64,000 nt of DNA. It comes from a virus (lineage: Duplodnaviria; Heunggongvirae; Uroviricota; Caudoviricetes). The number at the start of each line of letters is the position of its first letter. Positions within the stretch are counted from its first letter, which is position 1. The notes below the pieces were generated by a model. That model saw only the letters and a list, made by a program, of their open reading frames with translations. It was not told the origin of the DNA and did no database searches. The translations under genes were made by a program, and so were the position numbers. The DNA lies in the IMG/VR virus record IMGVR_UViG_3300036771_000024, positions 55,392 to 119,391 of that record. One strand, 5' to 3'. Positions 1-64,000 of the stretch are shown here, piece after piece.

Positions 1-1
1 A

Positions 2-1243
2 CCCGGGCCTGTCCCTGCGATATCGGTCCTGGCTGGTATCCCCACCGCGACAGGTACGTCACCGGCCCCGTCCATCCAGACGGGCCTGACTGTCAATGCC
101 GGGATCCCCACCGCTACCGGTGCGGCACCGGGACCTGTTGTCGCTGAGGCTGTCAAACCTGGCATTCCCACGGCTACGGGCAGCGCCGCCGCGATTGTCG
201 CTGAGGCTGTCCTGGCGGGCATACCTACTGCTACGGGTAGCGCACCTGCACCGCAGATCCTGACGGGGCTGACCGTCAACGCCGGGATCCCGACTGCTAC
301 GGGTGCAGCATCACAGCCGGTGGTCGCTGATGCGGTAATTCCTGGCATACCTACTGCTACGGGCAGCGCCGCCGGGTTCGTGAACATCCAGGCTAAGCCT
401 GGTATCCCCACGGCTACGGGTACGGCACCGCAGCCAACGGTGGCTGAGGCTATCCTAGCCGGGATCCCGGTCGCTACCGGGGTAGCACCGCAACCAGGGA
501 TCGTCACCGGCCTAGTCATCACCGCTCCTCCTGTCACGGCGGCAGGCTCAGCATCTGCCATAGCGAACATCCAGCCGATCGCTGGCGCACCGGTAGCCAC
601 GGGCACGCCAGCGCAGCCGGTTGCTGCACCGTCGGCATTCGCTGGTGCTCCCACCGCTACCGGTTCAGCAGCAGCAGTAGCGAACATACGCCCCGTGGCT
701 GGTGCACCCACAGCTACAGGCGCAGCCGCGGCGACCGTCTCGATCTTCGTCAACGCGGCCATACCTGTCGCTACGGGTACGTCACCGCAGCCGGGGATCG
801 TCACCGGGCTCGTCATCAACGCACCCCCGGTCACCGCGTCGGGCCTGGTATCGCAGCCGGTCATAGCAGAGGTTATATTCGCCGGGATACCTGCCGCAAC
901 GGGCAGCGCACCACCGGTTACGCGTGGGGTCGGTGCAGGGATACCGACCGCTACCGGGTTTGCACCGCAGGCGAAGATAGCCGAGTCGGTGTTCGCTCTG
1001 GTTGCGGTCGCTGCGGGCGTGGCACCGGATGCCCAGGCGGTATCGGTCCTGCCGCATGTCACCGCCCGTTCCACGTCTTCGGTGGATGCGAAGGTGAATT
1101 CCACGTCAGCAGCGGATGACCCGCGTGAGGCCAGTAGTGCTGTCGGAGGGCGGGGTTCCACCTCGTCAGCTGACAGCTCGAAGGGCGGCGCGGGTTCACC
1201 GCTGGTGACAGGGGCACGTGATAGCGTTTCATCAGTGACGTAG
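2..1243 (+). CDS. 5'-partial structural protein made of >=16 tandem ~20-aa repeats (consensus xAGIPTATGxAPQPxxAEAV) ending in an S/T-rich C-terminal tail; possible capsid/decoration-type protein
   Basis: Frame open from window edge (first in-frame start codon at 320 but no upstream stop); 60-nt DNA periodicity visible from nt 1 to ~1000; C-terminal 60 aa ~40% Ser/Thr; lies immediately upstream of head-tail connector gene. Confidence 0.55.
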   Translation, partial: PGPVPAISVLAGIPTATGTSPAPSIQTGLTVNAGIPTATGAAPGPVVAEAVKPGIPTATGSAAAIVAEAVLAGIPTATGSAPAPQILTGLTVNAGIPTATGAASQPVVADAVIPGIPTATGSAAGFVNIQAKPGIPTATGTAPQPTVAEAILAGIPVATGVAPQPGIVTGLVITAPPVTAAGSASAIANIQPIAGAPVATGTPAQPVAAPSAFAGAPTATGSAAAVANIRPVAGAPTATGAAAATVSIFVNAAIPVATGTSPQPGIVTGLVINAPPVTASGLVSQPVIAEVIFAGIPAATGSAPPVTRGVGAGIPTATGFAPQAKIAESVFALVAVAAGVAPDAQAVSVLPHVTARSTSSVDAKVNSTSAADDPREASSAVGGRGSTSSADSSKGGAGSPLVTGARDSVSSVT

Positions 1244-1258
1244 AAAGGGAGGGTCGCG

Positions 1259-2209
1259 GTGTCGAGTACCGTCTTCTACGACAACGCCAACGAATTCGCG
1301 ACCCTCACTGTCACATTCAACGTGCTGACCATACCCACCGATCCGACCGCAGTTTCATGTCTTGTCACTGACCCAGCGGGCGGGCAGGTTACTCACACGT
1401 TCGGTGGTGCTGCCCCCGCTGACGTGACCAAGGTCAGCACCGGCAAGTACAAGCTGGATATAGCGTGCTCACCGTCGATCACCGGGGTTGAGGGCCTGTG
1501 GTCCTACGCATGGGTAGGGACCGGGGCGGCAGCCGACGTGCAGCCCGGGACGTGGCGTGTCCTCGCGCTGGACCAGCCCCGGTGGTACGTGGGACCCGAG
1601 GAGCTGAAGGACCGCATCGGCCAGACGGACAGCACAACCGACTCGGTCCTCGCGTCGGTGTGCCTGGCCACCTCGCGGTGGATCGACCGGTACTGCGGGC
1701 GTCACTTCTTCCGCACGACCGACGTGCGGACCTACCAGCCGACCAACATCGCGCTGCTGGTCACCGATGACATCGTGTCGGTCACCAGCCTGAAGGTCGA
1801 TGTTGACGGTGACGGCGTGTTCGAGACCACGTGGACTCAGGGCACCAACTATCAGCTCCGCGTCGGATGGGGCCAGTACAACACGGGTGAGTACAACCAG
1901 CTCGCGTCGGGTGAGCAGAAGCCGTTCACGCAGGTTCAGGTGATCGGCTCAACGAACTTCTTCCCGTTCATCTGGCCGTTCGTCCACATGGACCGGGTGC
2001 AGATCAGCGGGGTGTTCGGCTGGCCCCAGGTCCCCCCGGTGGTGACGCAGGCTGCACTGCTGATCGCTGCTGACTGGTTCAAGATGAAAGACGCACCGTG
2101 GGGTGTGGCGGGTATCTCCGACCTGGGGATCATCCGGGTCCAGTCGAACCCGTGGATCAGCGAGCAGCTCCGCCCGTATTGCCGGGCACGCGGAAAGGTC
2201 GGGGTGTGA
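1259..2209 (+). CDS. head-tail connector/adaptor protein (gp6-like domain) with N-terminal beta-rich extension
   Basis: GTG start with AAGGGAGG RBS; central segment ELKDRIGQTDSTTDSVLASVCLATSRWIDRYCGRHF and C-terminal AALLIAADWF resemble phage gp6-like head-tail connector family. Confidence 0.5.
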   Translation: MSSTVFYDNANEFATLTVTFNVLTIPTDPTAVSCLVTDPAGGQVTHTFGGAAPADVTKVSTGKYKLDIACSPSITGVEGLWSYAWVGTGAAADVQPGTWRVLALDQPRWYVGPEELKDRIGQTDSTTDSVLASVCLATSRWIDRYCGRHFFRTTDVRTYQPTNIALLVTDDIVSVTSLKVDVDGDGVFETTWTQGTNYQLRVGWGQYNTGEYNQLASGEQKPFTQVQVIGSTNFFPFIWPFVHMDRVQISGVFGWPQVPPVVTQAALLIAADWFKMKDAPWGVAGISDLGIIRVQSNPWISEQLRPYCRARGKVGV

Positions 2210-2424
2210 AACCTGCTACGCGCGGTGTGCTGACCACGCAGAACTCACCGGCGATCGTCGCTGTCATATTCGGCTTCCCGGGCGGGCGGCGGGGCGGCCG
2301 GGGCCGGTGATCAGTGGCCGGGAAGCGGTGCACGTTCTACGCGAACGGCGTGCACCACTTCGTGTTCTACGGGAAGAAATACGCGCAATGCCGGTGCGGG
2401 CACAAACTGAAAAGGGTGTGAACC

Positions 2425-2835
2425 GTGGCTGACATCAACGCGATAGCCACCGCCATGGCGAACCGTATCGCCACGACCGGGGTGAAAGCCCTCCCGTACG
2501 CACCCGGTGCGATCGTCCCCCCGGCTGTGGTGGTGATACCGGACCGGCCTGCGATCCTGTACGGGCAGACGATGGACGGGGAAGTCAACCTGAACTTCCT
2601 CGCGATCGTGGTCCTGTCAGCGGCGAACGACACGACCGGCCAGCTCAACCTGAACAACTTCGTGGCCTCGTCGGGTGCCCAGTCGGTCAACGCGGCGATC
2701 CAGGGTGACCCGTCACTCGCGGGGACGGTGGAATTCGCTATCGTCCTCCAGGTCGGCACGTACGGCCTGATCGAATACGCAGGCCAGCAGTACATCGGGG
2801 CTTCGTTCCTCATCCAGTGCGGGGCGCACCTGTGA
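2425..2835 (+). CDS. hypothetical virion protein (head-tail joining / tail terminator-like position)
   Basis: 136-aa ORF, synteny between connector and tail genes; no motif recognised. Confidence 0.35.
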   Translation: MADINAIATAMANRIATTGVKALPYAPGAIVPPAVVVIPDRPAILYGQTMDGEVNLNFLAIVVLSAANDTTGQLNLNNFVASSGAQSVNAAIQGDPSLAGTVEFAIVLQVGTYGLIEYAGQQYIGASFLIQCGAHL

Positions 2836-3599
2836 AAATAGCGATCATCGGTTACCTGGGTATCGTCGGCCAGGCACAGGCACGCATGTTCACCGGGCAT
2901 GACCTGGTGCGCCGCGACACAGCAGACGGTTCTGCCCGCGCTGATCTCACGGGATGCGATTTCGCGGTGGTGTGCGTGGGCACCCCGTCAGGCGACGGGG
3001 GTTACGCCGACCTGACCTTCCTGGACGAAGCGATATCATCCCTGCCTGAATCGCTGCCCATCCTGATCCGTTCCACTGTCCCGCCTGGCACAACCGTCAG
3101 GGTCAGCGCTGCACGCAGCGGTATCACAGCGTGCGCACCGGAGTTCCTGACCGAACGTAAAGGCGGCGCGTGGCCGGACAGCACCGACGTGCCGTTCCTG
3201 ATCCTGGGCGGAGACACCGGAGGGCTGGGTTTCTTCCGGCCCCGCCTGGCCATGGTGTTCCCCGGTGAGATCATCGAATGCGCCCCGACCGCAGCCGAGC
3301 TGGTCAAGTACACCGCGAACCTGTACCAGGCCACCCGGGTCACGTTCGTGAACGAGATGGCCCGGATATGCGAGGCACGCGGGGTGGACTGGGAACAGGT
3401 CCGTGCAGCATGGCTGGCCGACTCACGGGTGGACCCGCAGTACACGGCCATGGAAGGTTTCCCGCCCGGGTTCGGCGGCCGGTGCTGGCCAAAGGATCTC
3501 GAAGCCCTGATCACAGCGGCCCGGAGCTGCGGGTATGAGGCTTCGTTCCTGGTCGCGGTCCGTGAGGCAAACCAGCGTTTCACAGCGGAGGTCGAATGA
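2832..3599 (+). CDS. UDP-glucose/GDP-mannose dehydrogenase family protein, C-terminally truncated form
   Basis: N-terminal Rossmann KIAIIGYLGIVG; APEFLTERKG (cf. NPEFLREG); catalytic-Cys motif GFGGRCWPKD (cf. GGSCFPKD); ~255 aa so lacks typical C-terminal UDP-sugar domain; start GTG overlaps upstream stop. Confidence 0.6.
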   Translation: MKIAIIGYLGIVGQAQARMFTGHDLVRRDTADGSARADLTGCDFAVVCVGTPSGDGGYADLTFLDEAISSLPESLPILIRSTVPPGTTVRVSAARSGITACAPEFLTERKGGAWPDSTDVPFLILGGDTGGLGFFRPRLAMVFPGEIIECAPTAAELVKYTANLYQATRVTFVNEMARICEARGVDWEQVRAAWLADSRVDPQYTAMEGFPPGFGGRCWPKDLEALITAARSCGYEASFLVAVREANQRFTAEVE

Positions 3600-4657
3600 G
3601 GGTTCTTGTTGTCCACCCGGGGCCGAACTTCTCGGTCGCTGACGTACACAACGGGTGGGTAGACGCATTGCAGGGGCTGGGCTGCGAGGTTGCCTCGTTC
3701 AACACAGACGACCGGATCCAGTTCTACGCGCATTCGCTGATAGACACCGGTGAGGTCGATGAGGAAGGCCACCCGCTGGTCCGCCGGGCGATGAGCAACG
3801 ATGACGCGTTCCGAGCTGGCATGCAGGGCCTGTCCCACGCGTGTTTCACGATGTGGCCGGACGTGGTGGTCTTCGTGTCGGGGTTCTTCGTGACCGCCGG
3901 TATCTTGCAGCTGCTCCAGTCGAGGCGGATGAAGGTGGTGCTGCTGGCCACCGAGTCCCCGTACCAGGAGAAGATGCAGCTGGAACGGGCGCAGTGCACC
4001 GACGTGACGCTGCTGAACGACCCGGTGAACATCGAGCAGTACCGGGACATGGGGATCGTCGCCGAGTACGCACCGCACGCCTACCGCCCGTCGGTCCACT
4101 ACCCGCACGGACCGGGGGACGTGTGGAAACCCGAGCTGGAAGCGGACCTGTCGTTCATAGGGACGGGGTTCAAGTCGCGGGTGGAGTTCTTCGAGCGGAT
4201 GAACCTGCGTGGCCTGGACGTGCTCCTGGGCGGCTGCTGGGTGGACGTACCGGAGGAATCGATCCTGAACCAGTACCTGGGTCACGGGCCCGACGTGTGC
4301 GTCGACAACACCGAGACCGCTGAGATCTACCGGCACGCGAAAGCTGGCATCAACTTCTACCGGCGTGAGTATGACGACGCTGATGACGACGCGGTCCAGC
4401 CGTACGCGATGGGTCCCCGTGAGGTGGAGATGGCCGCGTGCGGCCTGTTCTACCTTCGTGACCCCCGCCCCGAAGGCGACCAGCTACTTCCCATGCTTCC
4501 CACGTTCTCCGGCCCCGAGGATGCCGGTGAGCAGCTCCGCTGGTGGATCAGCCACGACAAGGAGCGGGAAGCAGCAGCCGCGGCAGCGCGGGAGGCAGTA
4601 TCTAACCGCACGTTCGATGAGAACGCGCGGCGGTTGCTGAAGCTGCTGGACTCATAA
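3596..4657 (+). CDS. GT-B fold glycosyltransferase (GT1/GT4-like)
   Basis: C-terminal half has nucleotide-sugar binding signature incl. E-x7-E-like PREVEMAACG and typical GT4 C-terminal helix; translationally coupled (ATGA) to dehydrogenase gene. Confidence 0.5.
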   Translation: MRVLVVHPGPNFSVADVHNGWVDALQGLGCEVASFNTDDRIQFYAHSLIDTGEVDEEGHPLVRRAMSNDDAFRAGMQGLSHACFTMWPDVVVFVSGFFVTAGILQLLQSRRMKVVLLATESPYQEKMQLERAQCTDVTLLNDPVNIEQYRDMGIVAEYAPHAYRPSVHYPHGPGDVWKPELEADLSFIGTGFKSRVEFFERMNLRGLDVLLGGCWVDVPEESILNQYLGHGPDVCVDNTETAEIYRHAKAGINFYRREYDDADDDAVQPYAMGPREVEMAACGLFYLRDPRPEGDQLLPMLPTFSGPEDAGEQLRWWISHDKEREAAAAAAREAVSNRTFDENARRLLKLLDS

Positions 4658-4752
4658 TTGAATAGTGTCACCGAGGCCGTAGCCACCTCACGAGGTGCGG
4701 ACGGAGCCGGTTCTTTCACAGATCCGTCCCGTAATAGTAAGGAGCACCTACT

Positions 4753-5187
4753 GTGAGTAGGATCCACGGCCGGAACGGGATCGCGTACATCGCGGTCCAG
4801 TCCGGTGCTGCGGCCTCGCCGATGGCATTTCTCACCGACTGGTCGATTAACTTCGTCGTGAACAAGGTCGACGTTACCGCGATGGGTGACCCCAACCTGA
4901 TCTGGGTCGCCGGTCTCCCTGACGCATCCGGTGACTTCTCCGGGTTTTACGACACCGCGACCGCGCAGACGTACGTCGCGGCTACTGACGGCCTGCCGCG
5001 TAACATGTACCTGTACCCGAGCACGCTGGGCCAGCAGGGTGCTAACCCTGGCCAGTACTTCTTCGGTACGATCCTCCCCGACTACAGCGTGACCGGTGGT
5101 GTCTCGGCCGCCGTGTCGCTGAAGTCGACATGGAACGCCGCCTCGCCTATTATCCGCTACCCGAACGTGGGTATTCCGGGCACCTAA
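4753..5187 (+). CDS. putative major tail (tube) protein
   Basis: 144-aa ORF with AAGGAG RBS located just upstream of chaperone/TMP genes; assignment by synteny only. Confidence 0.4.
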   Translation: MSRIHGRNGIAYIAVQSGAAASPMAFLTDWSINFVVNKVDVTAMGDPNLIWVAGLPDASGDFSGFYDTATAQTYVAATDGLPRNMYLYPSTLGQQGANPGQYFFGTILPDYSVTGGVSAAVSLKSTWNAASPIIRYPNVGIPGT

Positions 5188-5285
5188 TCTCATGGTGCTG
5201 GACAGCGGTGTGGGCCCGACGACGGCGGAGGTCACGTAACAGGCGGGCCTCACACCGGCAGTACCAGCATGAGGAGATGTGCTAA

Positions 5286-5852
5286 ATGGCAGATGACGTG
5301 CGCGCCGAAGTCGAGATCGCTGCGACCCAGGTGCAGGCGTCCACAGACCGGGAACTGTCCGGCGAGGTCATCAACCATGACAGGGTGGTGACTCTCGCCG
5401 GGCAGGACTTCCGGGTCGCGGAGAAGGTCGGGCTCATGCCGTTGCTGAAGTTCAGCCACGCGGCTGAGCTGCGCGCAAACGACTCCCGCGCGTATGTGGC
5501 GATGTACGAGATCCTCCGCGACGTGATCATGGAGGCCGAGGAGCCGTGCGGTGAATGCGCGGCCTGCAAGGAAGCCGGGGACGACCCGACAGCACGCGAC
5601 TGCATATACGCAGACGAAGGTGACTGGGGTAAGTTCCAGGAACACGCCGTCACCTGCAAATGCGAGGCGGAAGAACTATTCGACGTGGTAGAGCAGGCGA
5701 TCAAGGTGATCTCAGCCCGCCCTACCGGGTCGCCATCCAGCTCTGCGGATGGGTCGCGGCGCACTTCGCGGAACTCGACGGCAGGCAACTCCGCCAAACG
5801 GGGCGCGGCCTCGAAACCCTCACCCCGCGGCAGGCGTGCAACCTCGCGCTGA
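5286..5852 (+). CDS. tail assembly chaperone (G-like)
   Basis: VGLMPLLKFSHAAEL motif typical of actinophage tail assembly chaperones; protein-like sequence degrades after ~aa 145 (ARPTGSPSSS...) where overlapping -1 frame becomes protein-like. Confidence 0.5.
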   Translation: MADDVRAEVEIAATQVQASTDRELSGEVINHDRVVTLAGQDFRVAEKVGLMPLLKFSHAAELRANDSRAYVAMYEILRDVIMEAEEPCGECAACKEAGDDPTARDCIYADEGDWGKFQEHAVTCKCEAEELFDVVEQAIKVISARPTGSPSSSADGSRRTSRNSTAGNSAKRGAASKPSPRGRRATSR

Positions 5853-5998
5853 CGTGCATGACGGAAAGCATGGAAGAGGAGCAGCACGAGGAATTCATGG
5901 AGGAACTGTACGCCAGGGATTCGGCTGAGAACACAGCGAAGCAGCAGCTCCGCGAGCACATGGAAGCCGCTGGCATCCAGTGGGACGAGGAGATCTGA
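5660..5998 (+). CDS. tail assembly chaperone C-terminal extension reached by probable -1 programmed frameshift (G-T fusion)
   Basis: Overlaps 5286..5852 in -1 frame; its own N-terminal ~20 aa are junk-like while downstream (VAIQLCGWVAAHFAELDG...) is protein-like; shift expected ~5715-5735. Confidence 0.4.
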   Translation: MRGGRTIRRGRAGDQGDLSPPYRVAIQLCGWVAAHFAELDGRQLRQTGRGLETLTPRQACNLALTCMTESMEEEQHEEFMEELYARDSAENTAKQQLREHMEAAGIQWDEEI

Positions 5999-6447
5999 TG
6001 GCGGGTGTTGAGGTTATCAGGTTCCGGTTCAACGAGGCTGAGGTGCAGGCGTTCCTGAACGACCCGGACGGCCCGGTTGCGCACCTGATGCGCGAGCTGG
6101 GCCTGGAAGCGGAAGGTTTCGCCCGGGCTAAGGTCCGCAAGCGCGCGTCCCCGTCCCCGGGTAAGAGCGGCCGGCCGGGCACGTCCGCACCACCGGGCAG
6201 CACAGCAGCGTCGATCGATTCGGCGTTGCACGCGAACGGGTTCCGCATCCCGTGGGCCGAGGTGTCCGCGGACATGGTGGGCTTGTTCCTCGAAAAAGGC
6301 ACCAGGCCGCACCCCATCGACTCGTACGGGCCATGGTCGCTGTCGAACTACGGGACCGGGTATTTCGGGTATCACGTGAACCACCCGGGTACCCGGCCTT
6401 ATCCATTTCTGACGACTGCCCTGTGGGCTTTGCAGGGTCAGGTCTGA
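5998..6447 (+). CDS. hypothetical protein between chaperones and tape measure
   Basis: ATG at 5998 overlapping stop of frameshift ORF; 149 aa; no motif. Confidence 0.4.
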   Translation: MAGVEVIRFRFNEAEVQAFLNDPDGPVAHLMRELGLEAEGFARAKVRKRASPSPGKSGRPGTSAPPGSTAASIDSALHANGFRIPWAEVSADMVGLFLEKGTRPHPIDSYGPWSLSNYGTGYFGYHVNHPGTRPYPFLTTALWALQGQV

Positions 6448-6464
6448 GCTAGGGGAGTGATGCT

Positions 6465-9400
6465 GTGGCGCGTCGGCTAGGTGAGGCGTTCGTCTCCATC
6501 GAAGCCGACGCGTCTCTTTTCCGTCCCACGGCTATAGCCGGGATGAAGAAGGCGCTCGCCGGCGTGACCGGGAACATCAAGATCACCGCTGACATGGACC
6601 CGAAGAGGGCCGAGCAGGGGATCGCGGCGCTGAAGCTGCGGATGGAGGCGCTGTCGCAGATCCTGGCGAAGCTGCGCGCCAGCGTGGACACGAAGTCGGC
6701 TGAGGCGTCGGTCGTGAAGCTGCAAGCGGACCTGCACGGCCTCGCTAAGAGCGTCAGCAAGATCACGTTCCAGCCGGACACGCGGAAGCTGGACGCCGCC
6801 ATCGCCAAGGCGCAGACCGAGCTTCGCGGGCTCATGAAGGACCTGAGCAAGGTCACGCTCCAGGCGGACACCACGAAGCTGGACACGGCCATCGCCAAGA
6901 GCAAGGCCCTGCTCCGCTCGCTGGAACGGCAGGCGTCCGAGTTGCAGCTCGACGCGGATGTCACCAAGATCGACTCGAAGATAGCGAACCTGAATAAGGA
7001 AACCGCTGTCATCAACAAGGCCCTGGGGAAGATGAAGGCCGATGTTGACATCGACAAGGCACTGTACCGCCTGTACGCGATCGAAGCTGAGATCAAGCTG
7101 CTCAACTCCGACGCGAAGAAGATCGAGCTTATCGCGAAAACCAACGCGATCAACGTCCAGATCGCCGGAGTCCTGAAGCACATCGATGACCTGGGGAAGG
7201 AGAAGGCTGACCTCGCCGCGAACACCACGATCATCAAGGCGCAGATCGCTGATGTGCACGCGCGTATCGCGGCGCTCTCACAGGAGAAGATCGACCTCAC
7301 CGCGAATATCGACACGAGCGTCCTGCTGAACGCCGAGCAGAGGATGCTCGGCCTGGAAGCTGCCACGTCGAAGATGGCGGGGACCACGAAGGACGCCACG
7401 AAGGCGTCCGCGGGGCTCCAGGGAATATGGACGGGCGGCTGGCTCCGCGGTGCCATCCTGGGTGTCGGCATCTGGCACATCGCGCTTGACGGCCTGCTGG
7501 AAATCATCATCATCGTGACCGCCTCGCTGATCGCCCTGGCTGCGGGCGCGGCTGGCCTGGCCGAGTCCGCCAGGAACATCGCCACGCAGATGAACAGCGT
7601 GCGGACGGCATCATCAGCTCTCGGGCAGAACATCCAGCCGCTGACCGGCAAGCTGGACAACCTGATGAAGTCGATGGCATCCCGGTCGATCGAGATTTTC
7701 GGTGGCGGCCTGAACCTGATCAAGAACCAGGCAGGAGGGGTCCTGTCCCGGATCGAGCCGGTTGTCAGCCTGTTCGACACGTGGGTCGCGAAGATCGACA
7801 TATGGGCTGCGCACAACCGTGACTTCGGCGCGGCTATCAACTCGGGCCGCCAGTTCCTGGAGCAGCTCGGCAAGATCATCGGTATCCTGACGAACGCTAT
7901 CTCGAACCTGCTCCAGAAAGACCCGGGGATCGCGCATTTCCTCCTCGACTTCGTCCAGGGGGCGGTGCTCCTGCTGGACGCGTTCAGTAAGCTGCCGAGG
8001 CCGATCGTGGAGGCCACCCTGGCGATCCACGGGGCATACCTGTGGCTGAGGCTGCTCGTCGCGCTGCCGATCCTGGCGTTCGCGAAGTCGCTGGGGATCC
8101 TGTCAGCTAAGCAGCTCGAATCAGCTGGTACCGCGCTGAAATTCAGTAATGTCGTGAAGTTCCTGGCCACCAACCCGTTCGGGTGGGCGACGGTAGCCGC
8201 GATCACGGTCGGGCTGCTGGCCTGGCAGCTCACCCAGGCGACCGGTGCGGCTAAGAGCTTCATCGGCTCGCTGGAAACAGGGCTGGCTAACGCCAGTGCC
8301 AGTCAGGCGATCAGCCAGATCAGCATTGACATCGGGCTGCTCAACGCGCAGATCGACCGGGTCCCGGCTCGTGTCGGCAACCTGGAACTATCGGTTGTCG
8401 GTTTCGCGTCGAAGGCTGGTACTTCTTTCAACAATGTCAGCCACGACCTGAACAAGGGAGACATCAACGGCGCGCTGACCGACATTGCCCGCACCGCTTA
8501 CAACGCGGTGCGGGCTTTCTTCGGGTTCCAGTCCGTGGGCCCGCAGATCAAGCAGACCCAGAACGACGTGGGGAAATTCCGCGAGGAGATCGTCCACCTG
8601 TCTGCTGAGCAGACACGCCTGTTCCACACGACCGGGACGCTGGTCACGGGGCAGAACGACCTGCACCTCGGCACCTTGTCTGTCTCGCAGGCGTTCGCCC
8701 TGATGGACCTGGCGGGGGTGAAAGCATCCGACAGTATAGATGTGCAGTACCAGAAGGTCAAGAACCTCGTCACCGGGTACAACGCCCTGTCCATCCGCGG
8801 CGGTATCCTGAAGAACTCCGTCAACGCGATCACGTTCGCCGCGCTCCAGCAGCAGGAGAAAGTCGGGCAGCTCAACTCGGCGTGGGACACGTTCTTCCAG
8901 ACGGTCACCGGTGGCGCATCCGGGTTCCTCTCATTCGCGACGCAGACCATCGGCCTGTACTCCACGCTGACCACCAACGGTGTCAAGCTGGCGTCCAGCA
9001 ACGGGAAGGTCCACGCCAGCCTGTCGGGTCTCGCAGCCGGGGCTCAGGACACAACCATCTCCATGACGGGGCTGAACCTCGCGTCGATCAACGCCAGGCA
9101 GACGTTCCTCCAGTCCGCTGGCGCGGCCAACACGCAGATCGACAACCTGACCCTGCTGGCGAACGCAGCCGGGCTTGGCCAGAAGGGCACCGACCTGCTC
9201 ACCCGGGCGACGCAGGACATGGTGGCGTCGCTGCTGCCCGCGACCGGTAAGTCCCAGGAACTGACCGACGCGCTGTTCGTCCTGGCGCAGCGTGGCGGCT
9301 ACCAGGGTGCGAACAGTTTCAAGGCCCTGTCGCAGTGGGTGAGTAAAACCAAGAACCCCATGCAGGATCTGGATAAGATCACTTCCACGCTGACGACCGA

Positions 9401-11966
9401 CGCGTCGAACCTGACCGACGACGTGAAAAACCTGTCGGTCGCGCTGGGGCAGAACCTGAACGACGCGATGTCGCAGGCTATCCTCCAGGCCACCGGCGGT
9501 CAGCAGGCGTTCGATGATTTCGCCAACGCGATGCTGAACACCAGGACTAACAGCGCGGCGCAGCAGAAGGCCGCCCTGGAGCTAGGTAATCAGCTCCTCG
9601 CGCTGACGGGGAACACGAAGGATGCGCACAAGGAATTCGACGCGTTCGCCATCCAGATGGGAATCAGCCGCGAGGATGCCGACAAGCTGTGGAGTGAGAT
9701 AGCGGGCAAGCTCACCCCGACGCTGGCCGAGCAGGCGACCAAGACCCTGCCGAACCTGAAGAACGCGTTCACCGACTGGGCGAAGAACGGCCTGAACTTC
9801 GGCAAGACGAAAGCCCATGACCTGTGGAACGAGATCACCACCAAGCTGGGCCCGAAGCTGGACGGCCTGGGTAACCTGGCTGCCGGTCCCGTCAAGCAGA
9901 AGTTCATCGACTGGGCGATCCACGGCCTGGGCCTGACACGGCAGCAGGCGATCAACCTGTGGAAAGAAGTGGACACCCTCCAGCAGCACATCGACGCGCT
10001 GCACGGCAAGGCTGTTGTCGTGGCCATGCGGGGTGACGGCTCGTACGTGATCCGCGGTACCAACCTCCAGTCCGCACCGGGGACAGGCGGGCCGAACGCG
10101 ATCTCCCGTGGCGCAGCCGAAGGCTGGTACGTCTCCGGTGGCACCCCGGGCAAGGACAGCGTTGCGGCGATGCTGATGCCAGGCGAGCTGGTCGTCCCCA
10201 CGAACATGGTCAACGCCGGGGTAGTCGACCACCTCCGCGGCAAGCTACCCGGGTTCGCTGGTGGCGGTGTCGCAGGCACCACGCCTAACCTGCATAAGAA
10301 CCCGCAGTTCGTTGACGGCATGTACTCGACGTTCAACAAGACGATGACCGCTGCGATGGTCTCGGCGATGCACGCATCACTGCGGGCGTCGGAGATAGCA
10401 GCGCTCGCAGCGGCGAAGGCTGCGGCTGCGGCTGCGGCCAAAGCATCCGCGGGTGTCCCTGGCGCGCTAGGAGGCCCGACCTCAGCGTCCGCGTCGCAGG
10501 CGCAGTCTTATGCGAGCGGCCGGCTCGGTGCGTACGGGTGGAGTGCCGGGCAGATGAGGCCGCTGATCCTGCTGTGGAACCAGGAGTCAGGCTGGAACCG
10601 GTTCGCCCGCAACCCTGGCAGCGGCGCGTACGGAATCCCGCAGGCACTCCCGCCCGGGAAGATGGGCTCGGCAGCTAACCCGCCCACCTCATCAGCAGCA
10701 GCGCAGATCAACTGGGGCCTGGGTTACATCAGGTCCGTCTACGGTTCACCGGCCGGTGCGTGGGCACACGAAATTGCCCACAACTGGTACGCGAAGGGTG
10801 GTCTCGTTCCCGGTTATGCTACTGGCGGGCTGGCCTCGAACCAGGCTGGTGAGCGCGCTAAGTACTTCGGTCTGACACATTCGGTCGCGATGGACCTGGC
10901 GCACGCCAAGACCGGCTCTTACACGTCCGGTCACCGTAAGACAATCATCAACGAGCTGGGCACGCTGGCGAAACGGCAGAAAACCGAGCTGTCAGCCTAC
11001 GGTGCTGCTGCCCGTCTGTCTAACGCCGCTAACCTGGGGCACCTTGCAGCCGCAGCGCATGCCGAGCAGCGCACAGCCTCAGACCAGGCGCTCACCCACG
11101 TGCACCCCGGGTGGGCGAAGGACCTGCGCATGTACCTGGGGCGGCTGGCAGCTACTAAGCCCTCGGCCAGCGGTGGAGGCGGAGGCAGCGGCGGAGGTGG
11201 AGGCGGGGGTAGCAGCGGCGGGAGCGGACCGGGTTACCCGGCGTGGAACCCGCCGAAGGTAACAGGAAGCGGTGGTGTCGCCGGGCTGCAAGCCAAGCTG
11301 AAGGACGTGGAACACCACGAGGGCCTGGACTACCTGGGTCTGCGTCACGCGTTTTTCGCCGGGCCGAAGAAATACCTGGACAAGACCACGCTGAGCGAAC
11401 TGGAGACGCTCCGGCAGCGGCAGGCCGCGTCGCAGACCGTGTTCTCGCTGCTGAACCGCAGCGCTGCTAACGTGTCCGACGTTAACCTCGCCAAGCTGGC
11501 CACGGTAGTCAAGGCGGAGGCAACGACGGTGACAGACAAGGCGCTGAACAGGCTCCCCGGAGGGCACCCCGGGTGGGCTCACGGATTGTGGCACTGGCTG
11601 GAGCAGCTCGGCGGGTTCGGCAAGGCCGGGGTGGCACCCTTCCTGCCCGGCGTCACCCACACGTTCGGCGGGGATGTCGGTAACACGATCGCCGAGTTCC
11701 TATCCTCGGTGATCAGCCCGCTGGGCCTGGCAGACGGCGGCATGGTCAGGTCGTATGACAAGGGCGGGTGGATGCCACCGGGACTGTCCATGTCGTACAA
11801 CGGCACGGGCAGGCCCGAACCTGTCGGCTCCCCGTCTAACGTGGTTGTCACGTTGCAGATCGACGCGGGCAGCAGTAACGCCGACCAGTTCCTCGCGGCG
11901 ATGATCAAGAAGTACGTGAAGGTAAGCGGTGGAGGTAACGTGCAGAAGGCTTTCGGGGCGCACTGA
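6465..11966 (+). CDS. tape measure protein
   Basis: 1833 aa, long coiled-coil-like N-terminal region, TM segments (aa ~320-370), Gly-rich linker SGGGGGSGGGGGGGSSGGSG, embedded region ESGWNRFARNPGSGAYGIPQALP resembling peptidoglycan-hydrolase motifs seen in actinophage TMPs; GGAG RBS. Confidence 0.9.
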   Translation: MARRLGEAFVSIEADASLFRPTAIAGMKKALAGVTGNIKITADMDPKRAEQGIAALKLRMEALSQILAKLRASVDTKSAEASVVKLQADLHGLAKSVSKITFQPDTRKLDAAIAKAQTELRGLMKDLSKVTLQADTTKLDTAIAKSKALLRSLERQASELQLDADVTKIDSKIANLNKETAVINKALGKMKADVDIDKALYRLYAIEAEIKLLNSDAKKIELIAKTNAINVQIAGVLKHIDDLGKEKADLAANTTIIKAQIADVHARIAALSQEKIDLTANIDTSVLLNAEQRMLGLEAATSKMAGTTKDATKASAGLQGIWTGGWLRGAILGVGIWHIALDGLLEIIIIVTASLIALAAGAAGLAESARNIATQMNSVRTASSALGQNIQPLTGKLDNLMKSMASRSIEIFGGGLNLIKNQAGGVLSRIEPVVSLFDTWVAKIDIWAAHNRDFGAAINSGRQFLEQLGKIIGILTNAISNLLQKDPGIAHFLLDFVQGAVLLLDAFSKLPRPIVEATLAIHGAYLWLRLLVALPILAFAKSLGILSAKQLESAGTALKFSNVVKFLATNPFGWATVAAITVGLLAWQLTQATGAAKSFIGSLETGLANASASQAISQISIDIGLLNAQIDRVPARVGNLELSVVGFASKAGTSFNNVSHDLNKGDINGALTDIARTAYNAVRAFFGFQSVGPQIKQTQNDVGKFREEIVHLSAEQTRLFHTTGTLVTGQNDLHLGTLSVSQAFALMDLAGVKASDSIDVQYQKVKNLVTGYNALSIRGGILKNSVNAITFAALQQQEKVGQLNSAWDTFFQTVTGGASGFLSFATQTIGLYSTLTTNGVKLASSNGKVHASLSGLAAGAQDTTISMTGLNLASINARQTFLQSAGAANTQIDNLTLLANAAGLGQKGTDLLTRATQDMVASLLPATGKSQELTDALFVLAQRGGYQGANSFKALSQWVSKTKNPMQDLDKITSTLTTDASNLTDDVKNLSVALGQNLNDAMSQAILQATGGQQAFDDFANAMLNTRTNSAAQQKAALELGNQLLALTGNTKDAHKEFDAFAIQMGISREDADKLWSEIAGKLTPTLAEQATKTLPNLKNAFTDWAKNGLNFGKTKAHDLWNEITTKLGPKLDGLGNLAAGPVKQKFIDWAIHGLGLTRQQAINLWKEVDTLQQHIDALHGKAVVVAMRGDGSYVIRGTNLQSAPGTGGPNAISRGAAEGWYVSGGTPGKDSVAAMLMPGELVVPTNMVNAGVVDHLRGKLPGFAGGGVAGTTPNLHKNPQFVDGMYSTFNKTMTAAMVSAMHASLRASEIAALAAAKAAAAAAAKASAGVPGALGGPTSASASQAQSYASGRLGAYGWSAGQMRPLILLWNQESGWNRFARNPGSGAYGIPQALPPGKMGSAANPPTSSAAAQINWGLGYIRSVYGSPAGAWAHEIAHNWYAKGGLVPGYATGGLASNQAGERAKYFGLTHSVAMDLAHAKTGSYTSGHRKTIINELGTLAKRQKTELSAYGAAARLSNAANLGHLAAAAHAEQRTASDQALTHVHPGWAKDLRMYLGRLAATKPSASGGGGGSGGGGGGGSSGGSGPGYPAWNPPKVTGSGGVAGLQAKLKDVEHHEGLDYLGLRHAFFAGPKKYLDKTTLSELETLRQRQAASQTVFSLLNRSAANVSDVNLAKLATVVKAEATTVTDKALNRLPGGHPGWAHGLWHWLEQLGGFGKAGVAPFLPGVTHTFGGDVGNTIAEFLSSVISPLGLADGGMVRSYDKGGWMPPGLSMSYNGTGRPEPVGSPSNVVVTLQIDAGSSNADQFLAAMIKKYVKVSGGGNVQKAFGAH

Positions 11967-14900
11967 TGGTTAACGCCCCCGCTCAGCTCGCAACAGCGAC
12001 CGGCCTGGGTGTTCAGCCTGGTATCGGGACCGGGCTGAACGCCAACGCGCAGCTTGCCTCTGCGCTGGGTGCGGCCGGGCTGCCCGCCACTAATGCCACG
12101 TCGCTGACGTTCCCCGCGAAGAACCTTCAGGCCCGGGTGGACCTGCTGCTGAACGGGGTGTGGACTGACATCACCCCGTTCGTGTACCAGCGGACCGGTA
12201 TCAACATCACGAACATGGGCCGGACCGACTGGAATTCCACCATCCAGGCCGCCCAGCTGACCATCACGGTGAACAACCGTGACGGCAGGTTCACGCCGAA
12301 ACTAGCCGCGGGCGCATATTTCCCGAATATAGTGAGGAACACGCAGATACGCGTGTTCCTCACCGTCACCTCGGTCACGGGTGTTTCTTATGCTGGGTTC
12401 CGGTTCTACGGTGAAGTCACCGAGTGGCCGGTCAACTGGGACGCCTCGCAGCGTGACATCGCCGTTGACATCGTGGCGTCGGGTATCTGGCGCAGGCTGT
12501 CGCAGCTCCAGACCTCTCTCGGGTCTGCGTACCGCAGGTTCAAGGTTAACACGACCGCTGCGACCGGGATGCGGTCCTACTGGCCCATGGAAGACGGCAC
12601 CGGGTCAGGCCAGATCGTCCCCTACGGGTCCGTCGCGGGCACGCAGAACGCCACCCAGCAGTTCGTGTCAGGCCAGGCGGGTCTCTCGTTCGCTTCGGTC
12701 GGCGCGTTCCACGGCAGCGATGACCTCGTGGGCCTGAACGGCGCGCTGATCACCGCTACCGTCCCCGCTGGCGGCACCCCGACGAACAACGTGACCCGGT
12801 TCGCGTTCTCCATCCCGCAGGCGGGTGACTCTGCCGCTGCCGGGGGGAACTGGAACCTGGTCGAGATCGACTCGGCCGGTACGGTCGCCAGGTTCGAGGT
12901 GTACGTGACCGGGACGACGAAGCTGATCATGCAGCTCCGTAACTCCGGTGGTGCCCTGCTCGCCCAGGGGACCACGAGTACGCTGGTGAACGGCACCCCG
13001 TACCTGGCTTCGTGTGAGCTGACCCCCTCCGGGGGTACGATCAACTTCGCGTTCCGCATCATCCAGCAGGGCGCTTCGGGTATCACCGAATCCATGACCG
13101 GTTCGCTGACCGGGACCATCGGGCAGATCAGCAAAGTGGTCGTGTCCCGCGCGTTCCAGCTGTCCGACACCGGGTTCGGGCACCTGTCCGTCGCATACGG
13201 TGCGCCCACGTCCCTGGTGCAGGAAGCGTACGTGCTGAACGGGTACCTGGGTGAGTTTGCTCTCGACCGGTTCAAAAGGCTGTGCGGTGAGCTGGGCATC
13301 ACTGCCAGCACGATCGGTTCGTCCGCGTCGTCAGCACCCATGGGCCCCCAGGTTGACGACACGTTCGCGAACGTGATGCAGTCGATCGAAGACACCGACT
13401 GCGGGCTGCTGTACGAGCTGCGTGACCAGTTCGGCCTCGGGTACCGGACCAACGCGTCGATGGCGAACCAGCAGATCCAGTTCACCCTGGACTACTCAGC
13501 GAAAACCATCGACCCGAGCCTGGCACCGTCGTACGACGACCAGCTCACCAAGAACAACGTCACGATCAGCAACTGGTCGGGATACACGCAGCAGGCGATC
13601 CTGACGGCGGGTCCCATGAGCGTGCTGAACCCGCCCAGCGGCATCGGCAACGGGTACAACTACACCCGGTCCGTGAACGCGGCGAACGACAATCAGGTAC
13701 CGGGGATAGCGAATTTCATCCTGAACGTGGGATCGGTCGATGAGATCCGGTTCCCGGTCGTGACCGTGAAGATGATCCGGTCGCAGCTCGCGAATAACTA
13801 CTCGGCTATCCCCAACGCTGACATCGGGGACTACTTCCAGATCACGAACCCCCCGTCGTTCCTGACCACCACGGTGATCCGGCAGCTGATGTGGGGGTAC
13901 GCGGAGACGCTGAACGCCCGGGAGTGGACGTTCCAGTTCAACACGGTCCCCGAGACACCATGGGAAGTCGGGTTCTCCCCGGGTACGATCCAGACCGCTC
14001 AGATCCCGGGTGGCAGCCCCGTCTCCTCGCAGGCGCAGGGTTCGCTGGGCCTGGCTAGCCTGATCGCGAACGGGTCCCTCACACCGGCGATGCTGTCCAA
14101 CGGGATCACCGTCCACACCCTGGGCGGGAACGCGATCACGATCTCCGCATCAGCCCCGGTAGCACCCAACGTTAACGACATCTGGATCGCGTCTGCGACG
14201 GGCCTGATCAGCCAGTGGAACGGGTCCGCGTGGATACCGTTCAAGTTCGACGCGTCCCAGACGATCATCGCGGGAACGATCGTCACCGCGAACATCGCCG
14301 CCTCGGCTATCACGTCGTCCCTGATCGCCGCTGGTACGGTTGTCGCCGGGATCGTGGACGCGACACAGGTGAAAGCAGCCGAGTATGACGCGTTCAACAC
14401 TACCGGCCAGTTCTTCGCCTACGACACGTCCACCCCCACCACGGGGCACCTGACCACCTCTATCGCCGGGGGTTCCGGCACTGACACGGCCAGCAACGCC
14501 TTCCCCAAGGGGCTGATGTCGCAGCAGCTCACCCTGGTTAACCAGGGCAGCGTCCCGTCTGCCTTCTCGGGTGCCTCGGTGCTGTACACGTCGTCATCCG
14601 ACCGGCTGCGTTATCTCAGCTCCTCCGGTAACGACCTGGTTCTCGACAGGTCCGTGCTGGAAAACACCACCCATTCGATGAACACCCAGACCCTCGCGAC
14701 GATCATGTCCGGCACCCTGAGCTACCTGGCGAACGAAGGACAGGTCGGGTCCGAGTATGAAGTCGAGATCGACGGGACGTTCACGTCGCCCAGCGGTCAC
14801 ACGGCTGTATACAACCACAGTTTCTTCATCGACGGGGCGGGCACCGGGATCAACAACGTCACGTACGGCGCTGTGTTCACATCGGCCCTGCTGACGATCG

Positions 14901-15208
14901 CCTACCACCTCCGGTGGACCCTGACTGTCAACACGACCGGGGCGGGCGGCTCATGCAACATCGAGGCTTCCGGTGGTGCGTCCATCCAGTTCGACAACGG
15001 CGTCCAGTTCAACCTGGGAAACTCCTCCCCTGTCCGCAGCGGTGGCGGTGGCGGGCAGGGTGCGGTCGCGATCAACCAGATCAGCACCGGTGTCGCTTTC
15101 GACACGACCGCGAACCACAGCTTGGCGATCTACGGTAACTGGGGTGCGACCACCGGCACCGGGCACAGCGCCATCACGTACCGCACCAAGAAAACACGGA
15201 GGAACTAA
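11966..15208 (+). CDS. minor tail protein (distal tail/baseplate-type, 1080 aa)
   Basis: ATG overlaps TMP stop (TGATG); large protein immediately after TMP; Gly-rich patch near C-terminus. Confidence 0.7.
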   Translation: MVNAPAQLATATGLGVQPGIGTGLNANAQLASALGAAGLPATNATSLTFPAKNLQARVDLLLNGVWTDITPFVYQRTGINITNMGRTDWNSTIQAAQLTITVNNRDGRFTPKLAAGAYFPNIVRNTQIRVFLTVTSVTGVSYAGFRFYGEVTEWPVNWDASQRDIAVDIVASGIWRRLSQLQTSLGSAYRRFKVNTTAATGMRSYWPMEDGTGSGQIVPYGSVAGTQNATQQFVSGQAGLSFASVGAFHGSDDLVGLNGALITATVPAGGTPTNNVTRFAFSIPQAGDSAAAGGNWNLVEIDSAGTVARFEVYVTGTTKLIMQLRNSGGALLAQGTTSTLVNGTPYLASCELTPSGGTINFAFRIIQQGASGITESMTGSLTGTIGQISKVVVSRAFQLSDTGFGHLSVAYGAPTSLVQEAYVLNGYLGEFALDRFKRLCGELGITASTIGSSASSAPMGPQVDDTFANVMQSIEDTDCGLLYELRDQFGLGYRTNASMANQQIQFTLDYSAKTIDPSLAPSYDDQLTKNNVTISNWSGYTQQAILTAGPMSVLNPPSGIGNGYNYTRSVNAANDNQVPGIANFILNVGSVDEIRFPVVTVKMIRSQLANNYSAIPNADIGDYFQITNPPSFLTTTVIRQLMWGYAETLNAREWTFQFNTVPETPWEVGFSPGTIQTAQIPGGSPVSSQAQGSLGLASLIANGSLTPAMLSNGITVHTLGGNAITISASAPVAPNVNDIWIASATGLISQWNGSAWIPFKFDASQTIIAGTIVTANIAASAITSSLIAAGTVVAGIVDATQVKAAEYDAFNTTGQFFAYDTSTPTTGHLTTSIAGGSGTDTASNAFPKGLMSQQLTLVNQGSVPSAFSGASVLYTSSSDRLRYLSSSGNDLVLDRSVLENTTHSMNTQTLATIMSGTLSYLANEGQVGSEYEVEIDGTFTSPSGHTAVYNHSFFIDGAGTGINNVTYGAVFTSALLTIAYHLRWTLTVNTTGAGGSCNIEASGGASIQFDNGVQFNLGNSSPVRSGGGGGQGAVAINQISTGVAFDTTANHSLAIYGNWGATTGTGHSAITYRTKKTRRN

Positions 15209-15210
15209 CC

Positions 15211-15849
15211 GTGGACGAGGTTGTCGTCGCCTACCTGCACGGCGACACGGTAAAAGCGGAATTCGCCCAGTCGCTGCTGATCATGTGCCTGGAAACGGAC
15301 GTGCCGGTCACCTCGGTGGTGGCGGTCTCGTCCGGGCCGAACCTTTCCGCGGGCCGCAACATGATCTGCCGCCTGTTTCTGACACAGCATGAATCACAGT
15401 GGCTGTTCATGTGCGACACCGACATGGTTTTCCCCTCTGACACCCTGGACCGGCTGATAGCAGCAGCGGACCCCGTTGAACGGCCCGTCCTCGGTGGGTT
15501 CTGCCAGCGGCTCACCCTGCAAGGCCAGCCCAGCCCGACCTTGTTCCAGTTCGTGTCAGGCAGGGACGGTGCGGTGTATCCCGTGACCTACCCTCGGTGG
15601 CCCGACAACGCCGTGTTCCGGGTGGAGGGGACGGGTGCTGCGTGCCTGCTCATCCACCGGTCCGTGCTAGAGGCCGTTGAGAAGAACACGGGGGACCGGT
15701 CAGCCCCTTGGTTCCGTGAGAGTGACTGCGCCCCGGGTCTGCTGCTCGGTGAGGACCTGACGTTCTGCCTGCGGTGCGCCTCGGCGGGCATCCCCGTGCA
15801 CGTCCACACCGGGATCAGGGTGGGGCACGTGAAGAAACAGATCATCTAG
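15211..15849 (+). CDS. GT2-family glycosyltransferase
   Basis: GT-A signatures: CDTDM (DxD-like), GEDLTFCLRCASAGIPV; 212 aa; directly follows minor tail gene. Confidence 0.6.
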   Translation: MDEVVVAYLHGDTVKAEFAQSLLIMCLETDVPVTSVVAVSSGPNLSAGRNMICRLFLTQHESQWLFMCDTDMVFPSDTLDRLIAAADPVERPVLGGFCQRLTLQGQPSPTLFQFVSGRDGAVYPVTYPRWPDNAVFRVEGTGAACLLIHRSVLEAVEKNTGDRSAPWFRESDCAPGLLLGEDLTFCLRCASAGIPVHVHTGIRVGHVKKQII

Positions 15850-15857
15850 GAGGCAAC

Positions 15858-16196
15858 ATGCCTGTAGGCGCAGTGATTGGCAGCAGTCAGGTAGACAATA
15901 TCCTCAGCGCACTCGCCGTGCAGCTCCGCGACTCATGCCGCCAGATTTACAACCTGAACCTCGCGGTCAACGGGCAGGCGACCGGGCTCGCGTACCTGGT
16001 ATCCATCGGGTACAGTAACGTGGCGAACCCGGCGAACCCGGGTGGTATCAGCGACGCGCAGCTAGCCCTGAACATGATCGCCGTGCTGAACACGATGGCG
16101 GGCTTGTACTTCGGGACCGCGACGCAGGCGACGACTTTCAATTTCGACCAGCAGCTCTCCCAGCTCTGGGCTGGCCGTGTAGCATCCGGGTTCTGA
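15858..16196 (+). CDS. hypothetical protein
   Basis: ATG with GGAGG RBS; 113 aa. Confidence 0.5.
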   Translation: MPVGAVIGSSQVDNILSALAVQLRDSCRQIYNLNLAVNGQATGLAYLVSIGYSNVANPANPGGISDAQLALNMIAVLNTMAGLYFGTATQATTFNFDQQLSQLWAGRVASGF

Positions 16197-16198
16197 TC

Positions 16199-16729
16199 TT
16201 GGACGTGGTGACGATCATCACGACGGCAGCCGCGTTCATCGGTGCATGCGTCGGCGTGTCCGCGTACTTCTGGACACGTTCCGAGGCCGCCAGGCAGCGA
16301 CGTGAATCAGACGCGAAACAAGACGAGATAGGCCAGTCGGCGCTGAGGATCGCCACCGAGACTCAGGCCAAGGTGGACCGGGAGGTGCCCCGGCTATGGA
16401 ATGCGATAGCAGAACAGCAACATCACACTGGGATCCTGGAAACCAAGATGGAGGTTTTCTGGAGGAATATGGCGGTCGACGTGGCTAACGTGCTGCACAG
16501 CCCGCATGAGGGGTGGCGCGGGTTGGATATACTGCTAGAGAAGTTCCGCGACGAGACCATCACGGATACCGAGATGAGCGATCTGACCGCGATGCTGCGG
16601 ATGATCGTGGACGGCTCGTTCGCGGAGCTGATGACGGTCTCGCGCGCCGACCAGGTAGCCGCGTCGCTGCTGCTACGAGCTATCGAAGTGACACGGGGGA
16701 CCGTTAATGCCGGAACAGGCCAAGAGTGA
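16199..16729 (+). CDS. membrane protein (N-terminal TM helix)
   Basis: 176 aa; hydrophobic IITTAAAFIGACVGVSAYFW segment. Confidence 0.45.
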   Translation: MDVVTIITTAAAFIGACVGVSAYFWTRSEAARQRRESDAKQDEIGQSALRIATETQAKVDREVPRLWNAIAEQQHHTGILETKMEVFWRNMAVDVANVLHSPHEGWRGLDILLEKFRDETITDTEMSDLTAMLRMIVDGSFAELMTVSRADQVAASLLLRAIEVTRGTVNAGTGQE

Positions 16730-17090
16730 ACTACAGCACATCGTTGACGAGATCACAGGGTACCGCCGGCGCACCCGCGTCTATTACATCGCCGTCAGTT
16801 TCGTCGCTGTCCTGGCCATCGCCATCGGTGTTCTCGTGTTCTTCCTGAACAGGCACGACAACACCACGCAGAACGCCATATCCGAGCAGATCCACCAGTC
16901 CCAGCTGGATAACTGCGCCACGGCCAACAGGAACCGGATCAAGGACGAGCAGCTGTGGAGGACTTTCATCAAACTGGTCGCACCCCACCCGGACGCGAAC
17001 GCCCGGGCGATCGAAGCGCAGTTCTTCCCCATCCTGCACGCTAAGGACACCCCGGTGAACTGCGTGAAGGTTTACCCGCCGCTAAAGTGA
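16707..17090 (+). CDS. membrane protein (single TM)
   Basis: 127 aa; YYIAVSFVAVLAIAIGVLVFFL TM segment. Confidence 0.45.
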   Translation: MPEQAKSELQHIVDEITGYRRRTRVYYIAVSFVAVLAIAIGVLVFFLNRHDNTTQNAISEQIHQSQLDNCATANRNRIKDEQLWRTFIKLVAPHPDANARAIEAQFFPILHAKDTPVNCVKVYPPLK

Positions 17091-17097
17091 GGTTACG

Positions 17098-17373
17098 ATG
17101 GCCGCTCCGGTCGAACGGAAAGTCCAGGCATCCACGGGTATCGCCGCAGTATCAGGAATGGTGCTGTGGGTGCTGGGGAAGTACGTGTTCAAGGGGGTCG
17201 TGCCTGACGTGCTCGCATCATGGGTGTACGTCCTGGTCCCCGGCGTGCTGACATTCGTGGCGGGTTACTTCACGAAGCACACCTCCCGCCCCGGACCACC
17301 TGCCGCCCTGCCGATGACGGTCACGTACAGCGGTGTTGTCCCGCCCACGACCAGCACGGGGAGCACGCCATGA
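17098..17373 (+). CDS. holin-like small membrane protein (2 TM)
   Basis: 91 aa, two hydrophobic helices, position just upstream of putative lysin. Confidence 0.4.
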   Translation: MAAPVERKVQASTGIAAVSGMVLWVLGKYVFKGVVPDVLASWVYVLVPGVLTFVAGYFTKHTSRPGPPAALPMTVTYSGVVPPTTSTGSTP

Positions 17374-17903
17374 CGGACAAGGTACGCCCCGGCACGGTCC
17401 TGTGCGTCCGGTCGTCCGGTTTCGCCGGTTTCATGATCCGGTTCGGGTCAGCGTTCCGTGACAAGCCCAACTTGCAGAACCACGTCGCTGTCGCCCACCA
17501 CACCGACGAGCATGGCACCCTGTGGTGCATCGAGGGACGCCCCGGCGGGGTCGGGTGGCGTGACGCCACCACGTACATGCAGTCACCGTGGACCCTGACG
17601 AACGCCGGGCAGCCGTTCACCGACGCTCAGGGCCTGCTGATAGCGAAGAATATGGAGGCCCTGCTCGGCACCAAGTACGACTGGGATTCTATCGCCGCTG
17701 ACGCCCTGTCGGACCTGGGGATGCACCTGCCGGGGTGGGATTCCAAGTGGAAGGGCCTCGTCGCCGGTCAGGTCGTTTGCTCGTCGGCTGCGTCGTACTC
17801 ATACGGTAAGGCGTCCGTGGCTCACCCTGCCGGGGACCGTGGCACCCAGCCGTCCGACTGGTCCCAGTGGATCCTCACGAAAAGCTGGGAGAAACAAGCC
17901 TAG
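17370..17903 (+). CDS. putative endolysin-type cysteine peptidase
   Basis: ATG overlapping upstream stop; Cys (VLCVRSSGF) followed by His cluster (VAVAHH) suggestive of papain-like/CHAP fold; followed by terminator. Confidence 0.3.
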   Translation: MTDKVRPGTVLCVRSSGFAGFMIRFGSAFRDKPNLQNHVAVAHHTDEHGTLWCIEGRPGGVGWRDATTYMQSPWTLTNAGQPFTDAQGLLIAKNMEALLGTKYDWDSIAADALSDLGMHLPGWDSKWKGLVAGQVVCSSAASYSYGKASVAHPAGDRGTQPSDWSQWILTKSWEKQA

Positions 17904-17914
17904 TTACCGGACAG

Positions 17915-17953
17915 TAGACCGCCCCGCAGGCTCCCTGCGGGGCGGTTTTTTCA
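17915..17953 (+). terminator. rho-independent terminator
   Basis: CCGCCCCGCAGG-CTC-CCTGCGGGGCGG hairpin followed by TTTTTT. Confidence 0.65.
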
Positions 17954-18112
17954 TGCCCGTCCTGAGCCGCCGTGATTCACATACACCCTCTGACCAGGCT
18001 GATTCACGGCCTATCGGGTGAATCGCAAAGACTCATAACGAACTGATGACAGCAACTAGACAGCCGTAGTACGTTTCGCTTCGGGAACCCTACTCCAAGG
18101 AGGAATCCCCGA

Positions 18113-18949
18113 GTGAAACGGAAACTGACGTGCGCGTTCACGCTCGCCGTCACCATCTTCTCGGTGGTTACCCTGACCACCGCGTTTTACACGCCGCCAG
18201 CGGCAGCAGCCCCGGCCAGGCCAGTCCCGGTCGTAGCGGCTAAAGCCCCGGTGACACCCCTGCTTGCCGTGGCGCTGGCCGCATCCAGGTACCTGGTCCG
18301 CTCAGGTGACAGCCTGTCAGTCATCGCTGTCCGGTACTGCGGGCACGCGAACGACTGGACCGGTATCTACGAGCAGAACAGGCACAGCATCGGGTCGAAC
18401 CCGAACCTGATCCTGCCAGGACAGGTTCTCTCTATCGGCCGGTGCACAGACCCGCCGAAGCTGCTCCGCCTGGGCAGCGTCCAGCCGCACCCCCACGTGG
18501 CCCCTCACGCCACCCTGCACCGCGCTGCCAGCGGCAAGGTATGGAAAGTGACGTACGGGTACCCGTACAAGTGCGGTGACGGAGACAACGACGGGTGGGA
18601 CGTGGCCTGCACGGCACGCACCGCCCTGCCAGTACGCCACCAGGGCAGCACCAGGCAGGTCTACCACGCCACGTACAGCGGTTCAGGGGTGTACTCCTAC
18701 GGTGGCCTGGAGGCGCTGTGGGTGTCCGCTGGGGGACCAGCGTGGGCGGCAGCGCACGCAGCGTCGATCGCTGAATGCGAATCCGGCGGGAACGTCGGCG
18801 CGCACAACCCGTCCGGTGCTACCGGCCTGTGGCAGATCCTCGGAGCTGTCGTGGGCGGGAGCCTGTACAACCCGTACGTGAACGCCGCTAACGCCGTGTC
18901 GAAGTTCAGGGCCAGCGGTGACACGTTCGCTCAGTGGGTGTGCCAGTGA
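18113..18949 (+). CDS. secreted LysM-domain protein with C-terminal Rpf-like lytic transglycosylase domain
   Basis: Signal peptide; LysM (YLVRSGDSLSVIAVRY...ILPGQVLSI); AECESGGNVGAHNPSGATGLWQI matches Rpf/transglycosylase-like catalytic Glu motif; AAGGAGGA RBS after 160-nt intergenic. Confidence 0.7.
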   Translation: MKRKLTCAFTLAVTIFSVVTLTTAFYTPPAAAAPARPVPVVAAKAPVTPLLAVALAASRYLVRSGDSLSVIAVRYCGHANDWTGIYEQNRHSIGSNPNLILPGQVLSIGRCTDPPKLLRLGSVQPHPHVAPHATLHRAASGKVWKVTYGYPYKCGDGDNDGWDVACTARTALPVRHQGSTRQVYHATYSGSGVYSYGGLEALWVSAGGPAWAAAHAASIAECESGGNVGAHNPSGATGLWQILGAVVGGSLYNPYVNAANAVSKFRASGDTFAQWVCQ

Positions 18950-18960
18950 TACGCCGGGTT

Positions 18961-19449
18961 ATGATTACCGGTAAGCGGCTGCGCCGCGCAGGCGCTCTCA
19001 TCCTGATCACAGCGGGCCTGTGCACGGCACCCGCTGTCATGGCGACGCCCGCGGCGCATGCCGCTGTAATCGCCCCTGCTGTCACCGGGAACACTGTCGG
19101 TGACAGGGTGCTGAATCGTGCGATAACCAGGGCAGGCGACTGGTACTCGTACGGGTCCTCTGGTCCCGCGTTTTTCGACTGCTCCGGCCTGGTGTACTGG
19201 GCTGCCGGGCAGCTCGGGATCAGCCTTCCCAGGACCACGTACGGGATGCTGGCCGGGTCTGCGCATCTCTACCGGATTCCCCTGTCATCAATCCGGCGGG
19301 GTGACCTCGTGTTCTACGGGTCAGGTCATGTGGAAATCAACACGGCCTGGTCGCACACCTCGTTCGGTGCGCACCACTCTGGGACCCGCGTGGGCTGGCA
19401 GTCATGGTCGGTGTACTATCATCCGACCGAGGCGATGCGGCTTCGCTGA
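18961..19449 (+). CDS. secreted NlpC/P60 family peptidase
   Basis: Signal peptide (alt. GTG start 18934); DCSGLVYWAAGQLGI (catalytic Cys), GDLVFYGSGHVEI (His). Confidence 0.7.
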   Translation: MITGKRLRRAGALILITAGLCTAPAVMATPAAHAAVIAPAVTGNTVGDRVLNRAITRAGDWYSYGSSGPAFFDCSGLVYWAAGQLGISLPRTTYGMLAGSAHLYRIPLSSIRRGDLVFYGSGHVEINTAWSHTSFGAHHSGTRVGWQSWSVYYHPTEAMRLR

Positions 19450-19467
19450 GCCCGTTATCGCAGCAAA

Positions 19468-19508
19468 GAACCCCCCGCCCATCACTGGGCGGGGGGTTCT
19501 TTCGGGTG
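19468..19508. terminator. bidirectional rho-independent terminator between convergent genes
   Basis: AAAGAACCCCCCGCCC-atcact-GGGCGGGGGGTTCTTT: A-run/hairpin/T-run. Confidence 0.65.
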
Positions 19509-19574
19509 CAGGGCCCGGCAGGAACCAGAACATTACTGCACTGGTTATCTGTCAGTGCCTAGTGTACGTCAGCC

Positions 19575-20690
19575 CTACGGGAGAGACCAGGCTTGGTTCC
19601 TCTGACCGTTGAACGGGTAGACGATAACCTTCGCACCGTTACTGGTATTGAACGCGGCGTCGTCCAGAACCCGGCCACCGTCGAAGGCGGTCGGGAACCG
19701 GTAGTAAACGCCGCAGTGGCAGGCACCGGCACCGTGAACCGGGGTGATGGTCTGCCTCGGAGCGGCAGCACACACGCCCAGCACCACGCGGCCGGTCCCG
19801 TTGGGAGCGGTCACGCACCAGTGATCGTTGGCAGCCAGCTTCATCTGGTAGGTCCCGCTGTTACCGATCGGGACCAGCTTCCACTGCTGGTTGTTGTTTC
19901 CGTTGCACCGCCAGATTTCCAGCGGATTGAACGCTGCCAGGTGACCGCCAGTGTTGTCCAGGCAGGACACGCTGTGGTTGGAGAACGTGGATACCTGACC
20001 AGGGCCGATCACAGGCGGAGGCGGCGGGGTCGTGACGCAGACCTTGCCGGTGATGTTCCCGTCACCGACACTGTTTCCGTCATTGTTGGAACTGGAATCG
20101 ACCCATGTTTCGCATCCGCTGGTGTCGTAGGTCCAGCTGTAAGCACCGTCCTGGACGGTACCGAAACTCGTACTAGCCGGGAAAGCCTGCTTATACCAGT
20201 TTTCCGTTGAATGGAACCCGGTACCTGTTGAGACACCGTGGTCGTCCTCACTTGCCGGTACGAGCGAACTGTCCGGCGCGTTATCTGAGAAGACATGCTG
20301 CGTGTAGCCACCTGAGAAGTTACCCGTAACGGCGGGCGACGTGATACTCAGGGCCGCTCCCACGTGCGGGCTGTTCACGTTCGGGGCACCAGCGCCCGGA
20401 CGAGTGGTGAACGTCCCGTGGTCGCTGAGCGTCACGGCGTAACAGGAATCTCCTGCCGGTGTCACAGGACCGCAGTTCGTGTCCGTGGCATCCACGTTGA
20501 CAGTCAGCGTGCGGGTGAACGTGTCATCCGCCCAGATTGCGGGTGTGCCGTGACCACCGTCGGGCCTGTTGCTAACAGCGGTAGAAGCGCTTGTCGCAGC
20601 CGAGGCTGCTGACGTAGATAGCGACAGCACCCCCAGCGCTACGCCTGCGGCTGCCAGTACCGGCGCAGCCGCATGCCTGAATTTGAACAT
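19575..20690 (-). CDS. secreted protein with C-terminal ricin-B-type lectin domain
   Basis: Signal peptide; C-terminal repeats with QxW motifs (NNNQQWKL, RNQAWSL), conserved Cys pairs; Ser/Thr/Pro-rich linker PPPPPV. Confidence 0.6.
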   Translation of the reverse strand: MFKFRHAAAPVLAAAGVALGVLSLSTSAASAATSASTAVSNRPDGGHGTPAIWADDTFTRTLTVNVDATDTNCGPVTPAGDSCYAVTLSDHGTFTTRPGAGAPNVNSPHVGAALSITSPAVTGNFSGGYTQHVFSDNAPDSSLVPASEDDHGVSTGTGFHSTENWYKQAFPASTSFGTVQDGAYSWTYDTSGCETWVDSSSNNDGNSVGDGNITGKVCVTTPPPPPVIGPGQVSTFSNHSVSCLDNTGGHLAAFNPLEIWRCNGNNNQQWKLVPIGNSGTYQMKLAANDHWCVTAPNGTGRVVLGVCAAAPRQTITPVHGAGACHCGVYYRFPTAFDGGRVLDDAAFNTSNGAKVIVYPFNGQRNQAWSLP

Positions 20691-20754
20691 TCATGTTCCT
20701 TTCAGAGAGTTTACCCACGCCACGGTACACCCGTGGTACAGAAATGGCCACAGC

Positions 20755-20925
20755 AGCCTGGTCACGGAAGTGTCTCCTCCTGTAGTTTCTCTTTGTACAG
20801 TTCGAGGAACCGGCAGAGCTGCTCGGCCAGTTTCGTGACCTGACCTTGGAGTTCACCTACCGCCATCCAGAGCTGGACCACGTCCTGCTTGGTCGCCAGC
20901 TCGGATGGCTCAGGTGGTATCAGGC
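20755..20925 (-). CDS. small hypothetical protein (55 aa)
   Basis: ATG immediately follows stop of upstream gene (TGAATG); protein-like sequence. Confidence 0.25.
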
Positions 20926-21209
20926 TCATTCAGCAGGCGCTCCTTCCGTATCCGCCTGCGCTCACCGCAGTAGTCCGTGTTGGCCTTGGTGCACTCGTCG
21001 CAGTGGCACCCCCAGTTGGAGTACCCGCCCGGGGTGCCGTGCGGGACCAGGGTGGGGTCTTTCACGCCCCGGGCAGTCCTGGCCCTGCGCTGCGCGTTAC
21101 CCCGGGCTGTGTTCGCCGCCTTGCAGGTCTTGCACCGGCACCCGTACCGCATGTACCCCTGCACGTTGTGGACGGGTGACGGGCGTCCGTCAGTAACCGT
21201 TGCCGACAC
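20910..21209 (-). CDS. Cys-rich protein with tandem GY-x2-GC(R/H)C-x2-C motifs (putative zinc-binding DNA-binding protein)
   Basis: QGYMRYGCRCKTCKAAN and PGGYSNWGCHCDECTKAN repeats; basic inter-repeat region. Confidence 0.4.
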   Translation of the reverse strand: MSATVTDGRPSPVHNVQGYMRYGCRCKTCKAANTARGNAQRRARTARGVKDPTLVPHGTPGGYSNWGCHCDECTKANTDYCGERRRIRKERLLNEPDTT

Positions 21210-22068
21210 GATTCTCCCGGTACAGCCACTCGATGCGGATCAGCGCAGCCTGGATCTCACGGGCCCGGTCAGCGAACTGCTTCCGGGTCATCACGCCACG
21301 GTCACCCGCCAGGATGGCACGCTCAGCAGCGAGCACGTCGCCACGTGCGCATCCCAGGCGGTCCCACGGGGTCCTGGGGACGACCGGGGGGATGTTCACC
21401 ATTTTGCCGGTCAGGATGGTCCGCTCAGCGGCGGCTTCCTTCACTGCCACGTCCACGCGGCGGATCTCACCGGTTTCGATCTTCCGCATCGTGTCCGGTG
21501 CTTCGCTGATCCGTGCTTCATCGAACCGTTCGAGGGTCCGGGGGGTGATCTGCCGGCCGAGGCGTTTCGCTGCGAGATTCGCCCACGGGGCAGCACCCGG
21601 TGGCATCGAACCGTCAGCGTCCGGTATGCGGGGCCCAGCCTCAGCCTTGGCTGCCTTGATGAATCCGAAACGGTCGGCTGCGAGCGCGATCTGGGGGATG
21701 GTCAGGTGGCGTCGTGCCGCGTTAGCGGACCACACGAACGCGCGGGCGTCAGCCTCGGTCCCGTTGAAGTTCTTGAGCTGGACGGGGACGCCGAGTGTGG
21801 CGGCTACGGCGAGCCGGTTCCTGCCGTCGAGGACCATGTCCTCGAACATGACGAGGGGTTCGTTGACGCCGTGTTCTTTGATGTCGTCGTAGAGGCGGTC
21901 CAGGTCACCGAGGGCGATCAGGGGGATGAGCCGGGCGAAGGGGTGAACGGTGAGTTCTCGTTCATCGACGGTGCCGTCACCGTCTACGAGGACCTTCACG
22001 GAGTCGTCTTCCCCGCTGGTCAGCCTGGTGGCTGCCTGGCGGTGCTGGGTGTCAAGTGTCTCTTCCAT
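21190..22068 (-). CDS. ParB-like nuclease domain protein
   Basis: N-terminal ParB/Srx-type domain (HPFARLIPL...DGRNRLAVAATLG); start ATG chosen at MEETL. Confidence 0.55.
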   Translation of the reverse strand: MEETLDTQHRQAATRLTSGEDDSVKVLVDGDGTVDERELTVHPFARLIPLIALGDLDRLYDDIKEHGVNEPLVMFEDMVLDGRNRLAVAATLGVPVQLKNFNGTEADARAFVWSANAARRHLTIPQIALAADRFGFIKAAKAEAGPRIPDADGSMPPGAAPWANLAAKRLGRQITPRTLERFDEARISEAPDTMRKIETGEIRRVDVAVKEAAAERTILTGKMVNIPPVVPRTPWDRLGCARGDVLAAERAILAGDRGVMTRKQFADRAREIQAALIRIEWLYRENRVGNGY

Positions 22069-22384
22069 TGTCCTTCTACTGTAGCACACAATACCTGCTG
22101 TGTGCCAGGGGAGCTGCCCACGACCCTGGGCTCGGTGAGGCTTGCGCCCTCTGGCTGGCAGGCCCTCAGCCTGTCTGCTCCCCTGGCACGTATATAGTAC
22201 ACGGACATTTGCCTGTGCGCTCCGTCGTCAGGCACGAGCTACGCTGCCCCTTACGCTTCCCCACGTCGATGATGTCGTGCTCAACCATGGGATGTGTGCA
22301 GGTACAGGGGGTCATCCACAGCCTGACCTTGACGAGTACGTCAGGGCCTCCCTCGCACCGCTGAGGGTCAACCATATGCTCCAG

Positions 22385-22446
22385 CCAAAAACAAAAAAGG
22401 CATGGCCCCGAACCCTTGCGGGTCGCCCTGGGGCCATGCCAAAATT
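22385..22446 (-). terminator. strong hairpin with T-run on minus strand
   Basis: GGCATGGCCCC-21 nt-GGGGCCATGCC, 11-bp stem; plus-strand A-run CCAAAAACAAAAAAGG upstream = T-run for minus-strand transcript. Confidence 0.4.
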
Positions 22447-22762
22447 GGGGCTTGTTCTCTCCGCGGAGACAATGATACCAAGCAAGACGCGGCGCGCACA
22501 ACGCCCCGGGTCCTGTTTTTCGTGCCTGCACCAGCTCGAGGTGTCAGCGCCGAGACCGTGGCTCCGCTCTAACCTCAGCTTCGCTGAGGGAGAAGGTCAA
22601 GGTCAAGACCCTCCGTAGCAACCTTGGCTTCGCCAAGGTCACTACGGCTCGTAACAGGCGGACCTGTAGGATTCCGGTACGGTGACCAGGCTGGACCAGG
22701 GGACCAACGTACATGAGACACGTGTGGTTGACAGCATACCCTGACAGGCTTACATTCTAGAT

Positions 22763-23680
22763 ATGCCAGAACTATCACCCGGCCGGCCTGCCATGAGGCA
22801 GATCATGGAAATGCTCGAAGAGGCAGGCAGCGACGGTCTCTACGCCACCGAGATCGCGAAGCGTTTCGCCGAGCAAGTACCCGGTAAGACGTACCAGTGG
22901 ACAAACGGCCTCCTAGCCCGGGCTAAGTGCGACGGCAGGGCGCGCCGCACCCCGCACCGCCAGCTACCGCCCGGTTTCACCGATAAGCGGATGCGCTCGT
23001 TCCGCTGGTTCATTACCGATAAGGGCCTGAAGTACCTGCGGCCGATCCCGATACCGGATATCGCGACGCTGGATGAGGCACCGAACCCGAAGCGGATCCT
23101 GGAGATCCTCAAGGACGCCGGGGCTGAGGGGATGCGTGCCCCGGACATCGCGCGGAACTTCCATGTGCCCCCGGTGTACATGCAGTCGATGGCGCACCTG
23201 CGGGACGAGTCGCGGGTGCTCCAGCGGAAGATGACGTGGACGAACCAGATCCTGGACCGGTTCAAGCGGAACGGGTACGCCCGCAAGGGCGGTAAGGAAA
23301 TGTCACCGCACTACCACAACGTCCCCGCGTACCGGTGGTTCATCACGCCGGAGGGGGTTTCTTACCTGGCTGACGGGCTGGATGAGGGCCGCAGGCAGAT
23401 GCGGCGTGACCGTGAGGCAGCCGAGGACGCCCGCCTGGCGGCGCACCGGAAGCACCTGAATGACCTGCTGACGCAGGCGTACGTGGAGAACGACCCGGCG
23501 ACCACGACGGCGTGCGAACGGGAACGAGTGATGCGGAAGCTGCGCGAAGAGGGCTGCACGCTACAGGACATCGGTGATGTCTTCGGTATCACCCGGGAAC
23601 GGGTCCGCCAGGTCATCCATGGTGTCAACGTGAACCCGTGCCAGTGCGAGAAATGCGCGATGTTCGACGGGCCGTGGTGA
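22763..23680 (+). CDS. DNA-binding regulator with two winged-helix-like repeats and C-terminal sigma-70 region-4-like HTH
   Basis: Repeats ILEMLEEAGSDGLYATEIAKRF / ILEILKDAGAEGMRAPDIARNF; C-terminal EGCTLQDIGDVFGITRERVRQVI. Confidence 0.5.
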   Translation: MPELSPGRPAMRQIMEMLEEAGSDGLYATEIAKRFAEQVPGKTYQWTNGLLARAKCDGRARRTPHRQLPPGFTDKRMRSFRWFITDKGLKYLRPIPIPDIATLDEAPNPKRILEILKDAGAEGMRAPDIARNFHVPPVYMQSMAHLRDESRVLQRKMTWTNQILDRFKRNGYARKGGKEMSPHYHNVPAYRWFITPEGVSYLADGLDEGRRQMRRDREAAEDARLAAHRKHLNDLLTQAYVENDPATTTACERERVMRKLREEGCTLQDIGDVFGITRERVRQVIHGVNVNPCQCEKCAMFDGPW

Positions 23681-23683
23681 GCC

Positions 23684-24040
23684 GTGACGAACTGCTTCCA
23701 CTGCGGTGACGACGGTCATCTGGCCCGTGAGTGCCCCCGGAACAAGACCACGACGCAGGCACCGCCTCCGTCCACGAAGATGCGGGGCGTGCCGACCACG
23801 TGGTGCTCGTACTGCGACGAGGCGACCAGGCTGGTAGAGCTGGAACATTCGGTGGAACGCTGCCCCAACTGCCACCCGCTGAGATTTCACGCCCTGGCGC
23901 AGTCCCGCAAGTGCCCGACATGTAACCAGACCGTGTACGAGTGGGATCACGCACCGTGCGGGTGCCACGCCCGCCCTGGCCTGCCCCTGCCGCGCCCTGC
24001 TACGAAGGGCCGCCCCGATTCCACGAGGACGGCCACGTGA
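23684..24040 (+). CDS. CCHC zinc-knuckle protein
   Basis: N-terminal CFHCGDDGHLARECP = C-x2-C-x4-H-x4-C knuckle; further CxxC pairs; GTG start overlapping upstream stop. Confidence 0.45.
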   Translation: MTNCFHCGDDGHLARECPRNKTTTQAPPPSTKMRGVPTTWCSYCDEATRLVELEHSVERCPNCHPLRFHALAQSRKCPTCNQTVYEWDHAPCGCHARPGLPLPRPATKGRPDSTRTAT

Positions 24041-24324
24041 AACCACGCTGCGGGGCTGAGATGCACGCGTATGAAGCTGTATGGGGGGCACTGCTCGACC
24101 CTGTGCTCTGCGGTAGGCCCGAAGGTCACGTCGGCAGGCACCGGTCGGAGCAGGCAATCCGTAAAGAACGTGACCGTGGCCGCCGGAAATGGGCTGAGTA
24201 CAGCAGGCTGCGCAGGCAGCGTGCGGCACAGGAACGGATGCGTGCCGAGCTGGTCGCCGCAGTGGAGGCGTCAGCGAAACACGCTAAGGACATGGCGATG
24301 CGCACACGCGAGGTGAACTGGTGA
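24037..24324 (+). CDS. hypothetical protein
   Basis: GTG at 24037; basic/coiled C-terminal region. Confidence 0.3.
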   Translation: MKPRCGAEMHAYEAVWGALLDPVLCGRPEGHVGRHRSEQAIRKERDRGRRKWAEYSRLRRQRAAQERMRAELVAAVEASAKHAKDMAMRTREVNW

Positions 24325-24400
24325 GCATGACCAAGATGTGCGGCGTGTGCGGCAAGGTCTTCTGGGTCAGGCAAGGACACAAATGCAAGGGACGACCGAA

Positions 24401-24577
24401 ATGATCACCGTGACGTACCCCTGGTGGGCGTTCTTCTTGTTCTTCTTCTTCATAGTGCCAGTTATCCGCCTCGCCGATTACACCGGCGAGAAGCTGGGTC
24501 ACTGGTCATACCGCACGTGGCACGATTGGAGGGAAAGCCGTGAACCTGGACGAGGACGCCCTGATAGCAGCCGCTGA
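24401..24577 (+). CDS. small membrane peptide (58 aa)
   Basis: WWAFFLFFFFIVPVI hydrophobic segment. Confidence 0.3.
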   Translation: MITVTYPWWAFFLFFFFIVPVIRLADYTGEKLGHWSYRTWHDWRESREPGRGRPDSSR

Positions 24578-24965
24578 CCTGGTAGGCCGCACGGGCGCTA
24601 AGGGTTTCGAGATCGGATTCGTGCACGATGACGTACCGGTTGAGGAGGCTGCCTGGTACGCGCACGCCCAGTATCAGGGTGCGCGTATCACCGAGGAAGG
24701 GCACACCGGCCCCGTGCAGGCGGCTGAGGCGCTGGCCCGCCGCCTGCTCGAAGGAGGCAAGTGTACTAAGTGCGGCGGTTTGGTCGCGCTGTCCAGCCGC
24801 GGCGCGGTCGTCTACCCGGGTTCTAAGCTGAGCGACGGTACTCCGTGGGGAGTTCCCGAGGCCCGGGCTGCACGTCAGTGCCGGTGGACTCGAATGGGCG
24901 ATAGGTGGGTCGCTGGATGCCTCCGCACGCTGCGCACATCCACCGGCCCTGACGGCGGACGATGA
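24540..24965 (+). CDS. hypothetical protein
   Basis: 141 aa; KCTKCGG zinc-ribbon-like motif. Confidence 0.35.
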   Translation: MNLDEDALIAAADLVGRTGAKGFEIGFVHDDVPVEEAAWYAHAQYQGARITEEGHTGPVQAAEALARRLLEGGKCTKCGGLVALSSRGAVVYPGSKLSDGTPWGVPEARAARQCRWTRMGDRWVAGCLRTLRTSTGPDGGR

Positions 24966-25248
24966 GGTTCCCGCGGACCACGTAGTGGCCGCAGGAAACA
25001 ACGGAAGACTTACGCGCCTTCCGCACGCACACTTCCTTCACGGTACTCATGAGTAGCATTATACCTTCACGTAAGGGTTGAAACGTGGACAGCAAGGAAC
25101 GGAAACTGCTCAGGAAAGTGAACAAGGCCGCATCGGCGCTCAGGAAAGCGCTCAGGACAGGCAAGACCCCCGCTGAATGCAACCGGCTCGCAGAGGAGCT
25201 AGCCAGGGCGCAGCGCGAGCTGGCGAACTACCAGCTGCTGAACCCGTG

Positions 25249-25935
25249 ATGATCCCCCCGCCGCACCTGATGGTGCGGGTCAGCCGCAACGACGACCCCC
25301 AGACGTGGATCGACACAGGCAAGCGCCTGGCCGTGAAAATGATGGACACGGCGGGCGGGTGGTCGCAGCGACCGGTCCGGGACATACTGGACTGGGGTTG
25401 CGGCCCTGGTCGTGTCTCGTCGCAGATCACCGAGAATTACCCGCCCGGCATCACGGTGTACGGGTGCGACGTGGACGCCGAGGCGATCGGATGGGCCGCT
25501 GAGCATGTTACCGGCCAGTACGCCGTGTCGTCCCTGTCACCACCCCTGCCGTACGAGGATCAGTCGTTTGATGCTGTGCTGGCAGCCTCTGTGTTCACGC
25601 ACCTGCCACGCAGGATGCAACGGGTATGGCTGAGAGAGCTGGCCAGGGTCCTGCGCCCTGGTGGCGTCCTGGTCGCCTCGGTGCACGGCCAGGCAGCAGC
25701 CGAGTCGTTCGGGGTGACGGACCTGGCAGGCATCCAGGACCACTACCTGGACGAGAGCCTCAACGGGATAGCACCGGACGGGTACTACCGGGCTGTGCTG
25801 CAAACAGAGCAATACACGCGCAGCGCATGGTCGGACCGGTTCGTGATCGTCGCATACGAAGAGGCAGCCCTGGACCTGCACGATATGGTGGTGCTGAGGC
25901 CACGGTGCGCCACCCCGGAGCCCGCTAAGCGCTAG
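25249..25935 (+). CDS. class I SAM-dependent methyltransferase
   Basis: Motif I ILDWGCGPGRV, acidic loop VYGCDVD, motif FDAVLAASVFTHL, LRPGGVLVAS. Confidence 0.65.
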   Translation: MIPPPHLMVRVSRNDDPQTWIDTGKRLAVKMMDTAGGWSQRPVRDILDWGCGPGRVSSQITENYPPGITVYGCDVDAEAIGWAAEHVTGQYAVSSLSPPLPYEDQSFDAVLAASVFTHLPRRMQRVWLRELARVLRPGGVLVASVHGQAAAESFGVTDLAGIQDHYLDESLNGIAPDGYYRAVLQTEQYTRSAWSDRFVIVAYEEAALDLHDMVVLRPRCATPEPAKR

Positions 25936-26014
25936 CTTTTACCCTGCCATTTGAAACCAGGTCCGGGGCGCACTCCCGTAGAGCACTGACGCACCGCCCT
26001 TCTATCATAGGGGC

Positions 26015-26335
26015 GTGACCCTCACCGACGCACAGATCAGGGAACGGGACTGTGACCGGTGCGCCCGCTGCGGCGGTGTCAAAGGCGGCCTGCACATTCA
26101 CCACCGGTGGATGCGCTCAGCAGGAACCGACGAGTCAGGCTGCAACCGGGTGACGCTGTGTTCGTACTGTCACAACTACGTCCACGCGCACCCTGGCTCG
26201 GCCATCGATGACGGGTGGCTCGTCGGACGGTACGGTGACCCGGCCGAGGTCGAGATCCAGCATGCGATGTGGCCCACGTGGCCCATCCTGCTGGAACCGG
26301 AGGGTGGCATCACCCCTGTCATAGCCGAAGAATAA
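26015..26335 (+). CDS. HNH endonuclease
   Basis: CxxC...LHIHH...CSYCHNYVH zinc/HNH motif. Confidence 0.6.
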   Translation: MTLTDAQIRERDCDRCARCGGVKGGLHIHHRWMRSAGTDESGCNRVTLCSYCHNYVHAHPGSAIDDGWLVGRYGDPAEVEIQHAMWPTWPILLEPEGGITPVIAEE

Positions 26336-26378
26336 TCCTGTTGGCGTAGCGCCCTGTCCTAGCGTAGTATTACCTGTT

Positions 26379-27155
26379 ATGGCTACATACCTGCACCAGC
26401 TCATCGCCGTGCAAAGAGGCGTGGACGAAGAGACCGCCAAGACGCTCGGTGCCGTGAAGCACCTGCTCGCAGTCGGTGGTGACCAGGACCCTCTGACCGG
26501 CCTGTCCAGGGTGTACGAAGCACGCTCTGATGACCCCGCAGAAGAGTTGCCCGCGCAGTCCCGCAAGGTGCAGATCACCGCAGCCGAGCTGACCGGCAAG
26601 GTGGCGTCTGCGCTGGACCGCCTGTTCAACCTCAAGTTCACCCGTGAAGAGGGGAACTGCAACGCCCGCGCGGACGTGGTAGTGGACGGTCACGTCATCC
26701 TGACGGGTGTCCCGGTCGGGTTCCTGATGTTCATGGAGGCGCAGGTCGGGCAGATCATCGGCCTGATCGACCAGATCCCCACGCTGAACCCCGCTGACGA
26801 CTGGTCTGACACCGCACCGGGCCTGCGTGAGGGCGTATGGGCGTCCGCACCACGAAAGACAGCTGTGCCCAAGCGCATGCCGCAGGTGCAGGTGCTGTCT
26901 CCCGCTCAGGTGATCGACGGGCAGAAGTTCGACCCGCAGGTCCGCCCCTACGAGACCGAGGTCACCGTGGGCTGGTGGACCACGGTCAAGTACTCGGGCC
27001 AGATGGACCCGAAGGTGCAGCAGGACATGCGCGCCCGCGCCGTCAAGGTGCAGGACGCGGTGCGTAAGGCACGCGAGGCAGCGAACCGGCTGGAAGTCAC
27101 CGACGTACAGGCCACGCCCCTGCTGGAGTACATCTTCGGTGATGTGGTAGCGTGA
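26379..27155 (+). CDS. hypothetical protein
   Basis: 258 aa, protein-like, no motif. Confidence 0.5.
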   Translation: MATYLHQLIAVQRGVDEETAKTLGAVKHLLAVGGDQDPLTGLSRVYEARSDDPAEELPAQSRKVQITAAELTGKVASALDRLFNLKFTREEGNCNARADVVVDGHVILTGVPVGFLMFMEAQVGQIIGLIDQIPTLNPADDWSDTAPGLREGVWASAPRKTAVPKRMPQVQVLSPAQVIDGQKFDPQVRPYETEVTVGWWTTVKYSGQMDPKVQQDMRARAVKVQDAVRKAREAANRLEVTDVQATPLLEYIFGDVVA

Positions 27156-27624
27156 CCCGTAGGGTGACAATTTCTGGTGGATTGTCTGCGGGTGTTCGTG
27201 GCCGGGGCTGACGATGTAACAGTCGTCACCCCGGCTGCGGGCGTAGAAGAGGCATACGACATCCTCGTAGACGGGGGTGTCGCACCCCAGAAAGCCGCTG
27301 ACCTGGCCGTGGGTTTCGCCCGGATCGGCCCGCCGGGGCCAGAGTGGGCGCGGAGCCACGAAGAAATGTACCCCGTGTTCCAGGCGCGGAAGTTCCTCCG
27401 CCTGCGGGCGAGCCTTACGTGAAAAAGAACTGTAGGAACAGGGGGCAGGGCCTGTACTGTGCCTGTTTCTGCCTGAAATGCTCAGCCTGCCACCATTGCA
27501 AACGACACTGGCGTGGCTGTCACGCAGGCTGCTCACCAGCGCCACGTGTCAGCGGGAAGATCAAAGGTAAATGGGTATAGTGCCTGCCCGTCCACCCGGA
27601 TGTGGCACCAGCCAGCCGTACGTA

Positions 27625-27668
27625 CCTGCGGAATCGAACCGCGCACACAGAGTCGAACTGTGCGGGCA
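27625..27668 (-). other. two tRNA T-arm-like fragments (GGTTCGATTCC, GTTCGACTC) on minus strand
   Basis: Plus-strand CGGAATCGAACCGCG and GAGTCGAACTGTGC; no complementary acceptor stem found. Confidence 0.25.
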
Positions 27669-27796
27669 GGCAGAATCTATGCTACGTTAGACGTAGAGCA
27701 CAGCTTCCTCGTCGTCATTGTCTTCATGGTCATCATCGTTGTTATGCTCCAGCTTCCTCATCATCACCGCACCTGCCAGGACTGTACCCGGTAGGC

Positions 27797-27831
27797 ACCG
27801 TAGGTCGCGGGTTCGACACCCGCCCCCGCCT
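27797..27831 (+). tRNA. tRNA 3'-half-like element: anticodon-stem 3' strand ACCGT, variable AGGTC, T-arm GCGGG-TTCGACA-CCCGC, acceptor 3' strand CCCCGCC, discriminator T
   Basis: Read directly; pairs perfectly with the 5'-half at 27921. Confidence 0.35.
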
Positions 27832-27920
27832 CGAAAGTAAAACCGCAGGACAGTTGCTACCGCGTTCCTGCGGGCCGGGCGCTGAAAATAAGACGCCAGG
27901 CTAGAGCGGTAGCGCACCAT

Positions 27921-27957
27921 GGCGGGGTAGCTCAGTGGCAGAGCGACGGTAGTCACA
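27921..27957 (+). tRNA. tRNA 5'-half-like element: acceptor GGCGGGG, TA, D-arm GCTC-AGTGGCA-GAGC, G, anticodon-stem 5' strand ACGGT
   Basis: Canonical tRNA 5' sequence; no matching 3' half downstream; complementary 3' half lies 89 nt UPSTREAM. Confidence 0.35.
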
Positions 27958-28010
27958 AGAACCCGGGGCGGGACACCGGGCAGGGATAGGGCGGCTTACA
28001 TGTCGTTAGT

Positions 28011-28071
28011 GGGGCAGGATGCCCCGCTCACCTTGGGAGTGAGATTGCAGGTTCGAGTCCTGTCAACGCTG
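28011..28071 (+). tRNA. tRNA-like element (D-arm GGGG-CAGGATG-CCCC, anticodon arm CTCAC-CTTGGGA-GTGAG with TGG anticodon, T-arm GCAGG-TTCGAGT-CCTGT) with poor acceptor pairing
   Basis: Arms read from sequence; acceptor stem only 4/7 pairs, variable loop 3 nt; possible degenerate/pseudo-tRNA. Confidence 0.2.
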
Positions 28072-28115
28072 TTACAGGCGTTGTGGCGTAAATGGTAAAC
28101 GCACACGACAATCAA

Positions 28116-28149
28116 GGGGGCCTAGCTCAGGGTTAGTAGCTAGGCCCCC
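28116..28149 (-). terminator. perfect 12-bp hairpin (GGGGGCCTAGCT-N10-AGCTAGGCCCCC); 5' arm mimics a tRNA acceptor+D-arm start; likely terminator of minus-strand operon
   Basis: Read from sequence; lies 200 nt downstream of minus-strand gene end at 28355. Confidence 0.4.
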
Positions 28150-28354
28150 GTCGTGCGTCCAGGTTCAGACAGGGTAGATGGTGAGCTTCACCCCCGTGCG
28201 TCCTTCGGCTGCTTCCATGGCGCGTGCTGCGGGGTGCAGGTGCCGGCCGCAGGCACGCTGCTGATCCACCCTGCGGTCCCCCACGGCGATCCACCACTGC
28301 GCATAGCAGGGGCACGGGTCACCGGTGCGGTCTTCGATGCTCTCGCACTTAGCC

Positions 28355-28846
28355 CTATCCACGCCTCACATCCTCTTTACGGAGAGGGACAGGGACGACT
28401 TCACCGGAGAGCCTGGACCACTTGCCGATCCACTCGTCGTGCTCCCCTTCCGCGTCCATGGCCGTGGCGTACAAGTGCAGCAGCCAGTCAGGCGCGTAGT
28501 TCTTCCCGGTCGTGGTGAGGTAAGCGGGCCGGTCGGGTCCTGACCGCCCGCGGATGTGGTTCTTGTCCACCCAGTCGCGGAGCTTCGCCATGCGCTCACG
28601 GCCCACCATGAGGCTCTTGGGCTCAGCGGCAGGCTTCGACGGCTTCGTGGGTGCGCTCCCGGGTGCGTGCCCGGCGCGTATCCACGGTTCGAGGAACTCG
28701 CGTAGCTCCCGGGCGTGTTCCTCGGTGAGGTCGAGTTCCCGCTTCTTGCCGTCGATCGACACGAACACGGTCTCGTCAGCGGGGACCCGCTTGCCGGTCT
28801 CCGCGAAGGTGAGGTCATCCGACAGGACGATTTGCAGTTCCTTCAT
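28355..28846 (-). CDS. lsr2: Lsr2-like nucleoid-associated protein with C-terminal extension
   Basis: N-terminal dimerisation-domain-like DETVFVSIDGKKRELDLTEEHARELREFLEPWIRAGH; central RERMAKLRDWVDKNHIRGRSGPDR resembles Lsr2 DNA-binding RGR motif. Confidence 0.55.
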   Translation of the reverse strand: MKELQIVLSDDLTFAETGKRVPADETVFVSIDGKKRELDLTEEHARELREFLEPWIRAGHAPGSAPTKPSKPAAEPKSLMVGRERMAKLRDWVDKNHIRGRSGPDRPAYLTTTGKNYAPDWLLHLYATAMDAEGEHDEWIGKWSRLSGEVVPVPLRKEDVRRG

Positions 28847-29106
28847 GCTGGCAGCAGCTCCTCGAACAGATGCCACACCAGGGGCTCTATGATCGCCGTG
28901 CCACGGTACTCCGCATCATCAGGGACCTGATGACCGGTACCGAACACGCGCAGGCGGGCCGGGTGCGGTTCCCCGACACCGGAGAGCGCCCAGAAATGCA
29001 GGGGTGATACCTGACCGAAATGGGCAGCGACGTGGACGATCGGGCCGGTGAGCTGGACCTCGTGCCACTCGTCATCGACGGGGACCTCGTAGCGGAAGAC
29101 CTTCAT
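28843..29106 (-). CDS. hypothetical protein
   Basis: 87 aa; stop/start overlap with neighbours (operon). Confidence 0.45.
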   Translation of the reverse strand: MKVFRYEVPVDDEWHEVQLTGPIVHVAAHFGQVSPLHFWALSGVGEPHPARLRVFGTGHQVPDDAEYRGTAIIEPLVWHLFEELLPA

Positions 29107-29480
29107 GCGTTCGCCCCGTTCTTCCGGGCTGCGTCACGCACATACGGGGCCTGACGCCGGCCGAGTTCCGCTACGTAGTCGGCCTTGGTGAGCCCGGCAC
29201 CCTTGGGGGCGAGGTACTCGTCGTCGTACTTGTAGCGGTATTTCGCACCGGACAGGATGCCACCGCGGAGGGTGGTCCTGGTGCGCTGCGTCCCGCAGTC
29301 GGGACAGGTGTAGGTGAGCTGGTACACGCCTTGCCTGACCGGCCTGGATGTGACGCCCTTGGGGAGGGGCCCGACACGCATCTTCGGGAAGTCGTGCCGG
29401 TCACCTTTGCATGATGCGATCCCGTCTGAGATCGTGTTCAGGTGTTCGTCACCGGTCATGTAGACCTTGACTGTTGCCAC
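29103..29480 (-). CDS. hypothetical zinc-ribbon protein
   Basis: CPDCG...C motif; 125 aa. Confidence 0.45.
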   Translation of the reverse strand: MATVKVYMTGDEHLNTISDGIASCKGDRHDFPKMRVGPLPKGVTSRPVRQGVYQLTYTCPDCGTQRTRTTLRGGILSGAKYRYKYDDEYLAPKGAGLTKADYVAELGRRQAPYVRDAARKNGANA

Positions 29481-29591
29481 TGGTAGGTCTCTTCCTAGTA
29501 GGAGAGTGCTTGTCCTTCCAGTGTAGCACTATGTCCTAACCCAGTAAACCGTCCCATGTACCCTCTACGTCTCATAGGGTATGATTGAAGC

Positions 29592-30179
29592 ATGACACAG
29601 CCAGAGAACTCCTGCCTAGACGACAGCCAGTCTCCGACTGTGCACATAGAGTCAGCAGGTGGCAGGCACGGGGGCGGGGTCATGGTAGACCCCGAGCGCA
29701 TGTCAGCAGCACGCAAAAGCGCCATGCTGGAACGCGCCGAGCTATCCGACCTGTCCAAGATACTCGAACTATCCAGGATCGCCGCTGCTAACAACGTCAG
29801 CACCAGCGGCGAGCGGGGAGTACCCGAGCTGCGGGCACTGCTCGCAGCCGCAGGGGTCCAGCTCGGCGGTAAGCGCATCGGGATCTCCCGTGACGAGCTG
29901 GCGAAACTGGAAACTGGCGGGCGGAAACGCCCGAGGATCACAACGCTCAGGAAATTTCTCGACACAGTAAACTACGCCAGGGCCCAAAGGGACAAGCCAC
30001 CGATCGACGTGGAAGACCTACAGGTGCCCGGCGAGGTCCTTATCCCCGAGACACGCGAGCCGGACCCGTGGGAGCCCGGCGCTGATGAGCGGGAAGCGAT
30101 CGACGCGTACCAGGAAGCCTCCAACGATATTTACTACGCAATGAAAGGACAACCAGAGGACGCAGAGGCAGGTATATGA
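29592..30179 (+). CDS. hypothetical protein, possible HTH regulator, divergent from Lsr2 operon
   Basis: 195 aa; helix-rich segment SAARKSAMLERAELSDLSKILELSRIAAANNV. Confidence 0.4.
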   Translation: MTQPENSCLDDSQSPTVHIESAGGRHGGGVMVDPERMSAARKSAMLERAELSDLSKILELSRIAAANNVSTSGERGVPELRALLAAAGVQLGGKRIGISRDELAKLETGGRKRPRITTLRKFLDTVNYARAQRDKPPIDVEDLQVPGEVLIPETREPDPWEPGADEREAIDAYQEASNDIYYAMKGQPEDAEAGI

Positions 30180-30658
30180 CGACAATGCCATCCCCTGTAG
30201 ATCTGCGTATCTGGCTGCTGTCCCGCACCCTGGGCTGGTCCGGCCGGAAAGTCGCGGGTGAGGTCGGCGTCAGCCAGCCCACCGTGGTCCGCACCCTGGA
30301 ACGGCTCGATAAGGAACCCCCTACCGAGCAGGAAATCAATGATTTCGTGAACGTCTCAGCGACCCCGCCACGCGGGCTCCCGGCGATCACCGGGAAGATC
30401 AAGGCCGCGAAACGGCCCAGCCTGCCAGGGAGATGGATCTTCCACGCCTGCGCTGTGCTGGTCACCCTCGCCGTGGTCGCTATCATGGCCGGTTTCGCCG
30501 TCAAGCTGCTGAGCCCGGCTCAGGCACAGGTACCAGCGTCAGGCCAGATCGCATGCGTGCGGTTCGCGCCTGACGGGAGCATCGCCGGGTTCGGCTCACT
30601 GAACCACGGCACCTGCCCGCGCGGCCAGTTCGCTGTCACGATCGTGCAGAACCCGTAA
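30176..30658 (+). CDS. membrane-anchored HTH protein (N-terminal HTH, single TM, C-terminal extracytoplasmic domain)
   Basis: HTH GWSGRKVAGEVGVSQPTVVRTLERL; TM IFHACAVLVTLAVVAIMAGFAV. Confidence 0.5.
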   Translation: MTTMPSPVDLRIWLLSRTLGWSGRKVAGEVGVSQPTVVRTLERLDKEPPTEQEINDFVNVSATPPRGLPAITGKIKAAKRPSLPGRWIFHACAVLVTLAVVAIMAGFAVKLLSPAQAQVPASGQIACVRFAPDGSIAGFGSLNHGTCPRGQFAVTIVQNP

Positions 30659-30780
30659 GAAAACAAGCGGCCCCAGGAAGGGATAACACAAGGGTGTCAT
30701 AGGCTGTCACAGCACTCCCCCGAAGGCCAAGGGGATGAAGAGTGGCTAAGCCCTTGTGAAGGGAAGACAAAAAGTCTCAC

Positions 30781-30804
30781 GCGGGTTCGACCCCCGCCCG
30801 CCGC
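30781..30804 (+). other. second tRNA 3'-end-like fragment (GCGGG-TTCGACC-CCCGC-CCGCCGC)
   Basis: Similar to fragment at 27807-27830; located in intergenic upstream of 30845 gene. Confidence 0.25.
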
Positions 30805-30844
30805 ACGAACAGGTTACCGGACTAATCAAAGGAATCATTAACCC

Positions 30845-31147
30845 ATGAGCGACTGGGAAGAGTTCACCGCCTGGCACCGTGAGCATACAGTCAAGGCGAT
30901 GTCCGACTCCGCGTACGTCATGTCCCTGGTCCCCAGGGCCGAAGAGGTAGACGTGAAGTTCGCGGTCGAGCTGGGACTGGCGATCATGCTGGACAAGCCC
31001 ATCGTGGCGGTTGTCCAGCCGGGCGTGCCGGTCCCCCCTGGACTGCGGAAGGTAGCTGAGGCTGTCATCACGGCCGACCTTGACACCGAAGAGGGCAAGG
31101 AGCACACAGCCAGGATGCTCAAATTGTTCATGGCTGACCACACGTGA
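30845..31147 (+). CDS. hypothetical protein
   Basis: 100 aa. Confidence 0.45.
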   Translation: MSDWEEFTAWHREHTVKAMSDSAYVMSLVPRAEEVDVKFAVELGLAIMLDKPIVAVVQPGVPVPPGLRKVAEAVITADLDTEEGKEHTARMLKLFMADHT

Positions 31148-31260
31148 GAGGGAAGAAAGGGGTCAAGTGCTGCGGGCGGTGGAACCAGCCCTGCCGTTGC
31201 CCCTCACCCTGCACCCGCTATCACGGCGGGCCATGCAGGTGCCCGAACTGCGCGTGCAGC

Positions 31261-31488
31261 TTACAGCCAGTCCCCGTCACGGTCGAACATGATCGTGGTG
31301 TGAATCGTGCAGTCTGCCTGGGGCGGGCCGTCGTACTGCCAGTCGAACCAGGGGCGGCACTGGCAGATCATCGGGGCGAACCGCACCATCTGCTGCCGTT
31401 CTTCCAGGTGGTAGTCGTTGAGTGCTTTGATGTACCGGCGCACGTCAGCGTTCAGTGGCACGCTGTCCCACTCTGGGTCTTGCCTCAC
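31261..31488 (-). CDS. hypothetical protein
   Basis: 75 aa protein-like; competes with overlapping plus-strand Cys-rich ORF 31144.. Confidence 0.35.
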   Translation of the reverse strand: MRQDPEWDSVPLNADVRRYIKALNDYHLEERQQMVRFAPMICQCRPWFDWQYDGPPQADCTIHTTIMFDRDGDWL

Positions 31489-31514
31489 TTGACTCCTATG
31501 GTATGATTGTATGT

Positions 31515-31754
31515 ATGAAGATAACAGAACAGAAGGTTCCTGGTCGTATCGATCTTGAGAGGGTCACGATCAACCTCATCCCGCGAGCCTCAGACGCTCT
31601 CCACGAGGGTGTGGAGATGACAGGGGACAGCAAGACCGACTTCATCAACCGTGCCATACAGGCATTCTCCTGGCTGCAAGAGGTCATTCACAGCGGCGGC
31701 ACTGTCCTGGTCCGAGACGAAAAAGGCGAAACGTCCCAGATCCTGTTCCTGTAA
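31515..31754 (+). CDS. ribbon-helix-helix (CopG/Arc-type) DNA-binding protein
   Basis: RVTINLIPRASDALHEGVEMTGDSKTDFINRAIQAF = beta-strand + two helices; high GC3 in this frame; AT-rich upstream region. Confidence 0.45.
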   Translation: MKITEQKVPGRIDLERVTINLIPRASDALHEGVEMTGDSKTDFINRAIQAFSWLQEVIHSGGTVLVRDEKGETSQILFL

Positions 31755-32735
31755 ATCCTTCTTCGGTGCCAGCAGCTCCAGCTTGACGCTGCTGCTGGGG
31801 GTGAGTGGCGGCTGCGCCCCGTTACGGGCGTAGTCCGCCCGCACCTGGTCGCTGTCCAGGTTCTTCCGGTTGCTGACAGTCCACCGTAGCACCTTCGGGT
31901 ACCCGTCAAGCTGAACCTCGGCCTTACCCTCAGTGTTCGGCCGCAACCCGTCCAGCGCACCCTTAGCCAGGGCCTCTTCTTCCTTCGCATCCTTGATGCG
32001 GGCACGTGCCACCTCGAGGCGGAGCGCCCACTGGACCGCGTCAGTGTCATCGACCAGCAGCACCGACCGCTCATCCCGGTCGATCACGTGCCCGTCCCAG
32101 CACCGGTTGAAGAACGGGCAGTGCTTACACACCGCCGAGTCCGGGGCGTAGTCACGGGCGAGCCATTCCAGGGGTGTCTCCCGCACCGAGGTCAGCCACT
32201 GCATCGCCTCACGGGTAGCCTCGTAGTCGAACGGGCCCTCCCACAGCCACGAGTTACCCGAGTCACGCACCAGGTAGTCGATCTGCACGGTGTGCACGGG
32301 CCGGTCGGTCAGGATCAGCGCCGCCGCATACGTCATGACCTGCCACAGGTGACGGCGGGGCGGGCCGTTGAGCTGGTAGTTCGCGAGCTGCGCATCATAG
32401 CCGATGGTCTTGATGTCCCGCAGGATCCCGTCCACGTACAGGTCCGGGTGACCCAGCAAGCCCCCGAATTTCACTTCCTCGTTGATCACAGAATTCGCGG
32501 GGATGATACCTGCGTCACGCATCATCCGCAACGCCACGTCAGCGGTGTCATGCACCGCCGTGCCGATCACAGCCTGCACGGACCCGCTGGGCTTCTCCGG
32601 CGGGTAGCCGTGCAGCTTGTACCCCGCCTGGCGTCGGCACCCACCCAGGTCGCTCATGCCAAGTCCCTTTTGCTTGGACCTGGGACGCTCCCAGTCAGCC
32701 TTGAGTAGCAGCTCAGCGGTCGAAGGGAGCTTCAT
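31590..32735 (-). CDS. PD-(D/E)xK exonuclease, Cas4/RecB-like with 4-Cys cluster
   Basis: Motifs HPDLYVDGILRDIKT (D...E/DxK) and C-terminal CKHCPFFNRCW Fe-S-type cysteines; 3' end overlaps RHH gene antisense (extent uncertain). Confidence 0.6.
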   Translation of the reverse strand: MKLPSTAELLLKADWERPRSKQKGLGMSDLGGCRRQAGYKLHGYPPEKPSGSVQAVIGTAVHDTADVALRMMRDAGIIPANSVINEEVKFGGLLGHPDLYVDGILRDIKTIGYDAQLANYQLNGPPRRHLWQVMTYAAALILTDRPVHTVQIDYLVRDSGNSWLWEGPFDYEATREAMQWLTSVRETPLEWLARDYAPDSAVCKHCPFFNRCWDGHVIDRDERSVLLVDDTDAVQWALRLEVARARIKDAKEEEALAKGALDGLRPNTEGKAEVQLDGYPKVLRWTVSNRKNLDSDQVRADYARNGAQPPLTPSSSVKLELLAPKKDLQEQDLGRFAFFVSDQDSAAAVNDLLQPGECLYGTVDEVGLAVPCHLHTLVESV

Positions 32736-32813
32736 CACGGCTTCTCTTTCCACGCATGATCGACGTACTCGTCTGGCCACTTGAACCATTTACCGCAACG
32801 AGGGCACTGTCTC

Positions 32814-32984
32814 ATGGGTGTCCCAGTTCTTCCGCTGGCACATTCAGGGGCGCACCGGTGTCGGAGTGCAGACGGTAGTCATCCAGCGCGTCATCCAGGG
32901 CACGCCAGGCTTCGTCTTCGTACTGGTCACGCCAGCTTCTCAGCCACGCTTCTACCTCGTCGCCACGTCTCGGCTGGAACATTA
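32814..32984 (-). CDS. small acidic hypothetical protein (56 aa)
   Basis: Protein-like ORF MFQPRRGDEVEAWLRSWRDQYEDEAW... below ORF-track size cutoff. Confidence 0.3.
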
Positions 32985-33194
32985 CTCACCTACCTGCGGT
33001 CCGCACGCAGCGCACACGTCCCACGTGGTCCCGGTCGCATCGACGTGCAGCTCATCCTTCTCGAACCGGCCGTAGCAGATGCAGCACATCACCCGGCCGT
33101 CAGGGCAGACCGGCCCGGCGTGCCGCTGGGAGCAGCACAACCGGACCGGCTGGTAGCAGCACAGGTCGAGGGGGATCTCGTTAGTCCTTGTCAT
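32982..33194 (-). CDS. Cys-rich small protein (zinc-binding)
   Basis: CCYQP..CCSQRH..CPDG..CCICYG..CAACG. Confidence 0.4.
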   Translation of the reverse strand: MTRTNEIPLDLCCYQPVRLCCSQRHAGPVCPDGRVMCCICYGRFEKDELHVDATGTTWDVCAACGPQVGE

Positions 33195-34335
33195 ACCACG
33201 AGTCTGCTTCTTCGTCGGCAGCTTTCATCGCGTCACGTTCAGCAGCAGCGAGCTGCGTCAGCGCTGCCCGCCGGGCACCCACCGTGGAACCCGTGTCCTT
33301 GACCGCGCGGGTGATCACGTCGTGCGCGATCAGCACCTCGGCCTTGGACAGGTCGGTCAGGGTGGTCACGTCCCGGTGGACCAGCGCGGACACCAGGTCA
33401 TTCTGGGCGTCACCGTGAAAACCGCACCTGCGGAGAAGCTGGGACAAGTCGTCGTAACCAGGCGGAGCGGGCCGCTCTGGTTCAGGCTCGCCAGCAGGGC
33501 TTGGAGCATCAGATTCTGGTACAGGCCCGTCGTCTTCGCCATGATGGGTTTCCTTCCCGTCCTGCCAGGCGTCCATGTGCTCCTGAGTGGCCTTGGTTTG
33601 CGCGTCCAGGCCAGATAGCTGATCCTTGACGTTATCCACGACCTCAGCCCGGTATGCACCTTGATAAGGGGCGGGCTGACCAGAATCAGGGCCGGGATAG
33701 GTCGGGGGCTGGGCTGGTGCGGGCCCGGAGGGTGCGGCCGGCCCCTCAGCGTCACCGATACCGGCAATGTCGAACCCGTAGATGACCTCGGGTGCGCCGA
33801 TACCGGCGGCCCGTGCGACAGCACGCCACTGGAGCATGTCCCTGCGGTACTGCTCCCACGGGAGAGGATTGCCGCTCTGCGACCGGGCTAGCAGCTTCCC
33901 GTCTTTGACGGTGACGAGACGTGCCATCTTCGCGTCTTCGAGGTTGAACTCGCCGACGTACTCGACCTCGTGTTTCTCGTCGCCGCGGGTGATGATGCAC
34001 TTGCACCAGTCATCGCCACGCTCAAACTTGACCCGGTGCCCGGCCTTGCGGATCAGGGCCAGGAGAAGCTGGCCCCGCAGGCCCGGCGTTCCGTTGGGCA
34101 GGACGTAGATACCACGGGTCGCCTGCGTCCAGGTGAGACCCAGTTCCTGGCCGAGCATCATCGTGACGAGGCAGTTCTGGGGTGAGCCGCGCAGAGCGCC
34201 GGGCACCATGGATGACTGCGCGAGGACCTGCGCGATGGCCCACGCCTGGGCCATGTTCTTGAGAGGCCCGTCGAGCGCTACCTCCAGTAGCTCAGGACGA
34301 GAGGCTACGATACCACTGCCTGGTGGGGTGTTCAC
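33181..34335 (-). CDS. recT: RecT-family single-strand annealing protein with long acidic/Pro-rich C-terminal tail
   Basis: N-terminal NMAQAWAIAQVLAQSSMVP...GSPQNCLVTMMLGQELGL and central region typical of RecT; paired with exonuclease. Confidence 0.6.
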   Translation of the reverse strand: MNTPPGSGIVASRPELLEVALDGPLKNMAQAWAIAQVLAQSSMVPGALRGSPQNCLVTMMLGQELGLTWTQATRGIYVLPNGTPGLRGQLLLALIRKAGHRVKFERGDDWCKCIITRGDEKHEVEYVGEFNLEDAKMARLVTVKDGKLLARSQSGNPLPWEQYRRDMLQWRAVARAAGIGAPEVIYGFDIAGIGDAEGPAAPSGPAPAQPPTYPGPDSGQPAPYQGAYRAEVVDNVKDQLSGLDAQTKATQEHMDAWQDGKETHHGEDDGPVPESDAPSPAGEPEPERPAPPGYDDLSQLLRRCGFHGDAQNDLVSALVHRDVTTLTDLSKAEVLIAHDVITRAVKDTGSTVGARRAALTQLAAAERDAMKAADEEADSWYDKD

Positions 34336-34660
34336 GTCGTCGTGTTCCCTTCGGGTGACAGAACAGGTGAACCCTCATTGTACCACGCACGTAATTTCAG
34401 GGTAGCAGCCTGTCCTAGCTGACCCTGACCATGGTAGCGTGGGGGTGTGACATTCAGGAGGCTCCAGGATGTTCAAAACCCGCAACGAGGACCGCAACAA
34501 GACAGTCGGACATGGAACCAGACAACCCAGAAACTCCCGTGGTAAGCCGGCTACTGTCAGCCATCTCCGACGTGTATCCCGAGGTCAAGGCGAGACTACC
34601 AAGGAACTCGCGAAACTCGCCAAGCGCAGGCACAGAGCAAGACGATGAGGAGCATGACTG

Positions 34661-34930
34661 ATGGGGTTTGACCGCAAGTACGGCAAGGTCACCACTGAGC
34701 ACGGCGAGATCCCGGATGACGAACCGGTCATCGTGTTCCGCGCCCGCGACAAGCTGGTCCCGGCGATGCTCACCACGTACATACAGCTATGCGAGCAGGC
34801 AGGGAGCCCAGCCCGGCACATCGACCTGGTAGAGGGCAGCAAGCGGCAGATCGTGGAGTGGCAGCGGGACAACAAGGACCAGGTCCGGAAACCGGACTCT
34901 GAGCGCAGCCGCGCATGGATGAAGGAGTAG
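34661..34930 (+). CDS. hypothetical protein
   Basis: 89 aa. Confidence 0.45.
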   Translation: MGFDRKYGKVTTEHGEIPDDEPVIVFRARDKLVPAMLTTYIQLCEQAGSPARHIDLVEGSKRQIVEWQRDNKDQVRKPDSERSRAWMKE

Positions 34931-34932
34931 GC

Positions 34933-35808
34933 ATGACGATCCTGCTACCTGACGTGTCAGAATTCCAGACCGGGAACAGCGCACCCGACTGGGCTGGCAT
35001 CAAGAGCAAGAACGGCGGTGCGGGCATCATCCGGGTCGGGTACGGGGACGCGCACCTGGACCACATGTTCGTGAACAATTACACCGCGCTGAAGAAGAAC
35101 GGGTACAGGTTCATGGGCCTGTATCAGTACCTCGTCGCCGGGCAGGACGTGGCGTCGCAGGCAGCTAAGTTCTGCGAGTGGGTCGGCCCGAAGAGTGCTG
35201 TCGCACCGGGCACCGTGTTCATCCTCGACCTGGAAGAGGGCAACGGCGACCAGTCCGGGCGCGCCCTCACCTGGCTCAACATGGTCGACGGTCACTACGG
35301 GCTCAACTCGAAGCCGCTGAACGAGCGGTCCTGGCTGTACTCGTACGGCTCGTTCGTGACCAGCCATAACCTCGGCGCTATCTTCGCGTCGCAGCGGCAC
35401 ACGTGGATCGCCGCCTACCAGGCAACCCCGCCCCCCATCGGGCACACCCTGTGGCAGTCCACCGACGGCAAGACCGGTGCGAACATCACGAACTGGCCGG
35501 GCTGCGGCCGGTGTGACACGTCGCAGCATAACGGGAACCTCGCCAGCCTGTCCCTGGACGCATGGCCGGCGACGGTGCAACCGAATCCTCCGGGCACGTT
35601 CCACGGTGAATACGTGGGCGCGGGCATGTTCAGCCTCGCTGACATCGCGAAGAAACTGGGCCAGCCCACGAACACGCTACTGCGGATGACGGCGGTCCAC
35701 TACGGTGCGTACGACCCGGTCCTCGCCACGTATATCAACGACGTGATGACGGGTAAGAAGCCGTCCACCGCGCCGGTCCCCAAGGGAGCGAAAATCTGGT
35801 GCAACTAA
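34933..35808 (+). CDS. GH25 muramidase (endolysin)
   Basis: N-terminal LPDVSEFQ signature of glycoside hydrolase family 25; C-terminal extra domain. Confidence 0.65.
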   Translation: MTILLPDVSEFQTGNSAPDWAGIKSKNGGAGIIRVGYGDAHLDHMFVNNYTALKKNGYRFMGLYQYLVAGQDVASQAAKFCEWVGPKSAVAPGTVFILDLEEGNGDQSGRALTWLNMVDGHYGLNSKPLNERSWLYSYGSFVTSHNLGAIFASQRHTWIAAYQATPPPIGHTLWQSTDGKTGANITNWPGCGRCDTSQHNGNLASLSLDAWPATVQPNPPGTFHGEYVGAGMFSLADIAKKLGQPTNTLLRMTAVHYGAYDPVLATYINDVMTGKKPSTAPVPKGAKIWCN

Positions 35809-36095
35809 TGCCCGTCCACGCCGATGCTCACCCGCTCTCCGGCCAGGTAGTCACCATCAGCAACGGCGTCGAAGACCCCGCGCAGTCCGCCGTGAAACCC
35901 GGTGCCAAGTACAAGATCGAAGACTGGTGGGACCGCGTGTCGGGCCGCCGCTGGGGTGAAGCGGACGGCAACCCTGCCTGCCTGCACTACGCGATGCGGG
36001 CCGCGGCGAACATGATCCCGCCCGACGACGAGGTCCTGTACGGGAAGATCGACGGGTCCGGGCATCTCGTCCACGTGTCAGAGATCGACTGGTGA
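35808..36095 (+). CDS. hypothetical protein
   Basis: ATG overlaps lysin stop (TAATG). Confidence 0.4.
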   Translation: MPVHADAHPLSGQVVTISNGVEDPAQSAVKPGAKYKIEDWWDRVSGRRWGEADGNPACLHYAMRAAANMIPPDDEVLYGKIDGSGHLVHVSEIDW

Positions 36096-36436
36096 GCTGG
36101 AGCGAACTGGTGAGCAGGATGCGGTACCAGGGCGGGTGGCTGCTCTACGGCGGGAACCTCGGCACGATCGCCGCCGAAGTGCTGGACGCTGACATTTCCG
36201 TGCAGATGAGCAGGATAGACGTGAGCAGCTTCAGCAGCCCGCTGGCACACAGCATACGAGGGCCTGTGAGCTGCACGTTCACCGCCCAGCTGTACGAGGA
36301 AATGGAATGGGACAGGGGCCGCACCGGCACGCAGCGGCCCCACATGGCTGCGCTGCTGGCCCTGGCCCGTAAGCACCCGGAAGAATACGAGGACCTGCGG
36401 GAACGCGAAGATGTCCTGAAAGCACTAGGAGGGTGA
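36092..36436 (+). CDS. hypothetical protein
   Basis: 114 aa. Confidence 0.45.
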   Translation: MSWSELVSRMRYQGGWLLYGGNLGTIAAEVLDADISVQMSRIDVSSFSSPLAHSIRGPVSCTFTAQLYEEMEWDRGRTGTQRPHMAALLALARKHPEEYEDLREREDVLKALGG

Positions 36437-36439
36437 AGT

Positions 36440-36664
36440 ATGAGCCGGGTGCGGCTCACCAGGCAGCAGCGGCGGGCCGCCATGCACCTGTCAGCGTTGA
36501 AGAAGGACGAGTACACGGGGCTGTGGTGCTGCTGGGTGTGCGCCCGGCCCATGGACCCGGTGCTGTACGACAACGGGTTCGCGTCCCATCCGGACTGCGA
36601 CCCCGGTGAGATATCCGAAAGGTTCCCGCCGGAGACAGAACCTGCATGGCTGCGGCTAGCATAG
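36440..36664 (+). CDS. hypothetical protein
   Basis: 74 aa. Confidence 0.4.
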   Translation: MSRVRLTRQQRRAAMHLSALKKDEYTGLWCCWVCARPMDPVLYDNGFASHPDCDPGEISERFPPETEPAWLRLA

Positions 36665-37440
36665 ACCCCGTGATAGCAGCGCTCGCAGTCCACGCGCACC
36701 CGGCCGTGACAGCGCTCGTGATCCACGCGCACCCAGTGATGGCGGCTCTCGTGATCCACGCGCACCCGGCCGTGGCAGCCGCAGCACGTCATGGCGCGCG
36801 CATGCTGATACGCCAGATCGCCGGCTGGTTCGCTGCTGTCCTGACACGCAAACCCTCCGTCACCGTGGTCACCCCGACGTGGGAACGGCGCAGCCTGCTG
36901 ACCCGCCGGTGCATCCCGTCCGTACGGGGGCAGACATACCGTGGCCCTGTGAGCCACGTCATCGTGTCAGACGGGCCCGATGAGGGCCTGGCCGGGGTGG
37001 ATGGGGTGAAGTTCCTGCCCGCGCACGTCCTGGAACAGAACAGGGGGCTGACCGCACGCAGGCACGGCGCTGAACTGGCTGACGGGGAACTGATCGCGTA
37101 CCTCGATGATGATAACGCGTGGCGGCCAGACCACCTCGAAAGGCTGGTCTCCGCTCTGGTCAGGAGCGGTGCTGACTTCGCGTACTCCCGTGCGCTATGC
37201 CATGACAGCGGCCGGACCTGGACGATCGGGCAGTCAGCACCCGTGTTCGGGCAGATCGACACGTCCGTGATCGTGCACCGCCGTGAACTCCTCGGCCTGT
37301 CAACATGGGAGGCGTCCACGGGACCAGCCGACTGGTCGCTGGTGTCCCGGTGGGTCGCTGCCGGTGCGACGTGGGCGCACGTGCCGCACGTGACAATGGA
37401 CTACTATCATCCTGCTGGAGCAGATCATGCAGCCGTTTAA
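36646..37440 (+). CDS. GT2-family glycosyltransferase (start uncertain; ATG at 36802 is alternative)
   Basis: VVTPTWERRSLLTRRCIPSVRGQTY (GT-A N-terminus), YLDDDNAW (DxD), catalytic-base region. Confidence 0.55.
   Translation: MAAASIDPVIAALAVHAHPAVTALVIHAHPVMAALVIHAHPAVAAAARHGARMLIRQIAGWFAAVLTRKPSVTVVTPTWERRSLLTRRCIPSVRGQTYRGPVSHVIVSDGPDEGLAGVDGVKFLPAHVLEQNRGLTARRHGAELADGELIAYLDDDNAWRPDHLERLVSALVRSGADFAYSRALCHDSGRTWTIGQSAPVFGQIDTSVIVHRRELLGLSTWEASTGPADWSLVSRWVAAGATWAHVPHVTMDYYHPAGADHAAV
36664..36770 (+). repeat. 3 tandem copies of a 33-bp unit (GCGCTCG-Y-GRTCCACGCGCACCC-RG-YGRTGRCAG)
   Basis: Read directly; encodes HAHPAVTALVI x3 if translated. Confidence 0.7.
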
Positions 37441-37789
37441 GAGCGTCGAGGAAATAGCAGAATCACTAGGGGTCCTGGATCACGGGCCCGGTGAGTATGA
37501 TTCGATGCGGGAACGGATCGTCCCGATGATCAGCGACTCCGTGAAACGCACGCAGCTGCTGGGCCTGGACCTGATCGGGTGGGACATGATGGTCGTACCG
37601 ATGGCCAACGCGATGCTCATCGGTGTCGCCGTGGCGGTGCGGGGATACGACCTGACGGGGCCCGGTAAGGAACTGATGCAGTTCCGCCCGTTCTCCACGT
37701 GGAAGCCAAGCCAGGAAGAAGTGGACCAGACAGTCGCCGCTATCGTCACGGGCCTGCGGGAGGCACGAGCACAGCAGAAGCAGCGGTGA
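37427..37789 (+). CDS. hypothetical protein
   Basis: 120 aa. Confidence 0.45.
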   Translation: MQPFKSVEEIAESLGVLDHGPGEYDSMRERIVPMISDSVKRTQLLGLDLIGWDMMVVPMANAMLIGVAVAVRGYDLTGPGKELMQFRPFSTWKPSQEEVDQTVAAIVTGLREARAQQKQR

Positions 37790-37980
37790 GCGAAAGGGTG
37801 CAGATCCAGTGCACCTACCCGAACTTCGAGCGCGCCTACCAGTGGGCCGACACGGTGGATGCTTACCGCAGGGAAGACGGGACCGCATGGTTCCGTGTCC
37901 GGTACACCGATGGTGAAGAGTTCGACCTGCCCGCCGGCCGGTTCCTGTGGACCTACGAGTTCAGGACACTAGCCTCTTAG
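37786..37980 (+). CDS. hypothetical protein
   Basis: GTG start; 64 aa. Confidence 0.3.
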   Translation: MSERVQIQCTYPNFERAYQWADTVDAYRREDGTAWFRVRYTDGEEFDLPAGRFLWTYEFRTLAS

Positions 37981-38025
37981 CTGCTACACTCCTGGTCATT
38001 AGCTGCGGCCGGGAGGGCGCGTTAC

Positions 38026-38709
38026 GTGAGAGACCTGTCTGCTGCTTGCGCGGAGCTGACCGACCAGCTCAAGATCTTCGGCGACCCGGAGATAACACAG
38101 GACCGTGCAGACGGCGGGCTCCCCACGGTCGGGTGGATGGTCGTAGACCAGGATATAGAACCAGGACTGGGCCGGGCCGGGGTCCCCGCCACCCGCACAC
38201 CAGGGAACACGGCGGCTCTGAACGCGCAGCTCGACGCGCACGAAATGGTCCGCCGCCTGGAAGCTGCGCTGCGGCTGGCAGTAGCCGGGCATGCGGGCAG
38301 GGCCCGGGGAGGTTCGGACGGGAACACGGCGGCAGCCCTGAAAGCGATCCAGAATCTGGGTGCGGCGCTGCCGCAGGAGGTGAGGGATGCACGGGGGAAA
38401 CTGGTGTGGCCGTGCCAGGAACTCGCGGCCCGCGTGGTGGAACGGGCAGCGTCAGTGATCGGGCAGCTCCCAGCGGTCGATGAGGTCCCCAAATGGACGA
38501 AGATACGACCGGGGCCGGGCGGTCTTCCGCCCCGCTGCCCCAACTGTGAAACGTACAGCCTGCGCGTGGCGCTGGCCTCGGGTGTGGTGGTTTGCGTGTT
38601 CCCCGACTGCGAGGACCTGGACGGGAGGCATCCGCCCCAGGCCCGGATGGACATCAGCAGGATAGACGGCAGGCCCGTCCTGGTGTGGCGTGATGGCCTC
38701 GTCCAGTAA
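38026..38709 (+). CDS. hypothetical protein with C-terminal zinc ribbon
   Basis: CPNCETYSL...CVFPDC. Confidence 0.45.
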   Translation: MRDLSAACAELTDQLKIFGDPEITQDRADGGLPTVGWMVVDQDIEPGLGRAGVPATRTPGNTAALNAQLDAHEMVRRLEAALRLAVAGHAGRARGGSDGNTAAALKAIQNLGAALPQEVRDARGKLVWPCQELAARVVERAASVIGQLPAVDEVPKWTKIRPGPGGLPPRCPNCETYSLRVALASGVVVCVFPDCEDLDGRHPPQARMDISRIDGRPVLVWRDGLVQ

Positions 38710-38917
38710 CGGGCGTACCGGTCTGACAGCCAGGGAGATAGCGGACCTGCTCGACCCGCCTGTCACCACCCGGCAGGTCATGTGCATCGTGCAGCTACTC
38801 GGCCTGAAACCCTGCGGGTACCGCAGGTCAGGCCAGCGTGGCAGGCCAGCCGCCCTGTACGAGCCCGCAGCGGTCATGAAAGTACACGCTGCGCTCGTCC
38901 CGTATCTGCCGGGTTGA
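38690..38917 (+). CDS. small HTH DNA-binding protein (excisionase/MerR-like fold)
   Basis: LTAREIADLLDPPVTTRQVMCIV. Confidence 0.35.
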   Translation: MMASSSNGRTGLTAREIADLLDPPVTTRQVMCIVQLLGLKPCGYRRSGQRGRPAALYEPAAVMKVHAALVPYLPG

Positions 38918-38972
38918 AGCACCCGCGTTCGCGCACCGGGCACCGGGCCCGGTGCGCGAACGTGGAAGCTCC

Positions 38973-39878
38973 TTACTTATTGATCTGGAGGCCGCTGGAC
39001 TGGCCCGGGAAGCACCCCATGGGAGATTCCTTGTTGATCTCCACGTCCTTGAGGCACTGGGCGACCAGCTCGTTGACGGTCGGGTTCCCCAGGTTCTTGT
39101 ACGCCGTGGCGTTGGCCGTGTTGACCTTCTCGTTCTCCGTGGCGATCGTCGCGTTGGTGTACGCGGTCTGGATCTTGATCAGGTTGTTCTCGATCGCCGT
39201 GCTGTAGGTGATACGCGGCAGGTACACGGCGATCACGTTGACCTGGCCGCCGATGTCGGTCCGCATGGTCCGCAGGATGTCCGGACCGAACGCGGTGAAC
39301 TGGCTGGTGTTGGCGTTGCTGTTCACGGTGTTCTTGTAATCCGTGATCGGGTCGTAGTCACCGAGCTGGTTATTAACCACGACCTCCAGCTCCCGTACGA
39401 CCAGCGCGTTCTGGATTGCGTTCATGAGATCGCTGCGGTTCGCGTAGTCGGAGAACAGCGAACCTGCTGCACCAGACTTCACCCGGTACTGGATGGTGAC
39501 CTTCGCGCACGCGGGCTGCTGACCCCCGATACGGATGGGCAGCTCACCGCCGCACTGCGCGGTCCCTGGCAGCTGGCTCCCGTTCTCGAACGTGACCGTC
39601 TGTATGGTCTGGTCGATGATCGCCAGGTGCAGGAACGGGTTCCACGTCTCGTGCGCACCGGAGTTGTAGAACCCCTTCCCCACATGACCCAGTGACACCG
39701 GGACACCGACCGACTTGGCCGGGACCGATTTGATCCCGGACACGGCGAACGCACCGAACCCCAGCAGGGCACACAGGACCGCGCTCGCTGCGTACGCGGG
39801 TTTGTAATCGGAGGCCAGCAACGCGGCCCCGATGAGGATCAGCATGACCACCCACAGGATGATCGCTACGACAAACAT
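38973..39878 (-). CDS. SPFH/band-7-like membrane protein
   Basis: N-terminal TM helix; core resembles stomatin/prohibitin/HflK fold (…VTFENGSQLP…IRIGG…VTIQYRV…ALVVRELEVVVNNQLG…); slightly lower GC than surroundings. Confidence 0.45.
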   Translation of the reverse strand: MFVVAIILWVVMLILIGAALLASDYKPAYAASAVLCALLGFGAFAVSGIKSVPAKSVGVPVSLGHVGKGFYNSGAHETWNPFLHLAIIDQTIQTVTFENGSQLPGTAQCGGELPIRIGGQQPACAKVTIQYRVKSGAAGSLFSDYANRSDLMNAIQNALVVRELEVVVNNQLGDYDPITDYKNTVNSNANTSQFTAFGPDILRTMRTDIGGQVNVIAVYLPRITYSTAIENNLIKIQTAYTNATIATENEKVNTANATAYKNLGNPTVNELVAQCLKDVEINKESPMGCFPGQSSGLQINK

Positions 39879-40101
39879 CTAACTCTTCTCCTTCTTCCAG
39901 GTGGTCTAGCTGATCATCCGCCTTCACCTGGTCGACCCGGCGGATGAAATCTTCCAGCTCAGCCTGACTGGCGAGCTGATGTTTCCTCGCTGCTAGCTCC
40001 CTGCGGCGTCTGGCACGCGGCAGGGCCACCATGAGGAACCCCACCACGGCGGCGAGACCCAGGATGGCAGCGAGGACGCTGACGATGAGGTACTCGATCA
40101 T
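39544..40101 (-). CDS. small membrane protein; only first ~75 aa protein-like, 3' end unresolved (ORF runs into SPFH gene in another frame)
   Basis: MIEYLIVSVLAAILGLAAVVGFLMVAL TM; no stop before SPFH start. Confidence 0.25.
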   Translation of the reverse strand: MIEYLIVSVLAAILGLAAVVGFLMVALPRARRRRELAARKHQLASQAELEDFIRRVDQVKADDQLDHLEEGEELDVCRSDHPVGGHADPHRGRVAGLRLQTRVRSERGPVCPAGVRCVRRVRDQIGPGQVGRCPGVTGSCGEGVLQLRCARDVEPVPAPGDHRPDHTDGHVREREPAARDRAVRR

Positions 40102-40607
40102 CAGGATGCTGACGCGGCCGGGTCCGGGTCAGGTACAACCTCGGGCTCACCCCTGCCGCCCCACTTGCAGTACGGGCACCACGGATACAGCCGCCGGTGC
40201 GTGTGCGTCATGGTGAACGTGACGCCGATCAGCAGGAACGCGACCACGTTGATCGCGTAAGCCCACCAGTGGTGACCGCCGACCCATGGCCCGGCGAAGA
40301 ACCACACGATAATCGCGAACGTCAGGATCTTGACGACCCGCATGTGGTGGTACAGGCGCAGGAACCGGTCCCAACGGGTCACTGCCTTCTGCGGGTCCAG
40401 CGGGGTAGCAGCGATGCACCGTTCGCACAGCCGCTCCTCGTGGTAGGAGAAGTCGAGGATGACGGTCGCGAACCAGAGGATCCACACACCGGACACCACC
40501 CACGAAAAGACCCCGTTGTCACCACCCGGCCTCCCGGCCGCGTTGTAGAACACGATCAGCGCGACAGCGGGTATCATGACGCGGATGCTGTAATGACCGG
40601 CCCACAT
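40101..40607 (-). CDS. polytopic membrane protein
   Basis: 4-5 hydrophobic helices. Confidence 0.45.
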   Translation of the reverse strand: MWAGHYSIRVMIPAVALIVFYNAAGRPGGDNGVFSWVVSGVWILWFATVILDFSYHEERLCERCIAATPLDPQKAVTRWDRFLRLYHHMRVVKILTFAIIVWFFAGPWVGGHHWWAYAINVVAFLLIGVTFTMTHTHRRLYPWCPYCKWGGRGEPEVVPDPDPAASAS

Positions 40608-40810
40608 CAGGAACCTGTTATCGTGCCGCGGCCCCTCCTGAACAGCCACGGCTACCACCTCCCTGCCGGGTCGGTCTTGCGGTGACACTGCGTGCATTTC
40701 CTGCGCTTGCAGTGCACGATCCTGACGGTCACGCCACTCTGGCCCCCGGTCTTGACCTTGCAGTGCGGACCGCAGTCCTTTGTCAGCACTGGATCTTTCA
40801 CGACTACCTC

Positions 40811-41320
40811 CTAACGCTGGCGGCGGTTCCGCCGCCGCTCAGCTCTCGCCGCCCGTTCCTGGCGCTTACGCTGAGCGGTGACCCGCCGCTTCTCAGCCTT
40901 ATCGCGCTTCTCACGGGCCTTACGTTCCTTCTCCTGCTTGCGCTGCTGCTGCTGCCGCGTGCGGAGGGTAGCGGCAGTGGTCTCCTGCCGCTTACGCTCA
41001 GCGTCGTGCTCTCGCCGCGCTTCGCGTTCCTGCGCTTGCCTCGCCTGACGTTCGCGACGGTCCCGGTCCTTCTTCTCCCGGTCCTCACGCGCCTGCCTGG
41101 CATCCCGCTCGCGTTTCTCCTGCGCCTTCTTCTTGATCTCCTCGGCCTGCTCGACCAGCTCTTGCGCCCGTGCGTTTTTCGCACGCTGCCGGGTCAGCCG
41201 CTCAGCTACGCTCGTGGCACGTTCAGCCGCGTCGATCTGAGCGCGGAGCTTGTCACGCACGCTCGGGTTCAGCTCAATATCAAACGCACGCTGAAGCTTC
41301 CTGGTTCTCTTGCTGGGCAT
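40811..41320 (-). CDS. highly charged K/R/E-rich coiled-coil protein
   Basis: 169 aa, >50% charged residues. Confidence 0.45.
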   Translation of the reverse strand: MPSKRTRKLQRAFDIELNPSVRDKLRAQIDAAERATSVAERLTRQRAKNARAQELVEQAEEIKKKAQEKRERDARQAREDREKKDRDRRERQARQAQEREARREHDAERKRQETTAATLRTRQQQQRKQEKERKAREKRDKAEKRRVTAQRKRQERAARAERRRNRRQR

Positions 41321-41331
41321 AACGGTGCCTC

Positions 41332-41655
41332 CTAACCCCAGAACCCCTTGGCCTTACGCTCCGCTTTCTTCTGTGCTTTCTTTTCCCGCCGCTTATCACC
41401 CTTCGCGATTGCCTTAGCCTTGAACTTCTTACCGCTGGCCGCGTTCGGCGGGTTGAGCGCCAGGATCTTAGCCCGCTTAACGTCCCGGTCCTCTTGCTTC
41501 TTACGGGCCTTCTGCTCCTGTATCTCCTTCTTGCGAGCCTTGGCCTTCTTCGCCTGGATCTGGCTGGCGTCGCCTCGGTAGGTGCTTTTACGGGCCTTGA
41601 TCTTGTCGTTGACGACTTTCTCGATCGAGCCCTTGGATGGTCCGAAAATCCCCAC
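41332..41655 (-). CDS. lysine-rich basic protein (histone-tail-like)
   Basis: KKAKARKK, KKAQKKAERKAKG repeats. Confidence 0.45.
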   Translation of the reverse strand: MGIFGPSKGSIEKVVNDKIKARKSTYRGDASQIQAKKAKARKKEIQEQKARKKQEDRDVKRAKILALNPPNAASGKKFKAKAIAKGDKRREKKAQKKAERKAKGFWG

Positions 41656-41670
41656 GATCTTCTCCTTTCC

Positions 41671-42015
41671 CTAATCTTCGTCCTCGTCCTGGTCGCTGTC
41701 GGCCATGGTTTCCCGCTCGGCTACCGCCTCAGCGAGCAGAGTCTCGGCGTTCCGCGCGGCCTGCTTCATGATCTGGCGGGATGACATGACATGCATCTCA
41801 ATCAGGTGCGCCATGTCAGCCAGCATGAACCGCCGCAGCTCGTCAGCGGCACCATCGACGGTGATCTCATCGTCACGCAGCTTGCGGCGCAGCTCCTTCC
41901 GCAGTTCGTCGTATCGTTCCTCCGAGTCACCGGCAGGGTCCGCCTCGCGTATCTTCCGGGTCGCTTCACCGATGGAAGACCGGGCCAGCAGCTCCCTGAA
42001 TTCCTCAGTAGGCAT
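41671..42015 (-). CDS. acidic hypothetical protein
   Basis: C-terminal DSDQDEDED. Confidence 0.45.
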   Translation of the reverse strand: MPTEEFRELLARSSIGEATRKIREADPAGDSEERYDELRKELRRKLRDDEITVDGAADELRRFMLADMAHLIEMHVMSSRQIMKQAARNAETLLAEAVAERETMADSDQDEDED

Positions 42016-42024
42016 GGTCTTCTC

Positions 42025-42108
42025 CTAGCGGGGGAATTTGTGCCCGCAGTTCGGGCACTTCCGGTAGGCGGAGAGGATGAGCGCATGACACTCCGGGCAT
42101 TCTTTCAC
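42025..42108 (-). CDS. zinc-ribbon microprotein (27 aa)
   Basis: KECPECHALILSAYRKCPNCGHKFPR with AGGAGG RBS. Confidence 0.3.
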   Translation of the reverse strand: MKECPECHALILSAYRKCPNCGHKFPR

Positions 42109-42335
42109 TGTTCTTCCTCCTTGATTTCGTGGAGAGCATGCAACGTCACTCCCCTGTACCGGGCCACGATCCCCTGATGATCCAGGACTGACCTTGGCAC
42201 AGCCAGTATGGTCCGGTCCTCGTGGTCTGCGGCGCACTTCTCCGCCGCGGTTTCCTCAGCCTCGATCAGGTCGGTGAATACCTGCGGTAGTCCCTTGAAC
42301 ATGATGAACACCATGCGTTCGTCCTGACCTGCCAT
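42105..42335 (-). CDS. hypothetical protein
   Basis: 76 aa. Confidence 0.4.
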   Translation of the reverse strand: MAGQDERMVFIMFKGLPQVFTDLIEAEETAAEKCAADHEDRTILAVPRSVLDHQGIVARYRGVTLHALHEIKEEEQ

Positions 42336-42338
42336 GAT

Positions 42339-42695
42339 CTACCCCTTATCCTGATCGCAGTTGCACCCGTCGTAGTAGGTGGGGCAGTTCCAGGGGATAC
42401 GGTGATTCCCGGGCTGAGCAGCAGCGGCGTAGTGGTAGAGACACTTAACCGGGTCAGGATGGTGGGGGTCGCAGGTGCAGCCGCCGGTCTCACTCGTAGT
42501 GAGCTGGATGCCGTGGCTGACCTTGATGTCGATGAGGGATTTCAGGTAGCTAGCCCTGGCGCTGGTCAGCGCCCTGGTGCCAGCGGCTTCACGCCGGATG
42601 GTGTCCTGGCCCGTCCAGACTACGACCTGGTGGGCTAGCCGGAGCAGGTGCTCCAGCTCTGTGACGCTCAGCGTCTCGTCGGTGTCGTCTTTCAC
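42339..42695 (-). CDS. hypothetical protein with Cys/His-rich C-terminus
   Basis: GTG start at VKDDTDE; CTCDPHH...CLYH...CPTYYDGCNCD. Confidence 0.4.
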   Translation of the reverse strand: MKDDTDETLSVTELEHLLRLAHQVVVWTGQDTIRREAAGTRALTSARASYLKSLIDIKVSHGIQLTTSETGGCTCDPHHPDPVKCLYHYAAAAQPGNHRIPWNCPTYYDGCNCDQDKG

Positions 42696-42881
42696 GATTG
42701 CTTGTCCTTTCCTGGTCGTTCCCCGCCGACCCTCCCAGCTGTGAACAGGGAGGGGCGACGGCCAGCGACCAGCGCTGTGCCCCATGCCGCGGATCAGGTT
42801 CGCTGGCGGATATCACATCCAGCCGACCAGTCTCCCGCACGGTCTCGCATCGGTTGTCACTCGGGGCGAGCATCCCCCGGC

Positions 42882-43805
42882 TTAATGTGGTGCTGCCGGG
42901 CCTACCAGGTTGAGCCACGCCCCGCCACCAGCGAACGCCAGCGTGAAGAACGCGACGATGAGCAGGACCCGTATGAGCCACGGGTTCCTCTTCGTCAGGG
43001 CGGGCCTGTTCTTCATCAGCCACCGGACACGCAGCCGGTGTGCTGGCGTACCGATCACATGGCCCTGGCTCAGCGTCAGGATCGATTCGGACTGGAGCTT
43101 CGCCGCGGACCGCTCAGCGAAGAACCACTGGATATCATCAGCGATCCTCTGGATGAAGAACTTGGCGGCCAGGCCACCGAGGATCCCCATGATGATGGTG
43201 ATCCACGTGCCCGCCTGGATCCACCCGTTGATCTCAGACGCCCACACACCCCAGTCCGCCGGGACCTTCCAGCCGTGCTGCATGAGCCACGGCAGCTTCC
43301 ACGCCAGCACGCCCACCAGGCTGATGGGGATGAGCGCTGCACCGATCGCCAGCGGTATAGATGTCAGGTAACCCCTGACCCCCGGGTTGTCATCGACCGG
43401 GTACTTGGGCTTCGTGAACAGCAGCGTCACGATGATGGTCGCGATCAGGGCGATACCCACGTCCCTGATATCGTGCCGCATCGTGATCCACCACAGCGGC
43501 TCACCCTGATGGGCCGCGTCGTAGATCCCGAGGTGGAACAGGTTGGAGATATGCGGCGGGAGCCGATCCCACGGGTCGGTCAGGCTGATGACGTTGTGAT
43601 GCCAGTTCGCCTTGTCGTAGTAGATCGGGTACCGGAGCTGGAACGTTACGAAGTACGCGAAGCTGACCGCCCACTTGACGATGTGGGAGATCACCGGTGT
43701 CCAGAACACCAGTGATTCCAGGCCCAGCCATGAGATCAGCTTGATCTGGGGAATGTCCAGCCGTGCCCGTTTCGGTCTGGGCGTGTCGACCGGTACCGCT
43801 GTCAT
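42882..43805 (-). CDS. polytopic membrane protein
   Basis: 307 aa, >=6 TM helices. Confidence 0.5.
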   Translation of the reverse strand: MTAVPVDTPRPKRARLDIPQIKLISWLGLESLVFWTPVISHIVKWAVSFAYFVTFQLRYPIYYDKANWHHNVISLTDPWDRLPPHISNLFHLGIYDAAHQGEPLWWITMRHDIRDVGIALIATIIVTLLFTKPKYPVDDNPGVRGYLTSIPLAIGAALIPISLVGVLAWKLPWLMQHGWKVPADWGVWASEINGWIQAGTWITIIMGILGGLAAKFFIQRIADDIQWFFAERSAAKLQSESILTLSQGHVIGTPAHRLRVRWLMKNRPALTKRNPWLIRVLLIVAFFTLAFAGGGAWLNLVGPAAPH

Positions 43806-44020
43806 GACGGCACCGTCGATTCGACCGTGACCACGCAGGATTCACCGGTTGGTTCATCCTCGTCATCCTCTGCGTACTCACGGGGGAACGTGATGATGTA
43901 CTTGTTTTCGCTGATCTGGGTCAGCTTGGCGTCCGGTCCGCTCAGTTCATCCCAGAACCCGGACCCGGAGTGGGCCTCGGCGTCGATCTGCTCAGCGACG
44001 CGCTGCGCGAAGCTGGTCAT
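43802..44020 (-). CDS. hypothetical acidic protein
   Basis: 72 aa. Confidence 0.4.
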   Translation of the reverse strand: MTSFAQRVAEQIDAEAHSGSGFWDELSGPDAKLTQISENKYIITFPREYAEDDEDEPTGESCVVTVESTVPS

Positions 44021-44502
44021 GACGACGACTTAGCCGCTGGCGGGGTCGGGACCGGTACGGTGATATGCGGTGTCGCCGATGAGGTCACGCCCGGTATGGA
44101 CGGCTGACCCTTCCCCACGCCCTGTGCGCCCTGCGCGAGGGCGTACGTGGCGATTCCGTCGATCCACGCGGTCTGAGCCGGGCCCTTCTTGGCTGCCTTC
44201 AGCGTGAAGGTGTGCACGCCGTAGTTCACGATCTTCTTGCCGTCGCCACTAGGGAACGTGTCCTGCATGGCTTTCTTCGCTGACGCGTACGGGTGCGCAG
44301 CGGTGAAGTCCTTCTTGAGGTTGGCGAGCAGCTGCGCCTCCAGCTTGGCCTTGTCCTGCTGGTAGGCAGGGTTCGCCGCCAGCGAACTAGCCGCTGCACG
44401 GGCTGACGCTGACGCAGCCCCGGGTGAGGATGACGAGCACCCGGCACCCGCTAGTGCCGCAGCGACGATCACCGCTGCTGCTAGCCCTGTTCTTGCATGC
44501 AT
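44017..44502 (-). CDS. lipoprotein
   Basis: Signal peptide with lipobox LAGAGC. Confidence 0.5.
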   Translation of the reverse strand: MHARTGLAAAVIVAAALAGAGCSSSSPGAASASARAAASSLAANPAYQQDKAKLEAQLLANLKKDFTAAHPYASAKKAMQDTFPSGDGKKIVNYGVHTFTLKAAKKGPAQTAWIDGIATYALAQGAQGVGKGQPSIPGVTSSATPHITVPVPTPPAAKSSS

Positions 44503-45039
44503 GACATTCTCCTTCTGTCGTGGAACGTGGCCGTTCCCCGCGCACCCTCCCCGCGCATGCCGGGGAGGGGTCACGGCCAGCGGCCACGCCGCTGGCATCA
44601 GGCAGGACAGATCACCCTTGTGCCACGGGCTGTCCGGGTCGTGACTGGCGCACCGGACCTGCCTGCCTGAGCTGGTGCTACGACCAGGTGTCCTGCATCG
44701 GGTTCGATGAAGACAGCCTGGCTTCCAGGCCGCCGAGGAGCGGCCAGACGAACTTGTCGCTGGCGGCCATCACGGCCATCGTCTCACTGCCATGCGGATT
44801 GGTGTACGTCATGGTTTCTTCCCGTTCTGGTTGGGGTCAGGCTTCTTATGCTTACCGACGTACCCGGCCTTCTTTTTCTTCTTGTCGGCCTGACCGGGCT
44901 TCCGTCGTGGATCTTTACGCGGCGGCAGCGGAGGCATAAGCCTGTCCTTTCTGTGTGCGCACCGAGTATAACAATGGAACGTGTGCGCTGATCGTTCCCC
45001 GCAGCACCCCGTCCCCTGGGTGCCACGGCCAGCGATCAG

Positions 45040-45339
45040 TCACTCATCTGGCGCGAACTCACCAGTGCCGTTGACAAAATCCCGGCCACTGTCCGTGACC
45101 GGTTTCAGCGTCCCGATGTCCTGTTCCTCTCCCAGCAGCCGCGTGGCCGCCGCGTACGCTTCAGCGCTTGTCATCGATGAAGGACCCAGGTTGTGCAAGA
45201 GACCCGCTTCAACGGCAACAGCCAGGATTTTGCTGCGAACCTCCCCGTCTGGCAGGTCCCACGCCTTGTAAATCGCTCGTGACTGCGTGAACCACCAGTA
45301 GTCGGGTGCCTTGATGATCCCTGCATACTTCTCTTCCAA
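45040..45339 (-). CDS. hypothetical protein
   Basis: 99 aa. Confidence 0.4.
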   Translation of the reverse strand: MEEKYAGIIKAPDYWWFTQSRAIYKAWDLPDGEVRSKILAVAVEAGLLHNLGPSSMTSAEAYAAATRLLGEEQDIGTLKPVTDSGRDFVNGTGEFAPDE

Positions 45340-45351
45340 TGATCCTCTCTT

Positions 45352-45678
45352 CTATGGTTCCGGTCTCTCACCCTGCGGATCGGCGAACATGGGCAGGTCG
45401 TCAACATCATCGACGCCATCCGGGCAGTCAGCATCGTAGTACCTGCCCTGGTAGGCCAGCACGCAATGGTCAGAGGTGGGCCACACCGGGTACGAACCCT
45501 CGATCAGCTCGGCTGCACGCCCAGCCCACTGCGCGCAGTACCCGTCGTTGATGTCCCACACGAGCGGGTCATACCTTACGCCGTGTCCGATCGTCGGATA
45601 GAACCCGTCACGGCGCATCTCGGTCAGCAACTGTTCCGTTACCTGATCCAGGATGCGCCGGACTTCGGCTGGGGTCAT
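45352..45678 (-). CDS. hypothetical protein
   Basis: 108 aa. Confidence 0.4.
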   Translation of the reverse strand: MTPAEVRRILDQVTEQLLTEMRRDGFYPTIGHGVRYDPLVWDINDGYCAQWAGRAAELIEGSYPVWPTSDHCVLAYQGRYYDADCPDGVDDVDDLPMFADPQGERPEP

Positions 45679-45866
45679 TCATCCCCTTGATCTGTTCCAC
45701 CGGATTCCCCCCTGTTGCGGGAATCCAGCAGGCTGATAACCTCAGCGATGTCGTGCACGGGACAGTCCGGGTCCATGTCGAGGGCGGTCATGTCGTGATC
45801 CTCGAACACCCCGCTCAGCTCCGGTATCTCAACCTCGGTGCACGTGCACCCTTCTGGCTTGCTCAC
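45675..45866 (-). CDS. hypothetical acidic protein
   Basis: 63 aa. Confidence 0.35.
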   Translation of the reverse strand: MSKPEGCTCTEVEIPELSGVFEDHDMTALDMDPDCPVHDIAEVISLLDSRNRGESGGTDQGDE

Positions 45867-46075
45867 TTGTAGCTGGTCTTCCCGCGGTACCTGCGGGGCA
45901 TGCCCTTCGGGGGTGTGCCACGCAGCGGCGTGCCGCTATTACCGGACTTGGACCCGTAACCAGAGCGGGTCTTGTGGACCCGGTGCTTGTACTTCAGGTT
46001 CGGGCCGGACATCTCATACGCGTTCGGGTAGTCACGGCTGACTGCCCCTTCGTAAACGCTCGGTGGTGTTGTCAT
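45863..46075 (-). CDS. hypothetical basic protein
   Basis: 70 aa. Confidence 0.35.
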   Translation of the reverse strand: MTTPPSVYEGAVSRDYPNAYEMSGPNLKYKHRVHKTRSGYGSKSGNSGTPLRGTPPKGMPRRYRGKTSYK

Positions 46076-46242
46076 GGATCCTCCTCTATGTCACAGTCCC
46101 AGCAGCAGCAGACACACTCGATCCGGTCGTGTTCCGGGTCGGACCAGCGCCGCCGCAAGTGCCGGAACTGACGTAGGTAGCCGTAGTTCCTGCCCAGCAG
46201 GAGCCAGTAACGGACTCTGCCGACCGTAGCTGCCGGGTCCAT
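46072..46242 (-). CDS. Cys-rich small protein
   Basis: CVCCCWDCD. Confidence 0.3.
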   Translation of the reverse strand: MDPAATVGRVRYWLLLGRNYGYLRQFRHLRRRWSDPEHDRIECVCCCWDCDIEEDP

Positions 46243-46377
46243 TACCAGACCATCAGGATCGACAGGCCCGTCACCGAGTACGCCCACCAGTCGAAGATCC
46301 CGACGATGACGACCATCGTGAACAGGAAGCCCACGAAGAACGCCACGAGCATCGTGGCCTCGGTGTCGGTGATCTTC

Positions 46378-46527
46378 TTAATCACTCTCCACCTCCCTCG
46401 GTGAACGACGCCGCTGGTACGCGGCGCTGTCGTGAACGTTGATCTGGATGCACAGCCAGTGGTCCCCGAACCAGTGCATGGGCTGTTCACACACCGGGCA
46501 GAACTCCTGTTCCATGGGACGGTCCAT
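46378..46527 (-). CDS. zinc-ribbon microprotein, paralog A (CPVCEQPMHWFGDHWLC)
   Basis: 49 aa; tandem paralog of next ORF. Confidence 0.4.
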   Translation of the reverse strand: MDRPMEQEFCPVCEQPMHWFGDHWLCIQINVHDSAAYQRRRSPREVESD

Positions 46528-46671
46528 CTAATTTTTCCGTTTCTGTTTCAGGCTGCGCCTGATGGCCAGCTGGTGAGCCTTAACGTTCACGCATACCCAG
46601 TGGTCACCGAACCAGGTCATCGGCTGGCGGCACACCGGGCATGACTGTTTGCGTCTCGGCTGTGGTGGCAT
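46528..46671 (-). CDS. zinc-ribbon microprotein, paralog B (CPVCRQPMTWFGDHWVC)
   Basis: 47 aa; shares CPVC-QPM-WFGDHW-C motif with 46378..46527. Confidence 0.4.
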   Translation of the reverse strand: MPPQPRRKQSCPVCRQPMTWFGDHWVCVNVKAHQLAIRRSLKQKRKN

Positions 46672-46698
46672 CTTAACTCCCTTCTTCCGGTAGCGTCA

Positions 46699-46992
46699 TC
46701 AGGCCCGTAGCCGTCTCCACCACGGTTCCCTCCTGCGGAGCCTGCGCTCGACCGCCCGGTTGAGCTGCCTCCACACCCGTGGCGTGAGCAGAACCGGGCC
46801 GGTCAGGGGACCCCTTTCGTGATGCTCCTGGTACTCGATCCAGACACCCGGTTCCTTGTCAGGCTTGCTGCTGTCGTAGAAGACAGGCCCGACCCGGACG
46901 CACAACGCCTGCGGGATCTCCCCGTCAGAAGCGGCCTCGACCGCGTGTACTTCCGGGCCGAACCCGTCGTCATCCAGGTAACAGTCGCTCAC
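46699..46992 (-). CDS. hypothetical protein
   Basis: 97 aa. Confidence 0.4.
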   Translation of the reverse strand: MSDCYLDDDGFGPEVHAVEAASDGEIPQALCVRVGPVFYDSSKPDKEPGVWIEYQEHHERGPLTGPVLLTPRVWRQLNRAVERRLRRREPWWRRLRA

Positions 46993-47309
46993 GGGACCGC
47001 TACCGCGTAGGCGATCTCACTGGGGAGGGTGCCTTTCCGCATCTTCGCCGCGGTCACGCCCGCACCGACCAGCTCCATGCCCTCCGCTGTCAGCAACGGG
47101 AACACCCCGCTGGACCCGGGCATCTGCACGGTGTCGAACCCGCCGATCATGGTGACAACCATAGGCCCGGTGTCGACCGCGAGCTTGAAATCGGTGAGCA
47201 GCTCACCCTCGACTGACAGCCGGTAGTGGACCCCTTCGACCGCGCCGATCCTGCGCAGCTCCTGGATCGCGCCGCTGAGACTCCCGTATCCTGCTGGGTG
47301 CTGTGTCAC
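46989..47309 (-). CDS. hypothetical protein
   Basis: 106 aa. Confidence 0.4.
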   Translation of the reverse strand: MTQHPAGYGSLSGAIQELRRIGAVEGVHYRLSVEGELLTDFKLAVDTGPMVVTMIGGFDTVQMPGSSGVFPLLTAEGMELVGAGVTAAKMRKGTLPSEIAYAVAVP

Positions 47310-47573
47310 TTCTTCTTCCTCTTCAGGTCCTTGATGAGCCTGGCGGTCTTCTTGTCCCGCTTCCGCTTGGCACGCGCGGTCTTGCGTGCCAGTTTTTCCA
47401 TGCGCTTCCGCGCCTTGTCCTGGAGCTTGCGTCGCTTCTCTTCTTCGCTGGCCATATCAGCCACCTCCTCCGTGTTGCTTCCGCATGTGCGCGGGCAGCT
47501 TGGACTTCAGTATCCGTATCCCGCACCTGGGACAGTAGACAAACCTCTTCCGTGTCGGCATGCAGCAACCTCA

Positions 47574-47720
47574 CTTCTTCTTCTTCGGTTCGTACTTGGC
47601 CTGCTCATCCGGTGGCAGCTTCCCGAACCCCGGTCTGCGCCGTTTCTGCGCATGACTGCACGTCGGGTGGTGCGCCTTGCCTTTCTTCGCCCCGCATTCA
47701 GGGCACGGCCACGTCGGCAT
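47574..47720 (-). CDS. basic zinc-ribbon microprotein, paralog 1 (MPTWPCPECGAKKGKAHH)
   Basis: 48 aa; paralog of 47945..48151. Confidence 0.35.
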
Positions 47721-47944
47721 GATCACCCCTCATGGTTGCCTGACCTCAGCCAGCCCTCGCGCCCACCAGCCAGCGCACCGGCCCGTCTTGTAATCCAGGC
47801 ACTAGTCACGGTGGCAGCGGGGGCACCCCAGCATCACGATGTTCTTGATGCTGGTCATCACCGTGAGAGAAACCACCCGGCAGGTGGGGCAGAGACCTGC
47901 TTGCAGGGCGAGCCCCCACAGGATCCAGTTCGCCTCACCGGGCC

Positions 47945-48151
47945 TCATCGCTTCGGCCGCTTACCCATGGCTTTCCTGCACCGCGAGCAGCGCAGGTACT
48001 GCACGTTCCCGCCGGTCTTGTATGCGACCGGGTTGCACTTGTGGTCCGCGCGTTTCGTCGCACGCCAGCGCGTTCGCTGCGCCTTCCTGCACGTGGTCTT
48101 GTGCGCATGTCCCTTCTTCGCCCCGCAATAGGGGCACGGCCACGTCGGCAT
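47945..48151 (-). CDS. basic zinc-ribbon protein, paralog 2 (MPTWPCPYCGAKKGHAHK)
   Basis: 68 aa; identical first 6 residues and conserved CPxCGAKKG with 47574..47720. Confidence 0.4.
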   Translation of the reverse strand: MPTWPCPYCGAKKGHAHKTTCRKAQRTRWRATKRADHKCNPVAYKTGGNVQYLRCSRCRKAMGKRPKR

Positions 48152-48377
48152 AACTCCGCGCTGCTGCGGTAAGGGTCGGCAGGGGTAGCCTGCGTGGGCA
48201 GGCCGCGAATGTCAGTCTGCCCAGACCTCCCGGCCGGCGGTTCTAGCGCAACCTGGAGGATGACGACCCCGTGTGGATCGTAACACTCCATGTCCTCCTC
48301 ATTGGGAGCGTCTTGCAGCCTGACCCTGACGCCTGGGGCGATCTCGGTCCAGTCGCCACTGATGCTGTATGAGATAG

Positions 48378-48590
48378 TCACTGCCCCACCTGGTCCATGA
48401 TGTGACGGATCGAGGCGAATAGGTTCGGCGCGATGAAGATCTCCAGCGACCCGTTGTCGGTGTAGGCGACGATGTGCACCCGGTCGTCCTCACGGGCGAT
48501 ATCGTAGGCACCGCTGTCGTCGTACGCCTCCTCGCCGTTGGCTAGTGTGCCTTCACCGAGGTGGATGATCTCGTTCTTCGTGAAGCTCAA
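48378..48590 (-). CDS. hypothetical acidic protein
   Basis: 70 aa. Confidence 0.4.
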   Translation of the reverse strand: MSFTKNEIIHLGEGTLANGEEAYDDSGAYDIAREDDRVHIVAYTDNGSLEIFIAPNLFASIRHIMDQVGQ

Positions 48591-49322
48591 CGTTCCTCCT
48601 GTTATCCTGTTCTTGTGGCGGTTAAGTCAGCTACCAGCGGCCCGATGGGCCGGGGCGGGCACAGATGGAAGCAGCTGTGCCGCGCCGTCTACCAGACGTA
48701 CGGCCCCATCTGCTGGATCTGTGATCACCCCATACCTGGCGGCGTGGACGGCGGCCAGGTTGATCATGTCATAGCTCAATGTGAACGTCCAGATCTGGCG
48801 TTCATGCTGGAGAACCTGCGCCCCATCCACGGTGGGCGGCAGCGCTGCCCCGACTGCGGGCACCGCTGCAACCAGGTCCGCCAAGCACGGCCAGTCGAAT
48901 ATGCACGCAGAAAAGTGCGGACACCAGTACCAGGTTTCACCCCGGCACCGGTGCCCGCACAACTGCCTGGCAGGGACTGGTTACCTGCCACGTTCAATCT
49001 CTATGGTCCTGCCGTCCGCCAGTTCCGCCCTGAACCCGTAGCCCGGTGGCAGGACCGACGCTATCCGCATCACTTCTGCTACCGTCACGAACTTCGGCAA
49101 GGGAATAGGGTCCGCGTTGAGGTAGACCGGTGGTGCGGCAGTCTTGCTGGCCAGGTCGTTCCGCAGCAGCTGCATCTGGTATTCATGGTCGTTCTGCGCC
49201 AGGCGCATGCTCCGCTTGTGATCCAGCACCATCCTGGTCGCTATCAGGACCGTGAACAGCGTGAAGATGACCGCGAGCAGCACGATCATGTGATTGTCCC
49301 CTTCATGTGTTCTGGCTGGTGA
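48561..49322 (+). CDS. HNH endonuclease (3' extent uncertain; overlaps minus-strand ORFs)
   Basis: VDHVIAQCERPDLAFMLENLRPIHGG...CPDCGHRCN HNH motif in first ~120 aa. Confidence 0.4.
   Translation: MDDLVLREAQRSSCYPVLVAVKSATSGPMGRGGHRWKQLCRAVYQTYGPICWICDHPIPGGVDGGQVDHVIAQCERPDLAFMLENLRPIHGGRQRCPDCGHRCNQVRQARPVEYARRKVRTPVPGFTPAPVPAQLPGRDWLPATFNLYGPAVRQFRPEPVARWQDRRYPHHFCYRHELRQGNRVRVEVDRWCGSLAGQVVPQQLHLVFMVVLRQAHAPLVIQHHPGRYQDREQREDDREQHDHVIVPFMCSGW
48981..49289 (-). CDS. small membrane protein
   Basis: N-terminal TM IVLLAVIFTLFTVLIA. Confidence 0.35.
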   Translation of the reverse strand: MIVLLAVIFTLFTVLIATRMVLDHKRSMRLAQNDHEYQMQLLRNDLASKTAAPPVYLNADPIPLPKFVTVAEVMRIASVLPPGYGFRAELADGRTIEIERGR

Positions 49323-49696
49323 CAGTCGGGATCACCGCAGCTGCGGCGTGCTGCCGCTGCCTGTAGGGATACAGGTAGTTCTGCGATTTCCAGCACATCC
49401 ATGGCCTCCCGCACGGCGGTGTGGAGGTCATCGAAATCCTGGTTGGTGAACTGCGCTGGCCCATTCATGGACACGCGTATCTCATGGGGCCGGACCACGA
49501 CCAGGACCTGGCTGCCCTTCAGCACCCGGATCTCCACCCGCGGGTCCGCACCGCCGATCTTCTTCGCACGCCACGTCGCAGCGTCCGCGTCGGACATATT
49601 CGGCACGTACACACCGGGTGGCGCACCATCAGCGGAGATGGATCGCCACTCGTCAAGCGGCATCTTCCGTGGCGGCTTATTCCAGTTCAGTATCAT
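49286..49696 (-). CDS. hypothetical protein
   Basis: 136 aa. Confidence 0.4.
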   Translation of the reverse strand: MILNWNKPPRKMPLDEWRSISADGAPPGVYVPNMSDADAATWRAKKIGGADPRVEIRVLKGSQVLVVVRPHEIRVSMNGPAQFTNQDFDDLHTAVREAMDVLEIAELPVSLQAAAARRSCGDPDCHQPEHMKGTIT

Positions 49697-49704
49697 CGTT
49701 CTCC

Positions 49705-50139
49705 TTACTCTGCCATCGGGGGCTCGTCAAGCACACCCGAGTACGCCTTGTCGCCCCGCCACGTGGCTTCCTGGCCCATGTACACCGCGAAGTGCACCTC
49801 GTGCGGGCCTTTCAGCCCGCACCTGGTCCTCGACTGGTGCCCGGGACCGTGCCTGATCTCAGCGTGACACGGCTGGCCGTGGTTACCTGCGTAAAGGGTG
49901 TGCCCGCAGCCACGGCAGTAGGTTTTGTTCGCGTCTGGTGTCCAGAATGTGTGCTCCGGTGGGTCGGTGAGCACCGCGTCCGCTACAGCCTGCGCATACG
50001 GCCTGCCAGGCATGGCAGGACCGCGCATCGCTGCGAACTCCAGCCAGTTCGCCACCTGGTACCGCAGCTCGTTACCGTCCCTGTCACAGCCCCGGAGGAT
50101 CTGCGCTGCGTCACGCAGGCTCGTGTTAATCTCCGGCAT
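49705..50139 (-). CDS. hypothetical protein with CxxC/His cluster
   Basis: CRGCGH...CH. Confidence 0.4.
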   Translation of the reverse strand: MPEINTSLRDAAQILRGCDRDGNELRYQVANWLEFAAMRGPAMPGRPYAQAVADAVLTDPPEHTFWTPDANKTYCRGCGHTLYAGNHGQPCHAEIRHGPGHQSRTRCGLKGPHEVHFAVYMGQEATWRGDKAYSGVLDEPPMAE

Positions 50140-50315
50140 GACCCATCACCCCGTCACCTTCGTTTACTTCTCCGTCCACGGGACATGTCCTCTCTCTATT
50201 GCCTCCGTGCAGAGGCGTCCGTAATCAGGGTCGCCTGGTTCCCACCCGCCGCAGTTACAGCAGGCTTCGTACCCGCCCGTCCTGATGTGCTGGGGGCAGA
50301 CGTAGAACCCTGCGG

Positions 50316-50525
50316 TCATACTTCCACCATCCGGTACACGGTCCAGGGGCGGGCTGCGGTCAGCTCGCCGTCTACCACGAGGTAGCCGTTGAACTGGCTG
50401 TTCGCATACTCCGCCGCGGACACCGCTGACTGTTCGTCACTGAATACCTGGGGTTGTTCTTCCGGGGTCTCACCGAAACGGTAGTCGCTGGTGAGGAAGA
50501 ACGACCCGTCAAAAACCACGTACAT
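50316..50525 (-). CDS. hypothetical protein
   Basis: 69 aa. Confidence 0.4.
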   Translation of the reverse strand: MYVVFDGSFFLTSDYRFGETPEEQPQVFSDEQSAVSAAEYANSQFNGYLVVDGELTAARPWTVYRMVEV

Positions 50526-50694
50526 AACCGGCCGTCCTCATCACCTGGCGGACCTCATCCAGGGTGATCTTCGGCCTCGCTGTGCCCGCATACTGCACGA
50601 CACGTTCAGCCAGCGTCTCCGTCCCGTGGAATTCGGGTGGCTCAGCCTCAGCGAGCCGGACCATTGCAAGGATGTACTGCTCGCGGCTGGTCAT
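50509..50694 (-). CDS. hypothetical protein
   Basis: 61 aa. Confidence 0.35.
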   Translation of the reverse strand: MTSREQYILAMVRLAEAEPPEFHGTETLAERVVQYAGTARPKITLDEVRQVMRTAGYVRGF

Positions 50695-50939
50695 AGCTCG
50701 TCTTCCACCTCAGCAATGAGCTGGTCGAGGGACTTGTTACCCTGGATCAGCGCGAGGATGTCACGTGCTGGCAGCTGTATGTCAGCGGGACGCACAGGCA
50801 CCGGGAGTCGCTCCGCTAGTTTCGCGGCACGGAACCCGATGTAAAACAAGATCCCCTCGGTTGCCTGCGTTGCCCGGTGGCTGTCACCAGCATGACACGC
50901 ATGCTGGTCGTCACAGTGCGGGCATTTAGTCAGAGCCAT
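50691..50939 (-). CDS. hypothetical protein with N-terminal CPHC..C.H motif
   Basis: Start at MALTKCPHCDDQHACHAG with GAGGA RBS. Confidence 0.4.
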   Translation of the reverse strand: MALTKCPHCDDQHACHAGDSHRATQATEGILFYIGFRAAKLAERLPVPVRPADIQLPARDILALIQGNKSLDQLIAEVEDEL

Positions 50940-51392
50940 ATGCGGGTCCTCGTTTCTTACTAGGTGGAGGTACCACAAGAACGTGAAGAGGTTCTCGTAC
51001 CGGGCCAGCCGACACCGGATGTGATGCGTGAAGCGCACGGCTTGCCTTCCTCGGCGTCTGCTGCTGCGATCAGGCTGGTGCCCAGCTTGCGTGCCTGCGC
51101 CGGGTCCATGCTGGTGCGGAGCACCATCAGGAACCCGGCCCGTGTGATGAGCGTGATGGTGTCGCCGATACGCACAACCAGCGGGCGGTGTCTCATGTCC
51201 ACCACAGCACGCTCCGGACGGGTGCGGCCAGGATCTCCACCCAGCCCCGGCCGTCATCACGGCCGAAATGCAGGATCTCCCAGTCTTCTTCCTCATACAT
51301 GCGCACGTCAGCACGGCCATCACGAAGACGCGTGCTGACAACGGCTGTTTTCGTATTACCATCGGTGAACTTGATGGTGATGCTCTTGCTGC

Positions 51393-51632
51393 TCACTGTT
51401 CCACCCGGTGACTGTCTACGATCTTCCGCAGCTGCCGGATCATGATCCTGCGTCGCAGCCCGGTCCCGAACGGTCGGATGGCGGTGAAGATGATACCGAC
51501 ACCGAAGAACACCCACCCGTACCAGTAGCCGTGGATGAGACTGCCGATGCCGTACCCGAGGGTCGCGGCTGCTACCGGTATGTGCAGAGGGAAACGCTCC
51601 GCACGGTCGAGGATCTTATTGACATACTTCAT
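51393..51632 (-). CDS. small membrane protein
   Basis: Two hydrophobic helices. Confidence 0.4.
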   Translation of the reverse strand: MKYVNKILDRAERFPLHIPVAAATLGYGIGSLIHGYWYGWVFFGVGIIFTAIRPFGTGLRRRIMIRQLRKIVDSHRVEQ

Positions 51633-51634
51633 GG

Positions 51635-52621
51635 TTACCTGCTTAGTTTGTAGAGTAGGTCGGATGCCCTGAACGGCATCCCTGACGGGTCCTTGATGTA
51701 CGGGGGGATCCACGTCTCGGTACGCCCGTCAGCGAATGTGCCGCCGTGCGGTGCAGCCCTGGGGTGACCCCGGACAAGCCACGCGCACGTCCAGTCCACC
51801 TTGCGTGGCGGGCCGGTGTCACTCCGCTCGGATCGCCGGAGCTGCACCACGTGGACCTGCTGGAACTTCAGGTTCTGCGCACGCCTGCGCGTGCCACGGT
51901 CCACCTGTTCCGGGTCAGTGGAGACAATCTTCATCCCCATCAGGATCCACAGCATGTGGATCATGTGATGGTCAGGCAGCTCGGTGCGGATGTTATGCCC
52001 GACCGGGACCGTGTTCTGCCCCATCATGTGCAGCGGGCGAGGGTACACACCCGGGTCGTCGCAGTACCCCCACTTGCGGATACGCACACCCGGCGTGGCA
52101 CTGTTCAGCATCGCGCCACCGAAGTTACCGATGCGTACAGGCAGCTCAGGGACCGCAGCCCACGAGAACGCGTGCATCAGCTGCGGCGGGCGGTCACCGT
52201 CATCGACTGACGGGCGGGGGATTGGCTTGTCCAGCCACGCGAACCCCCACGGTGCGGGCAGGTCACGCTGTTCCATCTGACCCAGGTTCGGCGTGTTCAC
52301 CGTCAGGCCAGCGGCCACGTCGACCATCTCCGCTGTCACCTGGTATGTCGTCGCAGCGAACAGGTCCGTGGAGAACGAGTCAATCCATGGGTCCAGGTCC
52401 GACAGCCTCCGCGCCGGGTGGAGGTGACTAGCAGCCCAGGCCGGGTCTGTCTCAAGATCCTTATGTGCATACGCGGTCATGGTGCGGCGCAGCATCGGTT
52501 CCGGTTTAGTGAAAGACCGTTGCAGGTCCGCGTGCAGGTCCAGCACTTCACGTGCAGTCTTGTGCCGGACCTGCACCACCGTCTGACCCTCATACCGTGA
52601 CGGCAGAAGATCGTCACTCAC
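51635..52621 (-). CDS. hypothetical protein (328 aa)
   Basis: Long protein-like ORF; no motif recognised. Confidence 0.5.
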   Translation of the reverse strand: MSDDLLPSRYEGQTVVQVRHKTAREVLDLHADLQRSFTKPEPMLRRTMTAYAHKDLETDPAWAASHLHPARRLSDLDPWIDSFSTDLFAATTYQVTAEMVDVAAGLTVNTPNLGQMEQRDLPAPWGFAWLDKPIPRPSVDDGDRPPQLMHAFSWAAVPELPVRIGNFGGAMLNSATPGVRIRKWGYCDDPGVYPRPLHMMGQNTVPVGHNIRTELPDHHMIHMLWILMGMKIVSTDPEQVDRGTRRRAQNLKFQQVHVVQLRRSERSDTGPPRKVDWTCAWLVRGHPRAAPHGGTFADGRTETWIPPYIKDPSGMPFRASDLLYKLSR

Positions 52622-52779
52622 AATTTCTCTAGCCTCTTAACGTCGCGTTTGATGTTCTTGCACCGGGGCCACGTACATTTCGAGTAGGTGATCCTGACGA
52701 TCCACCCGCCCATCTTCCGCATCTCCGAATGGTCGAACTTGTGCTGATGCTTGTGTTTCGGCTTCGGGTGCGGCGGCAT
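52618..52779 (-). CDS. small basic protein
   Basis: MPPHPKPKHKHQHKF... Confidence 0.35.
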   Translation of the reverse strand: MPPHPKPKHKHQHKFDHSEMRKMGGWIVRITYSKCTWPRCKNIKRDVKRLEKL

Positions 52780-53067
52780 TATCGTCGCCAGAAGAAAGCC
52801 AGGACCATGACGACCACGAAGATGATGATGGCCCACTTGGCGTCACTATTGGCCGAGTAACCGGTTTGGACCGCTTCATACATTGGCGTTGCTCCTTACT
52901 TGTGGATATTGAGGCTAGGCAGGTGTGCGCTGGTGTTCCCGAAAATCAGGATCATCAAGTGATGCCACCCGTCCACCCACAAGTTGTGGGCAACAAACGG
53001 GCTTATCAGCGCGATGAGCACGATGACGATCAGGATCCTCTTGATCAGCGTGCCAAGAGCTTGCATT

Positions 53068-53370
53068 TCATTCCTCCTCCCTGTTCAGGTTGTCGCGGCG
53101 GTCCGCCCATTCTCTGAGCCTGATGGCTACGTCCTGGTCTTCTTCACGGGGTGCACCGCAGCCCTCCTCGAGGTGTTCCACGATCGAGTAGGCCACAGCC
53201 ACAACCTCGTCGTCCCAGGCTGTTTCCAGGTCCTCAGCGCAGCCACCGTGGCCGAGCGCTTCAAGGTCCAGCGCAAGGCGGTACCTCTCTGATTCCGACG
53301 ATTCCCCCCTGTTCGCGGATTCCCCCCTGGTTGGAGATTCAGGCACTCGGGTCCTTCTTGCGTAGCACAT
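53068..53370 (-). CDS. hypothetical acidic protein
   Basis: 100 aa. Confidence 0.4.
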   Translation of the reverse strand: MCYARRTRVPESPTRGESANRGESSESERYRLALDLEALGHGGCAEDLETAWDDEVVAVAYSIVEHLEEGCGAPREEDQDVAIRLREWADRRDNLNREEE

Positions 53371-53707
53371 CGGCGAGCTGCCGCAGGGCGGTCAGCTCCT
53401 GTTCTTCGGCGCTGCGCGACCAGTTACCCTCAACCTCAGCCTGCGCTGCATCCACAGCGGTCAGGGCCGCGGCGATTTCCGCTGGCCGGTTCATCTCACG
53501 TTGCATACCGGTGAGGACCATGCTGATCAGCGTCGCATTGGGCGCGATTTCCAGGGATTTACCCATGATCGCCATGGCACCGTAGATGCCGTACTCCACT
53601 GTCAGGCCGGTCAGCACACCGACCAGCTGGGAGAATTTATCGCTTGTCTCCGCGTACAGCTGGTCCAGCTCCGCCTCGACACCGGGAGGCAGGTCCGGTC
53701 CGTTCAT
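53339..53707 (-). CDS. hypothetical protein
   Basis: 122 aa. Confidence 0.4.
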   Translation of the reverse strand: MNGPDLPPGVEAELDQLYAETSDKFSQLVGVLTGLTVEYGIYGAMAIMGKSLEIAPNATLISMVLTGMQREMNRPAEIAAALTAVDAAQAEVEGNWSRSAEEQELTALRQLADVLRKKDPSA

Positions 53708-53985
53708 ATCAGGTTGCTCCTCACTGGTGCGTCTACAACGGGCCTGCTGAGGGTCCGGCCCGTATCGGGACCCGAGATGGGGTTCGTGATGATGTCACGG
53801 GCCATCTCCGCTGCTTCATCAGCTGTTTCAGCTACCATGTAGCAGACGAACTGGTCCATGACCTGACCGCCGACCTGAACGTCGACGTTCGTGTCACAGT
53901 TCTTGTGCTGCCCCTCGAACACCGCCGACACGTACAGGGTGTCCCCGGCCTGATTGATCAGGCCGGAGACGGTCCACGTGCTCAT
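53704..53985 (-). CDS. hypothetical protein
   Basis: 93 aa. Confidence 0.4.
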   Translation of the reverse strand: MSTWTVSGLINQAGDTLYVSAVFEGQHKNCDTNVDVQVGGQVMDQFVCYMVAETADEAAEMARDIITNPISGPDTGRTLSRPVVDAPVRSNLI

Positions 53986-54130
53986 GGCTCCTTGATCACC
54001 TCATCATCCTCAGCGTTGTAGTCACAGTGGCGGCAGTCACCGTTCTCGTCCACGCTGTGACCGAGCCGGTTACAGCCGAATATGGGATGGTCCGGGTTGA
54101 AACGGAACACATCCGCCTGCTTCCACCTCA

Positions 54131-54331
54131 TCAGTTCATCCCGGCGTCGATATCCCCTATAGGACCGTTGAACCGCTGGAGCTGCGCGATGCGCTCACCG
54201 GCGAGGGTGAGATCGATCGTGCTCACATCATGGTCGCCCCTGAGATCGATCAGGTCATCCGGGTTCAGCTCAACCGTCACGCGGTCGTTCTCGTGAGTGA
54301 CGGTGACCTTCATCGTTACCTCTTCAGGCAT
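54131..54331 (-). CDS. hypothetical protein
   Basis: 66 aa. Confidence 0.35.
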   Translation of the reverse strand: MPEEVTMKVTVTHENDRVTVELNPDDLIDLRGDHDVSTIDLTLAGERIAQLQRFNGPIGDIDAGMN

Positions 54332-54611
54332 TCTTGTTTTCCTCTCTTGCCTTGCGTGCTAGCTGGCAGATGAACGGGCCGCTCACACCGACCATCAGCC
54401 CCAGGTCGTTCAGGTTATGACCTGTCAGTGTCATCAGCAGCGCGACCTGCGCCCGGCGTGCGGAGAGGGCTTGTTCTTCCCGTCGCATTCCTGCGAGTTC
54501 CGCGGCCTGCTGACGCGCCATCTCGGTCCGGCGCGCCCGGTGTTTCAGCTTCAGCTCGTCCATCTCATCTGTGAGACCCAGGAACTGGGCGGCTAGCGTG
54601 TGGGCGTTCAT
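54324..54611 (-). CDS. putative HTH protein
   Basis: C-terminal LNDLGLMVGVSGPFICQLARKA. Confidence 0.4.
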   Translation of the reverse strand: MNAHTLAAQFLGLTDEMDELKLKHRARRTEMARQQAAELAGMRREEQALSARRAQVALLMTLTGHNLNDLGLMVGVSGPFICQLARKAREENKNA

Positions 54612-55033
54612 GTGGTTTTCACCTTCTTCAGCAGCGGGAACAGGTCATCGCCCAGCTCATTTTCGACCTGCCACCATTTCGTTGTCTGCTTACGGATGTA
54701 CTTGCCTTGCATCACCTGGTAATACTCGCGAGCCTGCGTGTCACCGGGTGCTTGCAGGGATATGACCCGCACTGACCAAGCGTTCCAGCGGTGCCAGTCG
54801 TCCCGCACTTCCTTAGGTACCGGACCTCGGTCTTTCACCTTGAACCCGCGTCGCCGTCCCCACACGCGTAGCGTCTCGTTGGAGGGGAACAGGCGGAACA
54901 TGACCTGACCCGGGCGGGCAGGCGGTATGACACTGCCCTTCTCGCCGGGTATGTTGTGCCGGGCACGTTTCGGCCGGGCACGGCCACCAGCGGTGCTGGT
55001 GGCCGTGCTCAGCGTGGCAGGAACCTCGGTCAT
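54608..55033 (-). CDS. protein with Lsr2-like C-terminal DNA-binding-domain motif
   Basis: ETLRVWGRRRGFKVKDRGPVPKEVRDDWHRWNAW resembles Lsr2 DNA-binding domain (IREWARRNG..STRGRIP). Confidence 0.4.
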   Translation of the reverse strand: MTEVPATLSTATSTAGGRARPKRARHNIPGEKGSVIPPARPGQVMFRLFPSNETLRVWGRRRGFKVKDRGPVPKEVRDDWHRWNAWSVRVISLQAPGDTQAREYYQVMQGKYIRKQTTKWWQVENELGDDLFPLLKKVKTT

Positions 55034-55509
55034 GGCGCTTCGTGACGACCGGGAACGGGTTCTTTACCGCCCGGAACCCAGTCCTCCACGCCACGCCGGA
55101 ACGCAGCGGTCTCAGCTGCCTGGATTCCCCGCTCCTGGTGGAGCTGGTCCAGCGTCATCCTGCGCTGCGCGACTGCGGGGCGAACCTTGCGGAGCTGGTT
55201 CCTGACTCGCCGCATGGCCTCGTGTTCCTGGCGTGCCGACCCGTCCTCGATCAGGACCCGCGCGGTGTGCTGGAGTGAATTCCCCAGGTTCACCAGGGCC
55301 CGGCCTATGGCCAGGTCCGTGGCGAGCACATCGTCGCGTACGTCTTTCGGTTCGCGTTTCGCCGAACCAGTCGCCTGGTCCTGGATGATCTGCCCGCCGA
55401 TGGTCTGCATGACCTCGGCGTGGGCGACGGTGGCATGCCGGTCGTTGATCACGAGCACGTTGACCATTAGTCTGTGCGGTGACCGGTGGATACGTTGTTT
55501 CTTCTTCAC
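55030..55509 (-). CDS. hypothetical protein
   Basis: 159 aa. Confidence 0.45.
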   Translation of the reverse strand: MKKKQRIHRSPHRLMVNVLVINDRHATVAHAEVMQTIGGQIIQDQATGSAKREPKDVRDDVLATDLAIGRALVNLGNSLQHTARVLIEDGSARQEHEAMRRVRNQLRKVRPAVAQRRMTLDQLHQERGIQAAETAAFRRGVEDWVPGGKEPVPGRHEAP

Positions 55510-55706
55510 TTACTGGGTCTCCTCGGTTTCCGTGGGTGGTTCAGCACAATGACGCAGGTCGGTGAGATGATCTTCAACCGGTTCCGGTCATTGCCAGCGA
55601 GGAACAACGCCAGGTCCTCGGCGAGCGGGTGCAGTTTGATTATCTGCACAGGCCCGCTGAGCGCGGCGATCCTCTTCGCTTTCGCGTGTGACACACGTGA
55701 CGCCAC
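55506..55706 (-). CDS. hypothetical protein (start moved to GTG downstream of dyad motif)
   Basis: ORF-track N-terminus is encoded by the conserved regulatory motif; GAAGGA RBS precedes GTG. Confidence 0.35.
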   Translation of the reverse strand: MASRVSHAKAKRIAALSGPVQIIKLHPLAEDLALFLAGNDRNRLKIISPTCVIVLNHPRKPRRPSK

Positions 55707-55717
55707 TACATATCCTT

Positions 55718-55740
55718 CCTGCTTGTCTCCTGGCAAGCAG
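55718..55740 (-). promoter_or_regulatory. conserved dyad motif copy 5 (minus strand: CTGCTTGCCAGGAGACAAGCAG) 7 nt upstream of RBS
   Basis: Read from sequence. Confidence 0.5.
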
Positions 55741-55804
55741 AGCGGCCACATTCCCCCCACTGGCGGAAATCCGGGGAATGCGACCGCTCCTCCTGGCAGG
55801 AACC

Positions 55805-56290
55805 TTAGCGGTCCCGGTCCGGCTTGACATTCCGGTTCCGGTCCTTTGACCGGCGCTGGTCACGCTCGTACTGGCCGATGTTGTCCCACGACACCCCGGC
55901 GCAGCATGCCGTGACGATCGCTGCGATACAGATCGCGATCCCGATGACGAGGAACGCCGCGGTCAGCGCGTTGGAGAAGCTGTCACCGCTGTGTGCCAGC
56001 GCGGTGGAGGGTACAGCTGCGATGAATGCCCCGGCCAGGAACATACCGATGGTGACGGGCACCCACCGTTCGGGGATACCCCAGTCTCGCCTCTGCTGCG
56101 GCATCGGCGGCAGTGGCATACCGGACAGGGTGGAGTTGAGGATGCTCAGGCTGCGTGCTTCCATGAGCTGGGCGCGGAGCTGGTCCGCTTCGGCGCGGTT
56201 CTGGATGTACCCTTCCGCGAACAGGTAGTTCAGGTGGTCGAGGTATCGCTGACGGTCCGTATCGGACGCCCGCGTGACTTCACTTCCCAT
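55805..56290 (-). CDS. DUF1707-like membrane protein
   Basis: N-terminal RASDTDRQRYLDHLNYLFAEGYI (DUF1707/SHOCT-like) + two TM helices. Confidence 0.5.
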   Translation of the reverse strand: MGSEVTRASDTDRQRYLDHLNYLFAEGYIQNRAEADQLRAQLMEARSLSILNSTLSGMPLPPMPQQRRDWGIPERWVPVTIGMFLAGAFIAAVPSTALAHSGDSFSNALTAAFLVIGIAICIAAIVTACCAGVSWDNIGQYERDQRRSKDRNRNVKPDRDR

Positions 56291-56300
56291 AGTTCTCCTT

Positions 56301-57422
56301 CTAGGTGAGGGAAGCTGCGAGCGCAGCGACCCGTGGGAGCTGCTGGTACATGGCGAGCTGAGCAGCGGGGAACCTCGACTGGATCGGTACGAGACCCTCC
56401 GTCAGTCCCGCTGCGGTACCGATCTTGTACACGGTGGGGAGGCCGTCGATGGTGTCACCTTCGTTGGATTTCGCGACGGACATGCCGCCCACCCTGACGA
56501 TGAACTCTGCCGAGACCATGCAGGGCGCGGCACGGAACCCGGTTGCCATGATCACCAGGTCATACGCCAGCCCGTTGACCATCGCTGTGCCGCCCAGCGG
56601 GATCATGCTCCCGCGGACCGGGTACGGCCGGATAACCGACCTCTCGCTTTCGAGACTCTGAGGGAAATGCCGGGCTAGACCCGAGAACCGCGCATGGTAA
56701 AGCTGAGCCCACGTGTTCTTCGATACCGGCATCCGGTCGCCCCCGTACCAGTGGATCTCGTACGGTGGAGTGGCAGGTGCGTCGATGCCCTGCCCGAGCA
56801 TGTACGCGGCGCATTGTGCTGCGGTGTCCCCGCCACCCACCAGCGCGATCCGCTTGTTGTGCAGCTCGCGGGGCGGTTTCACCATGAAGTCATACCCGGA
56901 CATGACTGCCTTGCAGCCGCTGTAGTCGTTCCTGGGGATGAGTCCGCCAGCGAACAGGATCCGCTTCGCGGTTCCCAGGTTGGCCCCGTCTGCCCGGAGA
57001 ACCTGACCGGAACGCCTGAAGATGATCCCGGTGACACCGGTGTACACCTCGGCGTACTCGGCTAGCGTCTTAGCGATGGTGTTACGCATGTCCGTCGAGT
57101 GCGGGTACTCGTACGCTCCCACATCACGTACCTGGTACTCCGAGTTGGGAATCCAGTTCAGGTCATCGATCCGCGACCCGGACATCACCCGGCTCGGCCC
57201 GGGTGAGCGGATCGATTCCAGACCCGCCCAGTTCTGCGAGTTCATCTCGAACCCGAGCAGCTGGGCGAACATCCCGCCCGTTGCGAGGTTCTGCTCGAAC
57301 ACGAGCGGTGGTGCGAACCCCGCGGCGCGGCGGGTTGCGCAGTAGGCTGCGGCTGCTGGCCCAGACCCGAGGATGACCTCTCGTCCCCGGACGCTGATGC
57401 TATCGGGCAGCGTGCGTGCCAT
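56301..57422 (-). CDS. FAD/NAD(P)-binding oxidoreductase (flavoprotein monooxygenase/pyridine-nucleotide-disulfide oxidoreductase-like)
   Basis: Two Rossmann dinucleotide motifs: VILGSGPAAAAYC and IALVGGGDTAAQCAAY; start ATG at MARTLPD. Confidence 0.55.
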   Translation of the reverse strand: MARTLPDSISVRGREVILGSGPAAAAYCATRRAAGFAPPLVFEQNLATGGMFAQLLGFEMNSQNWAGLESIRSPGPSRVMSGSRIDDLNWIPNSEYQVRDVGAYEYPHSTDMRNTIAKTLAEYAEVYTGVTGIIFRRSGQVLRADGANLGTAKRILFAGGLIPRNDYSGCKAVMSGYDFMVKPPRELHNKRIALVGGGDTAAQCAAYMLGQGIDAPATPPYEIHWYGGDRMPVSKNTWAQLYHARFSGLARHFPQSLESERSVIRPYPVRGSMIPLGGTAMVNGLAYDLVIMATGFRAAPCMVSAEFIVRVGGMSVAKSNEGDTIDGLPTVYKIGTAAGLTEGLVPIQSRFPAAQLAMYQQLPRVAALAASLT

Positions 57423-57498
57423 GTTGTTCTCCTTCCGGTACTTTTTTCCTCTTCTGAGCAGAACGATGGGCATGGCCCCCTCCTTCTGCGTTGTATCG

Positions 57499-57520
57499 GC
57501 ACTTGCCTCCTGGCAAGCAG
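57499..57520 (-). promoter_or_regulatory. conserved dyad motif copy 1 (minus: CTGCTTGCCAGGAGGCAAGTG) ~55 nt upstream of oxidoreductase GTG/ATG, preceded by GC hairpin 57521-57560
   Basis: Read from sequence. Confidence 0.5.
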
Positions 57521-57570
57521 AAGCCGCCCGCACCCATCGGGGCGCGGACGGCTTCCTCCTGGCAGGATGC

Positions 57571-57834
57571 TCAGGATGCGGGCACTTCCGGTGCCCTGCG
57601 CTGCGCCACGTTCTGCGGTGGCATCGCAGCAGCGGCCTTGGTCATCGCGTCAGCAGCGGCACGCCACACGGGTGCCTTGTACCCGTCCGCTGCGCGGGCG
57701 AATTCCAGTGACGAGATGACCTTCTCGTACGGGACACCAGCCCGGAGCGCGACCAGGACCGCGTCGATCAGCTGGTTCGCCGGTGCGGTATCGGGGTCGC
57801 GCTTCTTGGTTTCCTTCGGTTCTCCAGCAGCCAT
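57571..57834 (-). CDS. hypothetical protein
   Basis: 87 aa. Confidence 0.4.
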   Translation of the reverse strand: MAAGEPKETKKRDPDTAPANQLIDAVLVALRAGVPYEKVISSLEFARAADGYKAPVWRAAADAMTKAAAAMPPQNVAQRRAPEVPAS

Positions 57835-57846
57835 CGCTGGTTCCTC

Positions 57847-58092
57847 CTACTCGACTTGTTCTACCTTGATGACGGTGGACGTGATGATCTCACGTCCGGG
57901 GAATCTGGGATCCATCAGCGGATACCAGATGTACAGCGGGTAACCTTCACCCGCCAGGCCAACCTCTGCGAACACGCCCCTTTCTGTCACGGTCGGGCCG
58001 GACCAGGGTGTGGCCTCTGTCCGCTCCCAGGTTTTCGCGTCGTAGTCGACGCGGTACACAGACCCGGTGAGCGTCGTGACCTTGACGATCAC
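57847..58092 (-). CDS. hypothetical protein
   Basis: GTG start overlapping upstream stop; C-terminal part of ORF-track 57847..58353. Confidence 0.35.
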   Translation of the reverse strand: MIVKVTTLTGSVYRVDYDAKTWERTEATPWSGPTVTERGVFAEVGLAGEGYPLYIWYPLMDPRFPGREIITSTVIKVEQVE

Positions 58093-58592
58093 GAGACCGA
58101 AGCTGGATCCGTTTCCGGGTCCTCGATCAGCGCGTCCAGGATGCGGATCAGCCGCAGCCGTTCCCGGATGGGACTGAACACGTACTTCGCCTGATCCGTG
58201 GTGAGCCCCATCCTGCCGCCCACCCACGTTTCCATCTGCTGCCACGTACCGTCCGGGAAGACGATCGTCGCACCGTCGATGAACGAACCCGGCGGTGCGG
58301 ACAGAACCGCACCCCACCCGCAGGCACACGCGGTGCTGCCGCACATCGGCCACGCCGCTTCCATGTCGGACGGTTCCGCGTTCATCGGCTTGTCCGCGTA
58401 CTGGCGGATCAGGTCGATGGGGATCTGCCCCCTGTGGCAGTTGATCTCGTCGGGGGTGAGCCAGTAGTTCCCGAGCCAGCGTTCCTGGTCGTGCCGGTCC
58501 GGGTTGTTCACCAGGATGTCCCGCACGCCAGCTATCAGGTCCCGCCCCTCAAGCACGGGCGCGACCGCTGCTGCGTGCGCGGTCTCAGTCAT
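58089..58592 (-). CDS. hypothetical protein
   Basis: 167 aa; AAGGGAG RBS. Confidence 0.5.
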   Translation of the reverse strand: MTETAHAAAVAPVLEGRDLIAGVRDILVNNPDRHDQERWLGNYWLTPDEINCHRGQIPIDLIRQYADKPMNAEPSDMEAAWPMCGSTACACGWGAVLSAPPGSFIDGATIVFPDGTWQQMETWVGGRMGLTTDQAKYVFSPIRERLRLIRILDALIEDPETDPASVS

Positions 58593-58605
58593 GGTGTCTC
58601 CCTTC

Positions 58606-58627
58606 TGCTTGTCTCTCTGGCAAGCGC
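58606..58627 (-). promoter_or_regulatory. conserved dyad motif copy 2 (minus: CGCTTGCCAGAGAGACAAGCAG) directly upstream of RBS AAGGGAG; preceded by terminator hairpin 58631-58663 + TTTTG
   Basis: Read from sequence. Confidence 0.55.
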
Positions 58628-58718
58628 AAAACCGCCCCCGCCCATCGTGCGGGCGGGGGCGGCATGCGCACGTCAGGATCCAGTGGTCAGGATCGTGATA
58701 TTGCCGTGCTGGTCCCTG

Positions 58719-58958
58719 CTACCTGGCGCGCCGGGCGCGACCTCCGTCGGTGAAGCCGACCTGGTAGATCAGCTCCATCCCGAACCCGATCACGGCGATG
58801 GGCTCGTCGTTCTCCATCTGCTGACGGATGTACTCCCTCAGCTTGTCCTGGATCAGGTCCAGGAAGACGGGGACCGCTTCGGAGTCGAACGACTCCTCCG
58901 ACGGGGGCATCGCCATGATGTCCTCGGGGCTGACCTCCGTGTCGGTGTCTGATGCCAT
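58719..58958 (-). CDS. hypothetical acidic protein
   Basis: 79 aa. Confidence 0.4.
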   Translation of the reverse strand: MASDTDTEVSPEDIMAMPPSEESFDSEAVPVFLDLIQDKLREYIRQQMENDEPIAVIGFGMELIYQVGFTDGGRARRAR

Positions 58959-58970
58959 GACTGGTTCTCC

Positions 58971-60548
58971 TTACTGCGCCGTGACGGCGCTGTTGTCGGG
59001 CTTCTTGGTGAAGTCGATCCGGTAGCCCTCTTCGCTGGACACCATGGTCCCCTTGGTGGCGAGGATGGCGTTAGCGGCGGCCTGCTGGATCTGCACGTCG
59101 ATCGTGGTGAGGTCGTGATCGCCGTGGTGCGCGTTCTCCATGAGTTCCAGGTGGGACTTCATGCCGAGAGCAGCGTCGACCAGGTCCGCGGTGTGGATCT
59201 GGCTGGGCTTGCCCTCGTTCCTGCTGATGGAATACCGCACGGCCCGCTGAGCGGCCTCAGCAGCGAACGCGGGCAGGAACCCCTCGTACGCCGCTGCGAC
59301 CTGGGTGAAGTTGATCTCCTCGGCGAGGTTCTCGCCGACGAGGACCTTGACGAGCCTTTCGTACCCGTCAGCGTCCAGGGAGCCGACCGGGATCACCGCG
59401 TCGAGCCTTCCCGGGCGGATGACGGACTTGTCGAGCTTCCCGGCGAAGTTCGACGTGAACCCGGCCATGACCTCGGCACCCTTGGCCTGGACCCCGTCGA
59501 GCAGGTCCAGGACCTTCGCGATGGCCTTGCGGCCCTCGACCTGGGAGATACCTGCGGAGGCGATCACGTCGAGGTCTTCGACCCAGACGACCGCCGGTGC
59601 GTACATCTTCGCCGTGTTCAGCGCTGCGAACGGGTCGTCACCGGCCCTGACGAGGATGAACGTCCACCCGTGCTGCTCCGCGATCTGCGCGGTGAGCAGG
59701 CCCGCGAGGGTCTTACCGGTCCCGTTCGGGCCTTCGAGCAGCACGGCGCGCTTCAGCGGCAGGTCCGCGTCACGCATCGCCTCGGTGTACTGCATCGGGG
59801 CCCACAGGTTCACCTTGAGCTGCTCCAGCACCTCGGGCCGGTAGATGACCTTCCGCGGGTCGATCCCGCTGGTGTCCACGAACTGCGGCTCCTCGGGGTG
59901 AGCGGTGATCGCCTTCCCCTTGTAGATCGAAGCGGTTTGCAGTTCGTCGGTGATGACACTGAAGAACCCGTCGATCCGGGCCTTGTGCTTCTTCGGCGCG
60001 GTCACGGAGATCTGGAACACGACCCCGTACTCGTCGCTCATGGTCGCGCCGAGGATGAACGACGCGTTCAGGAGCGAGAAGTTGACCTTCCCCCACGGGA
60101 CTTGCAGGGTCTTGCCCCTGGGGCCGGCCGGGACGGACCTGTACTGCGGGGGCTGCTTACCGAAGATGCTGTACTGCGCCTTGCCGATGCCGGTGGTGCC
60201 GAACACCCGCTTCATTGCCCTGCTGAACGCAGCGGCTCCGTCTGCGGGCTTGAACGGGAACGTGCCGACGAACTCGTACTCCGCGTTCTGCTGCTCGTCC
60301 CATTCCTGGAGGAAATCGACAACCTCATCGATCTTCCCCTCCATCTGCTTCGGCAGGATGAACTGCGTCCCGTCGAACACGAGGCTGTCCTCGGTGACGT
60401 TCCTCTCACCGAGAGCATCCAGCTTTTCGAGCAGCGAAGCTGTGATCTTCTCCTGCTCCGTCATGGGACGGTTCGCCCGGGCCAGTGCCCGTTCGGCGGC
60501 GCGTTCCATCGACTTGTTACCGTTGGACCGTGTCCTGGTCGTAGCCAC
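58971..60548 (-). CDS. AAA+ family ATPase with ~280-aa N-terminal domain
   Basis: Walker A LLEGPNGTGKT, Walker B VVWVEDLD, sensor/Arg-finger region TSNFAGKLDKSVIRPGRLD (classic AAA clade); GTG start with GAAGGGAG RBS. Confidence 0.65.
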   Translation of the reverse strand: MATTRTRSNGNKSMERAAERALARANRPMTEQEKITASLLEKLDALGERNVTEDSLVFDGTQFILPKQMEGKIDEVVDFLQEWDEQQNAEYEFVGTFPFKPADGAAAFSRAMKRVFGTTGIGKAQYSIFGKQPPQYRSVPAGPRGKTLQVPWGKVNFSLLNASFILGATMSDEYGVVFQISVTAPKKHKARIDGFFSVITDELQTASIYKGKAITAHPEEPQFVDTSGIDPRKVIYRPEVLEQLKVNLWAPMQYTEAMRDADLPLKRAVLLEGPNGTGKTLAGLLTAQIAEQHGWTFILVRAGDDPFAALNTAKMYAPAVVWVEDLDVIASAGISQVEGRKAIAKVLDLLDGVQAKGAEVMAGFTSNFAGKLDKSVIRPGRLDAVIPVGSLDADGYERLVKVLVGENLAEEINFTQVAAAYEGFLPAFAAEAAQRAVRYSISRNEGKPSQIHTADLVDAALGMKSHLELMENAHHGDHDLTTIDVQIQQAAANAILATKGTMVSSEEGYRIDFTKKPDNSAVTAQ

Positions 60549-60572
60549 TTATGTGGCTCCCTTCGTTGGGTG

Positions 60573-60596
60573 CTTCTGCCTGCCTCTTGACAAGCG
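60573..60596 (-). promoter_or_regulatory. conserved dyad motif copy 3 (minus: CGCTTGTCAAGAGGCAGGCAGAAG) upstream of AAA ATPase gene; preceded by hairpin 60601-60627 + TTTAC
   Basis: Read from sequence. Confidence 0.5.
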
Positions 60597-60874
60597 TAAA
60601 CGCCCCGGGACCATGGGCCCCGGGGCGATGCGCATGACAGGATCCGGGTCATGCACCCTTGTTCGTGAGGTAATTGAAGCACTTCTTGCAGTACCCGCCG
60701 AGATTCAGCGCTCTTTTCTTTCCGCACCGTATACAGCGGTGCTTTTGCCTAGATCCCTTGCGTATCCCCATATCGGGTCCTCCTCGGCTTCCGCTTTCTT
60801 GCGTGTCTTGCGTTCGTCGTACAGGGCGTAGGCCACCGACGCGACCGACGCTATCGTGAATATGATGATGTAGA

Positions 60875-61090
60875 TCATGCGGCTGCGTCCACGGCCAGGT
60901 GGTGACCTGCCGCGGCGCACGCACACGTCCATGTCCCTTCCGGGTTTTCCTTGGTGCGCCTGGTGTACCCAGCGCGAGTACCCGGGCAGTTATGACCGAT
61001 GTCGTAGCACCGGTTCGGGTCACCGTCATGACCGGGGCCGCAGAAACCGCACGGTAGCGGTGGCGGTGGTGGTTCATCCGCTTTCTTCAC
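60875..61090 (-). CDS. Cys-rich small protein
   Basis: CGFCGPGHDGDPNRCYDIGHNCPG...CAC. Confidence 0.3.
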   Translation of the reverse strand: MKKADEPPPPPLPCGFCGPGHDGDPNRCYDIGHNCPGTRAGYTRRTKENPEGTWTCACAAAGHHLAVDAAA

Positions 61091-61129
61091 GATCCCGCCT
61101 CCTTCCTTCGGGGGATGCCGGGAGGGATC

Positions 61130-61330
61130 TCAGCGCACGCGGATGACTTCTGTCAGCTCCCATCCGTGCGGGTGTACCTCTTGACAGGCTTTCCACGCCG
61201 CGTGCTCGCTGGATTGCGCCCGCACCCATACCGTACGGTCGACTGGGCCTGAGTCGTTGTCACCAAGCTGCTCGTACAGGACCTTGTACAGGCCCATGTC
61301 AGCCGGGGGGATGCTGGCGACACCCATCAC
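61130..61330 (-). CDS. hypothetical protein
   Basis: 66 aa. Confidence 0.4.
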   Translation of the reverse strand: MMGVASIPPADMGLYKVLYEQLGDNDSGPVDRTVWVRAQSSEHAAWKACQEVHPHGWELTEVIRVR

Positions 61331-61989
61331 ACACCAGCAGGGTTCAGCTTGGCTGACACCTTCCCGACCAGAACCGTGCCCTGGTTGAGGTGCCGCGTGG
61401 CGGACGTGAAGTCGTCGGACTGCATGTCGGTGCCGGCCGCTGCGTACTGCCGCATCGCAGCGGAATACTCGGCTGTGCCGATCGGTGGCGGGGTGCCGGC
61501 CGCTGCGTTCGCGTCGCGTGTCAGCTGAGCACCATCCTGCTCGACCGCTGCGACATCCTGCGCGGACGCGTCCTGGCTGACGTTCGACACGTCAGTCTTC
61601 ACGGCCAGCAGGTTGTCATACCCGGGACCTGTGATCCACGTCAGCACCGAACCAGACCCGGTTGCAGCTTCTGGCGTGTTCGTGGTAGCCACGGCAGACG
61701 GCGTGTTACGCGGTGCCGGTGCCGTGGCCGCCTTGTGTCCGCCACCAGCCGCGAGGCTGATAGCGGTGATGCCGATGGCCACCACGACGGTACCGCCGAT
61801 GATGTTACGCGGCCTGTACCAGTGATGCACGGGCTGTACTACTGGCAGCCCGTCCGGGCTGGTGGTGGCTGGATCCCCTTCCTGGGGGTGCTGGCGGTGG
61901 TATTCGTCGCAGGCCGGGCACTGACCCGGCGGCTTGATGTCCCGCGTCATGTGGTTGTGCTGTGGGCGCGGCTGCTCTGGTGGTTGCAT
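61327..61989 (-). CDS. membrane-anchored protein (N-terminal CPACDEYH motif, one TM, extracytoplasmic domain)
   Basis: TM GGTVVVAIGITAISLAAGG; GAGGAGG RBS. Confidence 0.5.
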   Translation of the reverse strand: MQPPEQPRPQHNHMTRDIKPPGQCPACDEYHRQHPQEGDPATTSPDGLPVVQPVHHWYRPRNIIGGTVVVAIGITAISLAAGGGHKAATAPAPRNTPSAVATTNTPEAATGSGSVLTWITGPGYDNLLAVKTDVSNVSQDASAQDVAAVEQDGAQLTRDANAAAGTPPPIGTAEYSAAMRQYAAAGTDMQSDDFTSATRHLNQGTVLVGKVSAKLNPAGV

Positions 61990-62011
61990 GATTCCTCCTC
62001 ATGTTTTTGTG

Positions 62012-62032
62012 CGTTGCCTTCCCTGGCAAGCG
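62012..62032 (-). promoter_or_regulatory. conserved dyad motif copy 4 (minus: CGCTTGCCAGGGAAGGCAACG) 20 nt upstream of start at 61989; preceded by hairpin 62037-62062
   Basis: Read from sequence. Confidence 0.5.
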
Positions 62033-62078
62033 GGCCGTGCAGCACCATGCTGGGTGCTGCACCGCCCCCACGGCAGGG

Positions 62079-62618
62079 TCAGGTCCCGACGTACAGGTGG
62101 TGGGGCAGGATGTTCAGCGTGTACGTGTCGAAGAACGCATCCATGGACCCGGCGAGAGCACCGCAGTGCCAGTAGATGTGAGCTGCGAGGATCTCCCACA
62201 CGGAACCGCCGGTGGTCAGCGTAGCGGGCACACCCCGAGGTGGCGGTGCGTCCCACTGGTCGAATCGGCTGAGGACCGTCAGGGCCTTGACGACCGCCTG
62301 ACGGAACCGCAGCAGCAGCTCCTGCTTCCCGTAGTTCTCCCGCTCTACTGCCACCGCCTTGCTGAGCGGACCCGGGGCGGTGACAGAGGTCTCGTTGAAT
62401 ACGCGGTGGAAACCCTCGTCCAGCAATAGCGCACCGTCATCGAACCACGATGAGAACAGGTCAGCCACGCACGCGAGGTGCCCGACGGTCCAGGCTGCTG
62501 AGAACCCGTCCTGGTTCTCACGGAAGAACAAGCTGTCGGGCAGCGGTTCCATGGCGAGAATCAGCGTCTCACCGCTTCGCATGATCTGGCGGGTGACCAG
62601 ATCGTTGGGTGTGGTCAT
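62079..62618 (-). CDS. DinB/YfiT-like (mycothiol-dependent maleylpyruvate isomerase N-terminal domain-like) protein
   Basis: WTVGHLACVADLF and HIYWHCGALAGSMD His-containing helices typical of DinB_2 fold. Confidence 0.45.
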   Translation of the reverse strand: MTTPNDLVTRQIMRSGETLILAMEPLPDSLFFRENQDGFSAAWTVGHLACVADLFSSWFDDGALLLDEGFHRVFNETSVTAPGPLSKAVAVERENYGKQELLLRFRQAVVKALTVLSRFDQWDAPPPRGVPATLTTGGSVWEILAAHIYWHCGALAGSMDAFFDTYTLNILPHHLYVGT

Positions 62619-62764
62619 GATGATCTCCTATCCTGTGCATCTGACATGGCAGCCACGGTTGTGGTTGCCGCAGTGCTTACCCGCGCGGCACTTGAAATGC
62701 CACCACGTCTTGTATTCGCAGCGGCACGAACAGGACCGCAGCCTGCACCGCCGGTCGGCTGGCA

Positions 62765-63007
62765 TCAGGTCCCCTTATCTGGCGGGGTCCAGCCGGGTGG
62801 CATCAGGAACGCCTGCCACGTGTCGTTACGTGACTTCTTCCCCCACCTCGCCATCCGCGTGTACACGAAGATCCCCTCGATGCCGTTACGTTCAGCGGCT
62901 ATCTCAACGTGGACCATGTACCCTTCGAGCTGGGTGAGCTGGTCAAGCGGGAACGATACGATGAACGTGCCCTTGCGGGCCTCCACCGGGTCAATAGGTC
63001 CTATCAT
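62765..63007 (-). CDS. hypothetical protein
   Basis: 80 aa. Confidence 0.4.
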   Translation of the reverse strand: MIGPIDPVEARKGTFIVSFPLDQLTQLEGYMVHVEIAAERNGIEGIFVYTRMARWGKKSRNDTWQAFLMPPGWTPPDKGT

Positions 63008-63083
63008 TGCCCTGCCTTCTCAATGTGGTGCTGACATGCAACAGCGCCACCCACACTACGGGTGCGGGTGGCGCTGCAACAGG

Positions 63084-63509
63084 TCATACCTCGTGCTGGT
63101 CGGTGGTGAACTCCGCGTACACCTTCGCCGCGAACTCCATCACCGCGGGTATGGCGTCTTCGGGGGAACAGTCGTGCGCCTCGATCAGGTCCTTCACGAG
63201 GATCCGCGTGACGATCTCCACGAATCGCTCCAGGGAGCCTGCCTGCTCGACGGTGTACGCCAGCGCATCCCTGTACGCCTCGGGGGACATGAACGCAGCG
63301 GGCGGGTCGTCGTACGACAGGTGCCGCAGTTCACCGCCACCTTCGCCCAGCTGGACCATGAACCCGAAAGCCCTGGGTCCTCCCTCCGCACCGGGCAGTT
63401 CCTGCTGCTGACCGGGCCACGGCTCGAACTGGTGCGTACGCACCACGTTGCCGTCCTTGTCGAGCTTGATGAACGTTGACGGGATCCGCTGCTCGGGTTC
63501 GTCAGACAT
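63084..63509 (-). CDS. hypothetical acidic protein
   Basis: 141 aa. Confidence 0.45.
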   Translation of the reverse strand: MSDEPEQRIPSTFIKLDKDGNVVRTHQFEPWPGQQQELPGAEGGPRAFGFMVQLGEGGGELRHLSYDDPPAAFMSPEAYRDALAYTVEQAGSLERFVEIVTRILVKDLIEAHDCSPEDAIPAVMEFAAKVYAEFTTDQHEV

Positions 63510-63522
63510 GGTGGTGCTCCTT

Positions 63523-63945
63523 CTAGGGTGTGTAGATTACTTCGATGATCCCGGCGGGCTGGTTTTCCGTCGAGACGTGGCCGAGTTCCCGCCACCCGAG
63601 GTGCGTGGTGCGACGGTACACCTTGCCGTCCGCAGCTACCCCGATGGTGCCGGGCTTGTAGACCTGGCGGTGTTCCCGCATGTCCTTGATCAGGCGGTCG
63701 GGGGGGACCACGCCGATGCGGTTGTAGCTGGCCCTGATCTCACCGTAGGTGAACATCTCGGCTTCCTGCTTGAGCTGCTCGTCCACGTGCCGCATGACCG
63801 CGTCGGCCATGTCGAACGTGTACCGGTACGGGAACGTGATTTCCCCCGTGAATGCTGTCTCCTTGACTAGCGCCGCGAGAGCGTCACGGAGCTGGTTGCG
63901 GCTGATGAGCCTGTCACCACCGGGTGTGGACCGTACTTCGTCCAT
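63523..63945 (-). CDS. hypothetical protein
   Basis: 140 aa. Confidence 0.45.
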   Translation of the reverse strand: MDEVRSTPGGDRLISRNQLRDALAALVKETAFTGEITFPYRYTFDMADAVMRHVDEQLKQEAEMFTYGEIRASYNRIGVVPPDRLIKDMREHRQVYKPGTIGVAADGKVYRRTTHLGWRELGHVSTENQPAGIIEVIYTP

Positions 63946-64000
63946 GATTCCTTCCTTTCCTGGTGCTGGTGCTGGGGTGCGGCCCCGGGCTGGGACGGCC

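Follow-up and report, generated by a model that had tools for sequence, protein, structure and literature searches.

The stretch of DNA analysed here (the window, 64,000 nt) derives from an uncultured phage of actinobacteria. It opens with the C-terminal 413 aa, as read from the translation, of a 1152-aa repeat protein (2..1243, + strand; a full-length copy lies at 4190-7648 of L002), after which come, on the same strand, a head-tail adaptor (1259..2209; phrog_442, 2.5e-26), which is syntenic among relatives, a tail terminator (2425..2835; phrog_17840, 3.6e-22), a short protein of 255 aa resembling nucleotide-sugar 6-dehydrogenases (2832..3599), a GT-B glycosyltransferase (3596..4657), and the major tail (tube) protein of 144 aa (4753..5187; phrog_10528, 5e-7), the gene of which is preceded by a strong ribosome-binding site, AAGGAG. 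Downstream, at 5286..11966 (+ strand), lie tail assembly chaperone-like ORFs and a tape measure protein (1833 aa, 6465-11966, + strand), with syntenic homologues in relatives; they mark the block as the tail operon. The sequence-only reading had placed both sugar genes inside the tail block, and this proved correct, with adaptor and terminator upstream and the major tail protein downstream. As read from the sequence, the dehydrogenase gene overlaps both neighbours by 4 nt: its GTG start codon (2832-2834) shares GTGA with the TGA stop codon of the terminator (2833-2835), and its own TGA stop (3597-3599) shares ATGA with the ATG of the glycosyltransferase gene (3596-3598), which bears out the translational coupling proposed for the latter two. 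L002 and L003, each an independent assembly, show the order terminator, dehydrogenase, glycosyltransferase, tail protein with 99-100% identity, so it is not an assembly artefact.

The product of 2832..3599 is confirmed as a member of the UDP-glucose/GDP-mannose dehydrogenase family, as had been proposed: the ORF (2817/2832-3599) matches the Pfam central domain PF00984 (3.3e-25) and N-domain PF03721 (1.4e-7), as well as PHROG 9148, “UDP-glucose dehydrogenase” (3.5e-29), while its score with NCBIfam TIGR03026, “nucleotide sugar dehydrogenase” (1.1e-36), stays below the cut-off because the protein is truncated. The Pfam search gave no match to PF03720; what is missing is the entire UDP-binding C-terminal domain (about 140 aa), the absence of which had already been noticed, and also about 32 aa of the N-domain. 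The start codon at 2832 is favoured over that at 2817 by an alignment of the short-dehydrogenase family. An AF2 model (pLDDT 88.8) superposes on the UDP-glucose dehydrogenase (UGDH) structures 3gg2, 3vtf and 2y0e with a TMq of about 0.81 and a TMt of about 0.5, the latter indicating that only the N- and central domains are covered. A separate ORF for the C-domain was not detected within the window, using a weak, three-sequence HMM. The lack of the UDP-binding domain counts against the sugar-oxidising role proposed below. Across an alignment of 42 sequences of the short family, the equivalents of T82, E108, K159, N163, R199, C218, K221 and D222 (S. pyogenes UGDH numbering) are invariant, as are the glycine-rich loop and D29, and the equivalent of E104 is nearly so (at least 90%). 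These positions, mapped by their numbering from the UGDH literature, we take to be catalytic and sugar-binding residues of the S. pyogenes enzyme; their invariance argues for an active enzyme under selection.

The short two-domain dehydrogenases constitute a large and diverse family of metagenomic phages, of which truncation is the normal architecture; the gene at 2832..3599 is not a degenerate one. Elsewhere, their genes always reside within sugar-tailoring cassettes, packed tightly and frequently overlapping their neighbours, the partners being GT2, GT17, GT4, SDR epimerase/dehydratase, C-methyltransferase, and cupin genes. Natural fusions occur with a GT-B domain (P0330), a TOD1/MUCI70-like glycosyltransferase domain (P0321), a GalE/TviC-like SDR (P0263), a methyltransferase (P0279), and a deacetylase (P0361). 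P0330, from an unrelated low-GC phage, is encoded together with two further glycosyltransferases directly after the terminase and portal genes; this locus is a second, independent instance of a dehydrogenase/GT-B pair in a virion-structure block. No gene of the window is homologous to the usual cassette partners (C-methyltransferase, cupin, GDP-mannose dehydratase, GT17).

For 3596..4657, the proposed GT-B assignment was upheld by a match to PF13524 (Glyco_trans_1_2, 2.2e-12, above the Pfam cut-off) and by an AF2 model (pLDDT 91.7) with the two-Rossmann GT-B fold; the enzyme is designated GT4-like, CgeB/Glyco_trans_1_2. The structures nearest to the model are the retaining GT4 enzymes GlgM, MshA, BshA and PimB', and the Ser-rich-repeat glycosyltransferases Gtf3 and SdgB are matched as well; outside phages, the annotation closest to it is CgeB, a protein of spore-surface maturation, and among viral structures it comes closest to CgeB-like proteins from giant viruses. 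No tblastn match at E<=1e-5 was obtained among 50,697 deposited phage records, nor a detectable homologue in PHROGs; the enzyme is, thus, not sequence-homologous to the validated glycosyltransferases of mycobacteriophages. Among its distant structural matches is T4 alpha-glucosyltransferase (1y8z; “DNA alpha-glucosyltransferase”), and Bacillus phage SP-15, the DNA of which is hypermodified, encodes a UDP-glucose dehydrogenase. That the pair glycosylates phage DNA (base hypermodification) instead of protein is nevertheless highly improbable, as the resemblance to DNA glucosyltransferases is weak and shared by the fold in general, the gene lies in the tail operon and not among replication genes, and neither a hydroxymethylase nor a dioxygenase nor any other base-modifying gene was seen beside the pair.

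The tail block had been considered an unusual place for sugar genes; for the glycosyltransferase this does not hold, because nearly all of about 150 related viral contigs have the GT-B gene between tail terminator and major tail protein, and the order terminator, glycosyltransferase, major tail protein is kept in nearly all of the 80 glycosyltransferase-bearing IMG/VR loci. When, independently, the major tail protein was used as the anchor of a scan, the glycosyltransferase was found within 6 kb upstream in 56 of 64 loci, with at least three of the eight exceptions carrying it further upstream on the contig. In all 17 matches in GTDB genomes, a homologue of the major tail protein follows the glycosyltransferase, at a distance of about 10-100 nt in 16 cases and of about 0.7 kb in L209; these genomes are mostly of Actinomycetota and include two isolates, Amycolatopsis sp. 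NPDC051128 and Klenkia brasiliensis DSM 44526. Adjacency of the glycosyltransferase to the tail protein could reflect co-regulation only. The pairing persists down to about 30% glycosyltransferase identity, and the GT-B gene is near-core in the tail module of a large lineage of Actinomycetota siphophages, uncultured to date. Since it lies between terminator and tail protein in almost every relative, synteny suggests the tail-tube protein, and not the repeat protein, as the conserved functional partner.

This conservation also bears on the idea that the enzymes modify glycans of the host cell envelope (for receptor masking, to prevent re-adsorption to debris, or for superinfection exclusion) and that the tail operon merely provides late expression. 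Phage glycosyltransferases that change host surface polysaccharides are well known, the closest structures belong to GT4 enzymes whose acceptors are small molecules or lipid-linked (MshA, PimB', BshA, GlgM), and CgeB, the nearest annotation outside phages, is a spore-surface protein. Such genes, however, are normally morons, found at variable positions and expressed from the prophage, whereas here the position between terminator and major tail protein is fixed over very deep divergence (30-87% identity, hosts of 51-74% GC), a pattern typical of a morphogenetic function, and incidental inspection of the sequences and models showed no membrane anchor or signal; a role at the host envelope is, therefore, unlikely.

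The dehydrogenase is absent from all of the about 150 related viral loci and the 17 genome loci bearing the glycosyltransferase, which makes it a lineage-specific addition in this phage. Judging from this distribution, it is a recent add-on, and the two genes, which had been regarded as a pair, are not an ancestral one. As orthologues of the glycosyltransferase up to 87% identical (L035) occur without an adjacent dehydrogenase, the product of the latter may not be the donor for this glycosyltransferase, and the dehydrogenase is not necessarily the source of its donor sugar. The interval between terminator, glycosyltransferase and major tail protein serves as an insertion hot spot, which in relatives harbours HNH and Endonuclease VII homing endonucleases, an intein/LAGLIDADG-bearing protein, an S8 peptidase, a methyltransferase, and many unknown ORFs. 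A dTDP-glucose 4,6-dehydratase-like gene (6.5e-61) occupies the slot between terminator and glycosyltransferase in L109, so nucleotide-sugar-tailoring genes have been recruited there more than once.

Insertion at such a site would also fit a hitch-hiking mobile moron outside the pathway of the glycosyltransferase, or a protein rendered inactive by its inability to bind a nucleotide sugar; the lower GC3 of the dehydrogenase gene (0.76 versus 0.81-0.85 in neighbouring genes), the lack of its usual cassette partners in the window and the missing UDP-binding domain point the same way. A passenger of this kind is, however, quite unlikely given that all family-invariant catalytic residues are intact, that exact 4-nt overlaps couple the gene to both neighbours, that it is preserved in three independent assemblies, and that everywhere else short dehydrogenases are linked with sugar enzymes or form fusions with them, one of these with a GT-B domain.

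Two further genes of the window might take part in glycan synthesis. Directly after the gene for a 1080-aa distal tail protein lies a GT-A/GT2-like glycosyltransferase gene (15211..15849, + strand), which matches PHROG 34859 (6e-21) but is only weakly GT2 in Pfam (5e-4, below the cut-off); homologues precede the GT-B gene by a few kb in eight loci (L056, L057, L067, L199, L202, L204, L206, L207). The second is a GT2 glycosyltransferase (36646..37440, + strand; PF00535, 7.1e-14), about 840 bp downstream of the gene for a GH25 lysin (34915-35808), with homologues adjoining the GT-B/tail-protein pair in L060, L064, L092, L111 and L197, and the short dehydrogenase in L009, L012, L014, L017 and L019. 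Of the two GT2 assignments made from the sequence, that of 36646..37440 is therefore firm and that of 15211..15849 less so; since their homologues co-occur with the GT-B/tail-protein pair or with the short dehydrogenase family elsewhere, involvement is plausible and both may extend the glycan. The gene at 25249..25935, also thought to extend the pathway, does encode a class-I SAM methyltransferase, though a generic one, and shows no linkage.

A role in virion glycosylation seems the most sensible reading of this gene arrangement. The observation made from the sequence is confirmed and its interpretation partly supported. Families and folds, the conservation of catalytic residues, the overlaps between genes, the synteny counts and the fusions of domains are observed directly, whereas from them we infer enzymatic activity, substrate, acceptor and any virion glycan; even odds are given to a unit for virion glycosylation, expressed late and incorporated in the tail operon. 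The GT-B enzyme would take a sugar from a nucleotide-sugar of the host and attach it to a virion protein synthesised simultaneously, primarily the major tail protein encoded immediately downstream, with the Ser/Thr-rich tail of the repeat protein as second candidate. The short dehydrogenase, inserted between terminator and glycosyltransferase and translationally coupled to both, would oxidise the C6 hydroxyl of a hexose to the carboxylate and so add uronic-acid chemistry to the glycan; this reaction is the most likely one because the complete NAD-dependent Cys/Lys/Asn/Asp machinery of UGDH is retained. Either an NDP-uronic acid would be made and then used by the GT-B or by one of the two GT2 enzymes, which is judged more likely, or the dehydrogenase would oxidise the sugar after its transfer. 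The arrangement probably means that the virions are decorated with sugars; in the about 150 related phage and prophage loci examined, the glycosyltransferase lies beside the tail-tube gene.

Conserved adjacency to the glycosyltransferase makes the major tail protein the best-supported candidate acceptor. This protein is small and has no Ser/Thr-rich extension, and its conserved C-terminal ...GT motif is missing, according to an alignment, in several glycosyltransferase-bearing relatives, so an acceptor site cannot be named. Alternatively, dehydrogenase and glycosyltransferase might put a uronic-acid-containing O-glycan on the Ser/Thr-rich tail of the 1152-aa repeat protein, a proposal that overlaps the virion-glycosylation unit in part, the acceptor being the sole difference. 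The stretch at 2-1243 contains 14 units of a loose AGIPTATG-type pattern spaced by about 20 aa, eight of them with exact GIPTATG; the earlier count of at least 16 is approached only when a few more degenerate units are included. The Ser/Thr-rich tail of some 60 aa was found as described: Ser and Thr make up 35% of the last 66 aa, more than in any other stretch of the structural proteins checked. Repeats and tail are retained, despite large changes in length, by the homologues in L035 (558 aa) and L037 (966 aa), and Gtf3 and SdgB, the Ser-rich-repeat enzymes, are among the structural neighbours of the glycosyltransferase. All relatives with such a tail possess the glycosyltransferase, however, so that its conservation neither supports nor excludes an acceptor role. 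Three genes separate the repeat protein from the glycosyltransferase, the tightly conserved neighbour of which is the major tail protein; its own homologues are detectable in only a few glycosyltransferase-bearing loci (low-complexity sequence limits this comparison), and the repeat protein, without a Pfam or PHROG family, is only putatively present in the virion. Its tail is thus a possible acceptor, yet a somewhat unlikely one.

Compared with UGDH (3gg2, 3vtf, 2y0e, 1dli) and other nucleotide-sugar 6-dehydrogenases, the phage protein has the same NAD-binding Rossmann and central helical domains, the GGxCxPKD motif with the catalytic cysteine, and the catalytic Lys, Asn, Asp, Glu and Thr; it differs by a one-residue insertion in the glycine-rich loop (GYLGIVG), by its length (255 aa, versus at least 388 aa in each solved relative found) and by the lack of the domain binding the UDP moiety, which is present in all characterised family members. 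The glycosyltransferase shares with CgeB/PF13524 proteins and GT4 enzymes (MshA, BshA, PimB', GlgM; Gtf3/SdgB) the GT-B fold, the Pfam match in the C-terminal domain and conserved Arg/Glu positions in the donor-binding half, at an identity of at most 16% to any solved structure. The same short two-domain architecture is seen in Microbacterium phages of cluster EC (Fireman gp91, 262 aa; 30% identity over 95% of the length), where the “UDP-glucose dehydrogenase” gene also overlaps a glycosyltransferase gene; there, however, the partner is a different, unclassified protein of 246 aa, and the genes occupy the non-structural right arm, close to those for sigma factor and ParB, and thus lie outside the tail operon. 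These genes are mentioned, without study, in PMC7302621.

As in this phage, glycosyltransferases are encoded by the actinobacteriophages Che8, Corndog and Myrna, all mycobacteriophages. To our knowledge, no dehydrogenase partner has been reported for mycobacteriophage glycosylation systems. Their glycans reside on the C-termini of capsid and tail-tube subunits, according to the summaries of Freeman et al. 2023 (Cell Host Microbe 31:1216) in PMC12363180 and PMC12619734, and provide a precedent for the proposed unit. Decoration of the virion surface is the role proposed there as it is here; unlike in the mycobacteriophage systems, the glycosyltransferase described here is a fixed member of the tail module, beside the tail-tube gene.

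The left end of the window is a plus-strand siphophage head-to-tail and tail operon of canonical layout, in a sequence whose GC content is 62–65% throughout. It opens with the C-terminal 413 aa of a repeat protein (2–1243), which belongs to no Pfam or PHROG family, and continues on the same strand with a head-tail adaptor (1259–2209; phrog_442, 2.5e-26), a tail terminator (2425–2835; phrog_17840, 3.6e-22), a short dehydrogenase of 255 aa (2832–3599), a GT-B glycosyltransferase (GT) of 353 aa (3596–4657), and a major tail protein of 144 aa (4753–5187; phrog_10528, 5e-7). Chaperone-like ORFs precede the 1833-aa tape measure protein (6465–11966), which is followed, in the region 11966–15849, by a 1080-aa distal tail protein (phrog_5313, 8.5e-118; a “phosphodiesterase” PHROG, 5e-24); a GT2-like gene (15211–15849) starts 3 nt after the stop codon of the latter. 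Further downstream are genes for a LysM/SLT-domain protein (18113–18949), a sigma-70 region 4 domain protein (22763–23680), and a GH25 lysin (34915–35808); the lysin gene lies ~840 bp upstream of a second GT2 gene (36646–37440).

The genes at the center of this block are tightly packed. The GTG start codon of the dehydrogenase (2832) overlaps the TGA of the terminator (2833–2835), and the ATG of GT (3596) overlaps the stop codon of the dehydrogenase (3597–3599), so that the overlap behind the translational coupling of the two enzymes proposed earlier can be read directly from the sequence; between GT and the gene for the major tail protein lie 95 nt, which include a strong AAGGAG ribosome-binding site. 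A gene caller based on GC3 picked two antisense ORFs of high GC3 here, 3002–4336(−) (444 aa) and 2367–2900(−) (177 aa), which overlie the dehydrogenase/GT and terminator genes and are typical high-GC artefacts; they have no family support and were rejected because the plus-strand ORFs have family matches and homologs. Two further assemblies, made independently (L002 and L003), have the arrangement of terminator, dehydrogenase, GT, and tail protein with 99–100% identity; the arrangement is therefore no assembly chimera. Upstream of the part covered by the window, L002 encodes two paralogous proteins of 167–172 aa, both starting with MAWTDSRIF (1153–1671 and 2133–2636), and a 190-aa protein with a DDLMIVEHD motif (2957–3529); none of the three has a Pfam or PHROG family, and they are located in the presumed head module, adjoining a small methyltransferase (L002 487–1023). 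Megablast and blastn of window positions 1–6000 found no DNA similarity to 50,697 deposited phage records; cultured relatives are visible solely at the protein level, where the 1080-aa tail protein is ~30% identical to proteins of Streptomyces and Thermobifida phages.

That 3596–4657 encodes a GT-B glycosyltransferase, as had been proposed, is borne out by a match to PF13524 (CgeB-type “Glyco_trans_1_2”; 47.6 bits at a cut-off of 25) and by an AF2 model (pLDDT 91.7) with two Rossmann-like domains and an inter-domain cleft. Foldseek relates the model with a probability of 1.00 to the retaining GT4 enzymes GlgM, MshA, BshA, PimB′, and sucrose-phosphate synthase; the protein O-glycosyltransferases Gtf3 and SdgB are also among the structural matches. 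Seven residues (R195, N253, R256, E258, R275, E276, and E278), which may include donor-binding positions of the C-terminal domain, are invariant in an alignment of 39 homologs. No NCBIfam or PHROG family matches the protein, tblastn against the 50,697 phage records found no homolog at E ≤ 1e-5, and its nearest viral structural neighbors are CgeB-like proteins of giant viruses with ≤16% identity. Homologs number more than 2,200 in metagenomic data and at least 556 in IMG/VR.

The genomic surroundings of the homologs in the mapped loci are largely uniform. The structural proteins of the window were mapped onto 80 IMG/VR loci retrieved with GT as query and onto six loci (L035–L040) holding specific homologs; where a locus has sufficient length for a judgment, GT almost always follows the terminator and precedes the major tail protein, from which it is mostly 11–45 nt away. 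A reciprocal scan starting from the major tail protein placed GT no more than 6 kb upstream of it in 56 of the 64 loci that were informative; of the eight exceptions, three or more are contigs known to carry GT further upstream. A search of GTDB contigs (one genome per species) gave 17 matches, mostly Actinomycetota MAGs; also among them are a 5-Mb Microthrixaceae contig, which looks like an integrated prophage, and two isolates with prophage regions, Amycolatopsis sp. NPDC051128 (NZ_JBFBBN010000072) and Klenkia brasiliensis DSM 44526 (NZ_FNCF01000007, ~9.5–22.5 kb). All 17 carry GT followed by a homolog of the major tail protein (~10–100 nt away in 16, ~0.7 kb in locus L209), and the pairing is kept even at 30–40% GT identity and in hosts of 51 to 74% GC. 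Because this arrangement is conserved across the IMG/VR, reciprocal, and GTDB loci, GT is a near-core gene of the tail module and the conserved partner of the tail-tube gene. The sequence-only reading had considered the sugar genes to be in an unusual place; for GT this is not so, as almost every relative has it there, after the terminator and before the major tail protein.

It is the dehydrogenase that stands apart. It is present in none of the GT-bearing loci (the 80 from IMG/VR and L035–L040) and in none of the 64 informative loci of the reciprocal scan, so a place in the order of adaptor, terminator, major tail protein, chaperones, and tape measure is conserved for GT but not for the dehydrogenase. 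The gene is a unique insertion in this phage, and probably a recent one, since its GC3 is 0.76 versus 0.81–0.85 in the neighboring genes. In many relatives additional genes, amounting to 0.5–4.8 kb, separate GT from the terminator or from the major tail protein (for instance L040 7141–9983, L094 9097–9687, L102 2379–4082, and L108 6300–6794), which makes this interval an insertion hot spot. The inserted genes are mainly without family; others encode homing endonucleases (HNH, Endonuclease VII), a Hint/LAGLIDADG (intein-like) protein, an S8 peptidase, or a methyltransferase. In one relative (L109 6878–7897), a dTDP-glucose 4,6-dehydratase-like SDR (PF01370, 1.3e-40; TIGR01181, 6.5e-61) occupies the position of the dehydrogenase; nucleotide-sugar-tailoring enzymes have thus been recruited beside GT at least twice, and this points to a way in which a presumed glycan of the virion could be diversified.

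The initial assignment of 2832–3599, with its GGxCxPKD motif, to the UDP-glucose dehydrogenase (UGDH) family holds in profile searches: the central domain PF00984 matches with 3.3e-25, the NAD-binding Rossmann domain PF03721 partially with 1.4e-7, and TIGR03026 (“nucleotide sugar dehydrogenase”) with 1.1e-36, the nearest NCBIfam relatives being the UDP-glucose 6-dehydrogenases TuaD and AglM. Equally correct was the observation that the C-terminal domain is absent. Since Pfam finds no match to the UDP/GDP-binding domain PF03720 and the protein stops where the central domain of full-length enzymes stops, it is a truncated relative of the nucleotide-sugar 6-dehydrogenases, not a canonical member. 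The AF2 model (pLDDT 88.8) superimposes on UGDH crystal structures with a TMq of ~0.81 and a TMt of only ~0.5, that is, it spans the first two UGDH domains only. Alignment with full-length phage UGDHs shows what has been lost: a stretch of ~32 residues that follows beta-2 in the Rossmann domain, and the whole C-terminal domain (~140 aa). An HMM of three full-length phage UGDH C-domains, run against the six-frame translation of the window, found no separate C-domain ORF better than E ~1; this is a weak test, and the remaining ~55 kb of the 119-kb source contig lie outside its range.

The active site, by comparison of sequences, seems to have been spared. In an alignment of 42 family members, G7, G10, G13, and D29 as well as T82, E108, K159, N163, R199, C218, K221, and D222 are invariant and E104 is ≥90% conserved; C218 sits in GFGGRCWPKD, the catalytic cysteine motif, and the catalytic residues align with UGDH structures. 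The equivalents in S. pyogenes UGDH are Thr118, Glu141/145, Lys204, Asn208, Arg244, Cys260, and Asp264. The full catalytic and hexose-binding set is thus present, and the nucleotide clamp is missing. The NAD glycine-rich loop of the window protein (2832–2870) reads GYLGIVG (GxxGxxG) and so has one residue more than the GxGxxG that is usual in the family, a feature shared by a few other members (P0007, P0010, and P0045).

Shortness is not a product of decay here but a property of a whole family: more than 120 protein-database homologs with 50–64% identity are all 236–280 aa long. An exhaustive phmmer search of 1.84 billion cluster representatives returned 60 clusters with E ≤ 1e-30; among the 150 best, the majority are 245–295 aa long, at identities as low as ~30%. 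A putative UDP-glucose dehydrogenase of just 346 aa, GdhgA, is encoded in the glycopeptidolipid cluster of M. avium (AF143772 gdhgA; L122 1195–2235); its alignment also stops just past the central domain, and its shortness may be a truncation of different origin, as its N-domain is full and an IS element lies nearby.

Elsewhere the short dehydrogenases occur in tightly packed sugar cassettes, seen in 15 IMG/VR loci and several metagenomic contigs. Of the ORFs within 4 kb on either side, taken over all 15 loci, 11 match a sugar C-methyltransferase (Methyltransf_13/14), eight GT2, and seven an SDR epimerase/dehydratase, with some GT4, GT17, or cupin genes as further neighbors; tail-completion or HK97-gp10-like genes, or a beta-helix protein, flank the gene in two or three loci. 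A search of the window for the partners common in these cassettes (C-methyltransferase, cupin, GDP-mannose dehydratase, SDRs, GT17) was negative. In Microbacterium cluster EC phages a 262-aa version in the right arm overlaps a glycosyltransferase gene and is annotated “UDP-glucose dehydrogenase,” under which name it is mentioned without study (PMC7302621). The module also occurs fused to a full-length GT-B (P0330), to a TOD1/MUCI70-like glycosyltransferase domain (P0321), to a GalE/TviC-like SDR (P0263), to a methyltransferase (P0279), and to a polysaccharide deacetylase (P0361). P0330, a fusion of 610 aa, was seen in two sequencing runs and belongs to an unrelated phage of 35% GC (L192/L193 3899–7833), where it is preceded by Glyco_transf_7C-like and GT2 genes directly after terminase, RusA, and SPP1-type portal genes; this is an independent instance of a short dehydrogenase together with a GT-B in a virion-structure block. 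The GT half of P0330 has no significant BLASTP similarity to the window GT and was dismissed as its ortholog; the two have the fold class in common, not the family. The SDR neighbors were also considered as UDP-glucuronate decarboxylases, which would pin the product of the dehydrogenase to UDP-GlcA; their NCBIfam matches are generic (GalE, 4,6-dehydratase, or TviC-like) and do not decide the matter.

As to the acceptor, the Ser/Thr-rich tail and the repeats that had led to the proposal of the repeat protein are real and kept in relatives, while nothing ties the protein specifically to the enzymes; it is a legitimate candidate acceptor. Complete in L002, it has 1152 aa, with two N-terminal nonrepetitive regions, units of ~20 aa of the AGIPTATG type, and a C-terminal tail of 66 aa with 35% Ser/Thr; homologs of 558 and 966 aa in GT-bearing relatives keep the repeats and the tail. 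In the major tail protein no acceptor tract is apparent. Its C-terminus (5140–5187; ...KSTWNAASxIxRYPxxGIxGT) ends in Thr or Ser in most relatives; the terminal Thr, a conceivable acceptor site, is retained as a lead only, because several GT-bearing relatives do not have it. Paralogs of the major tail protein with 43–56% identity lie upstream of adaptor or GT in L037 (7696–8229), L060 (7550–7987), L064 (2774–3211), L092 (3045–3482), and L103 (767–1414). The L037 copy is extended at its C-terminus by the short repeat that also builds the neighboring giant repeat protein; a domain of tail-tube type may therefore have a second use, in a different component of the virion.

The best-supported reading is that a late-expressed protein-glycosylation function resides within the tail operon. 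Of the virion-glycosylation module proposed originally, the enzyme assignments and the tail-operon position have stood, the unusual placement has not, and the idea is supported in part. GT would target the tail tube, or have it as a functional partner, given the deep conservation of the gene pair; the adjacency may also reflect co-expression only. The dehydrogenase would most likely add a C6-oxidized (uronic) sugar. It could do so at the nucleotide-sugar level, with a partner enzyme perhaps standing in for the lost UDP-binding domain. This is favored because the repeated coupling or fusion of short dehydrogenases to GalE/TviC-like SDRs and glycosyltransferases resembles the known logic of UGDH/4-epimerase and TviB/TviC pairs, and it lends indirect support to a predicted NAD+-dependent two-step C6 oxidation of a nucleotide-hexose. 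Oxidation of the sugar after its transfer is a real alternative, as the nucleotide clamp is missing and one family member is fused to a polysaccharide deacetylase. The product need not be used by GT: a GT with 87% identity (L035) works without a dehydrogenase, and the product may therefore feed one of the two GT2 enzymes (15211–15849 or 36646–37440), whose homologs are found in other genomes alongside the GT/tail-protein pair and alongside members of the dehydrogenase family.

A more far-reaching proposal, which we regard as rather unlikely when taken as a whole, is that a large lineage of siphophages of actinobacteria, as yet uncultured, has GT-B glycosylation of the tail tube or another virion protein as an obligatory and ancient step in building its tails, and that the short dehydrogenases form a new UGDH-derived class without nucleotide-binding domain. 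These enzymes would either depend on a partner sugar enzyme, bound in a complex or joined by fusion, or act on macromolecule-attached sugars. Were it true, the result would either way be the first uronic-acid-bearing phage virion glycan.

To our knowledge, the only phages with demonstrated virion glycosylation are a few mycobacteriophages. There it shields the particles from antibodies. Two articles describe the C-termini of mycobacteriophage tail-tube and capsid proteins as glycosylated (PMC12363180 and PMC12619734, citing Freeman et al. 2023), which parallels the role proposed for the window GT. However, homology of GT to Che8 gp110 or Corndog gp38 is not supported: tblastn against the deposited phage genomes gave no match at E ≤ 1e-5, and the likeness is one of functional analogy only. 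Phage-encoded virion glycosylation is a kind already known, of which the window would hold a variant. Two of its parts are new as far as the searched resources show: the GT-B family of the tail module, of which the cultured phages searched have no member, and the truncated UGDH-like family, which is widespread. The latter keeps all catalytic residues without the UDP-binding domain and is repeatedly fused to glycosyltransferases. Beside the mycobacteriophage systems, an unrelated GT seems to have a fixed place beside the tail-tube gene, both in prophages and in hundreds of phage genomes from the environment, and as the pair occurs in prophages of cultivable Actinomycetota (Klenkia, Amycolatopsis), the idea is directly testable.

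Follow-up and report, generated by a model that had tools for sequence, protein, structure and literature searches.

A circularly permuted tRNA-like domain in a probable YrlA-type RNA encoded downstream of DUF7873 genes in phages and bacteria

The window analysed here, a stretch of 64,000 nucleotides from a Caudoviricetes genome (IMG/VR record IMGVR_UViG_3300036771_000024, positions 55,392 to 119,391), carries on its plus strand a gene (26379..27155) whose 258-aa product belongs to the DUF7873 family (Pfam PF25283, E=1.7e-58) and which has the GC3 pattern of a real gene. A 391-aa ORF on the minus strand (26370-27545) was considered as an integrase candidate and rejected, as it lacks any domain, its GC3 pattern is wrong and it overlaps the real DUF7873 gene. 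Downstream of DUF7873, on the same strand, lie a putative Y RNA-like non-coding RNA of the YrlA type, which we call RNA-B (27765..27995; delimited by our covariance model R1, by Rfam YrlA matches in relatives and by its stems), a second and divergent permuted tRNA-like module (28002..28109) and a GC-rich hairpin (28113..28152). No DNA similarity between the window and known phages was found, an exact look-up of the Lsr2-like protein returned no record, and the exact halves of RNA-B described below, with a spacer of 70-100 nt, had no match in IMG/VR. The exact DUF7873 protein occurs on two contigs; both are the same phage and therefore add no diversity. Searching IMG/VR with the single DUF7873 protein gave no match, whereas an alignment-based search succeeded.

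At the centre of RNA-B are two segments that a sequence-only reading had described as perfectly complementary tRNA halves in permuted order, 89 nt apart. The 3' half (27797-27831) consists of the 3' strand of an anticodon (AC)-like stem, ACCGT (27797-27801), a variable loop, AGGTC (27802-27806), a T arm, GCGGG-TTCGACA-CCCGC (27807-27823), the acceptor 3' strand, CCCCGCC (27824-27830), and a discriminator T (U in the RNA) at 27831. The 5' half (27921-27950) begins with the acceptor 5' strand, GGCGGGG (27921-27927), and continues with TA, equivalent to U8A9 (27928-27929), a D arm, GCTC-AGTGGCA-GAGC (27930-27944), a G in the place of G26 (27945) and the AC-like stem 5' strand, ACGGT (27946-27950). 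All these elements lie on the plus strand and were read directly from the sequence, the extent of each half being set by this reading together with covariation. Reread at these coordinates, the halves are real and pair 7/7 in the acceptor and 5/5 in the AC-like stem. The loop that joins the acceptor strands (27831-27920) measures 90 nt, and the earlier figure is right within a base or two. An expanded acceptor-stem cap with hairpins of its own occupies 27832..27920; it carries an insert of about 88 nt and is the second longest in the family, in which cap lengths have a median of 8 nt (range 6-185 nt). The window copy reads UCGA at the discriminator and has no CCA after 27831.

The acceptor strands of six related phages differ in sequence (GGCGGGG/CCCCGCC, GGGGGCG/CGCCCCC, GGAGGGG/CCCCTCC, GGACGGG/CCCGTCC, GGCCCCG/CGGGGCC and GGAGCGG/CCGCTCC), yet are 7/7 complementary in every one, with a spacer that varies from 7 to 90 nt and is short or missing in four relatives. 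The AC-like stem and the T stem covary as well in the six phages, and RNAalifold supports the permuted domain. Among 93 distinct homologues, 97.9% of the cells are paired (99.7% in the acceptor helix), and 20 of the 21 pairs show compensatory double changes; slid controls reach at most 51% pairing. The G-U pairs fit the strand of the DUF7873 gene, on which every match also lies. This covariation is unlikely to be an alignment artefact, because an alignment-free detector finds the same arrangement. Since both pieces co-occur and covary in relatives, the halves are far beyond chance. ARAGORN and Rfam found no conventional intact tRNA that might have been mis-segmented: the sole ARAGORN call there is a tRNA-Pro(tgg) at 28001-28072, away from the halves, and the Rfam tRNA model reaches 27.6 bits (gathering score, 29) only by bridging a 96-nt insertion. 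The circularly permuted tRNA-like arrangement had thus been recognised correctly.

Three outer stems enclose this domain, namely CCGC/GCGG (27767-27770 / 27991-27994), CCTGCC/GGCAGG (27772-27777 / 27979-27984) and CCCGG/CCGGG (P3, 27787-27791 / 27963-27967), the last with compensatory changes in two relatives. The leader-trailer duplex of the window has a free energy of -33.8 kcal/mol and beats 95% of foreign trailers; across the family, leaders pair with their own trailers at a mean of -33.4 kcal/mol, compared with -24.5 for foreign ones. RNAalifold also proposed a hairpin within the leader (CCTGCC/GGTAGG), which we set aside, as homology with typical cassettes and the compensatory changes favour leader-trailer pairing. 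Single-sequence folding of the element in the window recovers neither the T arm nor the cloverleaf and gives weak z-scores (-1.8 and -1.5); in such GC-rich sequence it was uninformative. The comparative evidence shows a circularly permuted tRNA-like domain within the predicted RNA; where a tRNA has its anticodon loop, leader and trailer pair with each other in a long interrupted stem.

This architecture is that of YrlA, a bacterial Y RNA (RF02553; PMC4201824; PDB 6cu1, bioRxiv 10.1101/312249) that is also found in phages. From the 5' to the 3' stem strand, both RNAs have an AC-like strand, a variable loop, a T arm, a loop-capped acceptor, UA, a D arm and an AC-like strand. The near-invariant T- and D-arm sequences of YrlA (GCGGGuUCGAnnCCCGC; GUAGCUCAnnnGGnAGAGC) are represented in the window by GCGGGTTCGACACCCGC and GTAGCTCAGTGGCAGAGC, both of which align to the Rfam YrlA consensus. 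The window RNA-B scores 107.4 bits with R1, a value that is high by construction because R1 was built from six sequences with the window among them. The Rfam YrlA model aligns to relatives over its positions 1-114 (46.3 bits, E=3e-7, in L006; 40.0 in L010; 35.8 in L004; 33.0 in L003) and scores 15.9 bits in the window, all below its gathering score of 69, at which it has no match in 18 phage and 20 bacterial loci. This cut-off is strict, because Y-like RNAs that adjoin a TROVE (Ro60/Rsr) gene in one phage, L169, also fall below it. The family further differs from YrlA in its complete 7-bp acceptor stem, after which NCCA is frequent. We conclude that the halves are two sides of one YrlA-type non-coding RNA on the plus strand, and give this reading a probability of roughly 0.8.

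Conservation among relatives starts at a putative extended -10-like promoter element, TGCTACGTT (TGNTANNNT), at 27680..27688 on the plus strand. In nine relatives, TAC[AG]NT is located 6-9 nt upstream of a conserved GAGC(A/G)CAGC; no -35 element was seen in the window, and a consensus promoter scan found nothing there. Transcription would start near 27696. The C/U-rich 5' segment of the putative transcript (27696..27764, plus strand) shows homology with the 3' stem and the linker of RNA-A, the first RNA of typical cassettes, of which the tRNA-like domain is missing here; its GCTCCAG..CTCATCATCACCGC resembles the linker CTCAGAYTCTYGCTCCAGNCTCAGCATTGCCGC conserved in four other loci. Small reading frames in this region were rejected as genes: a minus-strand mini-ORF (MMRKLE...) over the segment is not kept in either of two relatives (L094 and L096), and outgroups conserve neither a minus-strand ORF of 77-89 aa (27687-27956) nor an acidic mini-ORF of 25 aa.

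The module downstream of RNA-B (R1, 22.9 bits, E=0.004) is closed by a helix, GTCGT/ACGAC (28002-28006 / 28105-28109), and contains, all on the plus strand, a hairpin (28011-28025), an anticodon-arm-like hairpin, CTCAC-CTTGGGA-GTGAG (28027-28043), a T arm (28047-28063), a capped helix, CAACGC/GCGTTG (28064-28069 / 28078-28083), followed by UG, and a D arm, GCGT-AAATGGTAA-ACGC (28086-28102). The T stem is 100% paired in relatives and the capped helix 95.7%, with covariation in 4 of its 6 pairs; partial Rfam YrlA matches occur at the same site in three relatives. The ARAGORN tRNA-Pro(tgg) falls within this module. The degenerate Pro(TGG)-like tRNA suspected earlier thus corresponds to an actual ARAGORN call, but its "acceptor" shows no compensation in L006 and it is better explained by the divergent permuted module. 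The 12-bp palindrome beyond it (28116-28127 / 28138-28149, within 28113..28152) keeps its position and pairing with a changed sequence in five relatives and in three typical cassettes. It is a conserved, covarying hairpin, but the tRNA likeness first read into it (TAGCTCAG) must be coincidental, because relatives lack it. The hairpin is probably a terminator that serves the RNA transcript as well as the convergent genes on the minus strand; a consensus terminator scan misses it because it has no U tract.

We found Y-like RNAs downstream of DUF7873, on the same strand, in phages and in bacterial chromosomes of several phyla. R1 matches lie 80-330 nt downstream of the gene at every one of the 80 bacterial loci, as they do at most loci from phages and metagenomes, and a strict alignment-free detector is positive at 109 of 159 loci, with 149 detections on the plus strand and 15 on the minus strand. 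The association also holds in reverse, DUF7873 being upstream of 8 of 11 permuted matches, versus 1 of 109 tandem-tRNA matches. The closest protein relative (L013, 94% identity) has no detected RNA in the 2.8 kb after the gene. The cassettes hold one to three Y-like RNAs; YrlA and YrlB likewise form two tandem RNAs per locus, comparable to the two modules of the window. The DUF7873 family comprises about 2,200 clusters at 50% identity, and the cassette, in which the RNA adjoins DUF7873 instead of Ro60, its usual partner, recurs across hundreds of bacterial and phage genomes. Its carriers belong to Actinomycetota, Myxococcota, Chloroflexota, Deinococcota and Acidobacteriota and include many phages of these phyla. 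No third gene is consistently linked to it in a census of 135 neighbouring ORFs from about 70 phage loci. At the six bacterial loci inspected its neighbours are unrelated housekeeping genes, which argues that the DUF7873 gene and the RNAs form a self-contained cassette. We found no paper that mentions DUF7873 by name, and no description of such a protein-RNA cassette in the literature.

Because of this two-way genetic linkage, DUF7873, rather than Ro60/Rsr, is the likeliest protein partner of the RNA, and we would give about even odds that it binds it, as predicted from the genomic data. The RNA would be transcribed from its own extended -10 promoter, from about 27696 onward, would end at the hairpin at 28113-28152, and would fold into a tRNA-like L shape recognised by tRNA-handling enzymes. 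The family has features of RNase P substrates (G+1 in 89 of 93 members, U-1 in 72 and a discriminator U in 72), and CCA directly follows the discriminator in 52 of the 93, although it is uncommon in RNA-B of bacterial cassettes. In Mycobacterium smegmatis, a YrlA with a 7-bp acceptor stem and an actinobacterial context, as in the window, serves as an RNase P substrate in vitro and, in vivo, undergoes cleavage, trimming and CCA tailing to become a two-piece tRNA mimic (PMC4201824); it differs in having rsr as its neighbouring gene and Rsr as a bound protein, and for the window RNA processing is putative only. By analogy, a candidate RNase P cleavage site lies 5' of G27921, and the cap, 90 nt long here, may be trimmed and CCA added. 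The product would be a two-piece, base-paired tRNA mimic resembling a tRNA nicked in the anticodon loop. The precursor envisaged in the sequence-only reading is thus plausible, by the M. smegmatis precedent (PMC4201824), in the form of one that yields two base-paired pieces. The stem module would bind a protein and, in the weakest step, the particle would probably be involved, during infection, in the damage, repair or surveillance of tRNAs; one might speculate that it senses, repairs or counterfeits damaged tRNA in phage-host conflicts. That DUF7873 and its downstream Y-like RNAs constitute such a Ro60-independent ribonucleoprotein cassette, with an RNase P-cut, CCA-ended mimic and a damaged-tRNA role in conflict, is a tentative proposal, to which we attach somewhat less than even odds.

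Bacterial Y RNAs have so far been searched for and defined only beside Ro60; the search of PMC4201824 covered only genomes that encode a TROVE protein, and there only the 4 kb around its gene. The present data link the same RNA architecture, in both directions, with another protein, for which no known fold was matched, in hundreds of genomes without Ro60 at the locus. The linkage to DUF7873 offers a second, independent handle on the purpose of the tRNA mimic, and a defined protein-RNA pair that is open to study in culture, for example in Gordonia phages or Streptomyces.

The RNA could instead be a classical Ro60/Rsr-dependent YrlA that borrows the Rsr of the host, DUF7873 being a frequent neighbour and not a partner. 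The architecture and the T and D arms would fit, and in L169 the DUF7873 cassette is 1 kb from a TROVE gene that is preceded by three further R1 matches. Genes for RNA repair (RtcB, LigT-like, Thg1 and Band_7) are also sporadically nearby. However, L169 accounts for the only TROVE gene among the 135 neighbouring phage ORFs, and none was found among the 40 ORFs scanned in the window or at the six bacterial loci. Ro60 is present in about 5% of bacterial genomes (PMC4201824), as against the 80 of 80 loci with the RNA after DUF7873. The evidence from the motif GNCGAAN0-1G, a proposed Rsr/Ro60 contact, is divided: typical family members have the near motif GAUCGA(A/C)C in their 5' strand, and GNCGA occurs in 42 of 93 family leaders, but the exact motif occurs in 8 of 93 and has no match in the window (27690-27800), whose lineage lacks it. 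On balance, dependence on Rsr appears unlikely.

A conflict module would account for the data differently, with the tRNA-like RNAs serving as decoys or antitoxins against a tRNA-directed activity, in the manner of type III toxin-antitoxin systems, rather than as a scaffold. The tRNA-directed activity could be DUF7873 or an anticodon nuclease of the host. The cassette is self-contained and recurs in variable chromosomal neighbourhoods and in phages, as is often seen among mobile conflict systems. Its phage copies occur within or next to tRNA arrays, and a capped, permuted tRNA mimics an anticodon-nicked tRNA and is bound by RtcR (PMC10159003). The RtcR ligand, an engineered "nicked" circularly permuted tRNA-Leu (Chen and Wolin 2023, PMC10159003), has the same topology as the window RNA, with a loop-closed acceptor and ends in the anticodon region; it is artificial, its ends are in a true anticodon loop, and its relevance to the phage RNA is that of a lead only. 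Against such a module, the predicted structure of DUF7873, although confident (pLDDT 91), matches no known fold, those of nucleases and toxins included, no PADLOC defence model matches the protein, and the RNAs follow the gene and, unlike known type III antitoxins, do not consist of short tandem repeats. We regard this explanation as having a rather slim chance.

It is very improbable that the halves are a genuine permuted or split tRNA gene, as the sequence-only reading had suggested, with a precursor circularised or joined in trans to give a decoding tRNA. The 7-bp acceptor, the G+1, the U-1 and the frequent NCCA are tRNA-like, and, when joined artificially at any of the junctions tried, the halves pass in ARAGORN as a 73-nt cloverleaf. 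Position 33 is nevertheless a G at each of these junctions, not the U33 of a decoding tRNA, and no canonical anticodon loop can be made. The flanks of the 5-bp stem show no conservation as a loop and form helices between leader and trailer instead. The same fold, moreover, recurs twice per cassette. In the permuted tRNA genes of Cyanidioschyzon merolae and the split tRNAs of Nanoarchaeum, the 3' half likewise precedes, or is separate from, the 5' half, and the acceptors are complementary. Their decoding tRNAs are obtained through a bulge-helix-bulge motif and an archaeal or eukaryal splicing endonuclease. The window element is devoid of an anticodon loop, no bulge-helix-bulge motif was seen in it, and bacteria and their phages are not known to have the splicing endonuclease that acts on permuted tRNAs in Cyanidioschyzon.

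Scars of att sites, or decayed and functionless phage tRNA genes, had also been suggested. The element does lie mid-genome between convergent gene blocks, a frequent attP site in temperate actinophages, and the other tRNA-like fragments pointed out in the window do exist: those at 27625-27668 are two minus-strand hairpins with T-loop-like loops inside a 9-bp stem, conserved in no relative examined, and that at 30781-30804 is a lone T arm with an acceptor 3' strand. Both ideas are scarcely credible, because compensatory substitutions keep the pairing in the 93 distinct sequences, no integrase domain was found in the ORFs flanking the element, and the same arrangement occurs in lytic phages and in chromosomes beside unrelated genes.

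A two-piece (circularly permuted) tmRNA gene (RF04321; alpha-proteobacteria, some beta-proteobacteria and cyanobacteria), which shares the order of elements, its T arm and 3' acceptor strand being encoded ahead of the 5' acceptor strand, and loses its intervening segment from the precursor, has a practically negligible probability, as its Rfam model (tmRNA_permuted) scores a weak 13.1 bits (gathering score, 47), ARAGORN calls no tmRNA, the 3:70 pair is C:G and not the G3:U70 needed for alanine charging, and the element has a full D arm and AC-like stem and neither pseudoknots nor, as far as was seen downstream, a tag reading frame.

The default thresholds of Rfam miss the DUF7873-linked RNAs, which are miscalled "tRNA-Pro" or small hypothetical proteins, as in gene 151 of phage GodonK.

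The two tRNA halves that a sequence-only reading had described as complementary and encoded in reversed order are present as described. On the plus strand, the 3' half (27797-27831) reads ACCGT / AGGTC / GCGGG-TTCGACA-CCCGC / CCCCGCC / T and is followed, after a 90-nt gap, by the 5' half (27921-27950), GGCGGGG / TA / GCTC-AGTGGCA-GAGC / G / ACGGT. Read directly, the halves are complementary at all 7 acceptor positions and all 5 positions of the anticodon-like stem. The test proposed with that claim, covariation in related genomes, gave a positive result. Homologues of the DUF7873 protein led to related phage contigs that share the gene order and keep the region, with the spacer between the halves down to a 7-nt loop in two of them (L003 and L009). 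The acceptor strands of six phages (GGCGGGG/CCCCGCC, GGGGGCG/CGCCCCC, GGAGGGG/CCCCTCC, GGACGGG/CCCGTCC, GGCCCCG/CGGGGCC and GGAGCGG/CCGCTCC) differ in sequence and are perfectly complementary in each; covariation extends to the 5-bp stem and the T stem. Thus, the upstream 3' half and the downstream 5' half together form the acceptor stem, which is capped by a loop whose length varies. Over the whole window, Rfam at gathering thresholds gave no match, and a permissive search gave a sub-threshold tRNA spanning a 96-nt insertion (27.6 bits) and weak matches to YrlA (15.9 bits, 27788-27866) and permuted tmRNA (13.1 bits). When the halves were joined artificially, ARAGORN accepted a 73-nt tRNA at every junction, with G at position 33 in every possible loop.

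A covariance model, R1, built on the tRNA-like core only, was searched against 166 loci from metagenomes and IMG/VR, fetched through the DUF7873 protein alignment, and 80 loci from bacterial genomes. In the alignment of the 96 best matches (93 distinct sequences), 97.9% of cells are paired, with compensatory changes at 20 of the 21 pairs and 99.7% pairing in the acceptor helix; with partners slid 1-3 columns as a control, at most 51% pair. A detector that needs no alignment and looks for a T arm, 7/7 complementary strands and a D arm recovered both window modules and, across the loci, made 149 plus-strand detections versus 15 on the minus strand. Cap lengths in the family run from 6 to 185 nt with a median of 8; at 90 nt, the cap in the window is the second longest. 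Family members carry G+1 (89/93), U-1 (72/93), a discriminator U (72/93) and an immediately following CCA (52/93), all features of an RNase P substrate; CCA is rarer in bacterial cassettes, and the window copy has UCGA at the discriminator position, without CCA.

The order of elements is that of the Rfam model of YrlA, a tRNA-mimicking bacterial Y RNA. This model matches relatives over its full length (L006, 46.3 bits, E=3e-7; L010, 40.0; L004, 35.8; L003, 33.0), all below the 69-bit cut-off, and the window copy scores low only because of its 88-nt insert. YrlA of Mycobacterium smegmatis has a 7-bp acceptor stem and is cleaved by RNase P, then trimmed and CCA-tailed (PMC4201824; 10.1101/312249), whereas for the window RNA we infer RNase P processing, along with expression, RNA ends, protein partner and biological role. 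Leader and trailer add three stems, CCCGG 27787-27791 / CCGGG 27963-27967 (compensated in L003 and L006), CCTGCC 27772-27777 / GGCAGG 27979-27984 and CCGC 27767-27770 / GCGG 27991-27994; over 90 sequences, the mean duplex energy is -33.4 kcal/mol with the own partner versus -24.5 with foreign ones. Typical members hold, within an internal loop, a conserved GAUCGA(A/C)C on the 5' strand, near to but not identical with the proposed Rsr motif of YrlA, GNCGAAN0-1G (exact in 8 of the 93), and CUUAAACG on the 3' strand; neither sequence is present in the window lineage. We conclude that the finding is real and functional, with an architecture already known as that of a YrlA-type tRNA mimic. As far as checked, what is new is a cassette linked to DUF7873 and independent of Ro60, the absence by loss of the Rsr motif from the window lineage, the 7-bp/NCCA acceptor, the large insert in the cap and the extra third module.

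In all 80 bacterial loci (among them Streptomyces, Actinoplanes, Nocardia, Myxococcus, Chloroflexota, Deinococcales and Blastocatellia), R1 matches lie 80-330 nt downstream of the DUF7873 gene on the same strand, and this arrangement holds in most phage loci. The neighbours in bacteria are unrelated genes (sugar transporter, LytTR, SpoIIE, GntR, peptidase). In a reverse test with a T-arm...TCCA...TAGCTCA pattern, IMG/VR gave 120 matches; 11 had complementary acceptor strands, 8 of them with DUF7873 200-912 nt upstream, whereas the gene was upstream of just one of the 109 tandem-tRNA matches. A survey of 135 ORFs neighbouring the cassette in phage loci showed no consistently linked third gene; TROVE, the Ro60 domain, occurs there once and RtcB, Thg1, LigT-like and Band_7 sporadically. 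The closest relative by DUF7873 protein (L013:3175-6798, Ga0137366_10012092; 94% identity) shows no Y-like RNA in the 2.8 kb downstream; its similarity ends at window position 27256, and the RNA was either lost or, as apparently in L019, pushed by an insertion past the end of the contig. DUF7873 is gene 152 of Gordonia phage GodonK (MK620899, L173), the cassette lying within a tRNA array; gene 151 (L173:4006-4134), annotated as a hypothetical protein of 42 aa and placed on the opposite strand where it overlaps the second Y-like RNA after gene 152, is probably an annotation error. The DUF7873 and TROVE systems adjoin in one phage (L169, IMGVR_UViG_3300026078_000021, 4001-8295). Beside the DUF7873 pair (4805-4901, 4951-5054), three Y-like R1 matches (6110-6213, 6310-6412, 6493-6554) directly precede the TROVE gene (6634-8295), which shows that the two RNA sets are related but separate; these matches also serve as a positive control for R1. 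Clustered at 50% identity, the DUF7873 family falls into about 2,200 groups; its structure model is confident (pLDDT 91.2), model and sequence searches found no matching fold or family, and the literature searched yielded no mention of it.

The genome is phage-like (GC about 63%), with a tape-measure gene (6465-11966), an Lsr2-like gene, a Cas4-type exonuclease and a GH25 lysin; the same phage is present in two public sequencing runs, and at the DNA level the window resembles no deposited phage. The 40 window ORFs scanned include neither an integrase nor a TROVE/Ro60 domain. DUF7873 (26379-27155, Pfam E=1.7e-58) ends the rightward genes and leftward genes begin at 28165, flanking the RNA region; 27156-28164 is non-coding by GC3 analysis except for one small ORF. 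A small conserved ORF (27177-27422, 76-81 aa) is interposed between DUF7873 and the RNAs in the window lineage; in typical cassettes RNA-A, the first Y-like RNA, begins about 80 nt past the DUF7873 stop codon. Shortly upstream lie a 106-aa HNH/DUF6300-like ORF (26015-26335), found there in all close relatives, and a SAM methyltransferase (25177-25935; PHROG 'tRNA methyltransferase', E=9e-10), which is downstream in L006, on the opposite strand in L004, or missing.

In a typical cassette, RNA-A and RNA-B stand in tandem, accompanied by a terminator hairpin. In the window lineage, RNA-B is the permuted pair; a C/U-rich segment (27696-27764), homologous to the 3' stem and linker of RNA-A, comes after a conserved TGNTANNNT element (27680-27688). 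In a further module (28002-28109), the T arm is followed by a capped 6-bp helix that covaries (95.7% paired, double changes at 4 of 6 pairs), then UG and a D arm. What had been taken for a degenerate Pro(TGG)-like tRNA does draw ARAGORN's sole call in the region, 'tRNA-Pro(tgg)' at 28001-28072, because of an anticodon-arm-like hairpin (CTCAC-CTTGGGA-GTGAG) in this module's variable region, but it is part of the module, and the supposed acceptor stem is uncompensated in L006. The palindrome at 28116-28149 is a hairpin, conserved and covarying in relatives and probably a shared terminator, but the TAGCTCAG motif said to mimic a tRNA is not conserved. The two minus-strand T-arm-like pieces (27625-27668) exist as hairpins, CACAG-TTCGACT-CTGTG and GCGG-TTCGATT-CCGC, two of three surrounded by a 9-bp stem, GCCTGCCCG / CGGGCAGGC (27583-27672); the stretch 27315-27692 was found in no relative fetched. 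The 3'-end-like fragment at 30781-30804 indeed holds a lone T arm and acceptor 3' strand (GCGGG-TTCGACC-CCCGC-CCGCCGC), and no 5' partner follows it; 22/22 bases are identical with RNA-B of the Streptomyces beijiangensis cassette (L227:3961-3982), and L003 lacks the equivalent intergenic gap. In several phages, a tRNA-like element directly follows RNA-B (L094:5313-5379, L096:3692-3757, L124:5086-5150, L134:5092-5158), matching only Rfam tRNA positions 3/4 to 67/68, with an acceptor stem of about 4 bp and differing anticodon loops (GUG, UGU, GUA, GCG).

Follow-up and report, generated by a model that had tools for sequence, protein, structure and literature searches.

The divergent regulatory node described here belongs to an uncultured actinobacterial phage and lies in a 64-kb stretch of DNA (hereafter the window) out of a 119-kb source contig. 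The best overall explanation, and one that we hold with slightly more confidence than doubt, is that it forms a cassette for early-gene control in an uncultured actinobacterial phage lineage. According to this interpretation, a rightward promoter would produce a leaderless mRNA for an XRE-type repressor, a translationally coupled membrane-held helix-turn-helix (HTH) protein and probably a 100-aa protein, and a leftward promoter would produce a four-gene mRNA that is led by a Shine-Dalgarno sequence and ends at a strong hairpin. Both promoters would be of host type. A 16-bp element that overlaps the leftward promoter recurs at the promoters of a DUF7873 gene and of a RecT/exonuclease operon, so the three sites are probably recognized and jointly regulated by one of the HTH proteins encoded by the cassette.

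A conserved cassette without cultured relatives

The initial annotation proposed a divergent regulatory node of five genes around a 111-nt spacer, and this was borne out. Five ORFs were verified at 28355-28876 (minus), 28843-29106 (minus), 29103-29480 (minus), 29592-30179 (plus) and 30176-30658 (plus), with the spacer between the third and the fourth. The coding composition of these ORFs is high-GC, with GC3 values of 0.70-0.81. The rightward side consists of the following features.

29592..30179, plus strand: XRE/Cro-CI-type HTH protein, 195 aa, HTH at residues ~80-134
30176..30658, plus strand: membrane-anchored HTH protein, 160 aa, recognized by profiles, AlphaFold and Foldseek
30845..31147, plus strand: gene for a 100-aa protein, PHROG 18163 (E 8.8e-21), with a weak Nuc_deoxyrib_tr match

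The gene for the 100-aa protein holds the same position in contigs L005, L007, L008 and L009 and is probably the last of the rightward unit. Beyond it, a small ORF at 31515-31754 resembles a ribbon-helix-helix protein by eye, an assignment that was dropped for want of Pfam support.

The whole cassette is syntenic in the window and in metagenomic contigs L005-L011, which derive from different samples, and the same divergent arrangement was found in at least 8 independent contigs whose proteins are 45-75% identical. The XRE gene, its membrane-HTH neighbor and the promoter layout persist together in the relatives L017 (43% identity) and L014 (31%). The cassette family is carried by more than 40 metagenome contigs, and a search of IMG/VR found one relative. 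Among 50,697 phage records, there was no match to the region 27500-31500 by megablast, nor by tblastn to the XRE protein, the membrane-HTH protein or a 353-aa protein of the left arm; the search with the Lsr2-like protein recovered Streptomyces phage Success only, at 32% identity over 55% of the length. An Rfam scan of the whole 64-kb window returned nothing at gathering score, and a PADLOC scan of 7 proteins gave no defence-system match beyond a 13.9-bit RmrA fragment.

Two predicted promoters back to back

The intergenic spacer appears to hold two back-to-back promoters that are conserved across 8 diverged metagenomic contigs.

29481..29591, strand not applicable: divergent promoter spacer, 111 bp, GC 48%, defined by sequence and the 8-locus alignment A5
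29520..29528, minus strand: extended -10 of the leftward promoter, TGCTACACT, from invariant columns of A5
29580..29585, plus strand: rightward promoter -10 hexamer, TATGAT, 6 nt ahead of ATG 29592, from A5
29523..29538, plus strand: 16-bp element GTAGCAC-TA-TGTCCTA, consensus GTAKCA-N3-TGTCCTA, from the 8-locus alignment

With a GC content of 48% against ~63%, the spacer is among the two lowest-GC stretches of the profiled 26.0-35.5 kb. Its invariant alignment columns are the TG, TA and T of the minus strand, the TA of the plus-strand -10, and TGTCCTA. On the leftward side, the TG, the TA and the final T occur in 8/8 loci, and TGnTACnnT can be read in all of them; transcription is predicted to start near 29513, and the Shine-Dalgarno sequence GGAAGAG lies upstream of GTG 29480. 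On the rightward side, TAnnnT precedes the aligned ATGAC by 6-7 nt in 8/8 loci, and L017 has TACGCT 7 nt ahead of ATGACA. The distance of only 6 nt between the -10 and ATG 29592 implies a leaderless mRNA for the XRE protein. JGI had called the start of this gene at ATG 29682; we rejected this call because the protein sequence of the N-terminus, MTQPEN, is conserved and a -10 lies 6-7 nt before the ATG at 29592.

A simple scan of the spacer with sigma-70 consensus promoter and terminator models found nothing, the -35 regions being weak. A generic search for repeats likewise detected only short ones at chance level. It was the cross-locus alignment, rather than repeat finding within 29481-29591, that revealed the 16-bp element. 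The motif GTACC...GGTAC around the rightward promoter was considered as an operator and set aside, as it coincides with -35/-10 positions and its symmetry is inconsistent.

One element at three operons

The 16-bp element, a candidate operator, overlaps both the leftward -10 and the promoter spacer. Its TGTCCTA core is invariant in 8 loci and carries one change in the relatives at 43% and 31% identity; with its flanks (AGTGTAKCACNNTGTCCTAA), 0.01 occurrences would be expected by chance in the window. Across the 64 kb, TGTCCTA is present in 3 copies only; each lies between genes, reads on the plus strand and follows GTAGCN-N3. Two of these lie at other operons.

26346..26361, plus strand: second copy, GTAGCGCCCTGTCCTA, upstream of the DUF7873 gene, with syntenic copies elsewhere
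34402..34417, plus strand: third copy, GTAGCAGCCTGTCCTA, in the divergent spacer of the RecT-like/exonuclease operon, with syntenic copies

The second copy precedes a -10-like TAGTAT by 3 nt and the ATG (26379) of the DUF7873 gene by 17 nt, a geometry relative to its -10 that is unlike that of the other two; its syntenic counterparts are at position 4808 of L007 and 2977 of L008. The third copy separates the RecT-like/exonuclease operon (start 34335, minus strand) from plus-strand genes leading toward a GH25 lysin, its minus strand again reads TGCTACCCT, and counterparts are found in L007, L009, L006 and L011. A reading of TGTCCTA as a -35 box was discarded, since its spacing to any -10 is inconsistent across the three sites. 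Contig L014 has leftward genes that differ from those of the window, and its HTH pair has no Lsr2 gene nearby; the element is therefore associated with the HTH pair and not with Lsr2.

Which protein might occupy these sites can be approached from the symmetry of the element, which is partial (4-5/6 positions). We consider the soluble XRE protein the most likely binder, acting in a Cro-like manner to shut down the promoters after early expression. A partial palindrome is, however, more in keeping with a monomeric sigma-4-like HTH than with an XRE dimer, and the membrane protein or a host factor could instead be the binder.

The XRE-type protein and the question of lysogeny

The HTH predicted in the first rightward gene holds at the level of the family. 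By itself, the XRE protein scores below threshold (HTH_31, 22.6 bits versus 27; second model, 20.9 versus 23), and it has no relative in PHROGs, NCBIfam or PADLOC. Among its 62 homologues, however, all of the aligned members (26/26) match HTH_31 and HTH_3, with a best E-value of 4e-7. PDB profile searches with the family matched 3b7h, a prophage protein (E 0.006), and 8bny, an immunity repressor (E 0.07). Conservation extends to the C-terminal motifs DLQVPGEVLIPE and AYQEASNDIYYA.

In several respects the protein resembles Cro/CI-type XRE regulators: it has the HTH_3/HTH_31 domain, a divergent promoter whose opposing -10 is covered by an operator-like element, and nearest solved relatives that are prophage or immunity-repressor proteins. 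It differs from typical XRE proteins in the longer segment (~80 aa) ahead of the HTH, the first ~25 residues of which are conserved in the family, and from the Cro/CI type in that an acidic C-terminal region is also conserved. In addition, the gene has neither a divergently transcribed HTH partner nor lysogeny genes nearby.

This resemblance bears on an immunity or lysogeny switch, as the initial annotation had suggested, in which the XRE protein would maintain a prophage as CI does and the membrane HTH protein would make induction responsive to signals from the envelope. The affinity to 3b7h and 8bny and the similar layout of the divergent promoters are consistent with this, as is the observation that Lsr2-like genes are ~3x commoner in temperate actinophages (PMC8612146); moreover, 55 kb of the source contig lies outside the 64-kb window. 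Counter to such a switch, the 24 larger ORFs of the window include no match to an integrase, excisionase or partition (ParAB) protein. The family is absent from 185,579 representative bacterial and archaeal genomes, where only two spurious HTH matches arose, yet it is present on the metagenome contigs counted above. Both HTH genes are on the same strand, their divergent partner is the zinc-ribbon/Lsr2 operon and not a cro-type gene, and the spacer holds a single 16-bp element and not tandem operators. Recombination genes would be governed by the same element, the neighboring genes encode lytic-cycle functions (RecT, a Cas4-like exonuclease and the GH25 lysin), and the outer domain of the membrane protein is dispensable across a whole subclade. 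We found no evidence of a temperate lifestyle within the 64-kb window and regard a lysogeny switch as unlikely.

A membrane-anchored HTH protein

The start codon of the membrane-HTH gene overlaps the XRE stop by 4 bp (ATGA), as it does in L007 and L008, and this overlap is predicted to couple the two genes translationally. The 160-aa product has an HTH at residues 7-46, a fourth helix at 51-62 and a disordered linker with a TPPxGLP motif. Again the HTH is evident from the family, with 29/32 homologues matching HTH_23, for which the window protein falls short (20.5 versus 24.6), and with a three-helix HTH modeled by AlphaFold at the same residues. Foldseek retrieved DeoR and sigma region-4 HTHs with probabilities of 0.99-1.0 and every E-value above 0.1; owing to the small domain sizes, all fold-search E-values exceed 0.08. 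The closest structure is that of a DeoR HTH bound to DNA, with an rmsd of 1.0 A over 40 residues. SQPTVVRTL, the putative recognition helix, hardly varies, which is what one would expect if it reads DNA. Searches with this protein gave nothing in PHROGs or PADLOC, and the PDB sequence search was not significant.

The transmembrane (TM) helix and small outer domain that had been proposed for this protein are also supported. A single pass at residues ~87-112 (Kyte-Doolittle 2.63, pLDDT >90), with five K/R on its N-terminal side, is shared by all family members examined (42/42), and it is followed by a beta mini-domain of ~45 aa (~120-158) with two conserved Cys. The outer domain is nevertheless variable. 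It has been lost in one whole subclade in which the membrane helix is kept, and 21/32 close homologues end 2-13 residues past the TM helix. Since so many homologues stop there, envelope sensing cannot be the core role, and the suggested coupling to host envelope signals did not find support. Nor is the outer domain a recent private extension, an idea that was rejected because the domain is present in 8/11 distant representatives. We infer that the conserved property of the family is the HTH plus its anchor, thus anchoring and not sensing, and that the long form carries its two-Cys mini-domain as an optional addition. The membrane would hold the protein so that its HTH faces the cytoplasm, and there it most likely binds either DNA or its XRE partner.

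To our knowledge, membrane-anchored HTH proteins are little described in phages. The architecture, with a cytoplasmic N-terminal DNA-binding domain, one TM helix and an outer C-terminal domain, is like that of ToxR/CadC-type one-component regulators (PMC5430869). The HTH here is of a three-helix sigma-4/DeoR-like type rather than an OmpR-type winged helix, and there was no match to Trans_reg_C (the OmpR/PhoB-type winged helix). Furthermore, the outer domain comprises only ~45 aa and can be lost, and the protein is encoded by a phage.

In size, N-in topology and possession of a small outer domain, the protein also recalls single-pass anti-sigma factors (RslA, RsdA and the ZAS family), and an anti-sigma architecture had been put forward for it. 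Anti-sigma-domain and zf-HC2 profiles matched none of the 32 members, there is no Cys/His motif in cytoplasmic residues 1-86, and thus no HxxxCxxC, and no sigma gene adjoins the gene, the upstream neighbor being XRE. The cytoplasmic domain has the fold of a DNA-binding HTH and resembles the sigma region-4 side of such a partnership and not the anti-sigma side, so the proposal did not hold. A related reading is that the protein serves host take-over as an anchored sigma region-4 mimic or anti-sigma-like protein that binds no DNA. At the membrane it would sequester a host factor whose normal target is region 4 (an anti-sigma, a WhiB-like protein or a part of RNA polymerase) and so redirect transcription. 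Foldseek matches to region 4 of SigD, SigL and SigR (probability 0.99), an NCBIfam sigma factor region 4 fragment (E 2e-5), Sigma70_r4_2 matches in 7/32 members, the anti-sigma-like topology and one homologue labelled anti-sigma factor by JGI auto-annotation are in line with this. The profile, motif and neighborhood results just given argue against it, as do the closer match to DNA-bound DeoR, the near-invariant SQPTVVRTL helix and the conserved DNA element that accompanies the gene pair, and we judge sequestration to be quite improbable.

Alternatively, the anchored HTH may bind the three sites and thereby hold the phage genome at the membrane, where, together with the Lsr2-like protein, it could form a zone of replication or transcription. 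Such a role would parallel that of RocS and Noc, which are cellular DNA-membrane tethers. It would also resemble that of p16.7, the membrane protein by which phage phi29 recruits its replicating DNA (PMC4974454). Like p16.7, the protein is small, presumably early and combines a helical, here putative, DNA-binding domain with a membrane anchor. Tethering would suit the conservation of HTH plus anchor, the asymmetric element, which fits a monomeric HTH, and the co-located Lsr2-like gene; host Lsr2 marks phage DNA replication zones in mycobacteria (PMC10066036). The reasoning is purely architectural, however. The orientation is opposite to that of p16.7, whose TM helix is N-terminal, there is no sequence or fold match to p16.7 and no homology to RocS or Noc, three sites located at promoters look more like regulation, and in L014 the gene pair has no Lsr2 gene nearby. 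We therefore think it rather unlikely that tethering is the function. A more far-reaching version is that the 160-aa protein founds a phage-specific class of membrane-tethered sigma-region-4-like DNA binders. These would pin the genome via the three sites, build a membrane-attached replication/transcription zone with the Lsr2-like protein and, in the long form, be tuned to the envelope or redox state through the disulfide-capable outer domain. This we consider a long shot. Early-gene control remains our preferred reading.

The leftward operon and its Lsr2-like protein

The leftward unit differs from the three-gene, Lsr2-headed operon initially described. It contains four genes, the zinc-ribbon gene is first (29480->29103), followed by DUF7352, and the Lsr2-like gene is third. 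The fourth, for a 65-aa Cys-rich protein (28362->28165), had been missed. Successive genes overlap by 4, 4 and 8 bp.

29103..29480, minus strand: first gene, 125-aa CHCC protein, from alignment A6, a weak Zn_ribbon_SprT match and PHROG 4480
28843..29106, minus strand: DUF7352 protein, 87 aa, PF24043 (E 2.3e-17)
28355..28846, minus strand: Lsr2-like protein, 163 aa from ATG 28846, from PF11774, hhalign and Foldseek
28165..28362, minus strand: fourth gene, 65-aa Cys-rich protein, from the ORF and a GC3 of 0.78
28116..28149, minus strand: perfect 12-bp hairpin, GGGGGCCUAGCU / AGCUAGGCCCCC, from inverted repeat I4 and RNA folding

The 125-aa protein is probably a zinc ribbon: C24, H29, C59 and C62 (CKGDRH...CPDCG) are invariant in alignment A6, which spans 8 loci with a mean identity of 69%, although a PDB sequence search found no significant relative. 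Its MAT(V/I)KV N-terminus is conserved, which fixes GTG 29480 as the start. DUF7352 is a variable insert of the operon that is missing or replaced in most related contigs. The gene is present in the window, L001 and L002, missing from L005, L006, L008, L009 and L010, and exchanged for a 51-aa gene in L011. The 65-aa protein matched nothing in Pfam, PHROG or PADLOC; its gene occupies the same position in L001, L007 and L009. Just downstream of this last gene is the hairpin, with a dG of -38.6 kcal/mol (z -6.0) and no equally stable structure among shuffled sequences (0/200). It is probably the terminator of the operon.

Other gene callers place the start of the Lsr2-like protein at ATG 28846, which is probably the true one; the alternative, GTG 28876, would yield 173 aa. 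In this putative DNA-organising protein, a linker joins the oligomerisation domain to a helical C-terminal domain of non-canonical type, which is followed by a ~17-aa private tail. The Lsr2 assignment stands for the N-terminal domain, which matches PF11774 (E 3.5e-10 to 3.8e-10, 39.7-39.8 bits versus a cutoff of 29.6) in the window protein and in 26/26 family members. The protein also matches PHROG 1223 (E 5.7e-14) and PDB 4e1p (E 6e-7), which is the top Foldseek match as well (probability 0.99). Alignment to Lsr2 of M. tuberculosis with hhalign (probability 96.9, residues 2-99) extends into the C-terminal domain only along the first helix of the Lsr2 DNA-binding domain. PF23359, the C-terminal profile, matches weakly in 8/26 members (best E 0.011) and does not match the window protein, and a PDB fold search with the C-terminal part matched no solved structure. 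As judged from these profile and fold comparisons, only the N-terminal domain is clearly Lsr2. What had been described as an unusual C-terminal extension is for the most part a family-wide non-canonical domain, and only the ~17-aa tail is private to the window protein.

The N-terminal oligomerisation domain matches those of Lsr2/CgpS-type silencers and actinophage Lsr2-like proteins (PMC8612146, PMC10066036), and the gene adjoins a local dip in GC content, a setting reported for several phage lsr2 loci. In contrast to Lsr2, the C-terminal domain is ~2x as long, and the RGR 'AT-hook' is not conserved in the family: the window protein and the two homologues closest to it have RGR, and the rest carry replacements (RGL, RS). 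Lsr2-like proteins encoded by phages have yet to be assigned roles (PMC10066036).

Implications

The cassette marks a lineage represented by contigs of up to ~120 kb, for which the 50,697 phage records include no cultured relatives. It offers a compact and deeply conserved test bed, with predicted promoters, a 16-bp element common to three operons, a soluble and an anchored HTH protein that would be co-translated, and natural variants that either have or lack the outer domain. Judging from its sequence, the anchored regulator is a putative new kind of membrane-anchored DNA-binding protein, coupled to a protein of the classic repressor type. The locus would allow one to study how an actinophage times its early genes, and whether the membrane serves it to organise or restrain its DNA-binding proteins.

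Gene organization and conservation

All five open reading frames named in the initial annotation were found where it placed them, with composition of the coding type; the feature is real and non-random, and its domain calls are broadly right. The Lsr2-like gene does not head a three-gene operon, as was then proposed, but stands third in a leftward unit, because a zinc-ribbon gene and a DUF7352 gene precede it among four genes with successive overlaps of 4, 4 and 8 bp:

29480 to 29103, minus strand, first gene: 125-aa probable zinc-ribbon protein with invariant C24, H29, C59 and C62
29106 to 28843, minus strand, second gene: DUF7352 protein (E 2e-17)
28846 to 28355, minus strand, third gene: Lsr2-like protein
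28362 to 28165, minus strand, fourth gene: 65-aa Cys-rich protein

A perfect 12-bp hairpin at 28116-28149 (dG -38.6 kcal/mol, z -6.0) closes the unit, and independent gene calls start the Lsr2-like gene at ATG 28846 (163 aa). Across a 111-bp spacer (29481-29591) lie two rightward genes, for a 195-aa XRE-type protein (29592-30179) and a 160-aa membrane-anchored HTH protein (30176-30658).

The whole arrangement is repeated in the 104-kb IMG/VR contig L005 and in related loci L006-L011, from different samples and at 45-75% protein identity. The shared order is the Lsr2-like gene, an optional small gene and the zinc-ribbon gene, all leftward, then the spacer, then the XRE and membrane HTH genes, both rightward; the DUF7352 gene is confined to the window lineage. 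The HTH gene pair is retained in L017 (43% identity), L013 (34%) and L014 (31%), the last with other genes on its leftward side. At the conserved core are the promoter spacer and the HTH pair, to which the Lsr2 operon is the usual, not obligatory, partner. In L007, similarity of the zinc-ribbon gene (6897-7271, uncalled in the source annotation) is lost beyond residue ~70, which looks like a frameshift or assembly error.

The stretch 27795-28072 holds tRNA-like fragments and no clean tRNA. ARAGORN calls tRNA-Pro(TGG) at 28001-28072; Rfam at gathering score returns nothing for the stretch, and in E-value mode its tRNA model needs a 96-nt insert to align 27921-28071 (27.6 bits versus 29). A piece resembling a 3'-half, GCGGGTTCGACACCCGCCCCCGCC (27806-27829), precedes a 5'-half with acceptor GGCGGGG (27921), with which it would pair. 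The non-coding stretch of ~740 nt carrying tRNA-like pieces is missing from L005.

Predicted promoters and a shared element

The spacer was aligned across eight loci. All eight carry TGnTACnnT on the minus strand (window TGCTACACT, 29528 to 29520), with TG, TA(C) and the final T as invariant columns; this is the predicted extended -10 of the leftward promoter, and GTG 29480 is preceded by the Shine-Dalgarno sequence GGAAGAG. On the plus strand, TAnnnT (window TATGAT, 29580-29585) lies 6-7 nt ahead of an aligned ATGAC in 8 of 8 loci, a placement that is, as judged from sequence, the geometry of a leaderless mRNA. Leaderless mRNAs are common in Actinobacteria. We place the XRE start at ATG 29592 because the N-terminus MTQPEN... 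is conserved as protein.

Between both promoters lies TGTCCTA (29532-29538), invariant in the eight loci, a sequence that no standard promoter element accounts for; extended by its left flank, it reads GTAKCA-N3-TGTCCTA. Bare TGTCCTA occurs three times in 64 kb, about the chance count; each copy lies between genes, on the plus strand and with the same left flank, and the element with flanks (AGTGTAKCACNNTGTCCTAA) is expected by chance 0.01 times per window:

26346-26361, plus strand: ahead of the DUF7873 gene
29523-29538, plus strand: in the 111-bp spacer
34402-34417, plus strand: between the RecT-like/Cas4-like exonuclease operon and the genes diverging from it

The first and last copies are syntenic in other loci, and L017 and L014 carry the element with one base changed. 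These copies suggest a small regulon, and such conservation and recurrence is the signature of a candidate shared operator. Its dyad symmetry is partial (TAGsAC-N3-GTsCTA, 4-5 of 6 positions) and does not tell whether the reader would be an XRE dimer or a sigma-4-like HTH acting as a monomer.

The encoded proteins

The 195-aa protein of the window alone falls just under Pfam cutoffs; the HTH proposed for it holds at family level, HTH_31 and HTH_3 being matched by all 26 aligned homologues, and by sequence it is of XRE type.

Both the HTH and the TM helix proposed for the 160-aa protein are borne out. A three-helix HTH (residues 7-46; HTH_23 in 29/32 homologues) and a fourth helix are followed by a disordered linker bearing the conserved motif TPPxGLP, then a TM helix at ~87-112 (pLDDT >90, hydropathy 2.63, five K/R on its N side) and a beta mini-domain with two conserved Cys. 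The top Foldseek match is a DNA-bound DeoR HTH (rmsd 1.0 A over 40 residues); other best matches are region 4 of SigD, SigL and SigR, and the NCBIfam match is also sigma region 4. Such matches call to mind a sigma-4 mimic or anti-sigma-like sequestration by this protein; the anti-sigma analogy drawn initially does not hold up, and we consider this explanation unlikely. When 1.84 billion representative proteins were searched exhaustively by HMM, only ~10 full-length family representatives emerged, and the protein is outside any described family. The 2-Cys outer domain is present in 8/11 representatives, and in one subclade, which accounts for 21 of 32 closer homologues, the protein stops 2-13 residues past the TM helix. 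Since a whole subclade lacks the outer domain and keeps the helix, the anchor is the constant feature and the outer domain optional. A constant anchor might also hold phage DNA at the membrane, by analogy with phi29 p16.7 (PMC4974454), an idea to which we give equally little weight. The most distant member, P0143 (L016, 676-1140; 29% identity), has the HTH, TM helix and 2-Cys domain, adjoins a cellular NAD-dependent epimerase-like gene without an XRE gene, and may itself be cellular, a relative of the phage protein.

The Lsr2 assignment stands for the N-terminal domain, which matches PF11774 above the curated cutoff (26/26 family members) and 4e1p in PDB (E 6e-7) and Foldseek (best match) searches; hhalign against M. 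tuberculosis Lsr2 gives probability 96.9. The C-terminus fared differently from its first description as an extension. That alignment reaches only the first helix of the DNA-binding domain, PF23359 is weakly matched by only 8/26 members, and the RGR motif, which the window protein shares with its two nearest homologues, is replaced in other members. The C-terminal half, modelled by AlphaFold as helix-loop-helix-helix, has no counterpart among solved structures in Foldseek; the window protein adds a private tail of ~17 residues. About 11% of actinophages, temperate and virulent alike, have Lsr2-like genes (PMC8612146), and the roles of the phage proteins are unknown (PMC10066036). Carrying such a gene is nothing unusual; what sets this one apart is its C-terminal domain.

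Phage context and lifestyle

The window (63% GC) is phage DNA, as shown by genes for tail, lysis and recombination functions and by an ORF of tape-measure size (6465-11966). Its proteins have identical counterparts on a JGI metagenome contig of 119,391 bp. A search of 50,697 deposited phage genomes gave no nucleotide match to the region and no protein-level match to either HTH protein or to one large left-arm protein. The presence of Lsr2 points to a host in the Actinomycetota.

A 305-aa protein (22763-23680) has a C-terminal sigma-70 region-4 domain (PF04545, E 6e-7) and weak whole-sigma matches (TIGR02937), region 2 not being detected; a phage transcription factor or sigma-like protein is a possible identity, and a similar gene stands ahead of the cassette in L001, L006, L007 and L008. 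A lone minus-strand gene (19575-20690), encoding 371 aa with a ricin-type beta-trefoil lectin domain (E 1e-11), closes the plus-strand structural arm. Two of three glycosyltransferase-like genes lie in that arm, and together they hint that components of the virion or host surface are glycosylated:

3596-4657: PF13524
15211-15849: PF13641, weak and sub-threshold (E 5e-4)
36646-37440: PF00535

A second leaderless-type start, ATG 31515, lies in a 47% GC trough and opens a plus-strand ORF of 79 aa (31515-31754) without a Pfam match; upstream is TTGCCT-16-TG-TATGAT, with 7 nt between the end of the -10 and the ATG. On the opposite strand, the 3' end of the 399-aa exonuclease ORF overlaps it; this exonuclease ORF is probably over-extended, since counterparts in related loci have 331-372 aa.

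A lysogeny or immunity switch had been proposed initially, and a PDB search with the XRE family profile did return one prophage protein and one immunity repressor. That reading is unsupported, because no integrase, excisionase or partition protein was found among the 24 larger ORFs tested in the 64-kb window of the 119,391-bp source contig, no family member occurs in 185,579 representative genomes, and the genes around the cassette encode a methyltransferase, an HNH protein, a RecT-like annealing protein, a Cas4-like exonuclease, a GH25 lysin and glycosyltransferases. There was also no match to a defence-system model. We regard a lysogeny switch as improbable, if slightly less so than sequestration or tethering.

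We lean towards early control, as follows. Early in infection, both promoters would be fired by host RNA polymerase. The XRE protein would be made from the rightward leaderless mRNA, and the ATGA overlap would couple translation of the anchored HTH protein to it; the leftward transcript would supply the zinc-ribbon protein, the Lsr2-like protein and the small Cys-rich one. An HTH protein of the cassette, with the soluble XRE protein favoured as binder, would then sit on the 16-bp element at three promoters and turn them down, and the anchored protein would work at the membrane, on DNA or on its partner. On this reading, the locus of this uncultured actinophage lineage is a cassette for early control, well defined and deeply conserved.
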